From positions 64,001 through 128,000 of the forward strand of contig JBMFRC010000006.1 in the NCBI GenBank assembly GCA_049968235.1: a stretch of 64,000 bases of DNA. Direction: 5' to 3'. The number at the start of each line of letters is the position of its first letter. Positions within the stretch are counted from its first letter, which is position 1. A program made the position numbers and the translations under genes. The stretch is from Candidatus Hydrogenedens sp. (GTDB taxonomy: Bacteria; Hydrogenedentota; Hydrogenedentia; Hydrogenedentales; Hydrogenedentaceae). Below are positions 1 to 64,000 of this stretch, piece by piece. The notes beneath the pieces were generated by a model. The model was not told the DNA's origin and did not search any database. It was given only the letters and a program-made list of their open reading frames with translations.

Positions 1-201
1 TATGGCTTTCAGTGGATTTCTTAACCATGGGGTTAATATTCCTATCAAACCGTAATCAAATATCATCCAGAGAGATGTATGTCCTCTTAAATTTACATTG
101 TCATGAAAAATCAAGCCATCAATACTTGACATAAACACTTCTAAAACTAAACCAAATAAAGCAAAGATAATAAAGCGAACAAGTGCTTTATGATAATTCA
201 T
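1..201 (-). CDS. Partial hypothetical membrane protein (N-terminal 67 codons; gene continues beyond window start)
   Basis: ATG at 201..199 (minus) preceded by AAGGT-like RBS. Open frame to position 1 with no stop. Translation MNYHKALVRFIIFALFGLVLEVF... is hydrophobic and helix-like. Not in the ORF track because it runs off the edge. Confidence 0.3.
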   Translation of the reverse strand, partial: MNYHKALVRFIIFALFGLVLEVFMSSIDGLIFHDNVNLRGHTSLWMIFDYGLIGILTPWLRNPLKAI

Positions 202-283
202 AATAATACCTTTTCATCGAATTTTTATTAGGAAAGATTACGAAGGATATTATTTTGTAGACTTGATTAATCAAAAAAATGTT

Positions 284-1720
284 TCATTTTTTTCTAAGAA
301 ATGGTAACTCGAACCCAAAAATACTTCCTTTTCCGGGCTGACTTTTTACAAAGACCTTACCTCCATGACTTTCGATAACCTGACGAACAATATATAAGCC
401 TAAACCGGAACCTGTAGAATCAACCCCTTCCATTTTCTGTTGTTTTAATCGCACAAATTCTTTGAACAATTTTGGAATGTCTTCTTGTGATATGCCAATT
501 CCATTATCTTCGACTTCAACCCGTACATAAGATAAATAAGTATATGAGCGAATAGTAATTGTACCATTCTGGGGTGTATATTTAATGGCATTGGTTAGAA
601 AATTCAGAATAGCCTCTCGAATTAATCTCTGGATACCCAAAACGAATATCTTTTTTTCTGGTAGTTCCAATTTAATCTCATGTCTCTTGCTTGCTATTAA
701 ATCCTGGTTTTCTTCAAGAATTTTTTCGATAAGGCTATTCAGTTCAAACTCTTTTGCTTCTCTTAACAGGTCAGCATTCTCCATTACGGAAAGATTTTCT
801 AAGTCGTGCAAAAAAGATACCAATTCATCAATTCTCGTTAGTGAGCGTTGAACCCAGGATTGTTGTGTTTCGTTTAATTCACCTCCGTATCCATAAAGCA
901 AATTTTGTAAATGCATGGCTATTGCAGAAATAGGGGCTCGTAAATTATGCAAGGCTATTTGCAAAAATCCTTTTCTTTGGTCACATAACCTTTCTAAATC
1001 CTTATTTATTCTTACAATTTGCCTTTGTCCTTCTCTGAGAAAATACATTAAGTGGGTCGTTAGTGATGCGGTTAAGAAGAATAATAAGCCTTGAACAACA
1101 GCCACTGTTATGATATATATTCCTGTAGGTGGGTTATCTGTTGGAACTGCCCCTATGGGATACATTTGAGGAATCCATTGAAGCCAACTAACAATTGCTA
1201 ATGTTAGAAAGAGTAGATAACCGTATATTGTATAAGTAAATGCAATTAAAGGGCTGAATAAAATACTTGCGATAATTACATGGAAAATAAAAAATGTCTG
1301 AAAAGGTGAATACACACCTCCTACCAACCATATTGCAATTGTTAAAAGTAAAAAGTCAGTAGCAATTGATAAATGTAAAATAAAAACAAGTAAAAACCGA
1401 TACTTTCGTGATTTTTCTTTCTTTTTCCTTGCGGGGAATGCAATTGCAAAGTTTAATAAATTTGCTAAAAATAGGATAATTGCTAACAGAATTAAAGCAT
1501 AGTGATTTAATTCATGAATTCCTAATATGTACTTTGCAAAAAGCGAACCTGCAACAATAAGAAAAGAAACAAAGAAACGGACAATGGTAAAGTCATAAAG
1601 TTGGTCTTCTAATCGAAGGCTATGTAAAAAAACAGGGAATGAACCTTCTTCATCCCTCAGAAAAAAACGAATTATTTTAGACAATAATGACTGGGAATAT
1701 TTACCTGAAGAGCCTGACAT
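284..1720 (-). CDS. Sensor histidine kinase with ~7 TM N-terminal receptor domain (HisKA + HATPase_c)
   Basis: About 230 aa N-terminus with ~7 hydrophobic helices. H-box-like LHNLRAPISAI. C-terminal N/G1/G2 boxes (NAIKYT, DNGIGI, GSGLGL). True ATG start. Same strand and immediately downstream of the hox operon and receiver gene. Confidence 0.8.
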   Translation of the reverse strand: MSGSSGKYSQSLLSKIIRFFLRDEEGSFPVFLHSLRLEDQLYDFTIVRFFVSFLIVAGSLFAKYILGIHELNHYALILLAIILFLANLLNFAIAFPARKKKEKSRKYRFLLVFILHLSIATDFLLLTIAIWLVGGVYSPFQTFFIFHVIIASILFSPLIAFTYTIYGYLLFLTLAIVSWLQWIPQMYPIGAVPTDNPPTGIYIITVAVVQGLLFFLTASLTTHLMYFLREGQRQIVRINKDLERLCDQRKGFLQIALHNLRAPISAIAMHLQNLLYGYGGELNETQQSWVQRSLTRIDELVSFLHDLENLSVMENADLLREAKEFELNSLIEKILEENQDLIASKRHEIKLELPEKKIFVLGIQRLIREAILNFLTNAIKYTPQNGTITIRSYTYLSYVRVEVEDNGIGISQEDIPKLFKEFVRLKQQKMEGVDSTGSGLGLYIVRQVIESHGGKVFVKSQPGKGSIFGFELPFLRKK

Positions 1721-1818
1721 TTTTCCCCTTCAGAATGTTTCATTTTTCTAAATCTATTGTATAAAAAAAAACAGAGCAACTCTCCTTTTTTTTTTTTTTA
1801 TTAAACAGACTTTCCTTA

Positions 1819-2196
1819 TTATGCTACACCTAATTTTGCTTTCAAAGTAGAAATCAAAACCTTCGGGTCAACAGGTTTCTGGAATATACCAGCCAGTCCT
1901 AATTCGCGAGCATCAATGTTATAGCGAACCGCATCACCTGCGGAACTTAACATATACATAGGTCCGGGATATTTATCTCCCTTTAATTTTATAGCAACCT
2001 GACTTCCGGAATCTACATTTTCCATCATTAGATCTATAATAACTGCATCAGGTTGTATTCTCTGAACTGCTTTTAATCCTTCTTCTCCGTTAGCCGCCTC
2101 TCCAACAACAAATCCGGCGGATTCTAACATAACTCTCAGTGCAGAGCGAATATCTGGGTCATCATCAATAATAAGAATAACTTTTTTTTGTTCCAT
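1819..2196 (-). CDS. Single-domain response regulator (CheY-like receiver)
   Basis: 125 aa. N-terminal DDD acidic pocket, phospho-acceptor Asp in VIIDLMM, conserved SSAGD and FQKP Lys. No output domain. Confidence 0.85.
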   Translation of the reverse strand: MEQKKVILIIDDDPDIRSALRVMLESAGFVVGEAANGEEGLKAVQRIQPDAVIIDLMMENVDSGSQVAIKLKGDKYPGPMYMLSSAGDAVRYNIDARELGLAGIFQKPVDPKVLISTLKAKLGVA

Positions 2197-2677
2197 GTTC
2201 CCTTCTCCTTTGTTGATTTAATATGTTATTTAAAAATTGCCATGCTAATTCAAGATTATTTTTTGCCTCTTCAGTAATCCCTTCACCGATTGTAAAATCA
2301 TAACCTCTGATACCTAATATCCACGATTCTGGAGCAGAACCGAAATATTCATCACAAATAGCAATTACCGATTCTGCATTTACAGAATGTGTCGAAAAGG
2401 TTATATTTTTTGAAGGGAATACTCTTTTTAAGTAAAAAGGTTCATCACCTTCTTTCGATGCATCTACAAATAATACTTTATCATAATTTACCAGTTCAGC
2501 ACCTAATTCAATATTTAACTGGTAATCAGCATCTGTATTAACATTATCATGGTTCATCTGTTTAACACGTTGGACAAATAAAGGTCCCAACGCATCATCA
2601 TGACGCTCCGGATTTCCATATCCGAAGATGAGTATTTTTTCATCCTCTAATAAGTTCATGAACGAGTTTACCTTCAT
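2165..2677 (-). CDS. hoxW: Hydrogenase maturation endopeptidase (HoxW/HycI family)
   Basis: ILIFGYGNPERHDDALG motif typical of the Ni-dependent C-terminal processing protease. Directly downstream of the large subunit. An alternative start at internal Met (2659) with AAGGT RBS is possible. Confidence 0.75.
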   Translation of the reverse strand: MKVNSFMNLLEDEKILIFGYGNPERHDDALGPLFVQRVKQMNHDNVNTDADYQLNIELGAELVNYDKVLFVDASKEGDEPFYLKRVFPSKNITFSTHSVNAESVIAICDEYFGSAPESWILGIRGYDFTIGEGITEEAKNNLELAWQFLNNILNQQRRREHGTKKSYSYY

Positions 2678-4085
2678 GGTTCATTATTTGTATTTGTAAG
2701 GGCATCTGTCCTAATGCATGGGTTGCACAACTCAAACATGGGTCATAAGCACGGATACCAACCTCAATAGTGTTTAATAACCCTTCCGTTATTTCAGATT
2801 TTCCTTGCAAATAATCTTTTGCCAGGACATTTACAACCTGATTCATAGGTTCATTATTATTGGTTGTAGATACGATTAGGTTTGCAAGAACAATCTGGTC
2901 GTTATCATTAATTTCATAATGATGGAACAAAGTTCCACGAGGGGCTTCTATCCACGCGACACCACGTTTCTGTTTTGTTCCCTGAGTAATTAGATTTGTC
3001 CCCTGTAAATCAGGGTCGTTTAACAAATCTTTTATCTTCTCAGCGGAATGCAACATTTCGATTAATCGTGCCCAGTGATATGCCATAGAAGCATTTATAG
3101 GCTTTCCACCTGTTAATGACATTAATTCCTGTCTTTCTTTCTCGGCTAATGGAGTATCAATAAAATCACAATTATTGATACGAGCCAGAGGTCCCACCCG
3201 ATACCATCCTTTTTCTTTTCCTAAGGAACGAATGAACGGGAACTTCATATAACTCCACGGACGAACTTCCTCTGCAATGTAATCAAGATAATCTTCGGGC
3301 TTGACCATATCGAAGATTATCTTTCCATCTGCTGTTTTAGCCCTTAATAAACCATCGTACAGGTCAAGACAACCATCTTTTCGGACAATGCTTAAATGAT
3401 TGGAATCAAAATAACCAAATTTAAGGAAAAAGTCTAATTTCTCTTTTACTATTTTTTTACATAATTCAACGGACTCTACAGACCATTTTATGATGGTATC
3501 AATATCCTTCAGGAAAACATCTCTTTCTTCAATAGATAGGTTTTTATTAATACCACCGGGAATAGCACCTGTCCCATGGACTTTTTTCCCAGCAGTGGCT
3601 TTAATAATTTCCTGACCATATTTTCTCAATAAAACAGCCTTCTTTGCTGTTTCCGGGTCTGCTTTTATCACCCCAATTACATTTCTTTGTTCAACCGGTG
3701 CATCAAATCCGAATAATAAATCGGGAGAACAAAGATAGAAAAAGTGTAGTGCGTGGGACTGTAAGGTTTGTCCATAGTGCATAAGTCTTCTCATCTTTTC
3801 TCCGGTAGGAGTTAATGTTTTTGCTCCTACAATAACATCGGTTGCTTTTGCAGCACAGAGGTGATGACTTACAGGACAAATTCCACATAGTCTTTGAACA
3901 ATGGTTGGGGCTTCCCAATAAAACCGTCCCTGAACAAATCGTTCAAAGCCACGAAACTCTATAATATGGAAACGGGTTTGTTGCACATTCCCTTTCTCAT
4001 CTAAGAGGATAGTAACTTTCCCGTGTCCTTCTACCCGTGTAACGGGGTTTATTACAATTTTTCTTCCTGTTGTTTTTGTACTCAT
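2640..4085 (-). CDS. hoxH: [NiFe] hydrogenase large subunit, group 3d (HoxH)
   Basis: N-terminal RLCGICPVSHH (L1 RxCGxC Ni-binding motif) and C-terminal DPCLSCATH (L2 DPCxxCxxH). 481 aa, matching cyanobacterial HoxH length. Confidence 0.9.
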   Translation of the reverse strand: MSTKTTGRKIVINPVTRVEGHGKVTILLDEKGNVQQTRFHIIEFRGFERFVQGRFYWEAPTIVQRLCGICPVSHHLCAAKATDVIVGAKTLTPTGEKMRRLMHYGQTLQSHALHFFYLCSPDLLFGFDAPVEQRNVIGVIKADPETAKKAVLLRKYGQEIIKATAGKKVHGTGAIPGGINKNLSIEERDVFLKDIDTIIKWSVESVELCKKIVKEKLDFFLKFGYFDSNHLSIVRKDGCLDLYDGLLRAKTADGKIIFDMVKPEDYLDYIAEEVRPWSYMKFPFIRSLGKEKGWYRVGPLARINNCDFIDTPLAEKERQELMSLTGGKPINASMAYHWARLIEMLHSAEKIKDLLNDPDLQGTNLITQGTKQKRGVAWIEAPRGTLFHHYEINDNDQIVLANLIVSTTNNNEPMNQVVNVLAKDYLQGKSEITEGLLNTIEVGIRAYDPCLSCATHALGQMPLQIQIMNHEGKLVHELIRG

Positions 4086-4103
4086 AGATACTGCCTCCTG
4101 AAA

Positions 4104-4652
4104 TTAGTCGTATTTTATAAGTTCATAATCAAGACTTAACGGTTCTCCTTTTAATAAGGCAACCAATGCGTTCCAAATCGTATCTGCGGAAGGTGGGCAA
4201 CCGGGCAGGAAATAATCAATTTTCACTACCTCATGACAGGGATATACCTTGTCTAATAAAACGGGAATATCCGGGTCATTGGGGATAACCCCTGTATTTT
4301 CACTTTTTACAGTGGGACCATTCAGATATGCCTCTTCCAGACATTCCTTTAATGGAACTAAATTCCTCATGGAGGGAACTCCTCCTGTCAAAGCACAGGC
4401 ACCGATGGCAACAAGAATCTTACAATGTTTTCTAAATTCCATCAGTATCTCTGCATTTTCATCATTACTGATACCACCTTCAATAATCCCAATATCTACA
4501 GGTTTTGTAAAATTTTTTATATCATTTATAGGTGACTTGTTAAATTCCACCAATTCAACAAGGTCTAAAATACGCTCATCAATGTCCAAAATAGACATAT
4601 GGCATCCAAAACATCCCGTAAAATGGGCTGTTGCTACAACAGGTTTACTCAT
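4104..4652 (-). CDS. hoxY: [NiFe] hydrogenase small (delta) subunit HoxY
   Basis: 182 aa (same length as Synechocystis HoxY). Proximal-cluster Cys pattern FTGCFGCHMS ... GACALTGG ... LPGCPP. Confidence 0.85.
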   Translation of the reverse strand: MSKPVVATAHFTGCFGCHMSILDIDERILDLVELVEFNKSPINDIKNFTKPVDIGIIEGGISNDENAEILMEFRKHCKILVAIGACALTGGVPSMRNLVPLKECLEEAYLNGPTVKSENTGVIPNDPDIPVLLDKVYPCHEVVKIDYFLPGCPPSADTIWNALVALLKGEPLSLDYELIKYD

Positions 4653-4671
4653 AACTCCATTCCTTTCCTGT

Positions 4672-5388
4672 TTATAATTTCACTTTTTTTGTTTCTATTT
4701 CTGAACCAATCGGCTTCTTGTCGTAAGGTCTCTTTCCAACAGGTGTTAAATACCCTTGCCTCTTCACTACAAGGCACCCCGTAGGACAAACAGACATTGC
4801 TTTATCATCTTTTGTCAAATTGGTATCTTTCAATCCATCGTTGGAGTTTACCGAAATTCGCATGTTAATTCCTCGATTTTCAAAACCAAACACATTTTTC
4901 TTGTCCAGATGTATAGATGCTCTTACACAACGACCACATAAAACACAGCGATTCCTATCTAAATAGACATCGGGATGAGTTGCATCGAGTTCTTTTTGAG
5001 CATATAAATAAGGCATCTGTGGAGTTAATAATCCGAGACGATATGCTAAAGCCTGTAATTCACATTTTCCAGCAACCTCACATGAAGGACAGAAATGATT
5101 CCCTTCCACGAATAACATTTCAATAATGTTCCTGCGGAAACCATTCAATTCTTCCGTATTATTTTCTACAACAATCCCTTCAGCAACAGGATATGTACAG
5201 GAATTAACAGGTCTTCCATTTACTTTTACTGTGCAAACTCGACAATGACCACCCGGAGGAAGGTCTTTAAGATAGCACAATCTCGGAATATATATCCCTG
5301 CATCATCTGCAGCTTGAATTATCGTTTTATCCGGAGCAGATTTTACTTCAACTCCATCAATTGTAAAAGTAACTACATTTGTACTCAT
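4672..5388 (-). CDS. hoxU: Diaphorase subunit HoxU (NuoG-like 2Fe-2S/4Fe-4S ferredoxin)
   Basis: 238 aa. N-terminal 2Fe-2S ferredoxin fold (CRVCTVKVNGRP...C) followed by the HFCPSCEVAGKCELQ and CVLCGRCVRA cluster motifs typical of the NuoG N-terminus and HoxU. Confidence 0.85.
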   Translation of the reverse strand: MSTNVVTFTIDGVEVKSAPDKTIIQAADDAGIYIPRLCYLKDLPPGGHCRVCTVKVNGRPVNSCTYPVAEGIVVENNTEELNGFRRNIIEMLFVEGNHFCPSCEVAGKCELQALAYRLGLLTPQMPYLYAQKELDATHPDVYLDRNRCVLCGRCVRASIHLDKKNVFGFENRGINMRISVNSNDGLKDTNLTKDDKAMSVCPTGCLVVKRQGYLTPVGKRPYDKKPIGSEIETKKVKL

Positions 5389-7160
5389 TATTTTACTCCT
5401 TCCATTGTTCTTCCACTTGCTTCTATACCAATTTTCATAGCTTTTTGCAAATCAAAGGTTAATAATTTACCATCTTCTTCTTTGATTCTTTCTGCATATA
5501 AATCTGCAAAATCATAAATAGTTGTTAATACAGGATTTGCAGATGTTTGCCCTAGTCCACAACGACTCATGGATTTTACCGTTTGCGCTATTCTCCGCAA
5601 TTCAGCAAGGCTTTGGGCAGTGCCTTTACCATCCAGTATCTGTCTAAATTTCTTTTCAAGTAGTGTGGTTCCAGCCCTACATGGGACACACCAACCACAA
5701 GATTCTTCGATAAAAAACTCTATAAACTGATGCATACACTCTAATAAATCTCTATTTTTACCAAAAATCATGATAGAACCACCGGTTGGAAGGTCCTCAA
5801 ATGAAATTCGTCTACCAAAATCCTTGGGGGCTACACACTTTCCAGAAGCACCGCCTACTTGAACTGCCTGTGTATCTTTGGCACCTACCAGTTCTAACAG
5901 ATTCTCTATTGTTATTCCATACTCAACCTCATATACTCCTGGATGCTCACAATCACCGGAAACACTTAACATTTTTGTTCCTGTTGAGTCTTTTGTTCCA
6001 ATCTTCGCAAACCATTCTCCGCCCTTTTCTAATATACGAGCAGCACAACATAGCGTTTCCACGTTATTTACAGATGTGGGTTCGCTTTTATATCCTTTCT
6101 GAACAGGGAACGGTGGTCTATCGCGAGGAGCGCCTCTTTTCCCTTCTGCCGACTCAATAAGTGCAGATTCTTCACCACACACATAAGCACCTGCACCCAA
6201 TTGAATTCGAATATCAAAACTAAAATCTTCTCTACCACAAATATGTTCACCTAATAAACCCAAATGTCTTCTTTTTGCTAAAACCTTTTCAAGATTATCT
6301 AATAAATAAGCATATTCTCCACGAAGATACATTATACCTTCTTTAGCACCGATGGCATACCCTGCAATAGTCATGCCTTCAAAAACCAGGTCAGGATACT
6401 CTGTCAATATAACGCGGTCTTTAAATGTTCCGGGTTCCCCTTCATCTGCATTACATATAAGATAACGAATGGGTGATTTTTGCTTTCTACAAAAATCCCA
6501 CTTCATTGCTGTAGGAAAGCCGGCTCCTCCTCTTCCACGAAGCCTTGACTTATTTATTTCTGCAATAACATCTTCAGGTTTCATATTTAACGCATTTCGG
6601 ATTGCCTGTCCGTTCTCTAATGGGGCACATATAACTTCCCCTTCTTTTTTCAAATTCAACAAAACTCGTGCTTGTGGCAAATCAGAAATATCCTTACCTG
6701 CTTTAATATCACTTATAATTTTAGGAACATCCGCAGGTTTAAGATTTGTAAACGGTATATTGTTTATTAGTGCACCTGGAGCCTGGTCACTTAGACCGAT
6801 ACATGAGGTATGAAGCAAAGTAAACAAGTTATCCTTTGTAGTTTCACCAAAGGATATACCTAATTCCTTTTCAAAGGCTTTCCCTACTTCATCAGCCCCT
6901 TTCATTCTTTCTATAACTGCATTAGCAAGTCTTATTACATTCTTCCCAAGAGGTTTTCTTGGTAAAAAAGAATAAAAACTGACCATATCCCGAACCTGTA
7001 CCATAGGCATGTTCAGGACCTCTGCAACATGTGCGGCCATCTCATCCGAAATATAGCCGAATTCTTTAACAATATCGTGGGCTATATTCATCAGATAACC
7101 GCAGTCATTGCCATATTTATTGGCAATGTTTTTGATTTGTTCTCGGTAATGGTGGGTCAT
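5388..7160 (-). CDS. hoxF: Diaphorase subunit HoxF (NuoE-like N-terminus fused to NuoF-like NAD(P)H/FMN/4Fe-4S domain)
   Basis: GAGAYVCGEESALIESAEGKRG FMN/NADH-binding signature of NuoF. ESCGWCVPCR 4Fe-4S motif. N-terminal thioredoxin-like NuoE-like region. AGGAG RBS upstream. 1-nt overlap with hoxU start. Confidence 0.85.
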   Translation of the reverse strand: MTHHYREQIKNIANKYGNDCGYLMNIAHDIVKEFGYISDEMAAHVAEVLNMPMVQVRDMVSFYSFLPRKPLGKNVIRLANAVIERMKGADEVGKAFEKELGISFGETTKDNLFTLLHTSCIGLSDQAPGALINNIPFTNLKPADVPKIISDIKAGKDISDLPQARVLLNLKKEGEVICAPLENGQAIRNALNMKPEDVIAEINKSRLRGRGGAGFPTAMKWDFCRKQKSPIRYLICNADEGEPGTFKDRVILTEYPDLVFEGMTIAGYAIGAKEGIMYLRGEYAYLLDNLEKVLAKRRHLGLLGEHICGREDFSFDIRIQLGAGAYVCGEESALIESAEGKRGAPRDRPPFPVQKGYKSEPTSVNNVETLCCAARILEKGGEWFAKIGTKDSTGTKMLSVSGDCEHPGVYEVEYGITIENLLELVGAKDTQAVQVGGASGKCVAPKDFGRRISFEDLPTGGSIMIFGKNRDLLECMHQFIEFFIEESCGWCVPCRAGTTLLEKKFRQILDGKGTAQSLAELRRIAQTVKSMSRCGLGQTSANPVLTTIYDFADLYAERIKEEDGKLLTFDLQKAMKIGIEASGRTMEGVK

Positions 7161-7545
7161 AACTTCCTTACTCCTACAAAAATTTGACTTACTTATTAAC
7201 TTACCGTTAGGTAAACAACTATATTACTATATCATATTTATCACTATATTTCAATATTGTTCGACATTATTTCAAATATTTTGCAAAAATTGCTAAACTA
7301 TGTTTTTATACGCATAAATTGAGGCTATTTTGTTGCTTCGTTCATTTTATTATCAAAAATTTGGTATTACTATTTAATATATTAGTAATACTATTATTGT
7401 TATTGCACTACACCCGCAAAAATATTTAACTTGTATTTATTCTTAAAAAAATTTCTTTTTTACTTTTCTATTTATTACTTTGATTTTTTTGTCTTTTTTC
7501 TTGTAGAATTAAGGCTTAATTCAAAAGAGGAAAGTTAGAGTAAAA
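7161..7545. promoter_or_regulatory. AT-rich divergent intergenic region between hoxF (-) and ybaB (+); likely holds promoters for both operons
   Basis: 385 bp with no ORF, very AT-rich. Flanked by divergently transcribed operon starts. Several TTGnnn/TAnAAT-like hexamers but no single confident -35/-10 pair. Confidence 0.4.
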
Positions 7546-7884
7546 ATGTTCAATTTTAAAGACATTTCACAGTTAGGTGGTCTCTTAAAAGAGGCTATGC
7601 AAGTTAAACAAAAGATTGAGACTTTAAAAGAAGAATTAGCCAAAGAAATTATTGAAGGCGAATCCGGTGGAGGCATGGTTAAAATTCAAATGAATGGAAA
7701 ATTTGAGGTTCTGAATATATCTATATCTGATGAGGTATTTTCAGAAGGTATGGCGGATAAGTCATTATTAGAAGCACTTATTTTATCCGCTTTTAATGTT
7801 GCTTCCGAAAAAGTCCGTTTGCTTGCAAAAGAGAAAATGAAAGAAATATCAGGTGGTATTGAAATATCAGGATTGATGGATTAG
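7546..7884 (+). CDS. ybaB: Nucleoid-associated protein YbaB/EbfC
   Basis: 112 aa. Typical YbaB pattern (MFNF..I.QLGGLLKEAMQVKQK...GESGGGMVK). AAGAGGAAAG RBS. Confidence 0.85.
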   Translation: MFNFKDISQLGGLLKEAMQVKQKIETLKEELAKEIIEGESGGGMVKIQMNGKFEVLNISISDEVFSEGMADKSLLEALILSAFNVASEKVRLLAKEKMKEISGGIEISGLMD

Positions 7885-8831
7885 TGAGAATACTCTTTTT
7901 TGGAACACCCGAAATTGCAATCCCATCATTACAGAAACTCCATAACCATTTTTTTGTTGTTGGGGTTGTCTGTCAACCGGATAAACCAAGTGGGAGGCAT
8001 CTTCGCATTACTCCACCGCCTATTAAAGTAGAAGCTGAAAAATTGGGTATACCCGTTTTTCAACCTGAAAAAGTTAATGATCCTATATATTTACAGCATT
8101 TTAAGAATTTACAACCTGATATTGGCGTTGTTGTGGCTTATGGTAGATTTTTAAAAGAAGAATTACTATCATTGCCCAAATCAGGATATTTTCTTAATTT
8201 ACATCCCAGCCTTCTTCCGCGATGGAGAGGACCTTCCCCCATACAAACTGCGATACTTGAAGGTGATACGGAAACGGGGGTAACAATTATGAAAATTTCT
8301 ATGGAAATGGATGCCGGAGATATTTTGTTGCAAAAATCTACATCTATTGATATTAATGAAACCGCAGAAGAACTTACTCATAGGTTATCCATAATGGGTG
8401 CGGATTTGTTAATACAATCTATCCATTTAATTGCAGAAAATAAAGCGGTATTTACCCCTCAGGACCATTCAAAGGCAACTTATTGTCATCTCATTGAAAA
8501 AAAACACGGTATTATACATTGGGAGTTACCGGCGTTGACAATACATAATTGCGTTCGTGGCTGCCTCCCCTGGCCCGTGGCTTTTACAAAATTTAAAGGT
8601 GAAATTATACGGATATATAAAACCGAATTAATATCTGGAAGTCAAAATTATAATGATGTAAAATCGGGCACCGTAGTAGAAATAAAAAAAGATAAATGTA
8701 TTGTAAAAACAGGAAAAGGATTGATAGGCATTTGTGTGCTTCAAGCACCAAACAGAAAACCCTTAACTTTTCGTGAATATATAAATGGCAAACCTATATG
8801 TATAGGTGATATTTTTGAGGATGCGTTGTAA
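7884..8831 (+). CDS. fmt: Methionyl-tRNA formyltransferase
   Basis: GTG start. MRILFFGTPE N-terminus. HPSLLPRWRGPSPIQ (SLLP formyltransferase motif). C-terminal Fmt domain. Confidence 0.9.
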   Translation: MRILFFGTPEIAIPSLQKLHNHFFVVGVVCQPDKPSGRHLRITPPPIKVEAEKLGIPVFQPEKVNDPIYLQHFKNLQPDIGVVVAYGRFLKEELLSLPKSGYFLNLHPSLLPRWRGPSPIQTAILEGDTETGVTIMKISMEMDAGDILLQKSTSIDINETAEELTHRLSIMGADLLIQSIHLIAENKAVFTPQDHSKATYCHLIEKKHGIIHWELPALTIHNCVRGCLPWPVAFTKFKGEIIRIYKTELISGSQNYNDVKSGTVVEIKKDKCIVKTGKGLIGICVLQAPNRKPLTFREYINGKPICIGDIFEDAL

Positions 8832-8832
8832 A

Positions 8833-10164
8833 ATGGCTAATGTAGATATTGTCCGTGCTGCTGTAATAAATACTTTATTACGATGGGAGGATGGGAAATT
8901 ACCTATTGACGAATGTATATCAAGGACGCTTCGTCGCAAAACATATAGCACACGTGGGCGTCGTTTTTTTGCATATTTAGTATATGGTACGATTCGTAAT
9001 CTGGATTTACTTGACCACATTATTTCCCAATATTTCAAAAATTCTCTCGATGAACTTCCACGACCTATACTTTATATTTTAAGAATTGCCGTTTTTCAGA
9101 TTTATTTTTGTGATATTGTTACAACACCGGCAGCGGTTCACACCTCAGTGGACCTTGCACGCACCTTTGGACATGCTGGTTTAGCCCGTATGGTAAATGC
9201 AGTGCTTCGGAAACTTCCCGATAATTTTGATGAGATTCCTATTCCATCAAAGGAAGAAGACCTTTTTGGTTATTTATCTATTCGTTATTCTATTCCCAAA
9301 TGGATTTTACAAGAATTTGCACAGAGATTTGGAGAGGAACAACTTGAAGATTTTGCTTTATCCGTTTCTGAAATTCCTTTCCTCTCTATACGAACCAATA
9401 CGATGTTAACAAATCGTGAAGAATTGAAAAAAAGATTAAAAAAGATTGGGATTGAAGCACAACCCGTAACACCGATTCCGGAAGAATTATCTTTAAATTC
9501 TACTTATCTTCTAACGGATTGTCCTTTGATGCGTCAGGGTTTATATACAATACAAGACCCTGCTTCCATGCTTAGTGTCCATGCACTAAATCCCCAGGCG
9601 GATGACATAATTTTGGATATTTGTTCTGCTCCAGGAACAAAAACAACCCATATTGCCGAATTCACACGCAATCAATCAAAAATATTCTCAATTGAAATCC
9701 ATCCGGGAAGAATACAGCGAATCTATGAAAATATTCATCGATTAAAATGTGAAAATATATTCCCTATTTGTTCAAGTGGTACCTATCTCCCCTTTCCGGA
9801 TGAGACCTTTGATAGAATTTTGGTAGATGCTCCATGTTCCGGATTAGGGACTTTACGAAGGAATCCAGACATTAAATATAACATTAAACAGGAATCTTTG
9901 CAAAGATTATCAAAATTGCAAAAGGCTATTCTCACAGAAGCATGTAGAGTTTGTAAAAAAAATGGTGTAATTGTATATTCTGTGTGTACCTTTACAACAG
10001 ACGAAACCTTAAATGTAGTGAATGAATTTATTGAAGAAAAAAAATTAATTCCTATAAATGCACCGGAGTTACTTGACCCGTGGAAAATTCAGACAGGACA
10101 GTATCAAACAATTCCAAAAAATCTCTGGGACGGCTTCTTCTTGACGGTATTTCAAAAGCCATAG
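8833..10164 (+). CDS. rsmB: 16S rRNA (cytosine967-C5)-methyltransferase RsmB/Sun
   Basis: N-terminal NusB-like domain. SAM-binding DICSAPGTKT. Catalytic DAPCSGLGTLRRNPD and YSVCT motifs. The track ORF starts at GTG 8806; an ATG at 8821 or 8833 (directly after the fmt stop) is more plausible. Confidence 0.8.
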   Translation: MANVDIVRAAVINTLLRWEDGKLPIDECISRTLRRKTYSTRGRRFFAYLVYGTIRNLDLLDHIISQYFKNSLDELPRPILYILRIAVFQIYFCDIVTTPAAVHTSVDLARTFGHAGLARMVNAVLRKLPDNFDEIPIPSKEEDLFGYLSIRYSIPKWILQEFAQRFGEEQLEDFALSVSEIPFLSIRTNTMLTNREELKKRLKKIGIEAQPVTPIPEELSLNSTYLLTDCPLMRQGLYTIQDPASMLSVHALNPQADDIILDICSAPGTKTTHIAEFTRNQSKIFSIEIHPGRIQRIYENIHRLKCENIFPICSSGTYLPFPDETFDRILVDAPCSGLGTLRRNPDIKYNIKQESLQRLSKLQKAILTEACRVCKKNGVIVYSVCTFTTDETLNVVNEFIEEKKLIPINAPELLDPWKIQTGQYQTIPKNLWDGFFLTVFQKP

Positions 10165-11204
10165 TTAACACAGTTCTATTTTTCTTTAATCTTTTTCTGT
10201 GGTTAATTCAATGGTCGTTGGCACTACTTGTCTTTATAGCGGTTATGGCAGGTTCAGGGTATTATATATACACACAAGCTCTAAGTGGTGGAAAGTATAT
10301 CATCGTTCCTAAAATTACCGATATGCCGGTTATGGAAGCATCGAAAAAACTTTTTGAAGTAGGATTGGAATTAGGTCCTTATATACCAGTTACACACGAT
10401 ACAATACCCAAATACTATGTTATTAGCCAAAAACCGGAACCTGGGAAAGTTGTTCGATTAGGTAGAAAAGTATTTCCCGTAGTAAGTGCTGGTCCACCTA
10501 ATGAAAAAGTCCCTGATTTAAGAGGCAAAACCCTTGACGAGGCTCAAAAATTAATTGAATATAATAGTAGATTTAAATTAGGAAACATTGCACGAATTAA
10601 TCGTGATGAACCAGCAGAAACAGTTATTTCTCAGGACCCTCCACCCGACACAGAAGCGACGCAGGGAACATTTATAAATTTACTTATAAGTGCAGGAACA
10701 CAAACGGAAACAATAATAATGCCTAATATTGTAGGGAAAAACATACAGGAAGTAGAAGAACTGTTAAAACCTTATGATATCAAATTAGTCCCCAATATAG
10801 TTGATTCCCCCAGTTCCCCGGAAAATATCGTAATAGAACAGGACCCACCTGCGGATACACCTATTGTCCGTGGACAAATGGTAGTTTATACCATTAAATC
10901 CACAGGAACCGCTCCCCTACCGGATGCGCGTTATCAAACTGAAGTTACTTATACTATGAATGATGATTGGGCTGTAAAAGAAGTTCGTGTTGAACTGGTG
11001 GACCGACATGGAAATCGCGAAATTTTATGGCAGAAACCACGATTATATGATACACTTTCACAAATTCGATATGTTCGAGGAACACCGTTAAATATCAAGG
11101 TTACTTATGTAAGTAAAGCAATGGTGGAAATATTTGTTGATGAAGTTAAAGTAGCATCTTTTGAATTAGAAGGAGGAAATCCTCCAAAATTGTTGCAACC
11201 TTAA
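10080..11204 (+). CDS. Membrane-anchored PASTA-domain protein (3-4 PASTA repeats, no kinase or PBP domain)
   Basis: Short cytoplasmic tail, one TM (LFFFNLFLWLIQWSLALLVFIAVMA), then repeated ~65-aa PASTA-like units (PKITDMPVMEASKKLFEVGLEL.., VPDLRGKTLDEAQKLIE.., MPNIVGKNIQEVEELLKPY..). Sits in the pknB slot of the conserved fmt-rsmB-...-rpe neighbourhood. 85-nt overlap with rsmB makes the exact start uncertain. Confidence 0.65.
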   Translation: MENSDRTVSNNSKKSLGRLLLDGISKAIVNTVLFFFNLFLWLIQWSLALLVFIAVMAGSGYYIYTQALSGGKYIIVPKITDMPVMEASKKLFEVGLELGPYIPVTHDTIPKYYVISQKPEPGKVVRLGRKVFPVVSAGPPNEKVPDLRGKTLDEAQKLIEYNSRFKLGNIARINRDEPAETVISQDPPPDTEATQGTFINLLISAGTQTETIIMPNIVGKNIQEVEELLKPYDIKLVPNIVDSPSSPENIVIEQDPPADTPIVRGQMVVYTIKSTGTAPLPDARYQTEVTYTMNDDWAVKEVRVELVDRHGNREILWQKPRLYDTLSQIRYVRGTPLNIKVTYVSKAMVEIFVDEVKVASFELEGGNPPKLLQP

Positions 11205-11240
11205 ATGATTGGTAAGATTTAAATTCAGGAGTTATGTAAG

Positions 11241-11906
11241 ATGCTCAATAGAGATAGAAATATCAAGATTTCCCCATCTATCTTATCTTGTGATTTTAGT
11301 AAGATGGGAGAAGAAATTACACAATTAATTGAAGCAGGTGCGGATTATATCCATTTTGATGTAATGGATGGACATTTTGTTCCTAATATTACAATAGGAC
11401 CGCCCATAATTGCTTCCTTGCGAAGATACTGTTCTGTACCAATGGATGTTCATCTTATGATAGATAATCCGGAAGAATATGTTGATTCTTTTGCTGATGC
11501 AGGTGCGGATATAATAACCGTTCATGTTGAAGCAACAAATCATCCTCATCGTTTAATACAACACATTAAAGATATTGGATGTCAGGCGGGCATTGTATTA
11601 AATCCTTCTACTCCCGAAAGTCGTATTGAGTTTTTAGTCGAAGATATAGATATGGTTCTTGTAATGACCGTAAATCCGGGGTTTGGAGGTCAGAAGTTTA
11701 TTCCGGATATGCTTCGTAAAATTAAAGCCATTCGTGCAATGATAGGAGAACGCGATTTAGAAGTAGATGGTGGAATTGATGAAAAAACAGCACCGGAGGT
11801 CATCAAAGCAGGAGCAAATGTTCTCGTCGCAGGTTCCTATGTTTTCAATAATTCCTCTTATAAAGCGTCCATTAAAAAATTAAAAGAAAGTATAAATTTT
11901 ACTTGA
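11241..11906 (+). CDS. rpe: Ribulose-phosphate 3-epimerase
   Basis: [29 protein letters not shown] signature. 221 aa. RBS CAGGAG. Confidence 0.9.
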
Positions 11907-11979
11907 CTTTAAACTTTTATTAGTGTATATTATATTTAGAGTTTTTAGTGAAAAATAAACTAAAAAAAGGGTAAATTTT

Positions 11980-13140
11980 ATGAGAAGATTTTTCTTAATA
12001 GCTGTAACAATAATCATCACAAGTTTTCTATTCGGCTGTCCTTACAATGGTGTAATCAAAGATGGTGTTGTAATTGTTGACCAGTTACCTGGTGTAACCG
12101 TTTCTTCCGTTTCACCAGACCAGATTGTCTTAAATTCACAAGGGTCAGTTCCTGTAACAACGGGAGACATTATAATTGGTCAATATGGTGATACGGGTTA
12201 CCTTCGTAAGGTTACCGCAGTAGGACAAAAAGGTACAGAGGTTGTTGCTGTAACTGAGCCTGCTTCTTTAGAAGATGCCATTCAAGAAGGTATGTTGATG
12301 ACCAGTGTTAAGTTTGATGTAAATGATTATGTAAAAGCAGGTGTTTTACCCAAAGATGCAAAAGCGACTATAGTAAATTTTAGTGGGAAAGAAATTTATC
12401 GTGGAAATGGCATACGAATCACTGTAGACAAGGGTATATTGGATTGCACTCCACAGGTTGCAATTGTAGCAGACTATAAAGATTTTAAATTGAGGAAATT
12501 TGACTTAACAACAACGGGAACTATTACGCTTACTTTAGACCTTAAAATTGCTCTGGATAATGGAACACCAATCTCTCAGGAATGGGATATTATTCCACCA
12601 ATAATTCATCCTTTTGCGGCAAGTATTGGACCTGTTCCTGTTTACGGTCGCGTAACATTACGTTTCCCATTTGGATTATATGGACAGATGACTGGTGATA
12701 CAAGTGTGAAATCTGGTTTTGATATAAAAGATAATTTCACATTGAAGGCAGTATATGATACAGGCAGTTGGGATGGGTCAAAAGCAGATTTATTTAATTT
12801 CACTTTTGATGGACATCCACTTACATGGAATATTGATATAGGTGGTACTGCTCAAGCATATATTAAAGCCATAGTTGAGTTAACTCTCTATGAATCAGCA
12901 GAAGCAGTAATATTTGCTAAGCCGTATATCACATCGAATATCCATGTATTTCCTTCTCCTGCAAGTATCGAGATTATTGGCGGTGTGGATGCAGGTGCGT
13001 ATGCAGGTTTAAGTGTATTGGGACATAATATAATTGGCAAGAGTTTCTACTGGAATGGTCCCAGTAAGTTATTATATAGAGGTGTTCAGGACTATTCTGA
13101 CCCATTACCTTGGACAAGTGGTTCTATAGATTTGTGGTAA
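11980..13140 (+). CDS. Hypothetical lipoprotein
   Basis: Signal peptide with lipobox LFGC. 386 aa, beta-rich, no recognisable catalytic motif. First gene of a secreted-protein cluster. Confidence 0.55.
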   Translation: MRRFFLIAVTIIITSFLFGCPYNGVIKDGVVIVDQLPGVTVSSVSPDQIVLNSQGSVPVTTGDIIIGQYGDTGYLRKVTAVGQKGTEVVAVTEPASLEDAIQEGMLMTSVKFDVNDYVKAGVLPKDAKATIVNFSGKEIYRGNGIRITVDKGILDCTPQVAIVADYKDFKLRKFDLTTTGTITLTLDLKIALDNGTPISQEWDIIPPIIHPFAASIGPVPVYGRVTLRFPFGLYGQMTGDTSVKSGFDIKDNFTLKAVYDTGSWDGSKADLFNFTFDGHPLTWNIDIGGTAQAYIKAIVELTLYESAEAVIFAKPYITSNIHVFPSPASIEIIGGVDAGAYAGLSVLGHNIIGKSFYWNGPSKLLYRGVQDYSDPLPWTSGSIDLW

Positions 13141-13160
13141 ATCAAAATTGAAAATTTTAA

Positions 13161-13200
13161 AAATGTGACTTGAACAAAGGGTTCAGGTCACATTTTTTAT
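13161..13200 (+). terminator. Rho-independent terminator after the lipoprotein gene
   Basis: 15-bp stem AAATGTGACTTGAAC / GTTCAGGTCACATTT (one G-U) with 5-nt loop, followed by TTTTTT. 20 nt downstream of the stop at 13140. Confidence 0.55.
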
Positions 13201-13226
13201 TATTGAATAGATTGTTGTTTGTGGCT

Positions 13227-14333
13227 ATGCCGTGTAAAAAAATCTTTTGTATATTTATTTTTTCTATCCTATTTTTTCGCTTCTCTTTTTCAGCACAAGG
13301 ACAATATCATTCTTCTGATTATTTGGAACCCCATTTTGTTATTCAATTACCTGAATTACTCCGTTTGGTGCAAATTTATAATTTTGGTTCTTATCATTGC
13401 GACAGTTCATCCGAAGACGGTTACGCACTTGGAAATGGTGATACATCCTGCAAACCTCATAGTTCGGATTATAATCCACAGGATTGGACTATATCTTTTC
13501 AAGAGGTATTACGATTGGCTCAATTTTACAAATCCAGCTCGTATCATATTGATTTATCAGGAGAAGATGGCTTTCAGCCGGGGAATGAAACTGAACCTGT
13601 TCCGGGAACAGAAAAAACTTTTTTAGGGATTCCTTTCGTTTGGATTCCTTCGGGGTCCTTTTACATGGGAACAACAAAAAGTTCAACGGAATTAGTTCAA
13701 TTATATGGCGGAAGTTCCTCTTTATATAGTTCTGAATATCCACAACATTTGGTTGCTATCTCTAACGGTTTTTGGATGAGCCAGACTGAAATTACACAAA
13801 AACAATGGACAGATATAATGGGATACAATCCATCAAATAATATAGGTGCCAATCTCCCTGTAGAAAATTTATCGTGGAATGAATGCCAGAAATTTATTGA
13901 AAAACTTAATAAATTAGGAAATGGGATATTTCGTTTGCCTACTGAAGCCGAATGGGAATATGCGTGTCGTGCAGGTTCTAATTCTGAATTTTGTTTCGGT
14001 GATGATGCAGAACAATTAGACAATTACGGATGGCATTTTTATAATAGTAACTATCAAACACATCCTGTAAAACAAAAATTACCCAATGTATGGGGATTAT
14101 ATGATATGCATGGAAATGTATGGGAATGGTGTCAGGACTGGTATGATACTGAGTATTATCAATACTCCCCTACTCTTGACCCTACTGGACCTGCAACAGG
14201 TAAATATAAAGTTTTACGAGGAGGCACATGTTTACGGACATCTGCCCGTTGTAGGTCTGCTTTTCGTTCATGGAATATACCCGATTTAACTATGGCTGAC
14301 CAAGGATTTAGAATATGCAGAATTTCCGATTAA
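13227..14333 (+). CDS. Secreted FGE/SUMF1-family (formylglycine-generating enzyme-like) protein with N-terminal tandem Cys-containing module
   Basis: ATG 13227 gives signal peptide MPCKKIFCIFIFSILFFRFSFSAQG. The track ORF begins at an upstream TTG inside the terminator hairpin. C-terminal FGE-sulfatase fold (WEWCQDWY, RGGTCL...RCRSAFR, GFRICR). N-terminal ~100 aa consist of two copies of a module also present at the C-terminus of the next gene. Confidence 0.75.
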   Translation: MPCKKIFCIFIFSILFFRFSFSAQGQYHSSDYLEPHFVIQLPELLRLVQIYNFGSYHCDSSSEDGYALGNGDTSCKPHSSDYNPQDWTISFQEVLRLAQFYKSSSYHIDLSGEDGFQPGNETEPVPGTEKTFLGIPFVWIPSGSFYMGTTKSSTELVQLYGGSSSLYSSEYPQHLVAISNGFWMSQTEITQKQWTDIMGYNPSNNIGANLPVENLSWNECQKFIEKLNKLGNGIFRLPTEAEWEYACRAGSNSEFCFGDDAEQLDNYGWHFYNSNYQTHPVKQKLPNVWGLYDMHGNVWEWCQDWYDTEYYQYSPTLDPTGPATGKYKVLRGGTCLRTSARCRSAFRSWNIPDLTMADQGFRICRISD

Positions 14334-17300
14334 TATTCATTTTTCTATCTGGAGTATTTCTTTTTCACACATCCTCTTCTGGACATAATATAGGTATCTC
14401 TTCCTTATATTTTGAACCCAACCATAATCGTTTTGTTTCCGATGTGTTTTATTTTTCCATAGGAAATACTGTTTCTGTAGCATGTTATCAAAATGCTCTT
14501 GTGTTTTTTACATACAATTCTCAAGAATATTACAGAGTCGTTTTTCCTAAAGGTAAGCCTAAAGAAATTACAGGCAATATCCCTCTTCCATCATATTCAA
14601 CATATTTCTATGGGACGAATTCTACTCCTGCAATAGCAGTCCATTATAAAGCAGTTATATATAAAGAAATATTTCCGGGTATCGACTTATATTTATATGA
14701 AAAAGGAGGTAATTTTAAGTTCGATTTTATCGTTCATCCCGATTCAAAACCCGATGCGATTAGTATTAATTTTGAAACTCTCGATATACATAAGCAAAAG
14801 TGGATTTCTAAGAATCCTGAAATTGATGAAAACATTATTCGAATTGTCCACGATAATGTAAAACTAGATTTTTATGCCCCTTGTGCCTTTCAATGGATAA
14901 ATGGAATATCCCACAAAATACCTATTCGTTTATCGTATGACAATGGGGTGAAATTTTATATTCCTGAATCCTCATACAATCCCAATTATCCATTGCTTAT
15001 TGACCCTACTTTGTTGGCGGGCACATATTTGGGAGGGAATAATACCGACAAGATTATTGATGTAAAAACAGATACTGCAGGTAGCATCTATTTAGTTGGT
15101 GAAACAAAATCGCTTAATTTTCCTACCAGTGCTGGTTCTCTTCAAACAAACTATTCTGGTGGAGATATAACAGGAGATATATTTATTGCAAAATTAAATC
15201 CTCTTGCCAATTATCCCCTCTTTTCCACATTTTTGGGTGGTTCCGGGGATGATAGTGCCACAGCAATTAGAATTGATGAGCAAAGAAATATATATATAAC
15301 AGGGATAACTTCTTCTTCGGATTTTCCTACAACGACAAATGCCTATCAAACAACAAAAGCAGGTGGAAGAGATGCTTTTATTACAAAAATCAATTCAGAT
15401 GCTACCGAATTAATCTATAGTTCTTACATAGGAGGCAGTGGTGATGAAAGCATAATGGATTTCACTTTTCTTCCCGATAATAATATTGTTCTAACAGGCT
15501 GGACACAATCATCGGATTTTCCCATAACCGGAAGTTCTTCATTAAATTCTATGTTTAGCGGTGGAGGACTGGACGGATTTTTGTTTAAATGTAATTCATC
15601 ATTTCAACCTATATGGAGTGGTTTTATAGGAACAGCCGGTATAGATGTTTGTAAAACAATAGTAAATTTTGGTGGTGATATTATTTTAAGTGGATACACA
15701 TCCTCAATGAATTTTCCAACTACGCAGGGCGTATTTCAGATTTCTTATGGAGGTGGAAATTACGATTCATTTATAATGAAACTATCAGGTAATAATGCAT
15801 CTACAATATCTTCTTCTTATTTTGGGGGAAGTCTAATTGACCTATGTCAGGCTTTGATTTGTGATAGTTATGGAAACATATACATCACAGGAGAGACATC
15901 TTCCACCAACTTTCCAGTTAGTATCACATCGTTTCAGATTGGATATGGTGGTGGAGAAAGAGATGCTTTTGTTAGTAAACTATCTCCCAATTTAGACCAG
16001 ATAATTTTCAGTACTTATTTAGGAGGAAGTAAGACAGAATCAGGGCTCGGAATCGAATTGGACACATTATCACGAGTATATGTTGTTGGTTATACATATT
16101 CAGGAGATTTCCCTGTAATACCTGGGACATTACAACCTTTATATGGTGGTAATCAGGATGCATTTTTTGCATGCTTGAACCCTAATGGAAATACATTACA
16201 ATATAGTACTTTTTATGGAGGTAAAGGAGAAGAAAAAGCAAGGTCTGTCTATATTTCTAATTCCAATGTAATGTATACAGTAGGAGAAACTGCATCCAAT
16301 CTACTACCTATAACATCAGGGACTTTCCAGACAAGTTTTGGAGGAGGAACACTCGATGGTTTTCTCGCCTGTATTGATGTATCACCTCCTACAAATGAGG
16401 GAGAAGGACAAATAGAAGGGAATATTGAAGGAACCCCAGAAGGTTCGTTAGAAGGTGAAGGTTTAAGGGTATGGACAATAGCACCTGTGGAACGGGTTGT
16501 AACAGAAGGAGCAACAACTACTTTCATTATTGGTGTATCCGGTTATGTGGGAACTGTAAATTATCAATGGCAATTTAAGAGTATCATTGGAGAAGAATAT
16601 ATTCCTATTTTTAACAGCAATAGTCCTATGTTAACGTTGCGTAATATTCAATTTTCATCTTCTGGCTATTATCGATGTAGGGTAAGTGATTCTTTAGGGA
16701 CAGTATTCTCTTCTCCTTTCAAATTAACAGTTCTACAAAGTTTAGAAGGCTCAACAGAGGGGTTATTAGAAGGAAATATAGAAGGTATTATTGAAGGAAG
16801 TGCAGAAGGAACTACAGAAGGTTTATTAGAGGGAGTAGAAGAAGGGATACTAGAAGGCATTTCAGAAGGTTCAAATGAAGGGATTCTTCTTGAAGGTGAG
16901 GGTATAATAGAAGAAGGTCTAATGGAAGGTGAAGGTGCTTATTATCCCTGTGGTTTTGAGATAAATGGAAATGAAACTCATAGTCTCTTAAAAGATAAGG
17001 CTCAAAATCTTTATTATATTTATGTGCCTAATGAAGGGACATTAAACGACCTTATTGTTAATATTTCACTAACCCATGATAATTTACAGCAGATATTAAT
17101 TCAAATTGTATCCCCCTATGGAACAGAAGTTTTTCTACTGATTTATCCAGCACAAGGCGGAACTTCACTACAAAATACAAACTTTGACGATAATGCGGAA
17201 ATAAGTATAAGTGATGGAGTTAGTCCTTTTACAGGTAGTTACAAACCTGTGGGATATCTGGGAGTTTTACGAGGAGAAAATTTACAAGGTACATGGATGT

Positions 17301-17698
17301 TGAGAATTGTGGATTCCGAGACAGGTAGTAGAGGTTATCTTGAATCATGGAAATTGTTATTCAATACATATGCCTGTTCTGAAGAAGGAAATCCTGAAGA
17401 AGGTGAAATTGTAATGTATCATTCAGCAGATACCGATAAGAATCATTCTTTTTCCCTTGTTGAAGTGTTGCGGGTAATACAAATCTTCAATTTTGGTAGT
17501 TATCACTGTGATATTAATGGAGAGGATGGATATGGATTGGGTATAGGAGATCAGAATTGCAATCGCCATAGTTCTGATTATACAGGACCCTATTGGTCCA
17601 TTACTTTCCCCGAACTTTTGCGTTTAATACAGTTATTTAATATAGGTGGGTATGTATCCTGTTCAGATACAGAAGACGGTTTTTGTCCTATTCAATAG
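14315..17698 (+). CDS. Large secreted SBBP beta-propeller repeat protein with Ig-like domain, proprotein-convertase P-domain, EG-repeat linkers and C-terminal tandem module
   Basis: Signal peptide. About 11 SBBP-type repeats (GG.GDD.A.AI..D..GNIYITG.T.S.DFPTT). Ig-like domain (YQWQF...YYRCRVSD). P_proprotein domain (GTWMLRIVDSETGSRGYLESWKLLF). Two xEGx repeat blocks. Last ~95 aa homologous to the N-terminus of the FGE-like protein. Confidence 0.75.
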   Translation: MQNFRLIFIFLSGVFLFHTSSSGHNIGISSLYFEPNHNRFVSDVFYFSIGNTVSVACYQNALVFFTYNSQEYYRVVFPKGKPKEITGNIPLPSYSTYFYGTNSTPAIAVHYKAVIYKEIFPGIDLYLYEKGGNFKFDFIVHPDSKPDAISINFETLDIHKQKWISKNPEIDENIIRIVHDNVKLDFYAPCAFQWINGISHKIPIRLSYDNGVKFYIPESSYNPNYPLLIDPTLLAGTYLGGNNTDKIIDVKTDTAGSIYLVGETKSLNFPTSAGSLQTNYSGGDITGDIFIAKLNPLANYPLFSTFLGGSGDDSATAIRIDEQRNIYITGITSSSDFPTTTNAYQTTKAGGRDAFITKINSDATELIYSSYIGGSGDESIMDFTFLPDNNIVLTGWTQSSDFPITGSSSLNSMFSGGGLDGFLFKCNSSFQPIWSGFIGTAGIDVCKTIVNFGGDIILSGYTSSMNFPTTQGVFQISYGGGNYDSFIMKLSGNNASTISSSYFGGSLIDLCQALICDSYGNIYITGETSSTNFPVSITSFQIGYGGGERDAFVSKLSPNLDQIIFSTYLGGSKTESGLGIELDTLSRVYVVGYTYSGDFPVIPGTLQPLYGGNQDAFFACLNPNGNTLQYSTFYGGKGEEKARSVYISNSNVMYTVGETASNLLPITSGTFQTSFGGGTLDGFLACIDVSPPTNEGEGQIEGNIEGTPEGSLEGEGLRVWTIAPVERVVTEGATTTFIIGVSGYVGTVNYQWQFKSIIGEEYIPIFNSNSPMLTLRNIQFSSSGYYRCRVSDSLGTVFSSPFKLTVLQSLEGSTEGLLEGNIEGIIEGSAEGTTEGLLEGVEEGILEGISEGSNEGILLEGEGIIEEGLMEGEGAYYPCGFEINGNETHSLLKDKAQNLYYIYVPNEGTLNDLIVNISLTHDNLQQILIQIVSPYGTEVFLLIYPAQGGTSLQNTNFDDNAEISISDGVSPFTGSYKPVGYLGVLRGENLQGTWMLRIVDSETGSRGYLESWKLLFNTYACSEEGNPEEGEIVMYHSADTDKNHSFSLVEVLRVIQIFNFGSYHCDINGEDGYGLGIGDQNCNRHSSDYTGPYWSITFPELLRLIQLFNIGGYVSCSDTEDGFCPIQ
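16396..16465 (+). repeat. 12-nt tandem coding repeat (xEGx)n, block 1
   Basis: gaagg-containing 12-mers encoding EGEGQIEGNIEGTPEGSLEGEG. Confidence 0.6.
16741..16940 (+). repeat. 12-nt tandem coding repeat (xEGx)n, block 2 (~16 units)
   Basis: ttagaaggctca acagaggggtta ttagaaggaaat atagaaggtatt ... encoding LEGSTEGLLEGNIEGIIEGSAEGTTEGLLEGVEEGILEGISEGSNEG... Confidence 0.7.
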
Positions 17699-17701
17699 CA
17701 A

Positions 17702-18556
17702 TTAGGATATTTCTGAAAAACCTATCTCTAACAAATTCGTAGCCACACGAAAACGCTCTGATGATTTTTCTGCCCCTAAAACTACAGCTATAACCCGTGA
17801 TTTATTTCTTCGTGCTGTTGCTACGATGCAGTGACCTGCCAATTTCGTATACCCTGTTTTTAGTCCATCACAACCTACAAAAGTGGTGAGTAAATCATTT
17901 GTATTACTCCTTTCTATATTCTCATCCTGTATAATAAATTTCTTTTTAGATGTCCATGAAAGTAATACAGGCAACTTACAACATTCTAAAGCAAGATTAG
18001 CAAGGTCTTTTGCTGTTGTCCTATCTAAATCCCCTCCACTTTTAATGGGATACCCATTTACAGTAAAGTATTTCGTATTTTTCATCTCTAACTTTTTTGC
18101 CATCGAATTCATATCTTCTATACATTTACTTTCTGAACCCCATAAATATTCAGCAACTGTTACTGCGGATGTATTCGATGAGATAATAGCGATTGCATCC
18201 ATTAAATAACCTAATTTATATCTTTTGTCTGTTGAGAATATAATATCCGAATTGTTTTTGGGGAATATGGTTCTCTTTGGAACAACTTCATCTTCTAATT
18301 TTACTTCTTTCTTTATAATTTTTAATGCAACCAGATACATAAGCATCAATTTAACTAAACTTGCTGGAGGACAAATTGCATTTGCATCATCTTCAATTAT
18401 TATCTTCCTATTGTACGCATCAACACATATTTTTTTGATAGTTCTGTTAGGTTTTACTATTGGCGTAAATTTTGTTTTTCTTTTTGTTGCAACTGCAAAT
18501 AATAAGGATTGAAAAACGAAACTTCTCCGGTTAATTTTATTATTTTCTGCATGCAT
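17702..18556 (-). CDS. D-alanyl-D-alanine carboxypeptidase (peptidase S11, PBP5/6-like)
   Basis: SxxK (PASLVKLM), SxN (SSN) and KTG (KTGYT) active-site triad of serine DD-peptidases. N-terminal signal/anchor. Confidence 0.8.
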   Translation of the reverse strand: MHAENNKINRRSFVFQSLLFAVATKRKTKFTPIVKPNRTIKKICVDAYNRKIIIEDDANAICPPASLVKLMLMYLVALKIIKKEVKLEDEVVPKRTIFPKNNSDIIFSTDKRYKLGYLMDAIAIISSNTSAVTVAEYLWGSESKCIEDMNSMAKKLEMKNTKYFTVNGYPIKSGGDLDRTTAKDLANLALECCKLPVLLSWTSKKKFIIQDENIERSNTNDLLTTFVGCDGLKTGYTKLAGHCIVATARRNKSRVIAVVLGAEKSSERFRVATNLLEIGFSEIS

Positions 18557-18574
18557 GTATTCTATCTCTCTAAT

Positions 18575-21331
18575 TTAATATTGCATTATTTTCTTTTGGA
18601 GATGTAAAATATTCATTAAATCATCAAAAAGGAAAGGTTTTTTTATTATATCAACATCAGGACCTATTTCGCCTATTGTATCTTTTAATTGATTGTTTGA
18701 GATTAAAAATATTTTATTCTTTCCCTCCCCCAACTTCTCTAATTTCTCGAAATCTTCTTCCTCCATATAATCAGCATCTATTACAATATTTATTGGCGAG
18801 AATCTCAATATTGAAGAAAGAACATTCTCAAAACTATCTGTAATTAAACATGGAATTTTATAGTGATTCATCATTAAGCCTAAAAACTCACGAAAAGTGC
18901 TTTCAGGCTCAAAGATTATAACAACTTTTTCCATGTCTTTATCTTTTCTATCACTATCTATTATCTTCTTAACCTCCCCCCCCTGTTTGACATTATCAAT
19001 TAATCTTAACAGGTAATCCGCAGGGAAAGGCTTTTTAATAAATAGAATATTTTCCGAATAATTTTTTAAATAGGATTTTGATATATTGATATTTTCATCA
19101 ATTATTAACAGTATAGTTGCAGTATCGGTTAAATGATGTTCTTCTATTATACTTAGCAAGGAGAGAATATTTTCAAACTCTTTTTCATAAGTATTTATAA
19201 GAAGGATTTCAGGTTCCAAATCATTTACAAATCGAATTGATTCGTATATATTCTTTGCCCATAGAATATCCCCTTTATCCTTTCCGAGTATTTTCTGAAA
19301 GATATCAAATAATACGGTTTCATTATCGACGATTAGAATCTTTTCTATATTACTTTTTTGTTCTATCTTCTTTTTTTCTCCATCATAAAATATACAATTA
19401 GGCAAAATTACTGTAAATTTACTACCTTCTCCAAGCACACTTTCAACAGTAATTTTTCCATTATGACTCTCAACAATACCCTTTGCAATAGCCAGCCCAA
19501 TACCTGTCCCTTCATATTTTCTTGTAGGAGAACTATCTACCTGGAAAAATTTCTCGAATATTTTTTCTTTATATTCCGGTGGAATTCCGATACCTGTATC
19601 TGCAACTGAGAGTTCCAAAAAGCCTTCATTATCTATAGATATATCTATTTCTATTCTCCCTCCTGTATTAGTAAATTTAACGGCGTTATTAAGTAATATG
19701 CCTAACACTTGACTGATTTTCTCTTTATCTGCCCATATATATATGTTCTCATTTTCATATTTTTCAATAAGATTTATTTGTTTGGCAAGAATTTTAGGGT
19801 TATTAAAAGATGTATTTTCTTTTACCAGTTCTTTTACAGAAAATAGTTTTTTCTTTATTTGTAATCCTTTTATTTCTATTCTGCTAAACTCTATCATCTC
19901 ATTCACCATACGTAATAATCGTTCTACATTTCTTAGCATAACTTCCATAGCATTTTTTTGCTGTTCTGTCAGGGTACCCAATGTGTTTGATAAAAACATT
20001 TCTATATAGCCTTGTATTGTGCTTATGGGGGTTCTTAATTCATGACTTACATTGGATAAAAAGGCATCTTTATTTTTTCCATACTGTCTCAATTCCTCAT
20101 TAAGTTTCTCTAATTGAATTGTTCTTTCTTCCAGTTCATTCTGCATTTTCTTCTGCTGGCTTAAATCGGAAATTACCAGTGAATATCGTATCTCTTTCAA
20201 GTCTTCATTAGGTATAACAGAAACAGAAACGAGGGTAGGAACCTCTTTTTCATCGGACCTTATAAACATGATTTCCCGCCGTTTTTCTATATCTACCATT
20301 TCTAATAAGGGAAGCAATCGTATTACCTCAGCACTTTCTAAAAATTCGTAAATATAATGTCCCAGAACTTGTTCTTCTTCTCTACCTATCATCTTACAAA
20401 AACATTCATTCACCATTACGATTTTATGTTGTATGTCTATAAGCAGAAACCCTTCGTTCATGGTCATGATTAATTTTTTTAGATTTTCTTCTGACTCACG
20501 CAATTTTCTTGTCTGTTCTTCAACTTTTGTTTTTAACTCGTCGGCATGTTTCTGCACCTTCGCAGAGAGGACTTTAAGTTCAGTAATATCTTTTACAGTT
20601 GCAAGAGTTGCTTTATGTTTCCCTTTTTTATCAAATATAGGTGTTCCATGGATCCATAAGTATTTTTTTTGATTGTTTACTTCCAATTCGACCTCATATT
20701 CGCCGCTAATTCCATAACTTCGTGTTAGCCAGTTTTGTTCCACTGCACTTATATTATAAAGACGCACCATATTTGCTACAGTGGAACCTATGATTTCATT
20801 CTTTGTAATGGCTATAAATCTACAAAATTGTTCATTTACATCAACAATGATACCATCTGGATTTGTTAAAACATAACCTTCTGAAATATGGTCGGCGAGG
20901 GTCTTAAATCGCTCCGCTAACTCATCAATATTCTCTTCACGCCGAATAAGAATAATCACAAAGGATAAAATACCTAAAAGGAAACTCCCTAACCCTATGA
21001 GTTCAGAAAATCGGCGTATCTCATCAGGTAAATTGTCATACCAATAGGGATTTAAGGATGTTTTGGATATTATCCAAATACCTGAAGTAAATAGAAGTAT
21101 AATGCCACCTATAAGTATGGATTTTTCTCTTCTTGAAAACTTATATTTATTCAACATCGTAATCGTTATAAAAGAGGGTAAAGCAATAGAAAGTAAAGCG
21201 GTAATAAATCTTGTATTTGATGTATTCATTATTTCCTGAGAAATAAACAATCCCCCAAAACCAAAGATAAAAGGTATAAATAGGGAAATAATTTTTCCCT
21301 GAGATTTACTTAATTTCAAAAATTCCTTCAT
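18575..21331 (-). CDS. Hybrid sensor histidine kinase (4 TM, multiple PAS domains, HisKA, HATPase_c, two degenerate receiver-like domains)
   Basis: N-terminal TM helices. PAS-like segments. H-box SHELRTPISTIQGY. G-boxes DTGIGIP/GTGIGLAIAKG. About 270 aa C-terminal region with receiver-like alternation but non-canonical Asp pocket. Confidence 0.8.
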   Translation of the reverse strand: MKEFLKLSKSQGKIISLFIPFIFGFGGLFISQEIMNTSNTRFITALLSIALPSFITITMLNKYKFSRREKSILIGGIILLFTSGIWIISKTSLNPYWYDNLPDEIRRFSELIGLGSFLLGILSFVIILIRREENIDELAERFKTLADHISEGYVLTNPDGIIVDVNEQFCRFIAITKNEIIGSTVANMVRLYNISAVEQNWLTRSYGISGEYEVELEVNNQKKYLWIHGTPIFDKKGKHKATLATVKDITELKVLSAKVQKHADELKTKVEEQTRKLRESEENLKKLIMTMNEGFLLIDIQHKIVMVNECFCKMIGREEEQVLGHYIYEFLESAEVIRLLPLLEMVDIEKRREIMFIRSDEKEVPTLVSVSVIPNEDLKEIRYSLVISDLSQQKKMQNELEERTIQLEKLNEELRQYGKNKDAFLSNVSHELRTPISTIQGYIEMFLSNTLGTLTEQQKNAMEVMLRNVERLLRMVNEMIEFSRIEIKGLQIKKKLFSVKELVKENTSFNNPKILAKQINLIEKYENENIYIWADKEKISQVLGILLNNAVKFTNTGGRIEIDISIDNEGFLELSVADTGIGIPPEYKEKIFEKFFQVDSSPTRKYEGTGIGLAIAKGIVESHNGKITVESVLGEGSKFTVILPNCIFYDGEKKKIEQKSNIEKILIVDNETVLFDIFQKILGKDKGDILWAKNIYESIRFVNDLEPEILLINTYEKEFENILSLLSIIEEHHLTDTATILLIIDENINISKSYLKNYSENILFIKKPFPADYLLRLIDNVKQGGEVKKIIDSDRKDKDMEKVVIIFEPESTFREFLGLMMNHYKIPCLITDSFENVLSSILRFSPINIVIDADYMEEEDFEKLEKLGEGKNKIFLISNNQLKDTIGEIGPDVDIIKKPFLFDDLMNILHLQKKIMQY

Positions 21332-21807
21332 TTTGTATCCTCGACTAATTTCATTTTATCTCTTATGGTATCTTTTACCAGTTTGTCGCACCGTTCATTT
21401 TGGGAATGCTGATTATGTCCTTTTATCCACTCCCAGGTAACATCATGCTTTTCAACTAATTGAATCAACTCATTCCATAAATCAATATTTTTGACTGTTC
21501 CGGATTTTGTTTTCCATCCTTTCTTTACCCAACTTTTTAACCATTCTGACATCCCCTTTTTTAAATACTCCGAATCCGTATAAATAATAACTTTACATTT
21601 CTTTTTTAATGCTTTTAATCCTTCTATTGCCGCTTTTAATTCCATACGATTATTTGTTGTGTCTTCTTCATATCCGGTTAATATCTTTTCTTTATCTCCA
21701 TAAGTTAATATAACTGCCCATGCACCTTTTCCCGGATTGGGAATACATCCACCATCGGTATATATTTTTACTAAAGGAATGTCTGTTTTATTTTCTACCT
21801 CATCCAT
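21328..21807 (-). CDS. rnhA: Ribonuclease HI
   Basis: YTDGGC...NNRMEL...YTDSEY...KGHNQ catalytic DEDD motif set. 159 aa. ATGA overlap with the downstream HK. Confidence 0.9.
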   Translation of the reverse strand: MDEVENKTDIPLVKIYTDGGCIPNPGKGAWAVILTYGDKEKILTGYEEDTTNNRMELKAAIEGLKALKKKCKVIIYTDSEYLKKGMSEWLKSWVKKGWKTKSGTVKNIDLWNELIQLVEKHDVTWEWIKGHNQHSQNERCDKLVKDTIRDKMKLVEDTK

Positions 21808-21808
21808 A

Positions 21809-22342
21809 TTAATTTCCTGCTATTTCTTCTATCCACCTATTATTCCGATGTTTTTTAGCCAATTCTTTTGGTGTCATACCTTCGTTATTTCGTTCTTCCA
21901 TCGGAATTCCAATTGTTTTTAAGTATTTTCCGACATTGACTGTTCCAAAAATAGCCGATGTATGTAAAGGAGAATCTCCGAAATTGTCTTTTATCTGAGT
22001 ATCACTTCCATGCGTAATCAACCAGCGAGCAGGCCCCTTTAAATCCCACATAGCACATACATGTAAAGGGGTCATACCGGTAATATCCTTTTCATCAAGT
22101 TTTGCTCCATATATATACAATAGGTCTAATATATCTTTACTTCCGCTACACACAGCATAATGTAACATTGTTTTGCCTAAATAATCTTTGCTATTAATAA
22201 TTGCGGGATTTTTCAACAACTGTTTTTCTAAATTGACCACATCCCCTTTTGCAGCGAGGTCAAAACATGATGGATTACAGCCTGTTATAATTAAAGGGAG
22301 TAGATATATAAAATTCTTTATTTTTCTATATAATTTCACCAT
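21809..22342 (-). CDS. Ankyrin-repeat lipoprotein
   Basis: Signal with lipobox LIITGC. 3-4 ankyrin repeats (G.TPLH.A...G....LL..GA). Confidence 0.75.
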   Translation of the reverse strand: MVKLYRKIKNFIYLLPLIITGCNPSCFDLAAKGDVVNLEKQLLKNPAIINSKDYLGKTMLHYAVCSGSKDILDLLYIYGAKLDEKDITGMTPLHVCAMWDLKGPARWLITHGSDTQIKDNFGDSPLHTSAIFGTVNVGKYLKTIGIPMEERNNEGMTPKELAKKHRNNRWIEEIAGN

Positions 22343-22416
22343 CTTTTATATATTTTAATCTCTATTTGTATATTATAATACTATTATAAATAATCGGTCA
22401 TGATAAGGAATAATCC

Positions 22417-23241
22417 ATGTCCAAAAGGTACCCCGCAGTAAGTGGACAATTTTATCCCAATAATCCATCAACGCTATTAGCACAGGTAAGTATTTATATT
22501 GAACAATCCGGTGTATCTCCATCTCCAGACCGTGTATTATCAATTATTGCACCTCATGCTGGGTATATGTATTCGGGACTAACCGCAGGTTTTGCATTTG
22601 CAAGAATTCGGGGACAAAAAATAAGTCGAATAATTTTAGTGGGTAGGTCTCACCGTTATACTTTTGACGGTCTGGCTCTTTGTGAATACGAATCTTTTTT
22701 AACTCCTGTAGGAGAATTCCCTATTGATACTACATTTAATCTTTCCCTTATGAAGCACCTCCCTTGTTGTGTAAATAGTGCACATATTTATGAGCATTGC
22801 CTTGAAGTTATGTTGCCTTTCCTCTATGGAAGTATTGGCACTATTCCAATCGTTCCTATTTTACTTGGTAAAGAACCTTCTCAGAGACATTTAGAATATG
22901 GGAAAATAATTGCTTCTTTATCTCAAAACGGAGACTTAGTCATAGCATCTACAGATTTATCTCACTATCTACCTGAAAAAGAGGCAAATCAGATAGATAC
23001 AAATACAATTCATGCTATTTTAGATAAGGATGTAGAAAAAATTATTCAGGGGATAGAAATGGGAACATGTTCGATGTGTGGTGCATCCGCTGTCATTTTA
23101 GCAATGGGTTTTTCTTCTTTTTTTGGCAATTATGATGTTCATTTATTAAACTATACAACCAGTGGAAAAACTTCTGGTGATTATAGTTCCGTTGTTGGTT
23201 ATGCTTCTTTAAGTTTTGAACTAAAAGAAGTAAACATGTAA
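22417..23241 (+). CDS. AmmeMemoRadiSam system protein B (Memo1-like)
   Basis: YPAVSGQFYP N-terminus, APHAGY..SG, LSHY motifs characteristic of the MEMO1 / AmmeMemoRadiSam-B family. Confidence 0.8.
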   Translation: MSKRYPAVSGQFYPNNPSTLLAQVSIYIEQSGVSPSPDRVLSIIAPHAGYMYSGLTAGFAFARIRGQKISRIILVGRSHRYTFDGLALCEYESFLTPVGEFPIDTTFNLSLMKHLPCCVNSAHIYEHCLEVMLPFLYGSIGTIPIVPILLGKEPSQRHLEYGKIIASLSQNGDLVIASTDLSHYLPEKEANQIDTNTIHAILDKDVEKIIQGIEMGTCSMCGASAVILAMGFSSFFGNYDVHLLNYTTSGKTSGDYSSVVGYASLSFELKEVNM

Positions 23242-23293
23242 AATAAGATATCTTTCAAAATCTGGCAACGCATCGAAAAACAGGATTTTTCAA

Positions 23294-24397
23294 ATGGCAG
23301 GTATTCTTATTCAAGATATTTGTAGTATTTTAGAAGAATGGGCACCTAAAGAATTAGCATACCCTGAAGATTCTGTAGGTTTGGTTTTAGGATCAAATGA
23401 TTGGAATACCAGTAATGTTATTGTCTGTCTAACAATTACAGACCCGATTGTTCAAGAGGCTATACAAAAGAAAGTAAAACTGATTATTTCCCATCATCCT
23501 TTATTCTATCAGCCACTACGAAAAATAGTCCACGGGAATCCTTATCAAAAAAGGATAGCCAAATTAATAACGAATGAGATTGCATGTTATACATGTCATA
23601 CCAATCTGGATGTCGCAGAAAAGGGATTAAATTACATATTAGCAAAAAAATTAGACCTTTCTAATATCTCCGGATTGCTTCCTATTGAACATGTTAAACT
23701 ATATAAATTAGTTACATTTGTTCCCAAAAACCATCTTGAAAAAGTTAGAAGTGCGGTATGTGATAGTGGTGCAGGAATTATTGGTGAATACGCATATTGC
23801 TCTTTCAGCACATCTGGAACGGGAACTTTTCTGCCTTCAGAAAAAGCGAATCCTTTTCTCGGTAAAGTAGGAAAAATGAATGAAGAAAAGGAGGAACGAT
23901 TTGAAGTTATCGTTTCCTCTGAGGTTCTGGATAGAACAATTGATGCATTACTATCCGCACATCCTTATGAAGAAGTTGCTTACGATGTTTATCCTTTACA
24001 CAATAAGAACTGTAAAATTTCATTAGGAGTAAAAGGGACATTAGATAAATCGGTATCTCTTGATACCTTCTCTAATATGGTAAAAGAAAAATTAAATCTT
24101 CCTTCAATAAGGATAGTTGGAAACCCAGATAAAAAAGTGAAAAACATTGCTGTCCTTGGAGGTAATGGTGGTGGAGAAATAATAAACATCCCCGATAACA
24201 TAGATGTCTTAATTACTGGAGATGTCAAATATCATCAGGCATTGGAAGCGGAAGACCGTGGATTGGCGGTAATCGATGCAGGACATTTTGGAACAGAATA
24301 TCCTATTGTTGAAGGAATTGCTAATTATCTAAATCGAAAACTGCCTCTACTTGAGATAATTATTCCCATAGAAAAAGAACCTTTCTGGTATAAATAA
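23294..24397 (+). CDS. Nif3-family dinuclear metal center protein (GTP cyclohydrolase 1 type 2 homolog)
   Basis: N- and C-terminal NIF3 halves (ISHHPLFY..., ITGDVKYHQALEA...DAGHF) with an inserted PII-like domain. 367 aa. Confidence 0.8.
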   Translation: MAGILIQDICSILEEWAPKELAYPEDSVGLVLGSNDWNTSNVIVCLTITDPIVQEAIQKKVKLIISHHPLFYQPLRKIVHGNPYQKRIAKLITNEIACYTCHTNLDVAEKGLNYILAKKLDLSNISGLLPIEHVKLYKLVTFVPKNHLEKVRSAVCDSGAGIIGEYAYCSFSTSGTGTFLPSEKANPFLGKVGKMNEEKEERFEVIVSSEVLDRTIDALLSAHPYEEVAYDVYPLHNKNCKISLGVKGTLDKSVSLDTFSNMVKEKLNLPSIRIVGNPDKKVKNIAVLGGNGGGEIINIPDNIDVLITGDVKYHQALEAEDRGLAVIDAGHFGTEYPIVEGIANYLNRKLPLLEIIIPIEKEPFWYK

Positions 24398-24413
24398 AAA
24401 GAGAGGATTAAAG

Positions 24414-25859
24414 ATGCGAATATTGTATTTAACTTCTGAACTGGCTCCTTTAATATCAACTGGAGGACTAGCAGAAGTTGCTTATGCTTTACCTAAATCG
24501 CTTAAGAAAAATAATATAGATATTCGTGTTGGATTACCTAAATACAAGCATTTAAAAATTTCGGAAAATTGTGTTTCATCTTTACCCTGTTTATTGGATA
24601 GTTCAAAAAATGCCTATCAGTCCATACTTTGGGAAACTATTGTTCCCCAAACAGATATTCCTTTATATTTGATTGAACATGAGGAACTTTTTGGAAGAGA
24701 CTATGTATATGGTTCAGGAGATTGGGAATATGAGGATAATCCACGTAGGTTTTCTTTCTTCTGTAAAGCCATACTTGATGCTATAGAACGAATCCAATGG
24801 AAACCGGATATTATTCATTGTAATGACTGGGCAACATCTGCCATTTTACCTTTTTTATTAATCCAACATGAACATAACTTCTTCTGGCATAATACATATA
24901 CTTTACTCACAATCCATAATCTCGCTTTTCAGGGTAGATATCCAGGCTCTCGTTATCCCTCTACAGGTTTACCCATTGAATTTTTTAATTCCAATTGTTT
25001 TGAATATCATGGTGATATGAATTTACTTAAAGGAGGAATTCTTCTTGCAGATAAAATAAATACAGTAAGCCCAACTTATGCCATTGAGATACAAACATTA
25101 GAGTATGGTTTTGGATTAGACAATGTATTAAGGTTCCGTTCCAATGACCTTTCTGGCATTCTTAATGGGGTTGATTACTCCATATGGAGTTCACATAATG
25201 ATAGAAATATAGAAGTCAATTATGATTGTGATTCGATAGCAAATAAAGAAATCTGTAAATCATCTTTACGAAAGAAAATTAATTTCCCTGAACAAAATGT
25301 CCCTTTAATCGGAATTACCAGTCGTCTTTATTGGCAGAAGGGTATAGATATACTCATCCAATCTTTGCCTGAGTTGATAAAACTTGACTTACAAATGGTT
25401 ATCCTTGGCACAGGAGACCCTAAATATGAAACACAACTTAAAGAAATTGCTTCCTGCTATCCGGATAAAATAAGAACCATAATTAGTTATGATACCGAAC
25501 TATCACATCAAATTATAGCGGGTAGTGATTTTATTCTTATGCCTTCTCGATACGAACCATGTGGATTAACGCAATTATATGCCTTCGCATACGGAACTAT
25601 TCCCATTGTTCGGAAGGTAGGTGGGTTAGCGGATTCTGTAACGAACATAACACCTGAAAATATTCGAAAAAAACGTGCAACAGGGATAACTTTTAGACCT
25701 CTGACTTCTAAAAGTATTATTAGAAGCATAAGAAATGCAATTGATTTATTTCATAATAAAGATATATTTTATGATATAAGAATCAATGCTATGAAACAAG
25801 ATTTTTCATGGGATAAACAAGCAAAATTATATATAAAATTGTATGAAAGCCTCTTGTGA
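24414..25859 (+). CDS. glgA: Glycogen synthase (ADP-glucose type, GT5)
   Basis: MRILYLTSELAPLISTGGLAEV N-terminal K/S-TGGL motif. C-terminal GT-B fold (PSRYEPCGLTQLYAFAYGTIPIV). Confidence 0.85.
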   Translation: MRILYLTSELAPLISTGGLAEVAYALPKSLKKNNIDIRVGLPKYKHLKISENCVSSLPCLLDSSKNAYQSILWETIVPQTDIPLYLIEHEELFGRDYVYGSGDWEYEDNPRRFSFFCKAILDAIERIQWKPDIIHCNDWATSAILPFLLIQHEHNFFWHNTYTLLTIHNLAFQGRYPGSRYPSTGLPIEFFNSNCFEYHGDMNLLKGGILLADKINTVSPTYAIEIQTLEYGFGLDNVLRFRSNDLSGILNGVDYSIWSSHNDRNIEVNYDCDSIANKEICKSSLRKKINFPEQNVPLIGITSRLYWQKGIDILIQSLPELIKLDLQMVILGTGDPKYETQLKEIASCYPDKIRTIISYDTELSHQIIAGSDFILMPSRYEPCGLTQLYAFAYGTIPIVRKVGGLADSVTNITPENIRKKRATGITFRPLTSKSIIRSIRNAIDLFHNKDIFYDIRINAMKQDFSWDKQAKLYIKLYESLL

Positions 25860-26352
25860 TAATAATAGTTCCGATGCCCTGTTAATCCTACAAACCTCTT
25901 CTCCAGCACAAACAGAGGAATTGGGGCGTATTTTCGGAAAATGCCTGCAACCGGATGCCAAAGTAGCACTTATTGGAGATTTAGCAACAGGAAAAACTTG
26001 CTTCGTTAAGGGAATCGTAAAAGAAATATGTGGAGATTGCTGGGTACATAGTCCAACTTTTACAATAATTAATCAATACGGAAATCCTCCCCAGGTTCTT
26101 CACCTTGATTGTTATCGGATTCAGGATGAAAGGGAAATCATTGATATTGGTTCTGAAGAATGGTTAAGTGATAATGTAATCTGTCTGATAGAATGGGCAG
26201 ATAGGATTATAAGTATTATTCCCTCCAATACTACCTTTCTGTATTTTTACCATATAGAAAATGATAAACGAAGAATTGAAATATTCAACTTAAATTCCAA
26301 TGTTTTTAATACACTGACGGAGAAATTACCCGGTCATTTCTTAAAAACATAG
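25843..26352 (+). CDS. tsaE: tRNA threonylcarbamoyladenosine biosynthesis ATPase TsaE
   Basis: Walker A LIGDLATGKT. SPTFTIINQY. LHLDCYRI. 17-nt overlap with glgA. Confidence 0.75.
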   Translation: MKASCDNNSSDALLILQTSSPAQTEELGRIFGKCLQPDAKVALIGDLATGKTCFVKGIVKEICGDCWVHSPTFTIINQYGNPPQVLHLDCYRIQDEREIIDIGSEEWLSDNVICLIEWADRIISIIPSNTTFLYFYHIENDKRRIEIFNLNSNVFNTLTEKLPGHFLKT

Positions 26353-26361
26353 AGTACTATT

Positions 26362-27033
26362 TCATTTAGTTTTTTGTTCTTTCTGAAGAGGTTGTACAGA
26401 AAGTTTTACGGGAATAGAGGCTCCTGAAGATACGATAATTTCGATAGCCTGTTCCATCGTAATGGGACATTTATATATTTTTTCAGCAGGGTAAAATTGT
26501 AATATTCCCACACTTATATTAGGAGTAGTAGGGATAAAAACCCGATAGTATTCTTTTTTATTAGGAAGTTTAATTTTTCCTAACAAAAGTCCCATTGTAT
26601 AAATTTTATCATGTGTGAAGGGGACAATTACGATATAACGCGTGTGATTGGATGAAAACTGTTCTATAAAACTTACTGTCATCTGTTTTGCAGAATTGTA
26701 TATGGTTTTAACTATAGGAATTTTTTTGATAATTTTTTCAAAAAGAGATAAAATCTGGCGGATTAGGAAGAAACTTGATAAAAGCCCAACCAGATAGACA
26801 AAGATAACAATTAATATAACGGATATAGGAGCAATTAAATAATTCGGATATTCTGGAAACCATTGGGTCACATAAGGTGTTATACGTCCTACTGTAAAGT
26901 AATAGATAAATCTCAAAATCAAAAATGTTAATCCTAAAGGGACAACTGTCAATATACCTGCAAAGAAATATCTTCTTACTCTTCCCCAGATTTTAGACAT
27001 TTTCTTTTCCGTATTTTTCTTTTCAATCTGCAT
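26362..27033 (-). CDS. DUF502 family membrane protein
   Basis: Two N-terminal TM helices plus conserved IPTTPNISVG (TPNPTSG-like) DUF502 signature. Start may be the internal Met (MSKIWGRV, 27000). Confidence 0.7.
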   Translation of the reverse strand: MQIEKKNTEKKMSKIWGRVRRYFFAGILTVVPLGLTFLILRFIYYFTVGRITPYVTQWFPEYPNYLIAPISVILIVIFVYLVGLLSSFFLIRQILSLFEKIIKKIPIVKTIYNSAKQMTVSFIEQFSSNHTRYIVIVPFTHDKIYTMGLLLGKIKLPNKKEYYRVFIPTTPNISVGILQFYPAEKIYKCPITMEQAIEIIVSSGASIPVKLSVQPLQKEQKTK

Positions 27034-27736
27034 GTTTTTTCTCTATTTTTTGTAACTCTTGCTGCATATAGGAGTCTGCTTTTAACACCTCGGGTGTAAC
27101 AACTCCACCTGACAAAATCATTGTTACAATTTCATCCATTGGAATCTCCATTTCATCTCCTACGCTATCTTGAGGAACTAATTCAAAATATCCGCTTGTA
27201 GGATTAGGTGTAGTCGGAACAAAAACTGTTTTAAAAGAACCCAGTCCTTCAATCTCCACACTATTTGTAACTAAAGCAATACTTCTAACTCCGGGAAAGG
27301 GGAAATCAATAAATATTGCTGGACCTGATTTCTGTTTTTCTTCTTTCGCTTTTGTAAATACAGATACAATTTGTTTTGTAGCATTATATATGGTTTTTAT
27401 AAAAGGTATCCGTTCTAAAATACTTTCAAATAAGTAAAAAAGCCTACTCCCAACGTAGATATTTGTTATAACCCCTAAAAATAAAATCCCCAGTATTATC
27501 AATATTAAAGAAATAGCGGGGACAAAATAATCAGGCACCGTATAGAATATTTTTTTCGTAAGTGGTCCTAATTTATTATGTAACAATAAATAAAGTAATT
27601 GTATTACATAGAAGGTTACCCCGACAGGTATGATAACGATTAACCCTGTGAATATTCGATTAATTATGGAAGTTTTTATCGCTCTAAATAATCGTTTTAG
27701 CAGGATAATTAATCTTAATTTTAAGGAAGGATGCAT
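27023..27736 (-). CDS. DUF502 family membrane protein (paralog)
   Basis: Same architecture. VPTTPNPTSGYFELVPQD signature. Adjacent paralog. Confidence 0.7.
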   Translation of the reverse strand: MHPSLKLRLIILLKRLFRAIKTSIINRIFTGLIVIIPVGVTFYVIQLLYLLLHNKLGPLTKKIFYTVPDYFVPAISLILIILGILFLGVITNIYVGSRLFYLFESILERIPFIKTIYNATKQIVSVFTKAKEEKQKSGPAIFIDFPFPGVRSIALVTNSVEIEGLGSFKTVFVPTTPNPTSGYFELVPQDSVGDEMEIPMDEIVTMILSGGVVTPEVLKADSYMQQELQKIEKKHAD

Positions 27737-27744
27737 ATAAAATA

Positions 27745-28008
27745 CTAAGATATATGATTCTTTTCTATTTCTATTCCATCGCCAATTCTTAAATAAGGCA
27801 AGTCATTAATAATGGGATATACAATTTTTTTATCTTCCCTTATCAATCCCCCGTCTAAATTTTCATTCACCGGGTCCCCATCTCTATTTACTACCTTACC
27901 CTGTTGAATAGCTTTGTTAATTTTCTTTAATAATTCATCATCAACCAGTTGTAACGGTTGTTTTGTTTCAGGACATACTAATATATTGAGTAATTCCTGT
28001 GAAATCAT
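27745..28008 (-). CDS. Trm112-like (UPF0434) small protein
   Basis: LLNILVCPETKQPL Zn-ribbon-like Trm112p motif. 87 aa. Confidence 0.7.
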   Translation of the reverse strand: MISQELLNILVCPETKQPLQLVDDELLKKINKAIQQGKVVNRDGDPVNENLDGGLIREDKKIVYPIINDLPYLRIGDGIEIEKNHIS

Positions 28009-28032
28009 AAAGGTTCTCCTAAAACTCAGAAA

Positions 28033-28209
28033 TTATGAGTTCTCTTCTTTTTTCTTCTCTTCTAAACTTTCTTTCTTTTCCTCTTCTCCCCCTTTGACTG
28101 CATCCTTAAATTCTGCAATGGCTGTTCCTAAAGAACGACCTAATCCTGCAATCTTATTTCCACCAAATAAAACGAGGACTATAATAAGGATTATAAATAA
28201 TTCACCCAT
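28033..28209 (-). CDS. tatA: Sec-independent protein translocase TatA/E
   Basis: MGELFIILIIVLVLFGGNKIAGLGRSLG is the canonical TatA TM plus hinge (FG..K). Start placed at ATG 28209. The track ORF extends to 28263 through two upstream in-frame Met that are unlikely. Lys/Glu-rich C-tail. Confidence 0.75.
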   Translation of the reverse strand: MGELFIILIIVLVLFGGNKIAGLGRSLGTAIAEFKDAVKGGEEEKKESLEEKKKEENS

Positions 28210-28460
28210 TCCTGGTGTCCACATATATTGTTCCTTTCTAAATAAGGTTATTTTTCGATTCAAACTACAAACATTTAATTATATTATACTCTTCAATCAC
28301 ATTTGGTTTCTAATTGTAACGCTTCGTCCTAATTTCATGTATACACCAAAATATATAGTTGAGAAATATGTCTGTAAAAAGAGATAATATATTATAAGTT
28401 TTTGAATATAGTTATATCCTTTTAAGAACCCCAAAAGATACATTATAGGAGTGCTTTTTT

Positions 28461-30182
28461 ATGTCCGATGGTCCATATATGAATAATGAAGAAAATAAAG
28501 AATGCTGTGGTAGAGATTTTATACATCAAATTATTGATGAAGATTTAAAGAGTGGAAGATACACGGGTGTAGTAACGCGTTTTCCACCGGAACCCAATGG
28601 GTATCTACATATCGGACATGCGAAATCTATATGTTTAAATTTCGGTCTTGCGGAAGAATATAAAGGAAGATGTCATCTTCGATACGATGATACAAATCCA
28701 TTAAAAGAAGAGCAAGAATATATTGATGCGATTCGTGAAGATGTAAAATGGTTGGGCTTTGACTGGGGAAAACATGAATATTATGCCTCTGATTATTTTG
28801 AACAACTTTATGAATGGGCTATTGATTTAATTAAAAAAGGTAAAGCCTATGTTTGTGATTTATCATCGGAGGAAGTGAGGGCATATCGGGGAACATTAAC
28901 AGAACCTGGTAAAGAAAGTCCATATCGCAATAGGTCCATAGAGGAAAATTTAGATCTTTTCCAGAGAATGAGAGCAGGCGAATTCCCCGATGGTTCGCGA
29001 ACACTTCGTGCAAAAATTGATATGGCTTCACCTAATTTAAACATGCGTGACCCGATAATGTATCGTATTATACGAGCAACTCATCCACGAACAGGTGATA
29101 AATGGTGTATTTATCCCATGTATGATTTTGCTCATGGTCAATCCGATTCTATTGAAGGTATAACGCATTCTATCTGTACATTGGAATTTGAAGACCACCG
29201 TCCTTTATATGACTGGTTTATAAAAGAAATTGGGATATATGCTCCTCGACAGATTGAATTTGCTCGATTAAACCTAACATATACAGTTATGAGTAAAAGG
29301 AGACTTCTTGAACTTGTTCGTGAGGGATATGTTCGTGGTTGGGATGACCCAAGAATGCCTACCATATCCGGATTGAGAAGAAGAGGTTATACCCCTGAAT
29401 CTATTCGTCAATTTTGCAAATTAATTGGTGTAGCCAAAGCAGATAATACCGTAGATATAGCCTTACTTGAATATTGTATTCGTGAGGATTTAAATAAGAA
29501 AGCCAATAGATATATGGCGGTTCTAAATCCTCTAAAAGTAGTCATTGAAAACTATCCTGATGACCTTACTGAAGAAATGGATGCAGTAAATAATCCGGAA
29601 GACCCCTCTGCTGGAACAAGAAAAGTTCCATTTTCAAAGGTAATATACATTGAACAAGATGATTTTATGGAAAATCCACATCCAAAATTCTATCGACTAT
29701 CACCCGGAAAAGAAGTTCGGTTAAGATATGCTTACTTTATAAAATGCACAGATGTAATAAAAGATGAAAAGGGTAATATTATTGAATTGCGTTGCACATA
29801 TGACCCGAATACGAAAGGTGGAAACGCACCGGATGGCAGGAAAGTAAAGGCAACTTTACATTGGGTATCTGCCCGACATGCTTTTGACGCAGAAATCCGT
29901 TTATATGATTATCTTTTCCTGAAACCCGACCCCAGTGATGTCCCTGAAGGTTGCGATTGGAGAAGCAATATAAATCCAAATTCATTATTAGTGTTATCAA
30001 ACTGCAAATTAGAACCTGAATTAAAAAATCTCAGGACAGGCGAAAAGGTTCAATTTGAACGGCAGGGGTATTTCTGTGTTGACCCCGATTCAAACCCTGA
30101 AAAAATGGTATTTAATCGAACGGTAACTCTTAAAGATGAATGGGCAAAAATCAAATCCAGATTGAATTCGTCTTCGAAATAG
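28461..30182 (+). CDS. glnS: Glutaminyl-tRNA synthetase
   Basis: [24 protein letters not shown] (near-identical to the E. coli GlnRS HIGH region). VMSKR KMSKS-equivalent. C-terminal anticodon-binding beta-barrels. Confidence 0.9.
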
Positions 30183-30323
30183 TCTTATAGAAATAATTTT
30201 AAGGGTGATTCCATTAAAATTTTTTGTGATTTTTTACATTAATTTCATGCATAATTATTATAATACTGTTTTTCAGTGGTAGGTATAAATATATAAAAAA
30301 AACAATTAGGGAATTAAAATAAG

Positions 30324-33300
30324 ATGGGTAAATACAAGAATATGGTTGCACAATTATTATTCATTCTTTCAATTACTTTAACATCTTATTGCTTTTCACA
30401 GGATAATTTGAAAAATACTTCTTATTTAGAAAATTATTTTTTCCATTCTGAACAGAACAACCATTATTTTGCTTTTTCAAAAAATCAATACTTTGAAATT
30501 ACACCGGGTAGTCTAAAAATATGGATATGGAATCCTATAAAAAATGCCTTTTGTGAACCTGTAGAAATTTGTTTTCTTAACAATGAGAGTAATGCTGTCC
30601 TGGGAAGTGAAAAATCTGATGTAACATACAGTTATTATTCAGGAAATAATCCGGATAATTGGATACATAATAATTTTGCCTATAAGAAATTATGTATTCC
30701 CAACATTTACAAAGGAATTGACCTTGAATTTTACTTTAATAATCATGAGTTAGAGTTTGATTTCATCATTAACTCTCAAACAGATACTAATCAAATCCTT
30801 TGGAGAATCTGTGGGAATAATGTTGAATCACATATTGAAAACAATCAATTAGTTATTACAAATAACGAAGGCTATACATACACTTTTAGCATTCCAGAAA
30901 TATACAAATCCGCAATTAAAAATCCTGCGAGTATTCTTTCACATAATGTTTCTTTTTTAGATTTAGATGGGAATACATACCAAATCTATGTTGATATTCA
31001 TGATAGAAATTCCGAATTGCTTATAGACCCAATACTTACATTATCAACATATATAATTTTTCCGTCATCCAACTGGCCTTCTTCGCTATTTACCAAAATG
31101 TGTTTAGACTACTATAACAATATTGAGGATATTGCTTTAATAGGGGGAGCCATTGAATTTCCCGGTTCTTCTGGAACGGATGTATCAGGATTTTTATGTA
31201 AATTATCCCCACAATTAGGGAAAACACATCATATTGTTTTTATAAATGGAATGGGTGAAGATTATATAAATTTCGTTACTCATTTTATAAATATGATGAA
31301 TGAATTTATCGTTATAGGTGGGAAAACAAATTCTCTTAACTTTCCGACTGTTAACCCAGTCCAACCTTTAAATAGCATTCTGAACAGAAATGGAACATCT
31401 GGTGAATTTGATGGTTTTCTTATGATGTTTGACAAAGACCTAAGGATAACTTTTTCTACTTTTGTCGGTGGGAGTGGATATGACTCTATTGAAGATATTA
31501 ACATTAACACCAATAATTTATTTTTTGCAGGGAATACAAATTCTACTGATTTACCTCTGGTAAATTCTTCATTAAAAACTCAAAAAGGACTACTTGCAGA
31601 TGGTTTCTGGGGTATACTGAAACTTACGGACCCATTGGAGTGTCGATATATAACAAAATTAGGCATAGATGGCATTGAAATCAAGGATATTGAATCATAT
31701 TCAACAATTATATATCTTTGTGGAAATACAAGCGTAGGTTTACCGTATTTTAACCCAATAGTCCCGGAAACACCTGTTCAAGGGCAGGACATCTTTATTC
31801 AAACTTATTCATATTCTGAAGGCACAACAATCCCTGATATTAGTTTATTATCTTCTTTATTCTTAGGCGGTTCGGATAATGATATATTGGAAAAATCTAT
31901 TCTTCTGAATACAAATACCCTTTGTTTGGCAGGGAATACATATTCAAATGATTTGCCAGAACCTGTCATTTCGACAATACCTGAAAAAATACCTGAAAAA
32001 ACTTATCCTTTTCTTATATTAGTTAATCCAACAGTAACTCAAAAATTAATAGGTACTCACTATATCTTTGGTAATGGAACCGATATAATAACTGATATAA
32101 AAACACCTAGTACCGATTCAAGCACATTTTTCATTGTAGGTTATACCAATAGTTATTTTGAAAATTTTAATTGGAATAACACCGAATTTACTTCCAATCC
32201 GTTTGATACCTCGCTCAATAATGGGGCAAATGAAAACTTTGATGCAATGGTATGGAGACTTCAATGGAACAGCATAGAAAATACAATCACGCCTACATGG
32301 GGAACATTTTTAGGGGGAACTTTAAATGATACAGCATTGTCCATAGGTACTGTTGATAGTAATCACATTTGCTTTTCGGGTATAACAAATTCTCCTGATT
32401 TCCCATTACAGGGGTGTCAAACTATAGCACCAGCATATTTACCAAGCCATTATTTATCTGCTTTTAATATATCGGGTAAAGTTATATATGTAAATCCTGA
32501 CAGTTCTGTTGATCCCACTGATGGCAGTTCATGGGAAAAAGGTTACCATACTATTTCAGAAGCCATTAGTTCTGCTAACAACTATGATGAAATATGGATA
32601 AAATCTGGATATTACAATGAAAGGCTTACAATTAATGGATTTTCAAATCTTATCTTGCGAGGTGGTTTTTCAGGTTTAGAAACGAATATAGATGAAATAA
32701 ATCCATGGGAAAATCCAACAAAGATTTCCCCTATACAGGTAAAAGGAACGGGAAACTTAGGAACACCCACCTTAAATATTACATCGTGCATGAATATTGT
32801 ATTAAATGGACTTGTTTTTGAAAGTGGAACTAATATACTTGGTGATGGTGGAGCCATAAATATTTCTAATTCCACTGTTCGTATCCTATGTTCTCAATTT
32901 TACAAAAACAATTCAAATGGGAACGGTGGGGCTATCTATATTAATAATTCGTATGCAAACATCGCAAACTGTGTATTTGTTCAGAATTCTTGTTCAGGAA
33001 ACGGTTCGGGTATTTCTGCTAACGAATCTACAGTTAAAATTATACATTGCACATTTGCTAACAATTTTAATTCCGTTAGCGAAGATGTTAGCACTGTAGA
33101 CATTCAAGGTTCTACATCTATGCTAATGATACTCAACTCTATAATCTGGGCTAATGAGGGAAATACTCATGTTCAGATAAATTATCCTGAAATTATTCCT
33201 CCTGTAAATCTTCTATTCAGCCATTCAATTATCCAAAATTTCAGTTTATTATCTACACCACCATCACCCAATACCGTACTTGATACTAACCCTCTATTTA

Positions 33301-35957
33301 TTGAGAACCCGTCCGAAACAACACCTGGCGACTTAAATTTAAATCTGGAATCACCAGCGGTAAATCTTGCTGACCCAATCTCACTTACAATAGAATACGG
33401 TGCTGTTAATGAAGATATTCGTCGCAAACCGCGAATATTTATGGGAGAGAGTTGTAAACCTGATGCAGGAGCCTTCGAAATATTTCCTGCTCCCACACCT
33501 GTAATCACACTCTTGGGCGATAATCCCTTATATTTAACTATAAATAATCCCTACATTGAACCTGGATATGTATCTAAAGATGGATGTGATGTTGATATAA
33601 CATTTTTAGTAGATGTTACTTCCAATGTAAATACAGAACAGACAGGAGAATACACTGTAGAGTATTCGGTAATAAGTCCGTATGACCAGGGACAGATAAT
33701 AAAAGCAATCCGGAGAGTTATAGTCATCACTGCTTCATCGCAAATCATCCTTAACGGACCATCCGATGTGGTAATAGAATGTGGAAACTTTTTTATTGAC
33801 CCCGGTGCAGTAGCATTTGATTTATTGGGGAATAATATTTCCAATGAAATTATTGTTACGGATAATGTTGATTATTCAACTCCTGGAACATATACCATAG
33901 AATATAGTGTAACAGAGACAGAAAGCCATCCTGCCCTTCATGCTGTAAGAAATATAACGGTTCAGGATACAACTCCCCCAATACTTATTCTAATAGGTCC
34001 TCCGCAGATTACCATTCCTTGTGGTTCAACATGGTCTGACCCGGGATACATTGCATTTGACCAATGTTCACTTAATAATGTGCAGGTAAATGTAACAGGT
34101 AGTGTAAACACTTCTGCCACTGGAACCTATACGATTACTTACACTGCCTATGATGAGAACGAACATACATCCACTCTCACAAGAAAAGTCGTTGTTGATT
34201 GCAATATTCCTCAATTACAACAATGCCAGAATCAATGTTCTAATGATACTTCTCCTGTAGATAACGATGGAGATGGTCTATCATTTTGTATAGAGACTTG
34301 TTTGGGGACATCCGACCAGGATATAGATAGCGATGATGATAGTATGCCGGATTATTTTGAAGCAACATATAACTTAAATCCACTATTTAATGATGCGAAG
34401 GAAGATGCAGATTTAGATGGATTATCAAATCTTGAAGAATTTCTTACAAAGACCAATCCTATTGATTCCAATTCTCCATGGGAAGCCCATTATGTATCTA
34501 ATTCTGGCGATGACGATAATCCCGGGACATTGCAGTCCCCTCGTGCTACTATAACAACTACTCTTGGCAATATTAATACAAATCAAAATAAACAATCCTC
34601 TATTGTGCTGTTTCCAGGGAATTATTATGAAGATATTGTTTTATCAGAAAATATTGTTTTAATTGGAATCACAGCCTACGGTGAAAATAACAGACCTGTT
34701 ATCTACGGAAAAATTACGGGGGCTAATGGAGCAAAAATTTATAATGTTGATATAAAATCCAGTACAACCTCACCTGCAATAATTCCTGTTAAAGCCGAAG
34801 TTGAGAAGCCCATACTTCTGAATTGTGGTAATACTTCCATGCATATACGAAATGTCCGCTTTTTAGGTACAGGTTCGGAGATAGGTATATCTGTAGAAGG
34901 TGGAAATTGCTATAACACCATTATAGAGAGATGCCTCTTCCAGGATTTAAGTATTGGAATTCTAATAGGTGATAGTATCCCTGTTATCAGGAGATGCATT
35001 TTTAAATCATCACTTTCAACAAAAACTGATTCAACAGGTATTTATATTGAAGATAATTCAGGAAGTTACAATCCATCCAATTCTTTAGGTGATGTTAATG
35101 ACCCCAATACAGGTTGGAATACATTTAATCTTAATGGAGGAAAAGCGATAGTATGTAAAAGAGCCGAGGAGATTAAGGCTCATAACAATGACTGGGGAAC
35201 AGAGGATAGTGGAGAAATTTTAAATCAAGTTGAAGGAAATTTAGATACCCAATATTATCTGGGGAAAGGTAAAGCCATGATTGCTTCTTCACTTGCATGT
35301 GTTGTGTGGAATGCCAATAACAGAGACCCTATCATCAACGCCACGGTAGCAATAAATCCTTCTGTCTATCCACCATTAACACAAAATACAAAAGGCGTTT
35401 ATACTTTCTCATCCATTCCATCAGGGACCTATACCATAACAATATCTGCCCCTAATTTTTTAACACGACAGATTAATACAAATATACCTGAAGGAGATTT
35501 AAAATCTGAATCTGTAGCATTAAAACCTGTTGAAGGTGAAGGAACGGCTGATGGAGAAGGAACTACCGAAGGAATTCAAGAAGGTTCTACGGAAGGAACA
35601 ACTGAAGGTGAAAAAGAAATATTAATTCCTGATGTAAGAGGAATGTCTGTAGAGGAAGCAACTCAAGTATTAAATTCTGCAGGACTTCGTGTTTCAAATA
35701 CTATAAAAGAAGAATATAACCAGGAAGTTTCCAGAGGGAAAGTTACTCGAACGGAACCAGCAATCGGGACAAAAGTAGTCCAAAATACAGAAATAACTCT
35801 GGTAGTTAGTAAGGGGGCAAAAAGAAGATTTATTATTTCCTGTGGTCCTAATTACAATAGAAACTCGTATTGGGGCGATATAATCATTTGTATCTTTGCA
35901 TCCACCTTGCTTTTGTACAATCGTCCAGGAAAAGTATCTATAAATAAGAACAAATAA
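30324..35957 (+). CDS. Giant (1877 aa) multidomain surface protein: SBBP repeats, right-handed beta-helix, 3x DUF5011 Ig-like, TSP3-type Ca-binding repeats, second beta-helix, CarboxypepD_reg-like, EG-repeat linker, C-terminal PASTA domain + hydrophobic tail
   Basis: Signal peptide. SBBP repeats (NTNSLNFPT.., NTNSTDLPL..). Beta-helix repeats (GGAINISNSTVRI, GGAIYINNSYANI, NGSGISANESTVKI). DUF5011-like units (PVITLLGDNP...GEYTVEYSV, GTYTIEYSVTE, GTYTITYTAYDE). DNDGDGLS/DIDSDDDSMPD/DADLDGLSN Ca-binding loops. PASTA (IPDVRGMSVEEATQVLNSAGL...TEITLVVSKG). Confidence 0.75.
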   Translation: MGKYKNMVAQLLFILSITLTSYCFSQDNLKNTSYLENYFFHSEQNNHYFAFSKNQYFEITPGSLKIWIWNPIKNAFCEPVEICFLNNESNAVLGSEKSDVTYSYYSGNNPDNWIHNNFAYKKLCIPNIYKGIDLEFYFNNHELEFDFIINSQTDTNQILWRICGNNVESHIENNQLVITNNEGYTYTFSIPEIYKSAIKNPASILSHNVSFLDLDGNTYQIYVDIHDRNSELLIDPILTLSTYIIFPSSNWPSSLFTKMCLDYYNNIEDIALIGGAIEFPGSSGTDVSGFLCKLSPQLGKTHHIVFINGMGEDYINFVTHFINMMNEFIVIGGKTNSLNFPTVNPVQPLNSILNRNGTSGEFDGFLMMFDKDLRITFSTFVGGSGYDSIEDININTNNLFFAGNTNSTDLPLVNSSLKTQKGLLADGFWGILKLTDPLECRYITKLGIDGIEIKDIESYSTIIYLCGNTSVGLPYFNPIVPETPVQGQDIFIQTYSYSEGTTIPDISLLSSLFLGGSDNDILEKSILLNTNTLCLAGNTYSNDLPEPVISTIPEKIPEKTYPFLILVNPTVTQKLIGTHYIFGNGTDIITDIKTPSTDSSTFFIVGYTNSYFENFNWNNTEFTSNPFDTSLNNGANENFDAMVWRLQWNSIENTITPTWGTFLGGTLNDTALSIGTVDSNHICFSGITNSPDFPLQGCQTIAPAYLPSHYLSAFNISGKVIYVNPDSSVDPTDGSSWEKGYHTISEAISSANNYDEIWIKSGYYNERLTINGFSNLILRGGFSGLETNIDEINPWENPTKISPIQVKGTGNLGTPTLNITSCMNIVLNGLVFESGTNILGDGGAINISNSTVRILCSQFYKNNSNGNGGAIYINNSYANIANCVFVQNSCSGNGSGISANESTVKIIHCTFANNFNSVSEDVSTVDIQGSTSMLMILNSIIWANEGNTHVQINYPEIIPPVNLLFSHSIIQNFSLLSTPPSPNTVLDTNPLFIENPSETTPGDLNLNLESPAVNLADPISLTIEYGAVNEDIRRKPRIFMGESCKPDAGAFEIFPAPTPVITLLGDNPLYLTINNPYIEPGYVSKDGCDVDITFLVDVTSNVNTEQTGEYTVEYSVISPYDQGQIIKAIRRVIVITASSQIILNGPSDVVIECGNFFIDPGAVAFDLLGNNISNEIIVTDNVDYSTPGTYTIEYSVTETESHPALHAVRNITVQDTTPPILILIGPPQITIPCGSTWSDPGYIAFDQCSLNNVQVNVTGSVNTSATGTYTITYTAYDENEHTSTLTRKVVVDCNIPQLQQCQNQCSNDTSPVDNDGDGLSFCIETCLGTSDQDIDSDDDSMPDYFEATYNLNPLFNDAKEDADLDGLSNLEEFLTKTNPIDSNSPWEAHYVSNSGDDDNPGTLQSPRATITTTLGNINTNQNKQSSIVLFPGNYYEDIVLSENIVLIGITAYGENNRPVIYGKITGANGAKIYNVDIKSSTTSPAIIPVKAEVEKPILLNCGNTSMHIRNVRFLGTGSEIGISVEGGNCYNTIIERCLFQDLSIGILIGDSIPVIRRCIFKSSLSTKTDSTGIYIEDNSGSYNPSNSLGDVNDPNTGWNTFNLNGGKAIVCKRAEEIKAHNNDWGTEDSGEILNQVEGNLDTQYYLGKGKAMIASSLACVVWNANNRDPIINATVAINPSVYPPLTQNTKGVYTFSSIPSGTYTITISAPNFLTRQINTNIPEGDLKSESVALKPVEGEGTADGEGTTEGIQEGSTEGTTEGEKEILIPDVRGMSVEEATQVLNSAGLRVSNTIKEEYNQEVSRGKVTRTEPAIGTKVVQNTEITLVVSKGAKRRFIISCGPNYNRNSYWGDIIICIFASTLLLYNRPGKVSINKNK
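35530..35612 (+). repeat. 12-nt tandem coding repeat (xEGx)n, block 3
   Basis: Encodes VEGEGTADGEGTTEGIQEGSTEGTTEGE. Same gaagg 12-mer periodicity as in the 14315..17698 gene. Confidence 0.6.
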
Positions 35958-35974
35958 TCCGACTTATCGTTTTT

Positions 35975-37021
35975 TTAAGGCTCAGATTTTTTGTTGTGCT
36001 GTTTCTTTTTAATTGCCTTACGGTAATGCATAACCGCATCTGTGTGGGTATCAATATCTTTACTAAATGTATGTGTCCTCCCATCTGCATTAGATACAAA
36101 ATAAAGATATTCCCCTAATTCAGGAAATAAAGCAGAGCGTAAACTGGTAAGACCGGGATTTGATATAGGAGTAGGAGGTAAACCTTTATATTTATAGGTA
36201 TTATATGGGGAATCCACTTCCTTATCGGCATTGGTTAGTAATACTCCATATTTTTGATTGGCATATTGCAATGTCGCATCAATTTGGAGAGGCATGTCTT
36301 TCTTTAATCGATTATATATAACTTGTGCAATAAGAGGTCGTTCTTCATCTATTTTTGCTTCTTCTTCAATTAAAGAGGCTATTATAACTTTTTGATATTT
36401 CTCTTCATTGGAAAGTTCAAAGCCATTTTCCTCCATCAATTTTTTCCATTCTTTATCAAACTGACTAATCATTACATCAGCAAGGGTTTTAGCATCAGGT
36501 ATCTCTTCAAATAGATATGTCCCCGGCATTAAAAATCCTTCTACGGTAGGACCCGCGATATTTTTCTCTTTTGCATACTCACTAGAATTTACAATTTTTA
36601 GAAATTCTTCCGGGTCTGGAGCAATCATTGATATTTGTTTATTTGTTAAACCCTCCGGAACAGTTATTTTATATGCACATATAGGACGAATAGGACCTTT
36701 TAGTAGAAGTTCATATATTTGTTGAACAGAATATCCTTTGGGAATAGAATATATACCATATTTTATATCTTTATCCCCTCCTTTTATTCTTAACAAGGCT
36801 AAAAAGAAAATTTCATGGGGAATAAGTCCTTTTTCTTTAAGTAGAAACGCAATATCTTGTGCGGTGTTTCCTTTATTTACGGTTATTTCAACAGGTTCTC
36901 CCGGAACCCCTTCCCTTACTATATATACATACCCCCCTGCAATAACAATGCCCATTACCAATAATAAACATATCACTATAAATAAACCCACAAGTAATAT
37001 TTTTAATATGATTCTTTTCAT
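35975..37021 (-). CDS. mltG: Endolytic murein transglycosylase MltG (YceG-like)
   Basis: N-terminal TM anchor then YceG domain (LYFVSNADGRTHTFSKDIDTHTDAV C-terminal catalytic region). Confidence 0.85.
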   Translation of the reverse strand: MKRIILKILLVGLFIVICLLLVMGIVIAGGYVYIVREGVPGEPVEITVNKGNTAQDIAFLLKEKGLIPHEIFFLALLRIKGGDKDIKYGIYSIPKGYSVQQIYELLLKGPIRPICAYKITVPEGLTNKQISMIAPDPEEFLKIVNSSEYAKEKNIAGPTVEGFLMPGTYLFEEIPDAKTLADVMISQFDKEWKKLMEENGFELSNEEKYQKVIIASLIEEEAKIDEERPLIAQVIYNRLKKDMPLQIDATLQYANQKYGVLLTNADKEVDSPYNTYKYKGLPPTPISNPGLTSLRSALFPELGEYLYFVSNADGRTHTFSKDIDTHTDAVMHYRKAIKKKQHNKKSEP

Positions 37022-37032
37022 ATCTCTACTTT

Positions 37033-37458
37033 TTATTTACTTTTATGCAATTCTAGATATGTTTCTAATAGTTTTGCAGCTGCAATTTTATCAATAATAC
37101 CTCTCTGTTTTTTTTGTCCTACGCCGATGTTTGTCAACGCTCGTTGGGCTACAGTAGTTGTTAACCTTTCATCTATCTTTTCAATGTCTACATTAATTTT
37201 TCCTTTGATTTCTTCTATAAAACTTTTCACTTTTTCCGTTTGTATCCCTTCACTTCCATCCATTTTTAAGGGATAACCAATAATCACTTTTTTTACCTCT
37301 TTTTCTTTAATAATCTCCTGTATTGTTTTGATGAAATCTGTGGTTTTCCGCAAATCTATTACCATCAGCGGAAATGCAAAAATCCGGAGTGGGTCACTTA
37401 TGGCAAGTCCTATGCGAACTTCACCATAATCAATTGCAAGTATTCTTCCTTCTTCCAA
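37033..37458 (-). CDS. ruvX: Holliday-junction resolvase-like nuclease RuvX/YqgF
   Basis: ILAIDYGEVRIGLAISD matches the RuvX N-terminal motif. The track ORF (to 37560) adds 34 non-homologous residues. An in-frame TTG at 37458 preceded by AAAGGA RBS gives a typical 141-aa RuvX. Confidence 0.7.
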   Translation of the reverse strand: MEEGRILAIDYGEVRIGLAISDPLRIFAFPLMVIDLRKTTDFIKTIQEIIKEKEVKKVIIGYPLKMDGSEGIQTEKVKSFIEEIKGKINVDIEKIDERLTTTVAQRALTNIGVGQKKQRGIIDKIAAAKLLETYLELHKSK

Positions 37459-37558
37459 TTCAGGTTCCTTTCTTATTTTAATATTTAAACATTTTATTTT
37501 ATAATTGTATAAATCTGTTAATTTTTCACAAGAATTATAACGCTCTTGGGAGTTTTTC

Positions 37559-38239
37559 ATGCATATCGAAGATAGACCTATTCATTTTTCAGTTGAATTG
37601 ATACACAATCCGACACCTATAAATAAAGAAATTTTACAAAGATTTTACTATGATTTAATCGGTTCACCTGTTTCCTATGACAGTATTGATTTTAGTTTTC
37701 CTATGCAAACACGATTTTACTCAACACGAGGGAATCGAAGCCAATCCATGGTTCTTTTTCTTTTAGACCGCAGTATAATTATAGAAGAATGGACAACCAT
37801 CACTTTTAATGAATTCCTGAATAAAGTTAATGAATTAGGACCCAAAATATTACAGGTTAGAAATCAAATGGCTTTTCTCGCTCATACTGGGACTTTACGC
37901 TCAACTTTTGCACTAACTCGATATGACGATGCAAAGTCTTTTATTGTAGAAAAATTATTAAATCAATCCCAGGAACTGATGATTGACCATTTTGGACGAC
38001 CCTTAGCAACAACGGGAATACGATTTGTTTTTCCGGAATCAAACGATACTCCCGGAATATATCATGTGCTAATTGAATCTTTTCGCCACAGTAAAAAAGA
38101 ACTATTTGTTGAAGTACGGGGGATTTTTGGAAGGCAACCTGTCTCGGCACAAAATATAGATCTGATAATTGAAAATTTAAAAGAAATGCGTGAATTCCTT
38201 ACTCAACGATTACAGCCTTATCTAAATCAATACGATTAA
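37559..38239 (+). CDS. Hypothetical protein
   Basis: 226-aa ORF with ATG start, no recognisable motif, coding-like composition. Confidence 0.5.
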   Translation: MHIEDRPIHFSVELIHNPTPINKEILQRFYYDLIGSPVSYDSIDFSFPMQTRFYSTRGNRSQSMVLFLLDRSIIIEEWTTITFNEFLNKVNELGPKILQVRNQMAFLAHTGTLRSTFALTRYDDAKSFIVEKLLNQSQELMIDHFGRPLATTGIRFVFPESNDTPGIYHVLIESFRHSKKELFVEVRGIFGRQPVSAQNIDLIIENLKEMREFLTQRLQPYLNQYD

Positions 38240-38242
38240 TCT

Positions 38243-39223
38243 TTACCATCCCCGTAAACGATATACATCAAGAGGTTCTCTATCTGTTGGTAAAGGAGGT
38301 TGATAAGACAGTTTTGAAATCTCTTCCCGTTGTTCAATCGATAGATTCAAATCAATACATGGTATTACCTCTTTGAATTGTTCCAGAGTTCTTGCCCCTA
38401 ACAAAATAGATGTAACAATAGGATTGCTTTTTACCCAACTTGCTGACAGAACAGCAGGTGAATAACCTTTCTCCTCCGCATAATGGACAAATTTTCGGGT
38501 TATTTCTTCATACATGGGGTTATTGTAACGCTGTTGATACATCTTATTTTCATTTAATCTCCCCTTCTCTCCTTTTAAATATTTTCCGGTCAACATACCT
38601 GCACCCAGAACATTATAGGGTATAACTGCCAGACTCTCATGTTTGGCTAAGGGTAATATTTCTACTTCTACCTGTCTTTTAATAAGGCTATACATAGGTT
38701 GGATACATATAACGGGTGCATAATGGAATTCTCTTGATACTGCAATTGTCTTCATTATTTGCCATGCAGAGAAGTTAGAAATACCCATATAAAGGACTTT
38801 TCCCTGCATGATTAATGTATGTACTGCTTCTAAAGAATACTCTATGGATGTGTATTCATCCCAATGATGGAGATAAAGTATATCAAGATATTCTGTATTT
38901 AATCTTCGTAAAGATTCTTCTACAGATTGTATAATGTTTTTCTTTGATAATCCTTCATTATTTATCCCTTTTTGGGAGGGGAAAAATACCTTCGTTGCAA
39001 GAATAATATCTTTTCGACTGTTACCTATCCATTCTCCTACAATCTTTTCTGTTTCTCCTTTATTGTAATTATGAGCAGTATCAAAGAAGTTTATACCAAT
39101 ATCATAGGCATAGTCCATAATTTTGAAACTAACATCTTTATCTGCCTCATTACCAAATGTCATTGTCCCCAGACATATCTCAGAAACTTTCAGACCTGAT
39201 TTCCCTAATGGAACATATTTCAT
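38243..39223 (-). CDS. Aldo/keto reductase (cytoplasmic)
   Basis: AKR catalytic tetrad context (DTAHNY, K in LATKVF, HHWD). 326 aa. Confidence 0.85.
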   Translation of the reverse strand: MKYVPLGKSGLKVSEICLGTMTFGNEADKDVSFKIMDYAYDIGINFFDTAHNYNKGETEKIVGEWIGNSRKDIILATKVFFPSQKGINNEGLSKKNIIQSVEESLRRLNTEYLDILYLHHWDEYTSIEYSLEAVHTLIMQGKVLYMGISNFSAWQIMKTIAVSREFHYAPVICIQPMYSLIKRQVEVEILPLAKHESLAVIPYNVLGAGMLTGKYLKGEKGRLNENKMYQQRYNNPMYEEITRKFVHYAEEKGYSPAVLSASWVKSNPIVTSILLGARTLEQFKEVIPCIDLNLSIEQREEISKLSYQPPLPTDREPLDVYRLRGW

Positions 39224-39263
39224 AGATTATCTCCCTCATAAAAAATCTTACATAAAGAGAAAG

Positions 39264-39337
39264 TGGCGGCGCAGGGATTCGAACCCCGGACACGCGGATT
39301 ATGATTCCGCTGCTCTAACCAACTGAGCTACGCCGCC
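39264..39337 (-). tRNA. tRNA-Met (anticodon CAT), elongator type
   Basis: Reverse complement GGCGGCGTAGCTCAGTTGGTTAGAGCAGCGGAATCATAATCCGCGTGTCCGGGGTTCGAATCCCTGCGCCGCCA folds as a cloverleaf with anticodon loop AT-CAT-AA. G1-C72 paired, and no GGG/CCC anticodon stem, so not initiator. tRNA-Ile2 (lysidine CAU) cannot be excluded. CCA not encoded. Confidence 0.85.
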
Positions 39338-39504
39338 GTAAGGAATATTATTATAACAAATGTGTTTTTTATTATACAACAGTTCAAAAAATCTATACTT
39401 ATAACTTATGATGCGAATTCATATAATATTAGGTTTGAAGTCGTTTTATTCTACTTTTTTTTCTTATACTATTTAGAAATTTATTTAGGATTAGGAATAC
39501 GTAT

Positions 39505-40269
39505 ATGACGGTTATACTTTCCTGGAATGTTAATGGATTCCGTTCTGTCTTAAAAAAAGGATTTATGGAATGGCTTGAAACAGTTTCTCCTGATATTCTT
39601 TGTTTACAGGAAACTAAATTAAAGCATTCTGATATAAATGACAATTCTTTCCCGATACCTTCACAATATCACGCTTATTGGAGTTGTGCTAAAAAACCGG
39701 GCTACAGTGGAACCGCTTTTTTCTGTAAAAATAAACCCATTCAAATCATAGAAATAGAAGAACCTGATTTTACACATGAAGGGAGGGTGCAAATAGCTGA
39801 TTTCGGTGATTTTATCCTTTTTAATTCCTACTGGCCTAACAGTCAGGAAGAAAAAAAACGGCTTCCTTATAAACTCAGGTTTATTGATAAATTGCAGAAA
39901 ACACTTCTTGATTTCGTTAAGAAAAAGAAAAACATACTCGTATGTGGAGATTTTAATATAGCCCATACAGAGATTGACCTTGCTCGACCTAAAGAAAATG
40001 AAAATCATGCAGGTTATTATCCTGAAGAAAGAGAGGCTATGACAAATTTCTTACATTCAGGTTTTGTAGATACTTTTCGTATGTTTTGCAAAGAAGGAGG
40101 TCACTATACATGGTGGTCGTATCGAACAAATGCCAGGGCTCGGAATATTGGTTGGAGAATTGATTACCATGTCGTAAATGAATCGTTTAAGAAGCATATT
40201 AAACGGTCTTGGATTTTATCGGATGTTTCTGGGTCTGACCATTGTCCAATAGGTGTTGAAATTATTTAA
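39505..40269 (+). CDS. xth: Exodeoxyribonuclease III (AP endonuclease Xth)
   Basis: ILSWNVNGFR, LCLQETK, GDFNIAH, SDHCPI motifs of the EEP-family ExoIII. Confidence 0.9.
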   Translation: MTVILSWNVNGFRSVLKKGFMEWLETVSPDILCLQETKLKHSDINDNSFPIPSQYHAYWSCAKKPGYSGTAFFCKNKPIQIIEIEEPDFTHEGRVQIADFGDFILFNSYWPNSQEEKKRLPYKLRFIDKLQKTLLDFVKKKKNILVCGDFNIAHTEIDLARPKENENHAGYYPEEREAMTNFLHSGFVDTFRMFCKEGGHYTWWSYRTNARARNIGWRIDYHVVNESFKKHIKRSWILSDVSGSDHCPIGVEII

Positions 40270-40283
40270 ATAGGTATATTTTT

Positions 40284-40865
40284 ATGAATAAATCTTATGT
40301 TACAACCAAACAAGGGGACACCGGAAAAACAAAATTACCCGCTGGACATTGGATATCAAAGGATTCGGAAATTATCGAATGTCTCGGCTCTTTAGATAGT
40401 CTCCGCACCAACTTATCTTATCTTCGATTGCAAATTTTACAATCTGATAATCCTCACAAGATATTTCTTTCTGAGGTACTTCTATGGCTTATTCATTGCT
40501 GTTTTATAACCGGGACACAAATATCCGACCCTTCTGGAACGATTATCCCCTCTAACCATCCAAAATTAAGTCAAAAACACTTAGAACAATTAGAACAATG
40601 GCAGGCTCAATTGGAAGAGCAAATTCAATTGCCAAGAAAATTTATTGCATCTGCCAGTAATTCTGTTTCTGCGTATGCTGATATAGTAACCACAGTTGCA
40701 AGAGAATTTGAACGCCGACTAATCGCTTTAGAGAAAAACCAACCTCACAAAACCAATAATGTATTTATTCCTTTTTTTAATCGTTTAAGTGATTTTTTAT
40801 TTATCATTGCACGAATTTTAGATAATAATAATTTCCATACTGTAGATTATACTCTTATCCAATAA
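40284..40865 (+). CDS. ATP:cob(I)alamin adenosyltransferase, PduO-type
   Basis: TKQGDTGKTKL...ECLGSLDSL N-terminal motif (T.xGDxGxTxL ... E..G.LDEL) characteristic of PduO/MMAB ATR. Confidence 0.8.
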   Translation: MNKSYVTTKQGDTGKTKLPAGHWISKDSEIIECLGSLDSLRTNLSYLRLQILQSDNPHKIFLSEVLLWLIHCCFITGTQISDPSGTIIPSNHPKLSQKHLEQLEQWQAQLEEQIQLPRKFIASASNSVSAYADIVTTVAREFERRLIALEKNQPHKTNNVFIPFFNRLSDFLFIIARILDNNNFHTVDYTLIQ

Positions 40866-40868
40866 ATT

Positions 40869-41714
40869 CTATCCTTGCCCAGATAACTTTAATACTTTAT
40901 TTATAAAATTTTTCAGTCCATTTATATATTTATCTCCCGTTATAACAAACCCTTCATTATGGTCGCCTGTAATTTCTAAAAATTCTTTTTCACATTCTAA
41001 TAAATCAAATATTTTTTGCCCATGGTAATATTTAATAAGCGTATCCTGAGGACTATGAATAACTAAAACCGGGGATTTTATATTTTTTAACTTCTTTTTT
41101 GTATAAAATTCATTTCCTCTGGCAAAACGCTCTGGAAACCATGAAAACATATCTTTTGCCACATCAATTGTAGAAAGGAAAGTACTTTCAAGGATTACTC
41201 CTGCACATTCTACTTTCGTCGCTAAATCTGCCGTTACAGCACCCCCTAAAGAACGACCAAAAAGAATTACATTCTGTGGTGAATATCCCTTCCTTCCTAT
41301 TAAATACTTCCACATTGCTAAAGCATCGTTGCAACATCTTTCTTCTGAAGGTCTCCCCGTTGACTTACCGTATCCGCCATAATCGTAAACCAGCACGCTG
41401 AGACCTAACTTTCGGAATATGCCAACAGATTCCAATCGGTCTGCTATATTTCCAGCATTTCCATGTGAAAAAAGAACCACACCTTTTGATTCTTCACAAG
41501 GAATATACCATCCGTGAGTCTTCTTCTTATCTACCTGAACCACAATATCTTCATATTCCCACTGATAAAAATCGGGGGTTCTGTAAATATAAGTTGACTT
41601 TTGATACAGGATGTTAGGAAATATATATTTAGCAAACAAAGAGAATGAAATCATAGCAATAGTGATAGATAGTATTAAAATAATACATAAATATTTATAT
41701 TTAACTATTTTCAT
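40869..41714 (-). CDS. Membrane-anchored alpha/beta hydrolase
   Basis: N-terminal TM. HGNAGN oxyanion-hole region. GRSLGG nucleophile elbow. C-terminal His. Confidence 0.7.
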   Translation of the reverse strand: MKIVKYKYLCIILILSITIAMISFSLFAKYIFPNILYQKSTYIYRTPDFYQWEYEDIVVQVDKKKTHGWYIPCEESKGVVLFSHGNAGNIADRLESVGIFRKLGLSVLVYDYGGYGKSTGRPSEERCCNDALAMWKYLIGRKGYSPQNVILFGRSLGGAVTADLATKVECAGVILESTFLSTIDVAKDMFSWFPERFARGNEFYTKKKLKNIKSPVLVIHSPQDTLIKYYHGQKIFDLLECEKEFLEITGDHNEGFVITGDKYINGLKNFINKVLKLSGQG

Positions 41715-41734
41715 TTACATATTGATTAATGAAA

Positions 41735-42415
41735 CTATTTTTGACCATAATAACCGTCTTTCCCCCATTTTCGTTCATAATGTTTCCTTAAATACACCTC
41801 TTCTATTGTTTTTATATTTCCATCACTTATCATAATTGTATGGTATGCCATTTCCGCTAACTGTTCAAGAACAAAGGCTGTTTCAACTGCTTTCTCTACA
41901 TTTTCTCCCCAAACGAAAGGTCCATGTCCTGGAATAAGAACCGCCTTACATCTTTCTTCATTATTTTCCAAAATACATTGAACGACCTTTTCACCTATTG
42001 AATTTTCATAGTCTTCTGTATCAGGTATTTTTGTTAATGGAACATCTCCGAAAAAATAATCTGCATGAGTAGTTCCCAAACATGGGATTGGTTTTCTTGC
42101 CTGAGCCCAACATGTTGCAAAATGGGAATGTGTATGAACAACACCACCTGCACCGGACACATTTTTATATATAGATAGATGAACGGGTAAATCTACAGAT
42201 GGTTTTAAATCTCCCTCAACAATTTTTCCGTCTATATCTACAACGACCATATCCCTTACTTTTAGTTTGTGATAAGGAACTCCACTGGGCTTAATCACCA
42301 CCAGGTTACTTTCTCTATCTATTCCACTGGCATTTCCCCATGTTAAAATTACCAGTTTTTCTTGAACTAGTTGCAAATTGGCTTCCAAAACTTCCTTTTT
42401 CAATCGCTCTAACAT
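41735..42415 (-). CDS. araD: L-ribulose-5-phosphate 4-epimerase (class II aldolase family)
   Basis: Collinear with E. coli AraD (LTWGNASGIDRE, VVHTHSHFATCWAQ, GTTHADYF, HGPFVWG, YLRKHY..YYGQ). Confidence 0.75.
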   Translation of the reverse strand: MLERLKKEVLEANLQLVQEKLVILTWGNASGIDRESNLVVIKPSGVPYHKLKVRDMVVVDIDGKIVEGDLKPSVDLPVHLSIYKNVSGAGGVVHTHSHFATCWAQARKPIPCLGTTHADYFFGDVPLTKIPDTEDYENSIGEKVVQCILENNEERCKAVLIPGHGPFVWGENVEKAVETAFVLEQLAEMAYHTIMISDGNIKTIEEVYLRKHYERKWGKDGYYGQK

Positions 42416-42427
42416 TGTACTTACCTT

Positions 42428-43426
42428 TTATTCATCTGCATTTGATTGAATCATATTACTGACTTTTTCTGGATTTTCCATAACAGATATTAATATTTCT
42501 TCTATCTTTTGGGCACATTTAAGATTCATAATTTCTGTGCGTATTTTTCCGATATATGGGTAACCATGTAAATAACCATTATAAAACTTTCTAAATATGG
42601 GAACTCCTCTTTGCTCGCCATAGTATTCAATGTGCTTGCGGAAATGTATAAGACACCAATGTATTCGTTCTGTAATGTCAGGTTCAGGAGTATATTCACC
42701 TTTTTCCAGATATAATTTACAGCGTTTAAATAAAAAGGGATTTCCAATAACAGCCCTTCCTATCATAACTCCATCCGCGCCCAATGCAAAGCATTTTTCA
42801 ACATCCTGCGGTGTTTTTATATCCCCGTTAGCAACAAAAGGTATTCTCGTTTTTTCTTTTATTTTAGGTACCCAGGACCAATCTACATCTCCTTTTAATC
42901 CCTGTTGTCTTGTTCTTAAATGTACTGTGATAAAATCAATACCTATGTTATAAGCAATTTCTAAAACATCAAAAATAGTAATATTATTATCGTCCCAACC
43001 TAATCGTGTTTTTAATGTAACAGGTAGTTCTATATTTGATTTTACTTCGTATAAAACGCGTTCCAATTTTTTTAAGTCCCTCAACAAACCTGCACCATCT
43101 CCCCTATTTGCAATTTTTTTAACCCAACAACCTGCGTTAATGTCAATAAAATCCGGAGCATAACTTTCCGCTGTTTTCCCTGCATTTACCATTGATGTTT
43201 CAGAACTACCATATAATTGAATACCGATAGGTCTCTCCTGTTCATTAAAACTCATTTTCTTTAAGGACCTATCTACATTACGGATTACCGCCTCTGCACT
43301 GATAAATTCAGTAATAACGACATCCGCACCCCATTCTTTGCATATGTTGCGAAACGGGAAATCAGTTATATCATCCATAGGGGCGAGAAACAAAGGCTTT
43401 TCTATTTCATATTTTCCAATTTTCAT
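42428..43426 (-). CDS. tRNA-dihydrouridine synthase
   Basis: LAPMDDITDFPFR...ADVVITEF...INAGC (Cys nucleophile)...GADGVMIGR motifs of Dus family. Confidence 0.85.
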   Translation of the reverse strand: MKIGKYEIEKPLFLAPMDDITDFPFRNICKEWGADVVITEFISAEAVIRNVDRSLKKMSFNEQERPIGIQLYGSSETSMVNAGKTAESYAPDFIDINAGCWVKKIANRGDGAGLLRDLKKLERVLYEVKSNIELPVTLKTRLGWDDNNITIFDVLEIAYNIGIDFITVHLRTRQQGLKGDVDWSWVPKIKEKTRIPFVANGDIKTPQDVEKCFALGADGVMIGRAVIGNPFLFKRCKLYLEKGEYTPEPDITERIHWCLIHFRKHIEYYGEQRGVPIFRKFYNGYLHGYPYIGKIRTEIMNLKCAQKIEEILISVMENPEKVSNMIQSNADE

Positions 43427-43437
43427 TGTATTGAATT

Positions 43438-45153
43438 TTATTTATTCATTTTAAAAAGTTTCATGGCACAAAATTTAGGTCCACACATCGTGCAATAATT
43501 TTGATTTATTTTATCTCTCCCGTCTTCCTTTATACATGGATTACTTTCTATAAACATTTGCAATGATTTTTCGGGGTCTAATGCAAGAGCAAATTGGTCC
43601 TCCCATGAGAATTTAACCCTTGCTAATGCCATAAGGCAATCCCGAAGAAAAGCGGAAGGCAAACCTTTTGCAATATCTGAAGCATGTGCCGAAATTCGAT
43701 AGGTAATTACGCCTTCTCGTACATCCTCCCTATTGGGTAAACCTATATGCTCTTTGGGTGTAACATAACATAACATAGCGGTTCCTGCAGAGCCGATAAG
43801 CGTTGCCCCGATAGCAGAGCTAATATGGTCATAACCTGTTGCAATATCTGTTACAACGGGACCCAATGTATAAAATGGAGCGGAATTGCACAAATCCTTT
43901 TGAATTTCAATATTATCCATAATTTTATTCATAGGGATATGCCCCGGCCCCTCATGCATCACCTGAACATCGAATTTCTCTGCCCTTCTGGCAAGTTCAC
44001 TTTGAATTTTTAATTCTGCAAATTGGGCTTCATCATTTGCATCATAAATACATCCCGGCCTCAAGCCGTCCCCTATCGAAACCGCGACATCATAGGCAGA
44101 TAATATTTCACAAATTTCATCCCAGTGGGTATATGTAAAATTCTGTTGTTTATGCATTTTCATCCATTGTGAAATAATTGCACCTCCACGACTGACAATA
44201 CCTGCTAATCGTTTTTCCACCAGTGGCAGGTGTTCTTCCAGTAATCCGGCATGAATTGTGAAATAATCTACTCCTTGTTCCGCTTGTTTAATTAAAACAT
44301 CGCGATATAATTCCCATGAAATTTCTTCTGGCTTTCCTTCTACCTTCTCTAATACTTCATAAATCGGTACTGTTCCAACAGGAACGGGTGAATTCCGAAT
44401 TATTGCTTCTCGAATGGTTTCTATTTCTTCCCCTGTGCTTAAATCCATAACTGTATCAGCACCACACATTACTGCCCAAATCATCTTTTCTACTTCTTCT
44501 TTAATCCCGCTACGAATAGATGAATTTCCTATATTTGCATTAATTTTTGTTCGTAGTCCTTGCCCTATTCCCATCGGTTCTAATTCCGGATGATTAATAT
44601 TTGCAGGTATAATAATTCTTCCTTCTGCTACTTGTTTACAAATCCATTCCGGGGAAATCATCGATTCTTTTATGATTTTCTCTGCTTTCTCTTTCCACAA
44701 CCAATCTATCCACATTTTATTTTGTGTTATTTCAATACTTTCTCGATGTGCTACATATTCCATCTCCGGAGTAATAATACCTTTCTTTGCATAGTACCGT
44801 TGTGTTACCCTTTTCCCACATTTTGCTTTTCGTATTATTTTATTTCCTTTTTGAAAACTTTGTATTTCTTCCCTTAACTTTATCCATTCATCTCGTATCT
44901 TTGATATTCCAATCTGAAAATCCGATAATTCTGTTATACTTTCATAAGGTCCTGCTGTATCATATATATAATATTCAAAAGCATGTGAAGAATATTTCTC
45001 TTTTAACGCATCCGGGACAATGTTTTCGTTAATTTTTATTTTCCTTGTAGGTATTAAAAAATTAAATTCCTTCCCATTTATATTTATATATTCTTTTTGA
45101 ATTTTAGATTTCAAAACATCACTTTTTATAAAGTTATTCATTCTTCTACCCAA
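43438..45153 (-). CDS. thiC: Phosphomethylpyrimidine synthase ThiC
   Basis: Radical-SAM ThiC C-terminal [12 protein letters not shown] cluster motif. 571 aa, collinear with ThiC. Confidence 0.9.
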
Positions 45154-45208
45154 TACTAATTAGACTATACATTCTTCTTAATTATAGCAATAAAAAATTA
45201 GAGATATT

Positions 45209-47827
45209 TTAAATGTAAACAAGAACTTCTATCTTTTCATTTCCTTCTATCAAACGATATTCTTTTACATGAAGCATTGCAACAACATCTTTCAAGAGTA
45301 TTTGACATGCTTCATTTTTCGTGGTTGGACATTTAACTTCTATCTTTGAGACAGGTGCTGCCAAACTTATATTCGCATCCGCTTTGGCTTTTCTAATGGG
45401 GTTAATCAGCAAGATAAGGTCTTCATATAATTCTGGATATTTTGTTGGAGGCACCTCATTAAACTCTTCAATAGATGGCCATGGACTCCTGTGAATAGAA
45501 TTTGCCATGTCTTTATCATTTGAATATTCCCAACTCCAAATCTCCTCTGTAATATAGGGTAAATAAGGAGCAAATAAACGAATAATAGCACGATGTATTA
45601 GTCTTAACGCACTACAAGCGGAGAGCCGTTCATTATTTAATTCCGGTTGATAAACACGAGGTTTTATAATTTCCAGATAATTATCACAAAAGACATTCCA
45701 GAAAAATTCTTCTGTCAACATTAATGATTGAGCATAATCAAATTCCTCAAAACTGGCGGTTGCTCTTTGAATACATGTTTTTAGTTCATTTATAACTGAA
45801 ATGTCAATAGGATTTTGAATAATTCCTCTTTTTAGTAATCCTCTATCCACATTTTGGAGTTGCATAATCGCAAATTTACTTGCATTAAATAATTTTGTAC
45901 ATAGTTTTCTACCTACTTTAAAAGCCTGTTCATCGTAAGCAGTGTCCACCCCCAATCGTGCCTTTGCTGACCAATAACGAACGCTATCTGCACCGTGTTG
46001 CTCAATCAGCGGTTCAGGAGTTACTACATTCCCATGACTTTTTGACATTTTTTTTCGGTCAGGGTCTAATATCCAACCACTTAACACCACATTTTTCCAG
46101 GGAATTTCACCATCATGAAGATATGCTTTTACAATAGTGTAAAATGCCCATGTTCGGATAATATCATGCGCCTGGGGGCGTATATCCATGGGGAACAATT
46201 TTTTATGTCTTTCTGGATTTAAAAACCAATGTGTTGCTATCTGTGGAGTAAGAGAACTTGTTGCCCATGTATCTAATACATCTGGTTCTCCGGTAAAGCC
46301 GTTCGGTTTATCTCTTTGTTCTTCTGTATAACCGTGAGGGACATCCGATAGGGGGTCAATAGGTAAATCTTTAATATCAGGTAAAATGGGCTTACTATAT
46401 ACAATTATTCCCTCTTCATTTATTGGGTACCATACCGGAATAGGGACACCAAAAAATCTCTGTCGGCTCAAACACCAGTCCTGATTTAATCCTTCAACCC
46501 AGTGTTCATATCGTTTATACATATAATCGGGATGCCAATTTATCTTTTTACCCTGTTCAATAAGTGCCTCTTTTTTATCAATAATTTTTGTGTACCATTG
46601 TCGTGTTGGAACAATTTCCAGAGGTCGGTCACCTTTTTCAAAGAAACGAACTGCATGCGTAATTTGCGTTTCAGGACGGTCAATTACACTCTCCGTTTGG
46701 TTTGCAATTTCGATAATGACCTTCTTGGCATTTCCTGTATATAGTCCCTCCATTCTGGAATAGACTTCATTGGCTTTTTGTGGATTCATGGAAGGGACAA
46801 TCAAGTGGCCTTCATCTAAAGAATTGTTTGGTTTTTCATTGACACTTACAAATTGCACATGTAATAAAGTGCCATTCCTCGCCACAATTTGTCGGAGAGG
46901 TAAATTGAATTGTTTCCACCATTCCACATCCGTTTGGTCTCCGAATGTACATACCATGACAACACCTGTTCCTTTTTCGGGCTCCGCTTTTTCATCTGCC
47001 ATAATAGGTACGGGAACATGAAACAAAGGCGTTAAGATTGTTTTCCCTATGTATTTCTTATACCTTTCATCATCTGGATGTACCAGAACTGCAACACAAG
47101 CAGGAAGTAATTCGGGACGTGTAGTTGCTATTATGAGATAATCACTACTATCAGGGAAAGGAAAGCGAAAATAATAAAAAGCAGAAGGGACATCCTTATC
47201 TACAAGTTCCGCTTGTGCAATTGCTGTCTGATAATCGATATCCCACAAAACAGGTCTCTCTTCTTGATATACCTCCCCTTTTTTGTAAAGTTCAATAAAA
47301 CTTGCCTGAGAAATTAAACGGCAATGTCGGTCTATCGTTGCATATTCTAGGTCCCAGTCATAACTCATTCCGAGCCTTGTCCATAAGTTCCGAAATGCTT
47401 TTTCATCTTCAATAATAACCTGGTCGCATAACTCAATAAAGTTTTTCCTACTTACTGCCATAGGGGGTGTCCCTTTTTTACCGGGAAAGACTTTAAGATT
47501 GGGGTCATATGGCATTGAAGGTTCACAACGGACATTAAGATAATTTTGAACTCTTCGTTCGGTTGGCAATCCGTTATCATCCCATCCTATTGGGAAAAAG
47601 ATATTTTTACCTTTCATTCTTTGATAACGAACAATAAAATCTTGATGGGAATAACTGAACATATGTCCAACATGCAAAGAACCACTTACAGTAGGGGGAG
47701 GAGTATCGACAACGAAGGTCTCCTCACGGTTTTTTGTAGGGTCCCAACGATATATCCCTGTTTCTTTCCATGTTTTTATCCAATTCTCTTCAATTTTCTT
47801 TACATCATAATTTTGAGGTAAATCCAT
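45209..47827 (-). CDS. valS: Valyl-tRNA synthetase (short, archaeal-like type)
   Basis: PPPTVSGSLHVGH (HIGH region) with ...RYQRMKG. KMSKSHGN. N-terminus MDLPQNYDVKKIEENW typical for ValRS. 872 aa. Confidence 0.8.
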   Translation of the reverse strand: MDLPQNYDVKKIEENWIKTWKETGIYRWDPTKNREETFVVDTPPPTVSGSLHVGHMFSYSHQDFIVRYQRMKGKNIFFPIGWDDNGLPTERRVQNYLNVRCEPSMPYDPNLKVFPGKKGTPPMAVSRKNFIELCDQVIIEDEKAFRNLWTRLGMSYDWDLEYATIDRHCRLISQASFIELYKKGEVYQEERPVLWDIDYQTAIAQAELVDKDVPSAFYYFRFPFPDSSDYLIIATTRPELLPACVAVLVHPDDERYKKYIGKTILTPLFHVPVPIMADEKAEPEKGTGVVMVCTFGDQTDVEWWKQFNLPLRQIVARNGTLLHVQFVSVNEKPNNSLDEGHLIVPSMNPQKANEVYSRMEGLYTGNAKKVIIEIANQTESVIDRPETQITHAVRFFEKGDRPLEIVPTRQWYTKIIDKKEALIEQGKKINWHPDYMYKRYEHWVEGLNQDWCLSRQRFFGVPIPVWYPINEEGIIVYSKPILPDIKDLPIDPLSDVPHGYTEEQRDKPNGFTGEPDVLDTWATSSLTPQIATHWFLNPERHKKLFPMDIRPQAHDIIRTWAFYTIVKAYLHDGEIPWKNVVLSGWILDPDRKKMSKSHGNVVTPEPLIEQHGADSVRYWSAKARLGVDTAYDEQAFKVGRKLCTKLFNASKFAIMQLQNVDRGLLKRGIIQNPIDISVINELKTCIQRATASFEEFDYAQSLMLTEEFFWNVFCDNYLEIIKPRVYQPELNNERLSACSALRLIHRAIIRLFAPYLPYITEEIWSWEYSNDKDMANSIHRSPWPSIEEFNEVPPTKYPELYEDLILLINPIRKAKADANISLAAPVSKIEVKCPTTKNEACQILLKDVVAMLHVKEYRLIEGNEKIEVLVYI

Positions 47828-47955
47828 AAAAAACCTTCCTTTAATAATTAAAATCTCTTACAAAAAAATCTGGAAAATCGAAAGGACAGGTAAATAGTAT
47901 ACTAAATCAGAATATTCTTTGGAAAGTTGTAAGTAAAAAATGAATATTTTCACTT

Positions 47956-48615
47956 TTATAGTAGATTAAAACCTGTTAAACCGAAAGTGAGTAAAAAACC
48001 TGCTATATAATGCAAAGGAGGCGAGATAATTCGTGAACCTAATGTTATCGCAATAATAAGTCCAAAGGGGCCCATTTGTTGTAAGAATCGTTGTCCTTCC
48101 GGTGGAAGAAAATAATTTAAGACATGATGTCCATCTAAAGGAGGTAGTGGAATACAATTGAAAAGTAGTAAAACAAGATTTATCATTACAATGGAAATGG
48201 ATACTAAACAGGCTGGAGAGGAAAACATTTCATCCGGGGTTGAAATACCATTAATGATAACGGTTAATCTTAAAACGAAAGTAAATGCTATAGCCAATAA
48301 TAAATTTGCTGAGGGTCCTGCTATAGCAACAAAAACAGAATGAAGTCTTGGATTTCTTAAATTCCGAATGTTTACAGGAACAGGTTTTGCCCAACCAAAT
48401 AGAAATGGGAATTGCGTTATCATCATCATTAACGGCAAAATAAAAGTTCCCAACAGGTCCGCATGTTTTATGGGATTTAATGTTAATCGTCCCAACATTC
48501 GTGCTGTATGGTCACCAAATCGGTCTGCAGCAGCTGCATGTGCCGCTTCATGTGCGGATAAGCAAAATAGCAAGCATATATATTGTACCAAGATTTGTAA
48601 AATATGGTCAGCCAC
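47956..48615 (-). CDS. Site-2 protease family (peptidase M50B) membrane metalloprotease
   Basis: HEAAHA HExxH motif inside a TM helix. Multiple TM segments. LDGHH-like second metal ligand region (PPLDGHHVL). Confidence 0.75.
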   Translation of the reverse strand: MADHILQILVQYICLLFCLSAHEAAHAAAADRFGDHTARMLGRLTLNPIKHADLLGTFILPLMMMITQFPFLFGWAKPVPVNIRNLRNPRLHSVFVAIAGPSANLLLAIAFTFVLRLTVIINGISTPDEMFSSPACLVSISIVMINLVLLLFNCIPLPPLDGHHVLNYFLPPEGQRFLQQMGPFGLIIAITLGSRIISPPLHYIAGFLLTFGLTGFNLL

Positions 48616-48726
48616 TTAAATAACCCTCGTATAATATTGTGTAAGTATACTTTATATATAATATGACATGTCAAAAAGGTATAATGTTTCTAAAATCTAT
48701 ATAATCTATATTTTTTACAACTATAT

Positions 48727-50238
48727 ATGATTGATACATTATTATTGAAAACATATATCACTATTCTTTCAGTCTTATCTAAGAATAAAGATAATCTATC
48801 CGAAAATTTCATTTCGCTTAACGATTTTTTACATCTTTTTTCTCAACCCAAACTCAACCTCATAAATACGAAAGACTTCTTACAACAGGTAGAAGAGTGT
48901 TTTAATCTTCACATAGAAACTGGAAATAAGCTACATTCTGTTCATTTGAATATTGATAAAATGATTGTATTAAATTGTCTGTCTATCTTTAATAAACTTA
49001 TCGGTAAAAATATTTTTTCTATTTATTATGAGGAAACACAAGAAGGTGGTTTTCTCATTCCGAATCTCACTTTGTTTTCATCGAATAATCTGGAGCAATT
49101 GTCAAATTTTATCTTGGTTAATAATTTTTTACCTTTAAATACTTCATTCATTAATACACAGTGGACTAAAATCACAAATGGTGGAAAAATACAAATCAAA
49201 CAAAATCAAATTATATTCAAGCTTGCTGGTTTTAAATTACCAGCCAGGAACAATCCTTTATGTGAATTTGCCCCTGAATTTTCTTCTGCATTAGAAGAAG
49301 AAATCGAAAGTCTCATCTCTAATTATATATCCTCATGGGATTTTAATAAGATAATTGATATTCATGTATTTTTCAATTCTATATGGGAATATTTAAGACC
49401 GTTTATAACTAATCCTAATAAAATAGAGATTAGAATAGATAAACCTATCCCTATACTAAAGATATCGGAACTCAGTTTATCTTCAATACTTCTTTGTAAT
49501 ATTTCTCCATTTATCATTTTGCATAACCTTCTAACAGGGATATTCAGTATTAGTTATGAGACAAAAGGGAAAAACTTTATGGTCGAAACAGTAATAAGAA
49601 CGGAGAAACCTTTTGAATATCCTTTAATTGCCCAAAGGGCAATTAAATATTTCGTGGAACAAATAAAAGGAAGTCTAACCATTGAAAGTAAACAAATAAA
49701 AAATGATTGTATATTTACAACTACACTTTCTATTCCCGACAATATCGGCATTTTTTTAGATACCGAATTACATGGTTGGGAGTGTCTAACAGCAGAAAGT
49801 CAGGATATTTTACGACGATTGAGTTATGAATGTTCAATACCTTATGAACATCCATTTATTTCAGAACTTATTCGATTTGAAATAGAAAATTATTTTCGTG
49901 AACTTTTCTCAAAGCCTCTATTTATCAATCTTTCCCATGAATTATTGGAGAGAAACAAGCGTTATATCAGTCATACTATAAAATCTATGTTAGAGGAAAT
50001 AGAAAAAGGAAAAATCAAAAAGAATTCTTTTAATCCTTTATCCATAGGACAAATAATGGATGCCTTTTTAAGTTTACCTGACGTAGAAAATAGATTTCGT
50101 AAAATTTTTAATACAGATACAGTCAATATGACACATTTATTAGAATTATCGAAAACATTAAAAGAATTCCCCCACTCCAGCAAATCATTGATTTCTATAT
50201 TAATTTTCTTTATACAAAATACAAAGAAGTCCAATTAA
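48727..50238 (+). CDS. Hypothetical protein (503 aa), no recognisable domain
   Basis: Long ATG-initiated ORF with coding-like periodicity. Convergent with the hfs-like operon. Confidence 0.5.
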   Translation: MIDTLLLKTYITILSVLSKNKDNLSENFISLNDFLHLFSQPKLNLINTKDFLQQVEECFNLHIETGNKLHSVHLNIDKMIVLNCLSIFNKLIGKNIFSIYYEETQEGGFLIPNLTLFSSNNLEQLSNFILVNNFLPLNTSFINTQWTKITNGGKIQIKQNQIIFKLAGFKLPARNNPLCEFAPEFSSALEEEIESLISNYISSWDFNKIIDIHVFFNSIWEYLRPFITNPNKIEIRIDKPIPILKISELSLSSILLCNISPFIILHNLLTGIFSISYETKGKNFMVETVIRTEKPFEYPLIAQRAIKYFVEQIKGSLTIESKQIKNDCIFTTTLSIPDNIGIFLDTELHGWECLTAESQDILRRLSYECSIPYEHPFISELIRFEIENYFRELFSKPLFINLSHELLERNKRYISHTIKSMLEEIEKGKIKKNSFNPLSIGQIMDAFLSLPDVENRFRKIFNTDTVNMTHLLELSKTLKEFPHSSKSLISILIFFIQNTKKSN

Positions 50239-50244
50239 TAGCTT

Positions 50245-50784
50245 CTAAACTTTTAATGTTTTGATAATGTTATTTATTTCATTCTCTATTAACTTATATA
50301 TCTCTATATCATTCATATTCGAGAATCTTTCTCTACATTCTCCCGTGTGAATTGATAAAAGTGTGTGTGTATTGTGGATAATATAAATTTGCATATTAAT
50401 ATTGGGATTCGTAATAAACATTCCGGCAATGGAATTCCCTAAATCTCCTACTGGCATCCTGTCAATATTTGATAACACAAAAGTCAACGCAACCCTGGCA
50501 CCTCCTAAATCTTCACTTTTACCAATTACAACATCGCCACCGGCTCTTTCTGCTGAACCTTTAGCCAAACTTAATCCCATTCCCACTATTTTTGATTTTT
50601 TTGTTGTATAAAATGGGTCAAACAACTGTTCTTCATCAACGCTAAAACCTTTTCCATTATCTTCAATTATCAGGGTAAGCAAATCAGTTTCCTCATTTAT
50701 ATCCAACAAAATTCGTATCTCATTTGCACCTGCATTAATTGAATTTTCTATCAAATCAAGGATATGTAAAGAGAGTTCAATCAA
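50245..50784 (-). CDS. GHKL-type ATPase (anti-sigma regulatory factor / Ser-kinase-like, HfsD-like)
   Basis: HATPase_c boxes: N (ENSINAGA), G1 (EDNGKGF), G2 (GMGLSLAKG). No HisKA domain. Last gene of a 5-gene overlapping operon. Confidence 0.7.
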   Translation of the reverse strand: MIELSLHILDLIENSINAGANEIRILLDINEETDLLTLIIEDNGKGFSVDEEQLFDPFYTTKKSKIVGMGLSLAKGSAERAGGDVVIGKSEDLGGARVALTFVLSNIDRMPVGDLGNSIAGMFITNPNINMQIYIIHNTHTLLSIHTGECRERFSNMNDIEIYKLIENEINNIIKTLKV

Positions 50785-51547
50785 TTTCTATGACCTCCAA
50801 AACAGTATTTGTCCTTATTCCTTTTTTTATACCGTCAAAAGTGAGACTATCCACGCATATTTCTGTTCGAACATGCCCAATTTCATCTATAGAATGTGCA
50901 TCTGAAGAAGTAATTACCGGAAGATTTTGAGGTAGTGAATATATGATACTTTTTAAAAGAAACTCTTTCTTTTCGATAACCCTTTTTACTGATATAGGTG
51001 ATATTTCTAACACATCAAACACATTGTCAGGAATAATACCCAGCTGGCTTGTAATAGAAAAAGAAGGGCGGTCAACATGACTGGCAATAATCATTGCGTT
51101 ATATTTTCTTAATAATGCAATTACATTTTCTAAATTCATACCCGATGATAAATACAGCGATTTTTCTTCTTCTCCTATAACTTCTCCTTTTGAATTAATA
51201 ATTAGCTGAGGTTCTAAAAAGTCTTTCTTGTTTAACTCTTCACTTAAAGTTTCTCTTATAATTTTTCCAACCGACTCTGCATCTTCTAAATCGGGAAATA
51301 TCCCTAAAACATGTACTTCTTCTTCAGTTGTAATCTCTATTCCTGGAAGAAATAATATCTGTGGGAACCAATTCTGTCCATATTCATAAAATGCCCGCAC
51401 ATTCCTCGTGCTATTGTGATCACATATAGCAAATGCATTTATCCCTTTTTTTATTAAGCGTGGATATATATTCTGGGGTAGCATCATTCGGTCTGCACAT
51501 GGGGATAAAACAGAATGAATATGTAAGTCAGAAAATAATATGGACAA
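50777..51547 (-). CDS. PHP-domain phosphoesterase (HfsC-like)
   Basis: DLHIHSVLS...AICDHN...HV PHP metal-ligand motifs. 8-nt overlap with downstream GHKL gene. Confidence 0.8.
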   Translation of the reverse strand: MSILFSDLHIHSVLSPCADRMMLPQNIYPRLIKKGINAFAICDHNSTRNVRAFYEYGQNWFPQILFLPGIEITTEEEVHVLGIFPDLEDAESVGKIIRETLSEELNKKDFLEPQLIINSKGEVIGEEEKSLYLSSGMNLENVIALLRKYNAMIIASHVDRPSFSITSQLGIIPDNVFDVLEISPISVKRVIEKKEFLLKSIIYSLPQNLPVITSSDAHSIDEIGHVRTEICVDSLTFDGIKKGIRTNTVLEVIEID

Positions 51548-51551
51548 AACA

Positions 51552-51902
51552 CTACCCTCTTATACCCAACTCATACAATTTTCCAACAATATTAAATGCA
51601 GTATCGGAAGATGAAAATAATAATATTTTTTCTTGTTCTGCTTTCTTCATGACATTATCATCGGGATGGCGGTTTTGTATAAAAATGACTGCAGAAATTT
51701 CTGCATGGACACATACCGCTATTACATTGATATGTGTCTGTAAAGTAATTAGAATAGAGCCTTTTTTCGCATTTGCTAAAACATCACTCAGTAAATCCGA
51801 TACATACCCTTCACTAACTTCTCTATCTAATAAGTCAGCAATTTCAGGAGTAAGTAATTCCAATTGTAATTCCTCATAAATTTCTTTTAATTTCTTACTC
51901 AT
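51552..51902 (-). CDS. DRTGG-like domain protein
   Basis: 116 aa. Same fold signature as 53496..53840 (V.DLLSDVL..A..GSILIT.QTHINVIAV....ISAVIF). Confidence 0.6.
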   Translation of the reverse strand: MSKKLKEIYEELQLELLTPEIADLLDREVSEGYVSDLLSDVLANAKKGSILITLQTHINVIAVCVHAEISAVIFIQNRHPDDNVMKKAEQEKILLFSSSDTAFNIVGKLYELGIRG

Positions 51903-51918
51903 ACATTTATCTCCATTT

Positions 51919-53499
51919 TTACATTCTATTCAAATATGGGCAGTTGTTTATATCTTTCTTCATTATTACAATGTCTTCTGCAAAATTCAAGCATGCGGGT
52001 GCTCCACAAACTCCACAATCATAGCCGGGTAATTTTTTATTTATTTTTTCTATCTCACTAAGTTTCTGAATCGCTATTCTTACATCCTCATCAAGTCGCA
52101 CACCTTTCCGTGAATTGATAGTGGATACACGGTATATTGCATCTATTTTTTGATTTTCATATTTATGCTTCTGTTCATTCCAGAATGAATCAAAAATTAT
52201 TTTTGACATGGTGGGTTCTTCACCCCAATATGGAGAGCCAAAACAGCCATTATAGCAAGCATACAATTCCACCATTTTTATAGGGACAGGTAATTGTTTC
52301 TTTTCTATATTTTCTAAAAACGTTTTTACCTGCTCTATTCCAGATATTGTTACTATGCCATCATTGCTATTTTTGTCAATATTTATATTGTGTATTTTAT
52401 CTTTTTGTTTTTTCTTATTTGTTTCTTTATATATATCCATTATCATTTCAAATGATTTCTGGGGAGAAATCATTTGAATAGAAATATCTAAATTTTTATT
52501 GTTATTAACTGCGGATATCTGAGCAGGACAAGAAGGTATAAAAAAGATATTTCGTCTTTCAGCGAAACTACTTATCGCTGTTTCTATAGGTCCCAAATAG
52601 GGAGCAATATTATCAATCAATGAAGGATATTCCGTTTGTATCCAGTATAGGACTGCGGGACAAACGGGTAATATTAAAGGGAAATTAATTTTTTCATTGT
52701 TCTCAATATATTTTTGTGTTTCTTTTTGTAATACTTCCTCCCATAATACTAATGGAAATACTTCCAATCCTTTTCTGTGGAATTTTTCTTCGAACTCATC
52801 CCATGAATAATAAAGTAGAATAGAAGCAATCCATGGTGAGGGGGCGATAAGTATTCCCTGCTTTTCCTTTTCATGATTTTTCTCGCAATCCTCCAAATCA
52901 AATACTTTCGTAGGACATATCTTTATACATTCATTACAATTGATGCAATGGTGAGACAAAATATACAAGTTTTTTTCATACAGTCTTATGGCTTTTGTGG
53001 GACATCTTGATAGACATTGCAAACATTTTTTACATTTCTCTGCCGTTACATGAACATAACTATCAACTTTTGAAAAATCTTTGTCTGACTTTACAAATAT
53101 AAGTATTTTTAACAAAGTGCCTGTGGGCTCGCTATGTATAACAAAGTAGTCTGAATTTTTCCTTATGTTAGGTAAACCCATTCCTGCTCCGAAACCCATT
53201 TCTCTTGCTTCGTCGGGTGCAGTAGAGTACCCTTCCTGAACAGCAAGGTCAATTCGGGGAATACCGGGTCCTGTATCCTTAACTACAATCTCAATTTTTT
53301 CATCATCTATTGTAAAATTAATTTCTCCTCCATAAGAATGGATAATAACATTCATCTCCGACTCATAAACGGCAATCATAATCTTTCGGATTATTTCGGG
53401 GGCTATTGCCAACTTACTTAATATTTCTTTAATTTTTGAAGAAACCTGTCCGCCACCTAAATAATCTCCTTTTTTTACTGGATATGAACCTGTAATCAT
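51919..53499 (-). CDS. Fusion protein: GHKL Ser-kinase-like ATPase + 2x[4Fe-4S] ferredoxin + degenerate [FeFe]-hydrogenase H-cluster-like domain (HfsB-like sensory hydrogenase homolog)
   Basis: N-terminal HATPase_c (DTGPGIP, GAGMGLPN). CKKCLQCLSRCP and CINCNECIKICP ferredoxin motifs. Then PVCPAVLYW (compare TSCCPxW), IPSCPAQ (compare MPCxxK), ELYACYNGCFGSP (compare ExMACxxGCxxGG). C-terminal CGVCGAPAC. Confidence 0.75.
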   Translation of the reverse strand: MITGSYPVKKGDYLGGGQVSSKIKEILSKLAIAPEIIRKIMIAVYESEMNVIIHSYGGEINFTIDDEKIEIVVKDTGPGIPRIDLAVQEGYSTAPDEAREMGFGAGMGLPNIRKNSDYFVIHSEPTGTLLKILIFVKSDKDFSKVDSYVHVTAEKCKKCLQCLSRCPTKAIRLYEKNLYILSHHCINCNECIKICPTKVFDLEDCEKNHEKEKQGILIAPSPWIASILLYYSWDEFEEKFHRKGLEVFPLVLWEEVLQKETQKYIENNEKINFPLILPVCPAVLYWIQTEYPSLIDNIAPYLGPIETAISSFAERRNIFFIPSCPAQISAVNNNKNLDISIQMISPQKSFEMIMDIYKETNKKKQKDKIHNINIDKNSNDGIVTISGIEQVKTFLENIEKKQLPVPIKMVELYACYNGCFGSPYWGEEPTMSKIIFDSFWNEQKHKYENQKIDAIYRVSTINSRKGVRLDEDVRIAIQKLSEIEKINKKLPGYDCGVCGAPACLNFAEDIVIMKKDINNCPYLNRM

Positions 53500-53840
53500 T
53501 GTTGTATTTTTCCCTTTTCAAATATTCCATAAATGACACCACAGGTTTCATACATCTCTAAGGAAGATACTAAAAGAAAGGCTTTATTTTCTTCCGCACT
53601 TTCTATCAACTCATGGATAGGTTCTGAGTCTGTAATAAGACATATAGCAGGAACATCAAATATATTAAACAACTGAACTAGAGAGATATGATTTAAGTGT
53701 GTAATTATCAATGTGTTTTCGCTGGCTGAATGAATTAAATCACTAATTCGGTCCCCTGCAAAAACTTTCCCTATTTCTGTTTTTTCCCCTTTAACAACAA
53801 CCTCTATACCTAATACCTTTATAATATCCTGTATATCCAC
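53496..53840 (-). CDS. DRTGG domain protein (HfsA-like)
   Basis: 114 aa. GDRISDLI...LIITHL..ISLV....DVPAICL pattern of the DRTGG domain. 4-nt overlap with the fusion gene. Confidence 0.65.
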   Translation of the reverse strand: MDIQDIIKVLGIEVVVKGEKTEIGKVFAGDRISDLIHSASENTLIITHLNHISLVQLFNIFDVPAICLITDSEPIHELIESAEENKAFLLVSSLEMYETCGVIYGIFEKGKIQQ

Positions 53841-53907
53841 CTGAAAAACTCCAAAGTATATATCTATTCTATCAAAGATTTACTCTGGAGTGTATTTGAA
53901 AAAAGGA

Positions 53908-55431
53908 TTACTGTTCTTCTTCAGATTCCTTATCCTCTTTATTATTTCTTCCTGTTATTTTCATCTTTTCTAAATACTCATCTAAAGTAAGCCCACTTTC
54001 TCGGATTTTTTCAATATATTTAGATACTGCTTCAAAATAAGTAAAATCACATTTTCTTAGTCCTTCTTTAATCTCGTCTGTATTATTTCCTTCATTTCTT
54101 TCCAAAGAGCGTAGCAGTCGATTTTCAAATTCCATTTTTGAGAGCACTACTTTATATGTTTTATCTGCCACTAAATCTGTTTTTACTGCAACTTTATCTG
54201 GGGGGAACGACCTTTCATATTCTGCGTTTATTCCTGCCCATTCCGTTCTACTCCAGCCGTATTTAAGCAAATCAATTAAATATTGCTCAATTTGCTTTCC
54301 TGTCAATGTTATTTCGACCAGTTCTTTAGCGCGGTGTCCTGCTGTTAGATAGACAGCATTGTAATCTAATTTAGTGGGTGGAAATGTACTTCGAATAAGT
54401 AATCGCGGATGACAAAAGGCAATATCAGCATTGGCTCTTTCTTTAATTGCATTAGCACTTAATACTCCAATTTGACTTGTATTAATTAATTTTCTGTTAT
54501 CTATCAAAAACTCTGATGCGATTGGACATATCTTCTTCTCTTCTGCTGATACCCAATTTAAAATTCCTTCATCAGGTTTTATAATATCATGTTTCATTTC
54601 CACTACCTGGTTCGTATATCTACTAATCTTTTGCTTCTCATTATCTATCACCAATTTTAAATGCCCCGCATACATAGCATAGGAACCCGCCTGAACGATG
54701 ATTGCATTTGTATCTTCACACTGCCTTGCTTCCTTCAATAACTCGTGAGTATGTCCGGAAATAAACACAGAAATTTCAGGGATTTTTTTAGATATTTCTG
54801 CACAGGCGTTACTTCCAAGATGGCATAGTGCAATAATGAAATGACAACCTTGTTTTTTTAATTCATCAATCGCTTTTTTTAGTTCGGGAACAGATTCTCT
54901 GGCAACTTTCATTTCTTCACCACCTAATTTCACAACACCGATAAAACCTATGGGTAAATTTCCCACTTTTTTTACAACCCACGGCTTATAACAATGTTCT
55001 AAACCTTCTTTATAATTTGTTCCTACAAATTCTACTGAAGGTGACAGTTCCCTTAACTTGCAAAGTCGTTCAATTCCTTTATCATAATCATGATTTCCGA
55101 TAACCATCACATCATATTTCATTTGCTCTATGATCTTATACATCATTTCTCCATCAGTTAAATCCGCAACCATGTCTCCTTTATCTGTCAAATCACCTGC
55201 ATCAAGCAACAATACATCTGGATTTTCTTCCCTTACATTATTTACAAATCCTGCAATATAGGGAATTCCTCCTACACCCAAATAACCCGGTCGTATATGG
55301 TCGTGAATATCATTTGTATAAACAATATTAACTTCTACATCTTCTGAAAATAAATTAAAAGAAACCAAAAACAGTAAAATTACACTCAAAAGTACCCTCA
55401 AATAATAATTTTTGTTATTCTTTGTCAACAT
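53908..55431 (-). CDS. Bifunctional metallophosphatase / 5'-nucleotidase (UshA-like), secreted
   Basis: Signal peptide. Calcineurin-like motifs (DIHDH, GDLTDKGD, GNHDYD, GHTHE). C-terminal 5'-nucleotidase substrate-binding domain. Confidence 0.8.
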   Translation of the reverse strand: MLTKNNKNYYLRVLLSVILLFLVSFNLFSEDVEVNIVYTNDIHDHIRPGYLGVGGIPYIAGFVNNVREENPDVLLLDAGDLTDKGDMVADLTDGEMMYKIIEQMKYDVMVIGNHDYDKGIERLCKLRELSPSVEFVGTNYKEGLEHCYKPWVVKKVGNLPIGFIGVVKLGGEEMKVARESVPELKKAIDELKKQGCHFIIALCHLGSNACAEISKKIPEISVFISGHTHELLKEARQCEDTNAIIVQAGSYAMYAGHLKLVIDNEKQKISRYTNQVVEMKHDIIKPDEGILNWVSAEEKKICPIASEFLIDNRKLINTSQIGVLSANAIKERANADIAFCHPRLLIRSTFPPTKLDYNAVYLTAGHRAKELVEITLTGKQIEQYLIDLLKYGWSRTEWAGINAEYERSFPPDKVAVKTDLVADKTYKVVLSKMEFENRLLRSLERNEGNNTDEIKEGLRKCDFTYFEAVSKYIEKIRESGLTLDEYLEKMKITGRNNKEDKESEEEQ

Positions 55432-55560
55432 AAACTACTCCTTTAAATGTTTTACATGTATATATAAAAATTTGACTATAATTACCTTTTTTAGGTTTAT
55501 TTTTCTTATATTTATATTTAAACAATTTGCTCTCAAAATTTATTGTAATAAGGAATAAAA

Positions 55561-56181
55561 ATGTCATTTCTTTCAAAACAGCCGTTTTTCTTATTCATAA
55601 CTTTATTTCTCTTTTCCTGCTCCAATGCTATTGTTCAGGAAACAAATCTAAAAGGAGAATTTAAAGTATTAGAAGTCCAACCTGTATCAGCCCCAATAAA
55701 TAATATCATTAAAAATGGTTCTTTTATAGAATGGCTCTCTGGAACGCGGGTTCCCTCAGGTTTTCTACCTCCTTTTTCTCAATACTCTTATGTAAATAAA
55801 AAAGCCAAAAAAGGAACCGGCTATGAAGTTGTTCAAAAGTGGATAAAAGCCGATGTAGGTGTGGACATAGGGAATATGTTTCGTACTTCTTTATCTGATT
55901 TACAACCGAATAGTTACATCTTTTCTGTAAATGCCACATTATTAAAAGGTCCAAAAGTTAATATAGGGATATGGAAAATATCCGAACCTGGCAAAATGGA
56001 ACCTTTTATAGACCCTCTTATAGAAGTCTTGGGCGAATTGAATAAACCTATTCATCTTGAAAAAGAATTCAAAATAGACCAAGGTGACACATATTTTTTA
56101 TGTGCCTATGCACCTGAAGGAACACCGCAAATTATCTGGTCAGACTGGATACTATCCGTAGCACCTACAAATAATAAGTAA
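55561..56181 (+). CDS. Hypothetical lipoprotein
   Basis: Signal with lipobox LFSCS. 206 aa, no recognisable motif. Confidence 0.5.
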   Translation: MSFLSKQPFFLFITLFLFSCSNAIVQETNLKGEFKVLEVQPVSAPINNIIKNGSFIEWLSGTRVPSGFLPPFSQYSYVNKKAKKGTGYEVVQKWIKADVGVDIGNMFRTSLSDLQPNSYIFSVNATLLKGPKVNIGIWKISEPGKMEPFIDPLIEVLGELNKPIHLEKEFKIDQGDTYFLCAYAPEGTPQIIWSDWILSVAPTNNK

Positions 56182-56186
56182 ATTTA

Positions 56187-56612
56187 TTATTCCCCTGTAA
56201 CTGTAATTCTTTTCCCTATAGAGACTGATTTCTTAGGTAGTGTTATTTTAAGTAAACCCATTTGCATTTCTGCGCTAACTTTATCTTCATCTATCTCATC
56301 AGCGAATTCAATAATCTTTTCAAAACTTCCATATAAACATTCGCAAAAAACTGTTTTTTCATCGCCTTCATCTGCTCTTCTTACTTTATTTCCGCGTATA
56401 CTCAATTTGTTTTTATCAATAGTCAACACAATATCTCCTTTCTTTACACCTGGCAATTCTACAAAAACATAATACTCTGCATTTGTTTCATAAACATCAG
56501 CAAGAGGTTCCCAGGGTTCACCTTCATTTAAACCTGTATTGAGACGACGCCATACTTCCATCATCAATTTTCGAGGCAATACTCGTAATGTATCAAAAGG
56601 GGAAATAAACAT
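56187..56612 (-). CDS. Hsp20/alpha-crystallin small heat-shock protein
   Basis: ADVYETNAEYYVFVELPGVKKGDI...L.I.G alpha-crystallin domain. 141 aa. Confidence 0.85.
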   Translation of the reverse strand: MFISPFDTLRVLPRKLMMEVWRRLNTGLNEGEPWEPLADVYETNAEYYVFVELPGVKKGDIVLTIDKNKLSIRGNKVRRADEGDEKTVFCECLYGSFEKIIEFADEIDEDKVSAEMQMGLLKITLPKKSVSIGKRITVTGE

Positions 56613-56748
56613 GGCATATTCTCCTATTTATATTTAGTTGTATCTACTATTATTATATACCAATAATGACTGGAAGTGTTTCGTTTTTCTGATAAAAATA
56701 TTCAATGTCCAATATATTTTTGAAGACAATTAATTGGAATTTACGAAA

Positions 56749-57957
56749 TTAACCGAATATTTCTCTGGCTGTATAAAACAACTTCGGAATATCTAAATAA
56801 TAAGGACATTGCTCCATAGCAGTTCTAATCTGCTCTTTTGATAGATTTTCGATATATTTTTGAATATCTTTATAACAATAACGAGCCCAACTTTCATCTC
56901 CGTATCTCTTTGCATACAAAATACATCGCCAGACATCTTGCACATGTAGTTCTTCCTGCATACCTTTTTCACAATGCTGGTTACAACCGGCACAATAAAG
57001 ATGTTGTGTCCTTTCTGCTATATTTCTCAACTGTTGTTTTTCCAACTCTGTTAATTTCATAGGTGTTATCGCTGCATACGCATTTTCATGAACATGTTGT
57101 ATATTCCCCATTTGGGATGCAATACCTGCAATCCGTTCATCTTCCCACACTGCTTTCAATTTTGCCTGTATTTTTGTAAAATTTTTTGATGTCCATGGTA
57201 ATAATTCTTCGCCATCATCCGGAATACTACCTAATGTTTTAATTGCTACCAGCCCTATTCCTGCTTCTGTGCATGCATCTATTGCTCTATTTAAATTATC
57301 CTTTCCCATTTCACGAAAACTATACTTAAACATAATCACATCAATTCCTCCTCCTAGCTTGCTGGCTTTCATCATAAGTTCATGTGCATTCCCGTGATGA
57401 GCACTAAAACCAAAATAGCGTATTTTTCCCTCTTTTTTTAATTTATCCCCCATATCTATAAACTCTTTGTCCAAAAATCGTTCGTGCTTAACAATATGCA
57501 TGTAAAAAATATCTAAATAATCTGTCTCCAATTCCTGCAACGACAAATTTATATTCTCAACAAACTTTTCAGGAGTGGCTTTGTCCTCTGTTTGATGAAC
57601 TTTGGATGCAATTATCAACTTTTTTCTATCCCCAATTTGTTTAATAAAAGGAGCTATCGTTTTATGAGATTGTCCTTCTGCATACATTTGGGCAGTATCT
57701 AAATGATTTACCCCTAATTCGTATGCACGATGCAATCTTCTATCATATACCGGATCCAAATTTTGACAACATCCCATAATCAGGATAGGTGTTACAATAT
57801 CCGTTTTACCTAATTTCCTGACTGGAACCTTAGTTCCGGGAGGTATTTTCCAGGAACTCGGCTTATTTTCAGTCTCTTCCGAAAAACTTGTTTTAGTTAA
57901 TATGCTTGCTGTAGTTACTGTTTTAATTGTTTGTTCGATAAAATCTCTTCGATTCAT
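56749..57957 (-). CDS. Tat-exported aldo/keto reductase with C-terminal Cys-rich extension
   Basis: N-terminal twin-arginine motif NRRDFIEQ plus hydrophobic h-region. AKR core (DTAQMY, HIVKH). C-terminal CAGCNQHCEKG...C...C Cys cluster. Confidence 0.8.
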   Translation of the reverse strand: MNRRDFIEQTIKTVTTASILTKTSFSEETENKPSSWKIPPGTKVPVRKLGKTDIVTPILIMGCCQNLDPVYDRRLHRAYELGVNHLDTAQMYAEGQSHKTIAPFIKQIGDRKKLIIASKVHQTEDKATPEKFVENINLSLQELETDYLDIFYMHIVKHERFLDKEFIDMGDKLKKEGKIRYFGFSAHHGNAHELMMKASKLGGGIDVIMFKYSFREMGKDNLNRAIDACTEAGIGLVAIKTLGSIPDDGEELLPWTSKNFTKIQAKLKAVWEDERIAGIASQMGNIQHVHENAYAAITPMKLTELEKQQLRNIAERTQHLYCAGCNQHCEKGMQEELHVQDVWRCILYAKRYGDESWARYCYKDIQKYIENLSKEQIRTAMEQCPYYLDIPKLFYTAREIFG

Positions 57958-58043
57958 TTTAATATACCTTAAATACAGTTGCTTTTATAATTCACACTTT
58001 GTTATAAATTATAATTAAACTAAAACACATAAGGAGTACTTTT

Positions 58044-58451
58044 ATGCCATTAATTCAATGGAACGATTCTTTAAGTGTCGGCATTCCTTCTATGGATACA
58101 CAACATCAAAAATTAATCAATATTATAAATCGACTACATGATGCTATGCGTGAAGGAAAAGGGAAAGATATTATATCCCCCGTATTAACGGAGTTACATA
58201 ATTATACCGTTACTCACTTTACAGCAGAAGAAAAATTAATGGAACAATGTAAATACAGTGGTCTTGCCGTTCAGAAACAACAACATAATAATTTTGTCAA
58301 TCAAATTAAAAAGTATCAGTCTGACTATGAAAAAGGTTCATTAACTCTTCCTCTTTCGGTTTCCAATTACTTAAAAGACTGGCTTATTAATCATATTCAG
58401 GGTCTGGATAAAAAATATGAGACATCTATGAAATCAGCAGGAATTAAATAG
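58044..58451 (+). CDS. Bacteriohemerythrin
   Basis: WNDSLSVGIPSMDTQHQKLI, HF..EE, WL.NHI..LDKKY His/Glu/Asp diiron ligand pattern. 135 aa. Confidence 0.85.
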   Translation: MPLIQWNDSLSVGIPSMDTQHQKLINIINRLHDAMREGKGKDIISPVLTELHNYTVTHFTAEEKLMEQCKYSGLAVQKQQHNNFVNQIKKYQSDYEKGSLTLPLSVSNYLKDWLINHIQGLDKKYETSMKSAGIK

Positions 58452-58462
58452 GAGAAATATCT

Positions 58463-58870
58463 ATGGCTTTTCTCAATTGGAACGATAATTTTAATATTGG
58501 AATATTTCAAATTGATGCTCAACATAAAAATCTGGTTAATATTATTAATCAGTTATATGAAGCGATGAGTGTAGGGAAAGGAAAAGAAATTATTGGGAAA
58601 ATTGTAAAAGAATTGGCGGGTTATACAATTACTCATTTTGGCACTGAAGAGAAACTCATGCAGGAACATGGCTATCCTGAATTGCCTCAACATAAAAAAG
58701 AACATGAACTTTTTGTTAAAAAAGTTCAGGAATTTAATAATGAAATTCAAAAAGGGAATCTTATCATTGTTTCTAATGTTGCCAATTTCTTGAAGGAATG
58801 GTTGATAAAACATATTCAAGGAACCGATAAGAAATATGGTCCATTTTTAAAGGGAAAAGGGGTAAAATAG
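58463..58870 (+). CDS. Bacteriohemerythrin (tandem paralog)
   Basis: WNDNFNIGIFQIDAQHKNLV.., HF.TEEKLM, WLIKHIQGTDKKY. 135 aa. 11 nt after the first copy. Confidence 0.85.
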   Translation: MAFLNWNDNFNIGIFQIDAQHKNLVNIINQLYEAMSVGKGKEIIGKIVKELAGYTITHFGTEEKLMQEHGYPELPQHKKEHELFVKKVQEFNNEIQKGNLIIVSNVANFLKEWLIKHIQGTDKKYGPFLKGKGVK

Positions 58871-58948
58871 GAACTGTTATATATACCGTTTTTTAGCATG
58901 TTATAACCAATATATTTGAAATGACACTACATTAACTATGAAACCGAC

Positions 58949-60217
58949 ATGTTTGAACCTAAATATATTTCGTTATTAATTTTTATTTTATTGTATCTCC
59001 TGTTCTTCATCCTGCCTTCGCGTAGAAGTATTACTGCTATTATTGCATCTACTATTATCCTAATTACAGGAATAATGGCACCTACAGAATTTTTCTTAGC
59101 CATTAACTGGAATGTGATGGGTATTTTTGTAGGTATGCTTTTTCTTGCAGATATTTTTATTGATAGTCGCTGTCCTGCTTTCTTAGCCACTTATCTCATT
59201 CATAAAAAAATGAGCACGCCTGTTGCTTTATTAGTAATTTGTGGACTAGCTTCATTTATTTCTGCATTTGTAGAAAATGTTGCTACTGTTCTCATTATCG
59301 CTCCTATATGTTTTGAATTGGCAAAACGATTAAAAATTGACCCGCGTGAATTAATAATCGGTATTGCGATTTCGAGCAATTTACAGGGAACAGCAACTTT
59401 AATTGGAGACCCACCCAGTATGCTTTTAGCGGGGTATGTGCATCTTAACTTTTTAGATTTCTTTTTTTACCATGGTAAACCCGGAATTTTCTTTGCAATA
59501 CAGATAGGTGCTATTACTTCCTTAACTTTTCTTTACTGGACATTCAAAAAATATAAAAGTGAACAGGAAGTAAGTATTGAACCTATAAAATCGTGGATAC
59601 CTACTTTCCTTCTTTTATTGTTAATTTTCCTGCTTGCCCTTGCATCGTTTTTTGAAGAAAGTTTTTTCACATCCGCAGGATTTATTTGTATGGTAATTGC
59701 AGGTATAGGTCTTATCTGGGCAAAGTATACCAGTAAAATCTCTATAATAAATAGCATTAAAGAACTCGACTGGGACACTACTTTGTTTCTTCTTGGTGTA
59801 TTTATAATGGTGGGCACTTTAAATAAATTTGGCTGGACGAACGATATTGCAGAATTAATATACAAATATGTGGGAAATAATAAAATTGTGATATATTTTG
59901 CTCTTATCATTATATCCATTGTTTTATCTGGATTTATTGATAATGTCCCATATCTCGCAGCAATGCTACCTATTACAACAATCCTTGCAGAAAAAGGAGG
60001 TTTCAATCCTACCTTACTTTATTTCGGCTTGCTTATCGGTGCCAGTCTTGGAGGAAATATAACTCCTATTGGGGCATCAGCAAATATTGTGGGAACAGGG
60101 TTGCTAAAAAAGGAAGGCTATCCTGTATCATTTATGCAATGGATAAAAATTTCCATTCCATTTACCCTTATTGCGGTTATCCCCGCATCTATATTTGTTT
60201 TATTTATATGGTTATAG
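58949..60217 (+). CDS. ArsB/NhaD-superfamily anion/ion permease
   Basis: About 11-12 TM helices with internal twofold repeat. GDPPSMLLAGY and SLGGNITPIGASANIV loops typical of the ArsB/NhaD/CitMHS permease fold. Confidence 0.7.
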   Translation: MFEPKYISLLIFILLYLLFFILPSRRSITAIIASTIILITGIMAPTEFFLAINWNVMGIFVGMLFLADIFIDSRCPAFLATYLIHKKMSTPVALLVICGLASFISAFVENVATVLIIAPICFELAKRLKIDPRELIIGIAISSNLQGTATLIGDPPSMLLAGYVHLNFLDFFFYHGKPGIFFAIQIGAITSLTFLYWTFKKYKSEQEVSIEPIKSWIPTFLLLLLIFLLALASFFEESFFTSAGFICMVIAGIGLIWAKYTSKISIINSIKELDWDTTLFLLGVFIMVGTLNKFGWTNDIAELIYKYVGNNKIVIYFALIIISIVLSGFIDNVPYLAAMLPITTILAEKGGFNPTLLYFGLLIGASLGGNITPIGASANIVGTGLLKKEGYPVSFMQWIKISIPFTLIAVIPASIFVLFIWL

Positions 60218-60264
60218 GTAAGATAAAATTGAGCATTAATAAATTTCTATCAAGGAGTCTTGCT

Positions 60265-61347
60265 ATGCCATTATTCTGTTTGCTTATCTCTTCATGCGTT
60301 GTTCTACATAATCCTCCTATCCTATCAACTGAAGATTTCATATCAATAGTTCAAAATAGCGGGGGAACTGTAAACTATATTTTTGAAGATGAACGACCCT
60401 TCAAAGAATGCCATGCCTCTACAATAGTCGAAACAGCGGAAGGGAATATCCTATCCGCATGGTTTGGAGGAACAAAAGAAAAAAATCCAGATGTGGCTAT
60501 CTGGCTATCCCGATGGGACGGCAAAGAATGGACCACACCTAAAAAAATAGCCAAAGTACGTGAAGAAGCACATTGGAATCCTGTTCTATTCAAAGACCAG
60601 GATAATATTATCTATTTGTTTTTCAAGGTAGGGAAAGATGTACCCATTTGGTCCACTTATTGGATGAAAACAGAGGATAACGGAAAGACCTGGTCAGAAC
60701 CGATCGAACTGGTACCGGGTGATATTGGCGGTAGAGGTCCCGTAAAAAATAAACCTATCATCCTGCATGACGGGACATGGCTTGCTCCTGCTTCGACCGA
60801 AATTAAAGGTTGGCGTTGTTTTGCGGACAGGAGCAATGATAAAGGCGTAACATGGATACGAAGTGATGATTGGAATATCGAATCCTCCGGAATTCGTGGG
60901 AAAGGCGTTATCCAGCCTACTTTCTGGGAATCTCAGCCTAATTATGTTCATGCACTCATGCGTTCCACAGGTGGCTGTATTGCCCGCTGTGACTCAGAAG
61001 ATGGCGGAAAAACATGGGGAAAAGTTTATCGTACCGATTTGCCAAATAACAATAGTGGTATTGACCTTATCAAAAATACAGACGGCGTTCTCTGGTTAGT
61101 TTATAATCCCATCAGCGGGAACTGGGGACCTCGCAATTCTTTAATGTTTGCATATTCCAGAGATAATGGCAAAACATGGACAAATTTCGTTTATCTCGAA
61201 AAGAATTTAATCCCCACTCATGAATACTCTTATCCTGCCATTATTACCACACATAAAGGGATTGCTATTTCTTACACATGGCGTCGAGAACGAATAAAAT
61301 TCTGGGAAATCCCCAATGATGTCCTAAAAAAATATATAACCCTATAA
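60265..61347 (+). CDS. BNR/Asp-box repeat sialidase-like lipoprotein (exo-alpha-sialidase family)
   Basis: Start placed at ATG 60265 (AAGGAG RBS 7 nt upstream, lipobox LISSC) rather than the track start 60139 that overlaps the permease. Five Asp-box repeats (EDNGKTWSEP, SNDKGVTW, SEDGGKTWG, RDNGKTWTN, ...). Confidence 0.75.
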   Translation: MPLFCLLISSCVVLHNPPILSTEDFISIVQNSGGTVNYIFEDERPFKECHASTIVETAEGNILSAWFGGTKEKNPDVAIWLSRWDGKEWTTPKKIAKVREEAHWNPVLFKDQDNIIYLFFKVGKDVPIWSTYWMKTEDNGKTWSEPIELVPGDIGGRGPVKNKPIILHDGTWLAPASTEIKGWRCFADRSNDKGVTWIRSDDWNIESSGIRGKGVIQPTFWESQPNYVHALMRSTGGCIARCDSEDGGKTWGKVYRTDLPNNNSGIDLIKNTDGVLWLVYNPISGNWGPRNSLMFAYSRDNGKTWTNFVYLEKNLIPTHEYSYPAIITTHKGIAISYTWRRERIKFWEIPNDVLKKYITL

Positions 61348-61468
61348 TTTCTTCTATCCCTCTGCAAATGGATATTTACATCCACAACGAATAAATCCGT
61401 TGAAACAATTTGTTTTCTATTCGTGTCTTATATGAAACACAAAATTCTCATACTTTAAGGATTTTATC

Positions 61469-62782
61469 ATGCTTTCACAGACCCTAAAAATAACTTTCTT
61501 TTTTATTTTACTTCTTTGCTTGCTCTCCTTTCCTTATGCCTTTTCTGAACCTGTTTTCAAAGCAGGCTTTGCAATGGTAGATATTACCCCTCCTGCGGGC
61601 ATCCCAATGTGGGGGTATGGAGCAAGACATGATTTACCTTCCGAAGGTACAAAATATCCACTGAATTTCAAGGTTGTCGTATTTGATGATGGAACAAATC
61701 GTCTCGCTATTGGCGGATTGGATTTAGGTCGTTCACCTACACAATGGTCAATGGAAAAAATCACAGAACGCCTGAAAAAAGAATGTGGCGTTTCTTATGT
61801 CATGCTTGCCGGCTCACATACCCATCACGGACCTGTTATAGAACTAATAAATGAACCCAACTGTGGACAGGGTAAATTTGATAAAGCCATTCAATATGTT
61901 GACGAGCTCGAAAACAAGATTTGTACGGCAATATCCGAAGCAACAACAAGACTTATTCCCGCAAAAATTGGCTGGGCAAGTGAGCAAACTGACTTGAATC
62001 GCAATCGTGTATCAAAGAAACCGCAAAAAATGCGAGACCCGGAACTAACCATAATTCGGATAGATACAATAGATGGTAAACCTATTACAGCAATAATTAA
62101 TTTCTCTGCACACCCAGTACTCGATGATATATTTGACCGTCGCTGGAGTTCCGACTGGGCAGGTATTATGCAAAAAAGATTTGAAGAATTATTAAATGTC
62201 CCCTGTATATTCCTTCAAGGTTCCACAGGTGATATGTCGCCCAATACCAATGACCAACGAAAAGGAATGGTCGGATTTGGAAACGCTATCGGAGAATATT
62301 CCGCCGAACTTTATAAAAAAATATCAACAACTGTTCCTACACAACCACAAATACAATTCATATCTGAACGATTTACATACCCTTCCCGCATGGATACAAA
62401 CAATCCCCTCGTTATGGCTGTTTACAAACAAGGATTTTTCCCGGAACTTATCAACGCACTATTAAAAGAATTCTCCAATAACACTGTCTCCGTAACCTTA
62501 TCAACTGCCCTTATAAACAAAGAATTAGCACTTGTTGGTGGTTCCGGCGAATTCTTCTCTGGTCTTGCCATCCGTCTAAAAACCAATTCACCAGCAAAAA
62601 AGACAATATTCTTGGGATATTGCAACGGACATTCCCTTTACATCCCCACTGTAGAAGCGGTCGAAGAAGGTGGATACGGTGCCGACCCTATGTTTTCATG
62701 GGTCCCCCCAGGAACAGGTGAAAACCTAATAGACAAAGCCTGTGCAAACATCAAAGAAATGCTAACCCAAACTGCCAATTAA
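61469..62782 (+). CDS. Neutral/alkaline ceramidase-like secreted hydrolase
   Basis: Signal peptide. FAMVDITPPAGIPMWGYG and AGSHTHHGP motifs of the neutral ceramidase N-terminal catalytic domain. Confidence 0.65.
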   Translation: MLSQTLKITFFFILLLCLLSFPYAFSEPVFKAGFAMVDITPPAGIPMWGYGARHDLPSEGTKYPLNFKVVVFDDGTNRLAIGGLDLGRSPTQWSMEKITERLKKECGVSYVMLAGSHTHHGPVIELINEPNCGQGKFDKAIQYVDELENKICTAISEATTRLIPAKIGWASEQTDLNRNRVSKKPQKMRDPELTIIRIDTIDGKPITAIINFSAHPVLDDIFDRRWSSDWAGIMQKRFEELLNVPCIFLQGSTGDMSPNTNDQRKGMVGFGNAIGEYSAELYKKISTTVPTQPQIQFISERFTYPSRMDTNNPLVMAVYKQGFFPELINALLKEFSNNTVSVTLSTALINKELALVGGSGEFFSGLAIRLKTNSPAKKTIFLGYCNGHSLYIPTVEAVEEGGYGADPMFSWVPPGTGENLIDKACANIKEMLTQTAN

Positions 62783-63404
62783 TTTTACTTAGTTCGACAT
62801 TCAACAATCTCTAACAAAAAGCCCCATTTACATCCAGTAATTGTTTACACAATTAATAAATAAAACCTTATATCAAAACATCCCATTTTTTAAGCAGGGG
62901 CTTTTGGTATGCAAGCGTATTAATGTATAGGCGAAATTTTTTTGCCTCCCTCTCGGATAAATATTATTTTTTCATCGGGTATGTGAGAATATGCGTGTTG
63001 ATGCAATAAAAATGTCTGTATCACAATATTTTTTTATTCATTTATGCGTTTTTTAATTTATCTAGGACGGATTGATGTATATTTGCGTATTTATTAGTGC
63101 GAATGATTATTCGCCACTACATTTTTCTGTGTTCATGATAAATGCATCTTGTGGGAAATTCTATAAATTTGAATAGGGATTGCTGGTAAGGATTATATTG
63201 TTTTCGATAAGATAATCGAATAAAATTTATTAGATAGACAGAGGAAATAACATTAAAAGTCATAAAAAGAGGAATATATTAGGTCTCCACTAAGGGGATA
63301 AGTTTTAATTATCCATTTTGTTATCTATCTGGTCGCATTATTTTTTCTATCTATCCAATTTTGTTATATCTATCTCTCCTGTTTAACCCATTACAAAATA
63401 ATTA

Positions 63405-63436
63405 GCCCTTGTTGTTATTTTTTTTAGAACAAGGGC
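63405..63436 (-). terminator. Hairpin terminator downstream of pntB
   Basis: GCCCTTGTT / AACAAGGGC 9-bp GC-rich stem with 14-nt loop. On the minus strand it is followed by a TTATTTTGT U-rich tract. 26 nt after the pntB stop. Confidence 0.45.
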
Positions 63437-63461
63437 TATGAAATTTTGCGATGATATATTA

Positions 63462-64000
63462 TTACTCTTGTGCTTCTTTGAATTGATTAATGATTGCTGT
63501 TAAGGTTTGTTTAGCGTCTCCAAAAATCATGCGTGTATTTTCTTTGAAGAAGAGCGGGTTTTCTACGCCGGAGAAACCGGAAGCAAGAGACCGCTTTAAG
63601 ACAAAACAGGTTTTGGCATAATCTACATTAATAATAGGCATTCCGTAGATGGCACTCTTGGGGTCTTCTCTTGCGGAGGGATTAACAACATCGTTTGCAC
63701 CGACTACGATACAAACATCTATCGTGTCAATTATCGGATTAATATCATCCATCTCCAGCAATTGGTCATAAGGGACATTGGCTTCTGCTAATAGGACATT
63801 CATGTGTCCTGGCATACGACCGGCAACAGGGTGAATGGCGTATTTTACTTCCGCTCCATTTTTTTCTAATAGGTCTGCTAATTCTTTTACTACATGTTGT
63901 GCTTGTGCAACTGCCATGCCATAGCCCGGAACAAAAACTACAGAACGAGCTGCTTCCAATACGAAATAGGCATCTTCAGGTGTTAATGCTTTCACTTCAC
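63462..64000 (-). CDS. pntB: NAD(P) transhydrogenase subunit beta (PntB), C-terminal NADP(H)-binding dIII domain; gene continues beyond window end
   Basis: VVFVPGYGMAVAQAQH...HPVAGRMPGHMNVLLAEANVPY...VVGANDVVNP are the hallmark dIII motifs. The ORF is open to the window edge and full PntB has an N-terminal TM domain. Confidence 0.85.
   Translation of the reverse strand, partial: EVKALTPEDAYFVLEAARSVVFVPGYGMAVAQAQHVVKELADLLEKNGAEVKYAIHPVAGRMPGHMNVLLAEANVPYDQLLEMDDINPIIDTIDVCIVVGANDVVNPSAREDPKSAIYGMPIINVDYAKTCFVLKRSLASGFSGVENPLFFKENTRMIFGDAKQTLTAIINQFKEAQE

Follow-up and report, generated by a model that had tools for sequence, protein, structure and literature searches.

A receiver-only response regulator tied to the maturation protease HoxW in a soluble-type [NiFe]-hydrogenase operon of Candidatus Hydrogenedens

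Introduction

What do a response regulator lacking an output domain and a sensor histidine kinase contribute to the hydrogenase behind whose genes they lie? The question is raised by a locus of Candidatus Hydrogenedens sp. in a 64-kb window (the whole stretch of DNA analysed here, 64,000 nucleotides). ORF calls and profile searches identified seven open reading frames, all on the minus strand, in the row hoxF-hoxU-hoxY-hoxH-hoxW-receiver-kinase, in agreement with a preliminary description that had placed receiver-only and kinase genes 3' of hoxFUYHW and in the same direction. Neither a second hydrogenase nor hyp genes were found within the window. The hydrogenase itself is ordinary; the new part of the locus is the receiver.

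The hydrogenase and its maturation protease

Sequence comparisons support assignment of the enzyme to the hoxE-less, NAD(P)-coupled group 3d type in its known 'soluble hydrogenase' form (Ralstonia/Hydrogenophilus type), on the basis of ranking against the PDB and of the precomputed Pfam HoxH label (PF27537) on relatives 97% identical to HoxH. The [NiFe] large subunit HoxH (2640..4085, minus strand, 481 aa; NiFeSe_Hases) matches the NAD-reducing hydrogenase 5XF9_D (573 bits) ahead of 7T2R_D (511 bits) and the group 3c Mvh protein 5ODC_F (430 bits), and 5XF9 is also the top match of HoxF (398 bits to 5XF9_A over HoxF residues 26-560), so that the earlier claim of a complete group 3d HoxFUYH without a separate hoxE is supported. 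HoxH carries the nickel-binding motifs RLCGICPVSH (N-terminal, RxCGxCxxxH type) and DPCLSCATH (C-terminal, DPCxxCxxH type) and extends 24 residues past the cleavage-site histidine of the latter (ALGQMPLQIQIMNHEGKLVHELIRG region). The small subunit HoxY (4104..4652, minus strand, 182 aa; Oxidored_q6, E 4e-30) is short, with four cysteines for a single proximal cluster.

A diaphorase module is encoded together with HoxY and HoxH. Its HoxU component (4672..5388, minus strand, 238 aa; Fer2_4, NADH-G_4Fe-4S_3 and Fer4_Nqo3) is a NuoG-like 2Fe-2S/4Fe-4S electron-transfer subunit whose gene starts with a 1-nt overlap with the hoxF stop codon and whose best NCBIfam match is HoxU PRK07569 (E 1.5e-56, 191.5 bits, below the curated cut-off of 333). 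HoxF (5388..7160, minus strand, 590 aa; Pfam 2Fe-2S_thioredx at 9-152 with E 4e-35, Complex1_51K and NADH_4Fe-4S, with NCBIfam matches as well) joins an Nqo2/NuoE-like thioredoxin-fold domain (residues 9-152) to a NuoF-like FMN/NAD(H)/4Fe-4S module. Aligned with NDUFV2, its C-x4-C / C-x3-C ligand pattern reads A..I / C..S, i.e. three of the four cluster cysteines are gone, as had been proposed for an E-like HoxF N-terminus. The cysteine pattern of 5XF9 HoxF is the same, and an E-like, cluster-less N-terminus has been published for HoxF of the soluble hydrogenase from Ralstonia (PMC3189943). An Nqo2+Nqo1 HoxF fusion without the N1a cluster is thus not new; it is as in Ralstonia and Hydrogenophilus.

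The gene for the maturation protease, hoxW (2165..2659, minus strand), probably starts at the ATG at 2659, the longest ORF beginning at 2677. The protein matches the TIGR00072 hydrogenase maturation endopeptidase family (72.8 bits; cut-off 47.45) and retains the metal-ligand motifs GNPxxxDD, FVDA and THS, which are invariant, with D18/D19, D63 and H88, across 46 homologues of the fused type described below; searches against PDB sequences gave no match at E<0.001. These features, and the 24-residue HoxH extension past DPCLSCATH, are consistent with HoxW being a HoxH-specific maturation endopeptidase.

Transcription units

The receiver gene (1819..2196, minus strand) encodes 125 aa with Response_reg as the only domain (E 2.7e-22). 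Its ATG falls within hoxW, 32 nt from the 3' end, with AAGGAGAAGGG in front of it; the gene has a strong Shine-Dalgarno (SD) sequence. The receiver is translationally coupled to hoxW and is the last cistron of the hox operon. The kinase gene (284..1720, minus strand), by contrast, is separated from the receiver gene by 98 nt that include a terminator-like hairpin, so that only the receiver is contiguous with hoxW, although both signalling genes had been described as such.

This hairpin (1762..1799, minus strand) consists of an A-run, a short G+C stem and T9. The copy in the window is modest (dG -9.3 kcal/mol, z -2.8) and was missed by a simple terminator scan because its stem is degenerate. 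In loci L001, L004, L010-L012 and L014 the hairpin combines a perfect stem (CGGAGC/GCTCCG) with a T-run, and those folded (L001, L004, L012 and L014) gave dG values of -14.7 to -19.3 and z of -5 to -8; an intrinsic-terminator hairpin between receiver and kinase is therefore conserved in the genus. At the other end of the operon, a promoter-like site (7226..7254, minus strand) was picked up by a consensus scan some 66 nt upstream of the ATG of hoxF: TTGAAA, a 17-nt spacer and TATAGT with a TG extension, with 10 of 12 consensus matches. As the number of promoter-like sites in the region does not exceed shuffle expectation, it is only a candidate. Judged from these signals, hoxW and the receiver are likely to be co-transcribed, whereas co-transcription of the kinase, also suggested in the preliminary description, appears doubtful or attenuated.

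The receiver in related loci

Taking one genome per species, we collected the 80 best relatives of the receiver. In all 80 (neither this count nor those that follow are phylogenetically independent), the receiver gene lies directly 3' of hoxW (of hoxH in two loci) in an operon of the same type; the hosts represent six or more phyla (Hydrogenedentota, Spirochaetota, Planctomycetota, Verrucomicrobiota, Gemmatimonadota, Acidobacteriota and Sumerlaeia). Among the scan loci with enough DNA, HoxH is encoded upstream of the receiver in 68 of 68, HoxW in 67 of 68 and a complete hoxFUYH in 55 of 56. Where the kinase is absent, unrelated genes come next (uvrA, hypF, a peptidase, transporters), which indicates that the hox operon ends with the receiver. 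The view of the two signalling proteins as a pair dedicated to the hydrogenase thus holds for the receiver, found in the hox operon of every related locus, and not for the kinase, adjacent in about one fifth of the species. The conserved hydrogenase partner is the receiver alone.

In 47 of 78 scan loci (about 60%; 49 of 87 of all loci), hoxW and the receiver form a single ORF, three such fusions having been confirmed by translation. Public databases contain at least 120 protein clusters (241-306 aa, most spanning 97-100% of a fused query), under the sole name 'hydrogenase maturation protease'. Changes between the fused and split states occurred at least 13 times on the HoxH tree. Receiver identity among relatives is mostly 60-80%, compared with about 40-50% for the kinase, and in the family alignment D11-D13, D55 and K107 (K107-P108) are invariant and S84 nearly so across phyla. 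With these residues in place, the receiver domain is phosphorylatable, as far as sequence can tell. Neither it nor the kinase contains a DNA-binding domain recognizable in Pfam and NCBIfam profile searches.

A receiver that has no output domain and is fused to HoxW in most relatives most likely exerts its effect at maturation, through protein contact, and its fusion to a protease speaks for post-translational control, not for the regulation of hox transcription that the preliminary description had allowed for. The best reading, to which we give slightly less than an even chance, is a phosphorylation switch on HoxW or on hydrogenase maturation. Lying behind the terminator, the kinase would be expressed on its own or in smaller amounts; phosphorylation of the receiver would alter HoxW engagement or cleavage of the C-terminal extension of nickel-loaded pre-HoxH; and active hydrogenase would form only when the membrane-derived signal of the kinase permits. 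In this scheme we infer the pairing of kinase and receiver, the direction of the effect and the choice of HoxW or pre-HoxH as target.

Several features of the related loci fit a different, unlikely but serious explanation, in which the receiver serves the completed hydrogenase as an accessory regulatory subunit, with a function like that of Ralstonia HoxI. The phosphorylated receiver would then bind HoxFU or HoxHY and tune activity, direction or cofactor use, and the fusion to HoxW would be tolerated, as a side effect of gene adjacency and a flexible linker. The operons of L013 and L028 lack hoxW, and the receiver directly follows hoxH there, so that its tie may be with the hydrogenase and not with HoxW. 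Within fused ORFs the receiver retains its own start Met, which is invariant, together with an SD-like motif (85% versus a background of 24%); hence a free receiver is probably made as well, and the tether may be dispensable. The AlphaFold model of the HoxW-receiver fusion consists of two good domains connected through a disordered stretch (linker, 147-153); its pTM is 0.54, and it shows no defined receiver-protease interface. The position after hoxW also has its parallel in Ralstonia, where the operon order is hoxFUYHWI and HoxI is encoded right after hoxW. Against a subunit role, every HoxW molecule carries a receiver in the species with fused genes, and HoxW, to our knowledge, is not part of the mature enzyme; moreover, the repeated gain or loss of the fused state without the genes ever being separated is difficult to reconcile with the two proteins having different partners.

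The histidine kinase

The sensor kinase (478 aa) combines HATPase_c (E 8.5e-28) with HisKA (E 1.8e-5, slightly under the Pfam gathering score). It had been described as a 7-TM protein; the AlphaFold model (pLDDT 78) has instead six predicted membrane helices (about 37-225) leading straight into the DHp helix with H258 and then into the HATPase domain. It has neither a HAMP nor a PAS domain, nor any large periplasmic one. The catalytic boxes are invariant in 24 homologues (H258 in LQIALHNLRAP, NAIKYT, DNGIGI, FxEFVR and GSGLGL), and the family alignment invariants include R48, D122, WLVGG..SPF, W179, P184, G190 and H258.

Of the 67 scan loci whose downstream DNA is long enough, 13 have the kinase next to the receiver: 1 of 39 fused loci versus 12 of 28 split ones. 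Full-length homologues of the six-helix kinase adjoin hox and receiver genes in five of seven sampled contexts, including a convergent layout in a Planctomycete; another adjoins hycI of a group 4 hydrogenase, bringing the contexts beside hydrogenase clusters to six of seven, and the remaining one lies away from any hydrogenase. Given this last homologue and the rarity of the kinase near fused loci, its pairing with the receiver is circumstantial, and from genomic association we infer that it is probably the receiver's phosphodonor in this lineage.

The same distribution bears on two other explanations. Kinase and receiver could form a two-component system for hox transcription that works through a DNA-binding partner or a phosphorelay, which we regard as rather improbable. 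Catalytic and acceptor residues are intact in both proteins, and a neighbouring kinase gene turns up repeatedly, in several phyla and in either orientation. Single-domain receivers such as Spo0F can feed phosphorelays, and the receiver half of a fused homologue, as modelled, resembles Spo0F closely (TM 0.92). However, the sampled contexts contain no conserved Hpt protein, DNA-binding regulator or other relay component beside the operon, the fusion partner of the receiver is a protease and not a transcription factor, and most loci lack an adjacent kinase. That absence, above all at fusion loci, and the homologue away from hydrogenases would suit a receiver that is a degenerate or phosphorylation-independent appendage of HoxW (for solubility or dimerisation) with the kinase as an unrelated neighbour. 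We consider this very improbable: pseudo-receivers normally lose the acidic pocket, the phospho-acceptor and the lysine, all of which are conserved here across phyla, and the kinase homologues stand beside hydrogenase clusters in nearly all sampled contexts.

Comparison with known systems

The soluble hydrogenases of Ralstonia eutropha/Cupriavidus necator and Hydrogenophilus thermoluteolus (PDB 5XF9) have the same subunits in the order hoxF-U-Y-H-W, and HoxFUYH(I2) shares the N1a-less Nqo2+Nqo1 HoxF, the short one-cluster HoxY and the C-terminal HoxH extension (PMC3189943), which HoxW would remove in Hydrogenedens as well. The two systems differ after hoxW, where Hydrogenedens has the receiver, fused to HoxW in most related loci, and Ralstonia the cyclic-nucleotide-binding-like HoxI, mentioned for the Ralstonia enzyme (PMC3189943). 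They also differ in their hosts, the known system belonging to Knallgas Proteobacteria and the receiver loci to anaerobic/fermentative uncultured lineages (Hydrogenedentota, Spirochaetota, Planctomycetota and others).

RssB, CpdR, CheY, Spo0F and DivK steer ClpXP degradation, flagellar motors or phosphorelays. The Hydrogenedens receiver shares with them a canonical fold without DNA-binding output (TM about 0.9 to RR468 and Spo0F, with DivK also in the range 0.87-0.92, for the modelled fused homologue) and likely also works via protein-protein contact. RssB is among its best NCBIfam and PDB matches, but the resemblance (about 30-35% identity) is of the kind shared by receivers in general and does not amount to family membership. 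We know of no receiver of this kind that partners a metalloenzyme maturation endopeptidase, and our literature search found no paper describing a phosphorylation switch of this sort on HoxW or on hydrogenase maturation. The constant association of the receiver with HoxW, mostly as a fusion, suggests an undescribed signal-controlled step in the making of the hydrogenase. More tentatively, and with the balance of probability against it, HoxW-receiver proteins may be widespread, undescribed phosphorylation-gated metalloenzyme maturation proteases in which a two-component signal decides on cleavage of nickel-loaded pre-HoxH and on assembly. If true, this would be the first two-component system whose direct point of action is the last, irreversible step in making a [NiFe]-hydrogenase, and would extend over at least six bacterial phyla.

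The HoxJ/HoxA and HoxBC systems of Proteobacteria (HupUV-HupT-HupR), which sense H2 and regulate hydrogenase genes, likewise tie a histidine kinase and a protein with a receiver genetically to an [NiFe]-hydrogenase. There the kinase, HoxJ, is soluble, carries a PAS domain and docks on a regulatory hydrogenase, and HoxA/HupR is an NtrC-type receiver-AAA+-HTH activator. The Hydrogenedens pair is distinct from these, as proposed earlier: the six-helix kinase has no PAS domain, the receiver has neither AAA+ nor HTH and is linked or fused to a maturation protease, and there is no regulatory hydrogenase near the locus.

The kinase also resembles PilS-type kinases in its six helices with almost no periplasmic loops, the direct joint to DHp and a conserved GG..SP motif in a membrane helix. 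Its match to 6TM_PilS (PF25323; E 0.0015, 18.7 bits) falls below the gathering cut-off of 27, and we rejected membership in that family, retaining only the six-helix resemblance. No pilin genes lie near the Hydrogenedens kinase and its partner is not a PilR-type NtrC regulator; its family is found instead beside hydrogenase clusters.

Gene order and type of the hydrogenase

Positions 7160..284 of the window are occupied by seven genes, all running in one direction on the minus strand. Profile searches identified them as hoxF (2Fe-2S_thioredx at 9–152, together with Complex1_51K and NADH_4Fe-4S), hoxU, hoxY, which encodes a short small subunit of 182 aa, hoxH, hoxW (TIGR00072, 72.8 bits versus a cut-off of 47.45), a gene for a 125-aa protein that consists of a receiver domain alone (ATG at 2196) and a gene for a 478-aa HisKA/HATPase histidine kinase with a hydrophobic N-terminal half. 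Gene positions and profile searches thus bear out the hoxFUYHW–receiver–kinase row proposed in the preliminary description. The seven proteins are 87–98% identical to those encoded on contig AWNW01000002.1 of Ca. H. terephthalaticus (HoxW 87%, the kinase 90% and the other five 96–98%).

The best PDB match of HoxH is 5XF9 (573 bits), the NAD+-reducing hydrogenase of Hydrogenophilus thermoluteolus, followed by 7T2R (511 bits) and the group 3c Mvh (430 bits). HoxF also matches 5XF9 best (398 bits), over residues 26–560, with the N-terminal domain included. An alignment with NDUFV2 confirmed the proposed loss of Cys ligands in this domain: the cluster N1a ligands C-x4-C ... C-x3-C are replaced by A..I ... 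C..S, and the remnant TsCiGLSDQAP is common to the HoxF proteins of the window and of 5XF9. A HoxF without hoxE and without this cluster is not novel, because Ralstonia HoxF has already been described as an Nqo2–Nqo1 fusion that lacks N1a (Lauterbach et al., 2011; PMC3189943). Judged by sequence, this is an ordinary hydrogenase, whose HoxF without the cluster conforms to a known soluble-hydrogenase architecture. A sequence search of HoxW against the PDB gave no match at E<0.001, and no hyp genes were found in the 64-kb window with HypA/B/C/D/F queries from related loci.

Junctions between hoxW, receiver and kinase genes

The receiver ATG (2196) lies 32 nt within the 3' end of hoxW, in a different frame, and is preceded by AAGGAGAAGGG. 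The overlap and this upstream sequence together indicate that hoxW and the receiver gene would be translationally coupled in the same transcript. We rejected a sequencing frameshift as the source of the split (two-gene) state, because an identical overlap of 32 nt is present in related loci that were assembled independently (L001-3, L010-12, L014 and L030). Chance adjacency was also considered and rejected.

The gap between receiver and kinase genes is 98 nt. A terminator-like element at 1762–1799 on the minus strand comprises an A-run, a short stem and T9 (dG -9.3, z -2.8). Its equivalent in relatives has the form CGGAGC-loop-GCTCCG followed by T7-8 (dG from -14.7 to -19.3, z from -5 to -8), by its appearance a textbook intrinsic terminator. 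The hairpin was missed by a simple window scan and became convincing only once aligned with the relatives; the fold of the 116-nt receiver–kinase spacer as such was unremarkable (z -1.2). The preliminary description had named a terminator isolating the signalling genes from hoxW as evidence that would speak against it; a terminator signal is indeed present, but its place is between receiver and kinase and not between hoxW and the two signalling genes.

Association of the receiver family with hox operons

The receiver belongs to a tight family (276 proteins in the database search at E<1e-15, most of them sharing 60–80% identity) with the conserved residues DDD, D55, LMME.VD.G, LSSAGD.VRYN.D and LGLAGIFQKP. 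When a single genome was scanned for each species, 522 relatives emerged. The operon counts rest on the best 80 of these, which come from Hydrogenedentota, Spirochaetota, Planctomycetota, Verrucomicrobiota, Gemmatimonadota, Acidobacteriota (Vicinamibacteria) and Sumerlaeia. Where at least 2 kb of upstream sequence was available, HoxH was encoded upstream of the receiver in 68/68 loci and HoxW in 67/68; where at least 5.2 kb was available, hoxFUYH was complete in 55 of the 56, and the lone exception is a truncated second copy. Locus L051 (8588–10366; Spirochaetota MAG MFD04492.bin.2.86) is such an extra copy, with the 3' part of hoxH, hoxW and the receiver gene, without hoxFUY; a complete operon is present as well in this genome (L049).

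Clustering of the genes 3' of the receiver in kinase-less loci gave no alternative conserved partner. Since the next genes in such loci are unrelated (uvrA, hypF, M16 peptidase, ABC components and, on high-GC contigs, spurious antisense ORFs), the operon ends with the receiver.

Two loci, L013 (194–3278) and L028 (8416–10372), have no hoxW in the operon, and the receiver gene directly follows hoxH, whose product keeps its C-terminal extension despite the missing hoxW. The gene after the receiver in L013 encodes a soluble receiver-HisKA-HATPase hybrid kinase, not a 6TM kinase. The contigs of loci L017, L018, L023, L024, L027, L030, L031, L033 and L047 are labelled Nitrospirales or Nitrospiraceae; their receivers are 73–90% identical to those of Hydrogenedentota loci, with which these loci group on the HoxH tree, and it looks as if the MAGs were mis-binned or mis-classified.

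Fusion of HoxW with the receiver

In 47 of the 78 scan loci having both genes, and in 49 of the 87 loci examined overall, one ORF encodes both HoxW and the receiver, which was checked by translation in three loci. A search with one fused protein retrieved at least 120 distinct clusters of 241–306 aa, most with 97–100% query coverage and with the receiver domain present, whose public name is solely 'hydrogenase maturation protease'. A HoxW search of a representative library, which is uninformative on fusion frequency as fusions collapse into few 50% clusters, gave one 285-aa match among the top 150. The neighbour-joining tree of HoxH implies at least 13 changes between the fused and split states. 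Control of hox transcription through some partner protein, a reading in line with the signalling pair regulating the hydrogenase in the preliminary description, agrees less well with the fusion to HoxW, and no conserved DNA-binding partner was found.

HoxW metal-ligand motifs and receiver phospho-acceptor residues are all invariant in 46 fused sequences; a phosphorylation-independent role of the receiver, as a mere appendage, is unlikely because these acceptor residues are invariant. The AlphaFold model of a fused HoxW–receiver (pTM 0.54) has a disordered linker at 147–153 and no fixed docking interface between HoxW and receiver, and a PDB fold search found generic receivers only, with no two-domain analogue.

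The Met at the junction is also invariant among the 46 fused sequences, and an SD-like GGAG-type motif precedes it in 85% of the fused loci versus 24% of random windows from the same genes (the junction lies at 9990–10003 in L016, and in the window at 2196–2215). This suggests internal translation initiation, with two products from one fused ORF; since the Met is invariant and the motif enriched, the free receiver is probably made besides the fusion.

Full-text literature searches turned up no account of a receiver that is joined, by linkage or by fusion, to HoxW or to another hydrogenase maturation protease. The novelty lies in a maturation endopeptidase combined with a receiver domain in a hydrogenase operon of known type; neither the hydrogenase nor the features of HoxF are new.

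The membrane histidine kinase

The kinase (1720..284) had been described as a 7TM protein, whereas its AlphaFold model has six membrane helices, of which the last extends into the DHp helix, and no HAMP, PAS or periplasmic domain. This topology is PilS-like (6TM), with a match to Pfam 6TM_PilS below the cut-off. R48, D122, WLVGG..SPF, W179, P184 and G190 are invariant in the membrane part of the family alignment. No exact match to the window kinase was found in the assembly index, and the analysis used homologues. In a sample of seven full-length homologues (37–89% identity), five adjoin hoxFUYHW and the receiver, including a convergent layout in a Planctomycete, one is in convergent orientation to a hycI gene and one lies elsewhere. 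The hycI neighbour (L091, 8001–9958; Hydrogenedentes bacterium UBA2224, DDYW01000193.1) is a 37%-identical full-length kinase, and this hycI ends a gene cluster for a membrane [NiFe]-hydrogenase of group 4 (Mbh/Mrp type); the UBA2224 genome has a hox operon with fused HoxW–receiver on another contig (L015). The 6TM kinases as a family may have a general link with hydrogenases.

In the species scan (L010–L089), a 6TM kinase gene was adjacent in 12/28 split versus 1/39 fused loci (Fisher 5e-5, phylogeny ignored), an association for which shared ancestry may account. The kinase thus recurs as a neighbour but can be dispensed with, and it may plausibly pair with the receiver.

A possible switch in hydrogenase maturation

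With its phosphorylation residues complete and no output domain, the receiver is expected to act by protein contact. HoxW, the protease for the final and irreversible step in maturing HoxH, is the sole protein persistently coupled, and usually fused, to it. In the best-supported model, phosphorylation of the receiver would be a switch on HoxW or on pre-HoxH processing, fed in the window lineage by the 6TM kinase. This model is tempered by the lack of a fixed interface in AlphaFold, by the receivers without hoxW in L013 and L028 and by the likely free receiver. Its main rival is that the receiver is a regulatory subunit of the finished enzyme, similar to HoxI of the Ralstonia soluble hydrogenase, which is encoded right after hoxW in hoxFUYHWI.

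[NiFe]-hydrogenases are known to be controlled through transcription (by HoxJ/HoxA, FNR, LexA/AbrB and the like) or through the supply of nickel; to our knowledge, the maturation protease has so far been viewed as a constitutive finishing tool without regulation. If the switch model is true, a phosphorylatable receiver fused or translationally coupled to HoxW would give hundreds of uncultured fermentative and anaerobic bacteria a further checkpoint at the post-translational level, and cells could keep a pre-loaded pool of enzyme until a signal triggers its activation. Phosphomimic or deletion variants of the receiver would be an inexpensive, testable lever when soluble hydrogenases are produced in a heterologous host, and a functional annotation would become available for at least 120 protein clusters whose present label is just 'hydrogenase maturation protease' or 'response regulator'.

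Surroundings of the operon

An Rfam scan of window positions 1–8000 (E<=1) gave no riboswitch or leader 5' of hoxF, the sole match being a chance snoRNA-like one inside hoxF, and the number of promoter and terminator sites that a scan picked up in the window did not exceed that in shuffled sequence. The divergent intergenic region between hoxF and a ybaB-like gene (7161–7545, 385 nt) is unusually long and very AT-rich; it contains several promoter-like sites, and nothing in it matched Rfam. About 85 nt past the kinase stop starts a minus-strand gene for a small membrane protein (MNYHKALVRFIIFALFG...; 1–199), which runs off the window and whose conservation is limited to the genus; its counterpart in L001 matches Pfam ABC_trans_CmpB (PF06541). 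The window also has a very large plus-strand ORF of 1877 aa at 30324–35957.

Follow-up and report, generated by a model that had tools for sequence, protein, structure and literature searches.

A kinase-less membrane PASTA protein encoded between rsmB and rpe in the Hydrogenedentota resembles the PrkC/Stk1 ectodomain

The 64-kb stretch of Candidatus Hydrogenedens DNA analysed here (the window) encodes at 10080..11204 a 374-residue protein composed of a transmembrane (TM) segment, three PASTA repeats and an immunoglobulin-like (Ig-like) domain, without a kinase domain, in an open reading frame that runs from a GTG start to a TAA stop (like this gene, all features of the locus described below lie on the forward strand). 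By analogy with known PASTA systems, we propose, at a probability of roughly 0.55, that this protein is a conserved inner-membrane protein of the Hydrogenedentota representing a natural kinase-less PrkC/Stk1 ectodomain, and that it would serve as a phosphorylation-independent periplasmic scaffold for the cell wall. PASTA kinases count as a hallmark of cell-wall signalling in Gram-positive bacteria, and the role of the PASTA module itself is still debated.

The gene belongs to a conserved five-gene array that opens with ybaB/ebfC (7546..7884; Pfam YbaB_DNA_bd) and continues with fmt, encoding methionyl-tRNA formyltransferase (7884..8831; TIGR00460, 305 bits), rsmB, encoding the 16S rRNA m5C967 methyltransferase (8806..10164, with ATG 8833 as its likely true start; Pfam and NCBIfam RsmB, 362.9 bits against a cut-off of 319), the PASTA gene itself and rpe, encoding ribulose-phosphate 3-epimerase (11241..11906; TIGR01163, 305 bits). 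The PASTA gene is overlapped by rsmB on its upstream side and separated by 36 nt from rpe on its downstream side. A promoter and terminator scan of positions 7100-13300 returned no terminator-like sites between ybaB and rpe, and the promoter and terminator counts over this region were not above those of shuffled sequence. The proteins of the window are about 95% identical to those of Candidatus Hydrogenedens terephthalaticus (locus L006).

The initial annotation of this region had described a kinase-less TM-PASTA protein, flanked by neither a kinase nor a phosphatase gene, in the position that PknB holds in many Gram-positive and related genomes, and this description stands. Its immediate neighbours are rsmB and rpe, with no adjacent PP2C phosphatase, whereas the Firmicute-type comparator locus L052 (def-fmt-...-rsmB-rlmN-PP2C-Pkinase/PASTA-rsgA-rpe) carries both a PP2C and a PASTA kinase in this slot. 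The PASTA assignment, which had been left to depend on a profile match, is upheld by Pfam PASTA (PF03793), which matches the protein above its gathering threshold in three stretches (98 bits against a cut-off of 23.2, E 3e-28), and no Pfam match to Pkinase was obtained in the protein. The NCBIfam profile of PASTA kinases, PknB_PASTA_kin (NF033483), is matched only over positions 338-562 of 563, corresponding to its TM and PASTA half, at 110 bits against a cut-off of 450. A search for kinase remnants by tblastn, which the initial annotation had suggested, took as queries the kinase domain of M. tuberculosis PknB and five PASTA kinases in full length; it returned PASTA-region matches only, with no kinase domain in the 64-kb window and no kinase remnants in the flanks of 50 related loci. 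Moreover, the overlap with rsmB and the short distance to rpe leave no room in the slot for a kinase or a PP2C. A frameshift or sequencing artefact concealing a kinase was rejected, since the entire upstream frame is rsmB. The identification of the protein as a penicillin-binding protein (PBP) was also rejected, given that Pfam gave no Transpeptidase or PBP_dimer match; TIGR02214 (spoVD_pbp) scored 15.9 bits against a cut-off of 688.

The first 26 residues of the protein (10080..10157) form a predicted cytoplasmic N-terminal tail, in which, according to the alignments, residues 1-15 are variable and a conserved GRxLLDxxS motif extends from residue 17 on. The tail contains five K/R and three D/E residues, and most of it is encoded by the 3' end of rsmB. 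It is followed by a long hydrophobic helix at residues 27-65 (10158..10274), delineated from hydropathy, the AlphaFold model and alignments, which presents its hydropathy maximum at residues 38-56 and bears a W-x-(I/V)-(Q/R/K)-W-(S/T) motif that the alignments show to be conserved across the phylum. AlphaFold predicts residues 5-68 to be a single unbroken helix, and the hydrophobic helix is probably the membrane anchor, together with a preceding interfacial segment.

The three PASTA repeats occupy residues ~72-137 (10293..10490), ~140-205 (10497..10694; best Pfam stretch 143-204) and ~210-274 (10707..10901), and each of them is delimited by Pfam, AlphaFold and matches to PknB/Stk1 PASTA structures. 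In the AlphaFold model they appear as three tandem helix-plus-strand units, as in the small alpha/beta PASTA fold with its single helix against a three-stranded sheet, and a Foldseek search matched the PASTA structures of PknB and Stk1, with TM-scores of 0.79-0.83 to the single PASTA domains 3ouv and 5e0y. The initial annotation had seen only PASTA repeats beyond the TM segment and overlooked a further domain: residues ~283-372 (10926..11195) form a separate all-beta, Ig-like sandwich after the third repeat, as in the PrkC/Stk1 subtype. This C-terminal domain has no Pfam match, and its hhalign comparison with P0048, the PASTA protein of a 6.4-Mb chromosome, was not significant. We infer an N-in topology for the protein, with the PASTA and Ig-like domains exposed in the periplasm. 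A two-span hairpin with cytoplasmic PASTA repeats was considered and provisionally rejected, because AlphaFold predicts one continuous helix and all PASTA domains known to us lie outside the cytoplasm.

The best structural match to the protein is the complete PrkC/Stk1 ectodomain (3py9). PrkC of Bacillus subtilis and Stk1 of Staphylococcus aureus share with it a single anchor, three PASTA repeats and a terminal Ig-like domain, an architecture described for PrkC as 'TM-P1P2P3-Ig-like' (PMC5786024), as well as the rsmB-to-rpe genomic slot (L052) and a sequence similarity of 27-35% in the PASTA region. In contrast to PrkC and Stk1, the window protein has neither a Hanks kinase domain nor a juxtamembrane linker, its cytoplasmic part comprises only ~26 residues, and its gene starts inside rsmB and has no neighbouring PP2C, rlmN or rsgA. 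The hosts also differ, in that the Hydrogenedentota are presumably diderm, which is an assumption of this comparison. The best PDB sequence match corresponds to PknB of Mycobacterium tuberculosis (2kui, E 6e-27), which has the beads-on-string arrangement of PASTA repeats in common with the window protein (2kui, 5e12), but possesses a kinase domain and four repeats, does not end in an Ig-like domain, and is encoded away from rsmB and rpe in an operon of the fhaA-fhaB-pstP-rodA-pbpA-pknB type (comparator L051, which has a PP2C). Class B PBPs (PBP2x, PBP2B, SpoVD and S. aureus PBP1), which yielded structural matches with E values of 1e-4 to 1e-5, illustrate that extracytoplasmic PASTA repeats can work without a kinase, through peptidoglycan binding or contacts with divisome proteins (PMC7654742, PMC9426605); the window protein differs from them in lacking a transpeptidase or dimerisation domain and in having three PASTA repeats rather than two.

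Orthologues of the PASTA gene were compared in 33 Hydrogenedentota loci, with identities of 34-97% to the window protein (95% in L006) and full-length alignments down to the lowest of these values. The gene is preceded by rsmB in all 33 loci, and ybaB, fmt and rpe keep the same order wherever the contig extends. The window protein is collinear with the family over its full length and shows all of its features: the GRxLLD motif, the W-x-I-Q-W helix, the three PASTA repeats and the C-terminal beta domain. A profile search against 1.84 billion representatives produced 32,255 matches, the best of which were mostly giant multi-PASTA proteins, and yielded about 20 full-length family clusters. In locus L014, a second PASTA match runs off the contig end. 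The dN/dS of the PASTA gene is 0.03-0.09 and, judged by its sequence, this is a real gene under strong purifying selection.

These data bear directly on the suggestion, made in the initial annotation, that loss of the kinase domain had left a membrane 'sensor stump'. According to this explanation, a PknB/PrkC gene recently lost its kinase and the remaining PASTA portion is drifting towards a pseudogene, in line with the presence of a PP2C and a PASTA kinase in the same slot of Firmicute-type genomes and with an ectodomain architecture equal to that of PrkC. The dN/dS values argue against such drift, as do the retention of a full-length protein with the same neighbours across the 33 loci at identities as low as 34%, the conserved start codon, and a locus with no detected kinase remnant and no intergenic space for one, so that we consider a degenerating remnant extremely improbable. 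The reading of the gene as a broken kinase is likewise not supported, because similar kinase-less versions occupy the same slot in several Gram-negative-type phyla.

The overlap between rsmB and the PASTA gene corresponds exactly to the 85 nt and GTG start of the initial annotation (10080..10164); within it, the final 28 rsmB codons and the opening 28 codons of the PASTA gene are read in different frames. The GTG (10080..10082) lies across the rsmB codons ccG|TGg (Pro-Trp) and is kept in 33/33 Hydrogenedentota loci. Among these loci, the rsmB residue before Trp can be P, Q, R, K, S or T, and its codon always ends in G; the expected frequency of a third-position G at that codon is 0.04-0.78 per locus, and ~0.1-0.3 in AT-rich genomes. 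A Shine-Dalgarno (SD)-like GGAG (10065..10068), embedded in the rsmB codons for G-P-E, is located 11 nt upstream of the GTG, a distance also seen at fmt and rsmB of this operon. An SD-like motif precedes the GTG in most related loci, and in the window no such motif precedes the alternative starts further downstream. The overlap measures 85-109 nt in 33/33 loci, and rsmB-frame synonymous differences between the closest pairs amount to 0.06 within it, compared to 0.49-0.65 in the rsmB body. The most probable translation start is the conserved GTG 10080, which falls within the rsmB 3' end, and the initial annotation's proposal of a non-canonical true start did not hold up against this conservation and the ribosome-binding site that it had recommended examining.

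Long same-strand overlaps are often mispredictions, and this general expectation speaks for a mis-annotated start, with the protein beginning at CTG 10125, TTG 10218 or ATG 10245 and the rsmB overlap being an artefact of ORF calling. Homologues are in fact called in databases with various shorter N-termini (319-361 aa), and at the protein level residues 1-15 show only weak conservation. A shorter protein is nonetheless very unlikely in our assessment, given that the GTG is invariant despite six amino acids at the overlapping rsmB codon and is alone in being preceded by an SD-like GGAG. Furthermore, the codon preceding the GR motif, which some gene callers select as the start, matches a canonical start codon in no more than about one third of the loci, and a TTG or ATG start would cut or delete the conserved membrane helix. 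The GRxLLD motif lies upstream of the rsmB stop, and some overlap is therefore unavoidable. Automatic gene callers shorten many proteins of this kind, whose database versions are missing the tail and sometimes also the membrane helix.

Kinase-less PASTA genes are found in comparable surroundings in other phyla. The order is rsmB-PASTA-rpe in Deferrisomatales, Thermodesulfobacteriota and Synergistaceae, fmt-PASTA-rpe in the locus on the 6.4-Mb chromosome, PASTA-rpe in Ignavibacteria, PASTA-rpe-bamD in a locus with bamD downstream, and rlmN-PASTA-rsgA in Clostridia MAGs. The PASTA proteins of Synergistaceae, Deferrisomatales, Thermodesulfobacteriota, Ignavibacteria, Longimicrobium and Clostridia MAGs likewise combine an N-terminal anchor with three or four PASTA repeats and, in some of them, a C-terminal beta domain, and most of their genes adjoin rpe, rsmB, fmt or rsgA. 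They differ from the window protein in that they share only 26-32% identity with it and mostly have very short tails, and in that their genes start after rsmB/fmt or overlap by 4 nt, compared to 85-109 nt in the Hydrogenedentota. The C-terminal domain is missing from the versions in Ignavibacteria and Endomicrobiia, and in the latter the gene does not adjoin rpe. The cytoplasmic tails of many of these relatives span only ~4-25 residues, and a function in the periplasm or membrane is therefore favoured.

This distribution also raises a question of evolutionary direction, rather than of mechanism, namely whether a PASTA-only protein was the ancestral occupant of the fmt-rsmB...rpe operon and the monoderm kinases arose from it by fusion with a Hanks kinase. 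At least five distinct lineages carry the kinase-less TM-3xPASTA-beta-domain layout in this slot, which speaks for an ancestral form, but the kinase-less versions in the typical Firmicute operon of Clostridia MAGs resemble loss, and the PASTA repeats are short and only 25-35% identical, so that sequence comparison gives little hold on the polarity. We regard this polarity as unlikely.

In the scaffold reading that we favour, translation initiates, most likely, at GTG 10080 inside rsmB, across the dual-coding overlap of the ybaB-fmt-rsmB-PASTA-rpe housekeeping array, and the internal GTG and its occlusion by rsmB-translating ribosomes would probably result in low expression tied to the housekeeping operon. 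The product consists of a basic cytoplasmic tail of ~26 residues, a hydrophobic helix of ~39 residues, three PASTA repeats and a distal Ig-like domain. By analogy with PknB, PrkC, StkP and class B PBPs, its PASTA repeats may attach to lipid II or to the stem peptides of peptidoglycan, dock enzymes of the cell wall, or do both. In that case the protein would serve cell-wall growth or division as a periplasmic scaffold or localisation factor that does not depend on phosphorylation. Of the candidate partner proteins, MltG is encoded in the window itself (35975..37021). Transmembrane communication, if any, would proceed via the conserved membrane helix and not through an enzymatic domain. We infer this mechanism from homologous domains that share only 25-35% identity.

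Several activities reported for these homologous domains are consistent with such a role. The PknB ectodomain binds mDAP-type lipid II (PMC6428115), binding of muropeptides or lipid II is known for the PrkC PASTA repeats (PMC5786024), the PASTA repeats of PBP2B strengthen DivIB binding (PMC7654742), and StkP communicates with the hydrolase LytB (PMC10434722). An engineered kinase-less PrkC (GFP-TM-P1P2P3-Ig-like) is still found at septa and poles, for which the TM segment alone suffices (PMC5786024). Against the proposed role, Pompeo et al. describe PASTA function as species-dependent, with muropeptide binding not always accompanied by a measurable output (PMC5786024). Our literature search retrieved nothing relevant on kinase-less, stand-alone or diderm PASTA proteins, or on PASTA proteins encoded beside rpe or rsmB, in agreement with the remark in the initial annotation that PASTA-only membrane proteins have no defined function; in a heliorhodopsin preprint, PASTA figures solely as a sensor domain of a generic kind.

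The conserved N-terminal region could alternatively be the output of a split system, in which the PASTA protein would detect muropeptides or lipid II and signal through the membrane helix and GRxLLD to a separately encoded kinase or transducer. The Hydrogenedentota family does conserve a cytoplasmic and membrane-proximal segment of ~45 residues with the W-x-I-Q-W motif, and the TM segment of PrkC mediates its recruitment by partners (PMC5786024). However, the 64-kb window and the flanks of the 50 loci yielded no kinase, relatives in the same slot of other phyla have almost no cytoplasmic part, and the neighbourhood contains no co-conserved signalling gene. We consider a split system rather unlikely, and retain the periplasmic scaffold as the preferred reading.

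Taken together, these results present a kinase-less 'TM-P1P2P3-Ig-like' protein that is under strong purifying selection and occupies the same operon slot in several Gram-negative-type phyla. In the Hydrogenedentota, its conserved GTG and 85-109-nt overlap provide a phylum-wide example of a long same-strand overlap that is real and not an annotation error. The protein offers a natural system in which to study the function of a PASTA ectodomain in the absence of phosphorylation, as well as the joining or separation of the kinase and sensor halves. It is possible, although on balance doubtful, that in many diderm phyla the kinase-less TM-3xPASTA-Ig protein of the fmt-rsmB...rpe operon is the orthologue, and perhaps the ancestral form, of the PrkC/Stk1 ectodomain. 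If so, the PASTA module would have a conserved, phosphorylation-independent role in envelope growth, and the monoderm Hanks kinase would be a later add-on or would have been repeatedly lost; in the Hydrogenedentota, synthesis of the protein would, in addition, be hard-wired to rsmB by their phylum-wide dual-coding overlap.

The gene at 10080..11204 on the forward strand, which begins with GTG, ends with TAA and encodes 374 aa, lies in an array identified with Pfam and NCBIfam profiles as ybaB (7546-7884), fmt (7884-8831), rsmB (8806 or, more likely, 8833 to 10164) and, downstream of it, rpe (11241-11906). The ORF proved to be real as originally called, with an overlap of exactly 85 nt with rsmB; a gap of 36 nt separates it from rpe, and a scan of the array between ybaB and rpe yielded no terminator-like site. 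The mechanical ORF start of rsmB, GTG 8806, overlaps fmt by 26 nt (8806..8835), and ATG 8833 (MANVD...) appears to be the more likely start, since it lies beyond the fmt stop, is preceded at 11 nt by AGGA and agrees with the beginnings of rsmB homologues. The initial assignment of PASTA repeats is borne out by the Pfam PASTA profile, which matches three stretches of the 374-aa protein (E 3e-28; 98 bits against a gathering score of 23.2). The NCBIfam Stk1/PknB PASTA kinase model scores 110 bits against a family cut-off of 450, and aligns only at its positions 338-562 of 563, which correspond to its transmembrane and PASTA half.

The protein begins with a basic tail (residues 1-26; 5 K/R, 3 D/E), followed by a hydrophobic stretch of unusual length (residues 27-65, with a hydropathy maximum at 38-56); AlphaFold predicts a single continuous helix across residues 5-68, and the membrane helix carries a conserved W-x-(I/V)-(Q/R/K)-W-(S/T) motif. 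The full-length model (pLDDT 82.9) places the PASTA units at residues ~72-137, ~140-205 and ~210-274. The initial annotation had described a transmembrane helix followed only by PASTA repeats; the helix and the three repeats stand, but they are followed by an additional all-beta, Ig-like domain of ~90 residues (~283-372), predicted to contain seven strands, which has no Pfam match and was modelled alone with a pLDDT of 91.2 and a pTM of 0.80. Using hhalign, this domain aligns to the final 62 residues both of a bona fide PASTA kinase from a Firmicute-type locus (P0030) and of a Synergistaceae PASTA-only protein (P0040), in both cases weakly (E 1.5e-4, about 52% probability each) but at the expected place. 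Because B. subtilis PrkC has a kinase-TM-P1P2P3-Ig-like architecture (PMC5786024) and the window protein lacks the kinase, the latter is the natural counterpart of the engineered TM-P1P2P3-Ig-like PrkC construct (PMC5786024).

Kinase remnants were searched for by tblastn, the queries being the kinase domain of M. tuberculosis PknB and five full-length PASTA kinases taken from the homologue list. No kinase-domain match was obtained in the 64-kb window, where the queries matched PASTA regions alone, or in 50 related loci, in agreement with the kinase-less reading of the initial annotation. An intact kinase fused in frame and masked by a sequencing error is excluded, because rsmB wholly occupies the DNA upstream of the GTG. 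One Hydrogenedentota MAG (L014) presents, ~5 kb beyond its main PASTA gene, a second PASTA-repeat match (10922-11593) that the contig end truncates and that comes without a kinase-domain match. The only other PASTA match in the window lies in a predicted surface protein of 1877 aa (30324..35957, +) that contains DUF7948, three Bact_surface_Ig-like domains, a CarboxypepD_reg domain and, at its C-terminus, a single PASTA repeat (residues 1768-1830) preceding a short hydrophobic tail; PASTA is here put to a second, unrelated use in this genome, perhaps to attach the protein to the cell wall. A ~45-residue motif without Pfam coverage (HSSDY...LLRLxQxxNxGSYHCD...EDGY) appears in two copies at the N-terminus of an FGE-sulfatase-domain protein (13170..14333, +) and in two more at the C-terminus of the neighbouring 1127-aa DUF7948/SBBP/P_proprotein protein (14315..17698, +); it may represent a docking or sorting module that the two proteins share.

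The comparison of gene orders upholds the proposed correspondence with the PknB slot. The Firmicute-type kinase P0030 is encoded in def-fmt-DUF116-Zn_peptidase_2-rsmB-rlmN-PP2C-Pkinase/PASTA-rsgA-rpe, at the position held by the PASTA gene in the rsmB-PASTA-rpe array of the window, whereas the actinobacterial-type kinase P0022 is located elsewhere, in fhaA-fhaB-PP2C-rodA-pbpA-pknB. Kinase-less membrane PASTA genes occupy this position in other lineages: as rsmB-PASTA-rpe in Synergistaceae and in Deferrisomatales and Thermodesulfobacteriota (the Deferrisomatales protein comprising a TM, three PASTA repeats and a C-terminal beta region, with an ATG overlapping the rsmB stop by 4 nt), as fmt-PASTA-rpe-rsmE on a 6.4-Mb chromosome, as PASTA-rpe-bamD on one contig, as PASTA-rpe in five of six Ignavibacteria loci (the sixth ends at a contig edge), and as fmt-Zn_peptidase_2-rsmB-rlmN-PASTA-rsgA-TPK in Clostridia MAGs. 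The sole exception found is an Endomicrobiia protein whose gene lies away from rpe. The slot is thus filled by a widespread, old class of kinase-less proteins, and not by a stump left by a local kinase loss, as had been envisaged. In two Clostridia MAGs, the genes for PASTA-only proteins of 366 aa (L049, 4001-5101) and 415 aa (L050, 4001-5248) are directly flanked by rlmN and rsgA in an operon of the Firmicute type that has neither PP2C nor a kinase, an arrangement that looks like kinase loss within Clostridia. For the class as a whole, we favour neither kinase fusion in monoderms nor repeated kinase loss as the direction of evolution.

A word-indexed search of 5.8 billion proteins returned 14 close PASTA-only orthologues (44-97% identity), called at 290-375 aa depending on the pipeline; a scan of GTDB species genomes provided 30 Hydrogenedentota loci, with identities down to 34%, and metagenome contigs three more. 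The Candidatus Hydrogenedens terephthalaticus protein (L006, AWNW01000002.1) is 95% identical to that of the window; in this reference draft genome, the rsmB match is broken at ~4886-4890 into two frames (residues 1-55 and 54-452), leaving an open frame of only 431 codons, which is a frameshift or assembly error. According to tblastn with the window's own neighbour genes, rsmB lies directly upstream of the PASTA gene in every Hydrogenedentota locus compared, and the ybaB-fmt-rsmB-PASTA-rpe order is kept wherever the contig extends to these genes. Seven records titled 'uncultured Nitrospirales bacterium' (L009, L011, L014, L016, L017, L024 and L035) contain a Hydrogenedentota-type ybaB-fmt-rsmB-PASTA(-rpe) locus with 42-81% identity and the same GTG overlap, and their labels look wrong. 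Divergent from the array, and conserved together with it in close relatives, is a bidirectional hydrogenase cluster, represented in the window by HoxF-like and HoxU-like (NADH-dehydrogenase-type) genes at 4672..7160 (-) and upstream; in L001, a related locus, these genes precede those for the small and large NiFe hydrogenase subunits. Among close relatives, the body of the PASTA gene shows dN/dS values of 0.03-0.09 (Nei-Gojobori), indicating a functional gene under strong purifying selection and no decaying remnant. That it derives from a recently decayed kinase is hardly credible, contradicted by this selection, by its conservation and by the absence of kinase remnants.

In 33 Hydrogenedentota loci, the PASTA frame was followed upstream as far as the preceding stop, and every one of them has a GTG 16-17 codons ahead of a conserved GRxLLD motif. 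This GTG spans two rsmB codons, xxG TGG (X-Trp), and although the residue preceding Trp differs by lineage (P, Q, R, K, S or T), its codon invariably ends in G (CCG, CAG, CGG, AAG, TCG or ACG). The expected frequency of G-ending codons for the respective amino acid in the same loci is 0.04-0.78 (~0.1-0.3 in AT-rich genomes), and the chance product is 0.03 at its most conservative, counting one event per amino-acid class at the highest frequency of each. By comparison, the codon just before GR, used as start by some gene callers, is CTG, TTG, GTG, ATG or a non-start depending on the locus, and qualifies as a canonical start in only roughly one locus in three. An SD-like GGAG (10065-10068) lies 11 nt ahead of GTG 10080, and the AGGA motifs of fmt and rsmB are spaced identically; no such motif precedes the alternative starts at 10125, ~10218 and 10245, the last two of which would trim or delete the conserved membrane helix. 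A downstream start is hence improbable: the GTG is invariant, an SD-like motif accompanies it, and the coding sequence upstream is conserved. The rsmB overlap measures 85-109 nt in 33/33 loci. In the two closest pairs, rsmB-frame synonymous differences amount to 0.06 within the overlap versus 0.49-0.65 in the remaining rsmB, and at larger distances changes build up at sites that are synonymous for rsmB but non-synonymous for the PASTA protein; its first ~15 residues are therefore under only weak constraint, whereas its start codon is fixed. From these sequence comparisons we conclude that GTG 10080, rather than some non-canonical codon as had been suspected, is the true start, and that the long overlap truly exists throughout the phylum and is no ORF-calling artefact. 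The identity, start codon and context of the gene are well supported.

The window protein is not categorically new, because 'PASTA domain-containing protein' is already the database label for proteins of this kind and PASTA domains are present in very many non-kinase architectures. In a profile search, 32,255 representatives match the PASTA profile, dominated by giant multi-PASTA proteins such as the 2161-aa P0058; these metagenomic proteins (P0058-P0073 and others) span 1000-5200 aa and contain as many as 25 PASTA-like stretches. In literature searches we encountered no account of a complete PrkC-ectodomain architecture lacking the kinase, of such an architecture being conserved between rsmB and rpe in several diderm lineages, or of a GTG start that is shared by a whole phylum and creates a dual-coding overlap of 85-109 nt.

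By analogy with studied PASTA proteins, we infer a mechanism in which the protein would adopt an N-in topology, because its tail is basic and PASTA domains are, to our knowledge, extracytoplasmic in all studied proteins. Its synthesis would be low and tied to the operon, given the internal GTG, a rather long SD spacing and presumed occlusion by ribosomes translating rsmB. The ectodomain would lie in the periplasm and bind lipid II or the stem peptides of peptidoglycan and/or enzymes of the cell wall: mDAP-type lipid II is a ligand of the PknB ectodomain (PMC6428115), S. aureus PBP1 PASTA domains bind peptidoglycan (PMC9426605), PBP2B PASTA repeats reinforce the contact with DivIB (PMC7654742), and StkP communicates with the hydrolase LytB (PMC10434722). 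In PrkC, a TM-PASTA-Ig construct lacking the kinase, and even the TM segment alone, still localizes at septa and poles (PMC5786024). The protein might instead be one half of a split sensor signalling to a separately encoded kinase, a reading we consider doubtful: no co-conserved signalling gene lies nearby, and the tail-less relatives speak against it as a general mechanism. The cytoplasmic tails of most relatives comprise only about 4-25 residues, while the Clostridia versions retain about 100 basic, non-kinase residues. Because relatives in the same slot are almost devoid of a cytoplasmic part, the function common to the family would be exercised in the periplasm or the membrane, without phosphorylation. 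In the Hydrogenedentota proteins, the conserved membrane helix and the GRxLLD segment might also contact a partner located in the membrane or the cytoplasm.

What the first reader, a model, noticed from the sequence alone, without database searches (positions are those of the whole stretch)
13296..17695. Shared ~95-aa tandem Cys-containing module at the N-terminus of an FGE-like protein and the C-terminus of the adjacent SBBP giant protein
The FGE-family protein begins (after its signal peptide) with two consecutive modules. The first is YHSSDYLEPHFVIQLPELLRLVQIYNFGSYHCDSSSEDGYALGNGDTSC. The second is HSSDYNPQDWTISFQEVLRLAQFY..SYHID.SGEDGFQPG. The 1127-aa SBBP protein ends with the same two-part unit in the same order (YHSADTDKNHSFSLVEVLRVIQIFNFGSYHCDINGEDGYGLGIGDQNC then HSSDYTGPYWSITFPELLRLIQLFNIGGYVSCSDTEDGFCP). 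Conservation is visible even at the DNA level (aattttggttcttatcattgcga vs aattttggtagttatcactgtga). I do not recognise this module as a named domain (it is not dockerin, PEP-CTERM or a type-IX C-terminal domain by eye). Its terminal positions in two different secreted enzymes or scaffolds suggest a portable sorting, anchoring or protein-protein docking module, possibly a cohesin/dockerin-like pairing device specific to this lineage.
Basis: seen in the sequence. Interest (0 to 1): 0.7.

Follow-up and report, generated by a model that had tools for sequence, protein, structure and literature searches.

The report
Dockerin-like calcium module of Hydrogenedentota
The shared ~95-residue segment is real: it is an uncatalogued, disulfide-stapled relative of the calcium-binding dockerin/EF-hand motif that bacteria of the candidate phylum Hydrogenedentota attach to the ends of dozens of unrelated secreted proteins per genome, most likely as a common docking handle whose partner is still unknown.

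Summary
The FGE-family protein (13227..14333) has the two-unit module directly after its signal peptide (nt 13302-13589). The SBBP giant (14315..17698) ends with it (nt 17414-17695). The two copies are 50.5% identical over 93 aa (E 2.6e-31).

It is not a local duplication. A family profile finds 3,030 protein clusters, and single Hydrogenedentota MAGs carry 30 or more copies. About 94% of carriers have it at the extreme C-terminus, on unrelated surface-type passengers behind EGxxEG linkers.

Four conserved Cys behave as two disulfides. The second is dropped when the module is not C-terminal, as in the FGE copy.

Best reading: a Ca-stabilised docking module. This is inferred, and no partner was found; the adjacent lipoprotein is not cohesin-like. 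I rate it a new variant of a known kind, of moderate interest.

The parts
13227..14333 (+). FGE-sulfatase family gene (368 aa from ATG 13227; the mechanical ORF starts at TTG 13170). Layout: signal peptide, N-terminal module, FGE domain.
   Evidence: ORF. Pfam PF03781 E 1.6e-48 at residues 156-383 of the 387-aa ORF. Orthologues P0194-P0203 are 358-380 aa and start at the equivalent Met.
13227..13301 (+). Sec-type signal peptide of the FGE protein (MPCKKIFCIFIFSILFFRFSFSAQG). The module starts at the predicted mature N-terminus.
   Evidence: Read from the sequence. The equivalent hydrophobic leaders ending in A-Q/A-x are seen in 10 orthologues. The cleavage site is inferred and was not predicted with a dedicated tool.
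13302..13451 (+). Module unit F1 (50 aa). It has a 13-residue degenerate loop, DYLEPHFVIQLPE (ligand positions 3 and 5 lost), then helix ELLRLVQIYN, hairpin GSYHC...EDGY, and Cys C1 and C2.
   Evidence: (unit-1 HMM E 8.8e-20).
13452..13589 (+). Module unit F2 (46 aa). It has the family-typical 13-residue loop DYNPQDWTISFQE and helix EVLRLAQFYK, and lacks C3 and C4 (the CC-- variant typical of non-C-terminal copies).
   Evidence: (unit-2 HMM E 1.1e-22).
13635..14318 (+). FGE-sulfatase catalytic-type domain, the passenger of the N-terminal module.
   Evidence: Pfam PF03781, residues 156-383 of the ORF from 13170.
14315..17698 (+). SBBP giant gene (1127 aa). Layout: signal peptide, DUF7948, SBBP beta-propeller repeats, EG linker, Ig, EG linker, P-domain, short EG linker, C-terminal module. 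Its start overlaps the FGE stop by 19 nt.
   Evidence: The same 19-nt overlap occurs in L082.
17378..17413 (+). Short Glu/Gly-rich linker (SEEGNPEEGEIV) in front of the C-terminal module.
   Evidence: EGxxEG linkers precede the module across the family (consensus of A3).
17414..17563 (+). Module unit S1 (50 aa). It has a 12-residue EF-hand-type loop DTDKNHSFSLVE that keeps ligand positions 1, 3, 5 and 12, then helix EVLRVIQIFN, hairpin GSYHC...EDGY, and Cys C1 and C2.
   Evidence: unit-1 HMM E 1.2e-22. AF2 helix 19-31 and strands 34-36/44-46.
17564..17695 (+). Module unit S2 (44 aa). It has loop DYTGPYWSITFPE (family D6 replaced by Y), helix ELLRLIQLFN, hairpin GGYVSC...EDGFC with C3 and C4, then a 3-residue tail (PIQ) and the stop codon.
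   Evidence: unit-2 HMM E 3.7e-21. AF2 helix 69-81 and strands 84-86/94-96. Tail length.
11980..13140 (+). Conserved upstream 386-aa lipoprotein (lipobox LFGC). It is syntenic with the FGE-SBBP pair. It was tested as a candidate partner and not supported. It belongs to the conserved gene cluster, not to the module.

Best explanation
The segment is a member of a large, uncurated family of ~95-residue extracytoplasmic modules that is characteristic of Hydrogenedentota.

Architecture. Each module is an internal duplication of a ~47-residue unit. A unit consists of an EF-hand-type Ca2+-binding loop with no entering helix, an amphipathic exiting helix (SELLRVIQFFN), and a short beta-hairpin (GGYHC...TEDGY/F). 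Two such 'F-hands' packed together is the dockerin construction principle. This family adds the hairpins and two disulfides, C1-C2 in unit 1 and C3-C4 in unit 2. The C3-C4 disulfide staples the free C-terminus.

Proposed mechanism. The protein is exported by Sec through its N-terminal signal peptide. The module then folds with Ca2+ and disulfides outside the cytoplasm. Held on a flexible Glu/Gly linker at the chain terminus, it acts as a common docking handle that tethers many different enzymes and adhesin-like proteins to one shared receptor on or around the cell.

In this window, two co-transcribed genes use it at opposite ends: the FGE-like enzyme at its mature N-terminus and the SBBP/P-domain giant at its C-terminus. 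That would bring both to the same place.

What is shown: the existence, boundaries, duplication, EF/dockerin-type loops, predicted fold, Cys covariation, terminal bias, passenger diversity, copy number and taxonomic restriction.

What is inferred: Ca2+ binding, the disulfides, extracellular location, and above all the docking function and the existence of a receptor.

The confidence of 0.5 applies to the docking function. Confidence in the structural and evolutionary identification (a Hydrogenedentota-wide double F-hand, dockerin/EF-hand-related module) is about 0.85-0.9.
For: 1. Real and ancient: E 2.6e-31 between the two copies, with nucleotide identity of only 54%.
2. Family size: 3,030 clusters at E no more than 1e-3 and 1,513 at E no more than 1e-30. 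At least 530 confirmed genomic loci. About 30 of the best 80 loci come from the single MAG JAKQOG01.
3. EF/dockerin relation:
- Unit-1 loop composition is D1 100%, N/D3 95%, D/N5 97%, I8 85%, E12 100%.
- Pfam EF-hand_6 hits 43/60 modules (best 1.2e-5) and Dockerin_1 hits 16/60 (best 2.7e-5).
- 41 of 42 PDB sequence hits are EF-hand proteins, all aligned on the loop plus helix.
- hhalign against dockerins gives E 1.3e-4 over one loop-helix.
5. Handle-like behaviour:
- 181/193 carriers have it within 15 aa of the C-terminus, and 83/90 genomic copies end no more than 5 aa before the stop.
- N-terminal copies sit right after the signal peptide.
- 61 different Pfam families of surface or extracellular type occur among 67 carriers.
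- Within one MAG, modules have a median identity of 76% in all 528 pairs, while only 36/325 passenger pairs are detectably related.
6. Natural swap: the FGE homologue P0290 has a bona fide type I dockerin in the same N-terminal slot.
7. The N-terminal placement is conserved in all 10 FGE orthologues down to 56% identity, and the C-terminal placement is conserved in the SBBP orthologues.
8. Cys covariation: C3 and C4 are co-present or co-absent in 192/193 modules. The variant lacking them is tied to non-C-terminal position (Fisher p 8.6e-14).
Against: - No receptor was identified. The only local candidate, the conserved lipoprotein at 11980..13140, is not cohesin-like.
- The window's own copies have partly degenerate loops. 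F1 has lost ligand positions 3 and 5, and S2 has Y in place of the family's D6. Ca2+ dependence of these two copies in particular is uncertain.
- The 94% C-terminal bias would also fit a secretion or sorting tag.
- Ca2+ binding, disulfide formation and surface location are all untested.
Confidence: 0.5

Rival explanations
1. It is a secretion or sorting tag. On this reading the module is recognised by an outer-membrane translocation or attachment machinery and directs export or covalent or non-covalent surface attachment, as the T9SS C-terminal domain does in Bacteroidota. It would not be a reversible docking handle.
For: - About 94% of copies are at the extreme C-terminus, with a tightly defined 3-4 residue tail after the last Cys.
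- There are dozens of carriers per genome with diverse surface-type passengers.
- The sequence is uniformly conserved across paralogues.
All three features are typical of sorting domains.
Against: - The module works at the N-terminus, directly after a signal peptide, in a conserved way across FGE orthologues.
- It also occurs internally and in tandem arrays of 2-4 copies (P0049/P0050/P0057). C-terminal sorting signals do not tolerate this.
- The predicted fold is loop-helix-hairpin and not the T9SS beta-sandwich.
- No NCBIfam sorting-domain model hits it.
- There is no hydrophobic or basic tail of the PEP-CTERM or LPXTG type.
Confidence: 0.2
2. It is a Ca2+-dependent glycan- or envelope-binding anchor, lectin- or CBM-like. 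On this reading the conserved aromatic and His residues of the two hairpins (GGYHC, EDGY/F, DW) form a carbohydrate- or cell-wall-binding platform that holds proteins on the cell's own envelope polymer or on a substrate.
For: - Highly conserved aromatic and His positions sit outside the Ca loops (Y/H in GGYH, W70 98%, Y/F in EDGY/F).
- Passengers include glycoside hydrolase GH10, beta-helix, PASTA and lectin-like repeats.
- No protein partner was found.
Against: - The module resembles no known CBM, SLH or lectin family by sequence or by fold.
- The nearest relatives, dockerins and EF-hands, are protein-binding modules.
- The natural swap with a true dockerin (P0290) points to protein docking.
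Confidence: 0.15
3. It is a purely structural Ca2+/disulfide stability cap with no binding role. On this reading the module stabilises or protects the termini of secreted proteins, or buffers Ca2+.
For: - Ca loops and disulfides are classical extracellular stabilisers.
- The C3-C4 staple is present specifically when the module forms the free C-terminus.
Against: - A stabiliser would not need 76% median identity across 33 paralogous copies on unrelated passengers.
- It would not need separation from the passenger by long flexible EG linkers.
- It would not occur in tandem, module-only proteins (P0050, P0055, P0058, P0060).
Confidence: 0.08
4. It is a chance similarity or a recent local duplication between two neighbouring genes, with no wider meaning.
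For: The two carriers are adjacent and overlapping genes.
Against: - E 2.6e-31 between the copies, with only 54% nucleotide identity.
- 3,030 clusters elsewhere.
- Orthologues of each gene keep their own copy.
Confidence: 0.01

Closest known systems
Type I dockerin (Pfam PF00404 Dockerin_1) of cellulosomal and non-cellulosomal proteins
   Same: - Internal duplication of a Ca-binding loop plus exiting helix with no entering helix ('F-hand'), from the AF2 secondary structure.
- Terminal position on a flexible linker.
- Many carriers per genome with unrelated passengers, and high similarity among paralogous copies.
- 16/60 members reach Dockerin_1 at E no more than 1 (best 2.7e-5).
- A true dockerin replaces the module in the FGE homologue P0290.
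   Different: - About 95 aa instead of about 60-70 aa.
- Each repeat carries an extra beta-hairpin (GGYHC...EDGY/F) and a disulfide.
- Loop position 12 is Glu (EF-hand type) and not Asp.
- Unit 2 has a fixed 13-residue loop, DYNPQDWxIxLSE.
- hhalign matches only one loop-helix (probability 53%).
- No cohesin partner is known or was found.
- The window's own copies hit no dockerin model.
Canonical EF-hand pair (Pfam EF-hand_1/5/6/7; calmodulin, hippocalcin)
   Same: - The unit-1 loop is a textbook 12-residue EF loop with Glu at position 12.
- 43/60 members hit EF-hand_6.
- 41/42 PDB sequence hits are EF-hand proteins.
- Some carriers (P0030, P0044, P0045) also have ordinary EF-hands upstream.
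   Different: - No entering helix.
- Extracytoplasmic and disulfide-bonded.
- Each loop-helix is followed by a conserved hairpin.
- It is used as a terminal appendage on large secreted proteins, not as a Ca sensor.
C-terminal sorting domains (T9SS CTD, PEP-CTERM, LPXTG and similar)
   Same: Strong C-terminal bias, dozens of carriers per genome, lineage restriction and surface-type passengers.
   Different: - No NCBIfam sorting model hits it.
- The predicted fold is not a beta-sandwich.
- There is no hydrophobic TM plus basic tail.
- It occurs N-terminally, internally and in tandem.

Membership tests
Dockerin type I (PF00404) | Sequence match to the family model above the curated threshold | tested here: not met
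   The window's two modules give no Dockerin_1 hit at E no more than 1 (28 member 1). Across the family, 16/60 members hit at E no more than 1, best 2.7e-5. This is a minority and mostly sub-threshold.
Dockerin type I (PF00404) | Two tandem F-hand motifs (Ca loop plus exiting helix, no entering helix) packed as one small domain | tested here: met
Dockerin type I (PF00404) | Whole-domain profile-profile homology to dockerins | tested here: inconclusive
   hhalign of A2 (60 modules) against 3 dockerins gives probability 53% and E 1.3e-4 over 23 columns, which is one loop-helix only. The dockerin profile was very shallow.
Dockerin type I (PF00404) | Ca2+-dependent binding to a cohesin module | not testable with these tools
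   No cohesin was identified. The adjacent conserved lipoprotein is not cohesin-like. No multimer prediction or annotated Hydrogenedentota proteome was available.
EF-hand (PF00036/PF13405/PF13202/PF13499) | 12-residue loop D-x-[DN]-x-[DN]-G-x-I-x-x-x-E | tested here: met
   Family unit 1 has D1 100%, N/D3 95%, D/N5 97%, G6 33%, I8 85% and E12 100%. Window S1 is DTDKNHSFSLVE, which keeps positions 1, 3, 5 and 12. Window F1 is degenerate. 43/60 members hit EF-hand_6.
EF-hand (PF00036/PF13405/PF13202/PF13499) | Helix-loop-helix, with an entering helix before the loop | tested here: not met
   In the AF2 model there is no helix before either loop; residues 1-18 and 47-68 are non-helical.
T9SS C-terminal sorting domain and other NCBIfam CTERM sorting signals | Match to a sorting-domain model; strictly C-terminal; beta-sandwich or TM-plus-basic tail | tested here: not met
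   No NCBIfam hit. There are N-terminal, internal and tandem copies. The predicted fold is helical plus hairpin. The tail is a hydrophilic 3-4 residues.
Hydrogenedentota ~95-aa double F-hand/hairpin module (uncurated family defined here) | Two units with [loop]-SELLRxIQFFN-xGGYHC-x(3-6)-EDG[YF], and the H-S-x-D start of each unit | tested here: met
   The family profile A1 scores the window copies at E 7.2e-47 (SBBP) and 5.3e-43 (FGE). Both align end to end.

The most novel reading that the evidence does not exclude
Hydrogenedentota possess a phylum-wide surface-assembly system that does not use a recognisable cohesin. Dozens of enzymes and adhesin-like proteins per cell are displayed through this disulfide-stapled double F-hand module. 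They would bind either a so far unrecognised, non-cohesin receptor or one another. Membrane-anchored, module-only proteins such as P0050, with three tandem modules, could then act as the scaffold. That would be an independent, Gram-negative-type analogue of the cellulosome principle in an uncultured phylum.
Probability: 0.25. Interest if true: 0.8.

Novelty: new variant of a known kind. Interest (0 to 1): 0.55.

Why it matters
- Hydrogenedentota are globally distributed but, to my knowledge, uncultured. The genomics papers I checked do not mention this module.
- A single ~95-aa handle carried by 30 or more secreted proteins per genome marks the set of proteins these bacteria place at their surface: glycoside hydrolases, peptidases, FGE-like enzymes, LRR, Ig and beta-helix adhesins. 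It therefore gives a direct way to enumerate that set.
- A curated HMM would annotate thousands of currently 'hypothetical' proteins.
- It would also help explain why their genes so often sit at contig ends. Many database hits are fragments cut at contig edges.
- If the partner is found, the pair would be a new, compact, Ca- and disulfide-stabilised affinity system of possible use in protein display.

Tried and rejected
1. Third copy in the window: none found with a 4-unit HMM, the family profile or separate unit profiles.
2. Known-family assignment of the window copies: Pfam and NCBIfam give nothing for them.
4. Sorting-signal reading: weakened by the N-terminal, internal and tandem copies and by the hydrophilic tail.
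5. CaaX-like C-terminal Cys motif: considered because many copies end C-P-G-x. It is not favoured, because the tail length varies from 1 to 15 residues and C4 covaries with C3.
6. Recent duplication or gene conversion: rejected by 54% nucleotide identity.
7. AFDB50 fold search: the library was unavailable.
8. The first genome scan, with the 60-sequence alignment, failed because no stretch was conserved enough. It was repeated with 10 canonical members, which biases the 80 returned loci towards the canonical subtype.
9. The recurrent weak NCBIfam FolE hits (16/60 members, E about 7e-4) were treated as spurious and not followed up.
10. Literature searches for any description of this domain in Hydrogenedentota found nothing.
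Full report
**Observation**

The region holds two overlapping, co-oriented genes.

- The first is an FGE-sulfatase family protein (Pfam PF03781, E 1.6e-48). Its real start is the ATG at 13227, giving 368 aa. This is the same length and N-terminus as ten orthologues.
- The second is a 1127-aa protein with DUF7948, SBBP beta-propeller repeats, an Ig domain and a proprotein-convertase P-domain.
- After a 25-residue signal peptide, the FGE protein begins with two ~47-aa units (nt 13302-13451 and 13452-13589).
- The giant protein ends with the same two units (nt 17414-17563 and 17564-17695), followed by the stop codon.
- The two tandem modules are 50.5% identical over 93 aa (E 2.6e-31), and all four units align with each other.
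The modules as a whole are only 54% identical at the DNA level, and third positions are not preserved.

These are therefore old paralogues held together by selection on the protein. No further copy exists in the window.

**Distribution**

The module is neither private to these genes nor rare.

- A word-indexed search with the SBBP module found 48 proteins. Those that carry a name are from Candidatus Hydrogenedens or Hydrogenedentes. Most are short fragments, and one that I checked sits at the start of its contig.
- An exhaustive profile search of 1.84 billion cluster representatives found 3,030 proteins at E no more than 1e-3 and 1,513 at E no more than 1e-30.
- A scan of one genome per GTDB species found at least 594 stretches, of which 530 were confirmed. 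About 30 of the best 80 come from one Hydrogenedentota MAG (JAKQOG01), and about 20 each from two others.
- All carriers that have a source name are Hydrogenedentota. The exception is two MAGs labelled 'uncultured Nitrospirales', a label I consider doubtful but did not check.

**Where it sits and what it is attached to**

- Among 193 fetched carriers, 181 have the module within 15 residues of the C-terminus. Seven have it near the N-terminus and five internally. Twenty-one carry more than one copy, up to four in P0049 and three in tandem in P0050.
- In genomic DNA, 83 of 90 copies end no more than 5 residues before a stop codon. The chain usually stops 3-4 residues after the last Cys, with a hydrophilic tail.
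- Sixty-seven full-length carriers contain 61 different Pfam families. Nearly all of these are extracellular or surface types: InlB B-repeats, bacterial Ig-like, LRR, PASTA, CHRD, beta-helix, PMP repeats, HYR, P-domain, peptidase M14 and GH10.
- The module is usually separated from the passenger by EGxxEG linkers.
- Seventy-nine of 109 full-length carriers have an N-terminal hydrophobic leader by a crude hydropathy test.
- Within one MAG, the 33 module copies align in all 528 pairs with a median identity of 76%. Only 36 of 325 passenger pairs show any similarity.
- Ten of the 80 loci contain two carrier genes within 8 kb, like the window.

**What it is**

Pfam and NCBIfam give nothing for the window's copies, but the family consensus is revealing.

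- Unit 1 reads H-S-A-D-Q-N-G-D-x-x-I-S-L-S-E-L-L-R-V-I-Q-F-F-N. This is a canonical 12-residue EF-hand loop (D1 100%, N/D3 95%, D/N5 97%, I8 85%, E12 100%) running into a helix.
- Unit 2 has a fixed 13-residue variant, D-Y-N-P-Q-D-W-x-I-x-L-S-E.
- Of 60 isolated modules, 43 hit Pfam EF-hand_6, 39 EF-hand_1, 36 EF-hand_5, 31 EF-hand_7 and 16 Dockerin_1.
- A profile search of PDB sequences returns 42 weak hits, 41 of which are EF-hand proteins aligned on that loop and helix.
- AlphaFold2 with the family alignment gives a confident model (pLDDT 93.9, pTM 0.85). It has only two helices, each directly after a loop, and each followed by a short beta-hairpin.
- This is a pair of 'F-hands' without entering helices, which is how dockerins are built.
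- Foldseek finds nothing significant. Its only hits with TM 0.33-0.46 are again dockerins.
- hhalign against three dockerins matches one loop-helix only (probability 53%, E 1.3e-4).

The module is therefore related to the EF-hand/dockerin motif but is not a member of Dockerin_1 as defined. It is about 30 residues longer, has a hairpin and a disulfide per repeat, uses Glu at loop position 12, and has no close solved counterpart.

**Cysteines**

Four Cys positions are conserved at 99%, 97%, 85% and 85%.

| Pattern (C1 C2 C3 C4) | Modules |
|---|---|
| CCCC | 161 |
| CC-- | 25 |
| C-CC | 3 |
| C--- | 2 |
| CCC- | 1 |
| ---- | 1 |

- C3 and C4 are present or absent together in 192 of 193 modules. 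This is the pattern expected of a disulfide.
- Copies lacking C3 and C4 are strongly enriched among non-C-terminal modules: 20 of 30, against 8 of 162 C-terminal ones (Fisher p 8.6e-14).
- The window obeys the rule. The C-terminal SBBP copy has all four Cys, and the N-terminal FGE copy has only C1 and C2.
- I read C3-C4 as a staple for the free chain end. This is inference.

**State of the window's copies**

- SBBP unit 1 (DTDKNHSFSLVE) keeps ligand positions 1, 3, 5 and 12.
- SBBP unit 2 has Y in place of the family's D6.
- FGE unit 1 has a 13-residue loop that has lost positions 3 and 5.
- FGE unit 2 is family-typical.
- In the more distant syntenic relative L085, the SBBP orthologue has a canonical unit 1 (ADQDTDGRISLTELLRVIQ). 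The window's lineage is therefore derived.

**Conservation of the arrangement**

- The gene order is: unannotated ~386-aa lipoprotein, module-FGE, SBBP giant with module, Peptidase_S11, PAS histidine kinase. It is kept in relatives whose FGE protein is only 56% identical.
- All ten FGE orthologues have the module directly after the signal peptide.
- All SBBP orthologues have it at the C-terminus.
- A more distant FGE homologue, P0290, has a bona fide type I dockerin in the same N-terminal slot, confirmed against solved dockerins.

This natural replacement is the most direct hint that the module does a dockerin's job.

**Mechanism**

The best-supported reading is a Ca2+- and disulfide-stabilised docking handle.

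- Steps shown: portability, terminal placement on linkers, uniform conservation across paralogues, EF/dockerin-type loops, and the paired F-hand model.
- Steps inferred: Ca2+ binding, disulfides, extracellular location, and the existence of a common receptor.

I looked for a receptor in the obvious place, the conserved lipoprotein upstream. It has only 11 homologues, one of which is fused to an FGE domain. Its moderate-confidence model resembles outer-membrane beta-barrels and not cohesins. It is more likely a functional partner of the FGE enzyme than a module receptor.

Rivals:
- A secretion or sorting tag fits the C-terminal bias. It does not fit the conserved N-terminal, internal and tandem copies, nor the absence of any sorting-type tail or model hit.
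- A Ca-dependent glycan or envelope anchor is not excluded. It is favoured by the conserved aromatics and disfavoured by the absence of any lectin or CBM similarity and by the dockerin swap.
- A mere stability cap is hard to reconcile with linkers, module-only proteins and 76% identity across paralogues.

**Novelty and score**

- No Pfam-A (2025) or NCBIfam (release 20) model covers the unit.
- The Hydrogenedentota genomics papers I could search do not mention it.
- It is a new, heavily expanded, phylum-restricted variant of a known kind of module (EF-hand/dockerin F-hand pair), and not a categorically new thing.
- The interest is moderate. It defines the probable surface proteome of an uncultured phylum and implies an unidentified receptor. 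However, the function is inferred, and dockerin-like modules outside cellulosomes are already known in many lineages (from my own knowledge of the field; I did not read a source for this).

Noticed in passing
window 11980-13140 (+): A conserved 386-aa lipoprotein (lipobox LFGC) of unknown family sits immediately upstream of the FGE-SBBP pair and is syntenic in distant relatives. It has only 11 homologues in 5.8 billion proteins. One of them (P0323) is fused to an FGE-sulfatase domain, which suggests it works with the FGE enzyme. The AF2 model is all-beta with very long strands, and its nearest folds are outer-membrane barrels (Z no more than 7.8).
   Followed up: partly
window 14315-14333 (+): The SBBP start codon lies 19 nt inside the end of the FGE gene. 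The same 19-nt overlap is present in the relative L082 (11089 against 11107), which suggests translational coupling of the two module-bearing proteins.
   Followed up: partly
window 16394-16462 and 16742-16939 (+): There are long Glu/Gly-rich periodic linkers (NEGEGQIEGNIEGTPEGSLEGEG, and a 66-aa LEGSTEGLLEGNIEG... stretch) between the domains of the SBBP giant. The same EGxxEG periodic linkers precede the module in most family members and may contribute to assembly breaks at these genes.
   Followed up: no
P0050 (356 aa), also P0055, P0058, P0060: These are module-only proteins. P0050 has an N-terminal hydrophobic anchor or leader followed by three tandem modules of a divergent subtype, in which the unit-1 helix is not LLRVIQ. 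The others have a signal peptide plus two modules. They could be adaptors or scaffolds if modules bind one another.
   Followed up: no
loci L003, L010, L012 and others (contigs CAYYRW01, CAYXPO01, CAZLII01): MAGs titled 'uncultured Nitrospirales bacterium' carry about 20 canonical copies each, as many as bona fide Hydrogenedentota MAGs. Either the taxonomic label is wrong or the module is not confined to one phylum.
   Followed up: no
alignment A2 members: 16 of 60 isolated modules give weak NCBIfam hits to GTP cyclohydrolase I FolE (TIGR00063, best E 7e-4), and 7 hit Pfam GTP_cyclohydroI. This is probably a chance local resemblance, but it recurs and I have no explanation for it.
   Followed up: no
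window 2640-7160 (-): Four ORFs of 481, 182, 238 and 590 aa have the same lengths and order as the HoxH/NiFeSe hydrogenase, Oxidored_q6, Fer2/NADH-G and Complex1_51K genes of the syntenic relative L082. This suggests a bidirectional NAD-linked [NiFe] hydrogenase cluster. It was not scanned directly here.
   Followed up: no
window 30324-35957 (+): A very large ORF (1877 aa) lies elsewhere in the window. It has no copy of the module and was not otherwise examined.
   Followed up: no
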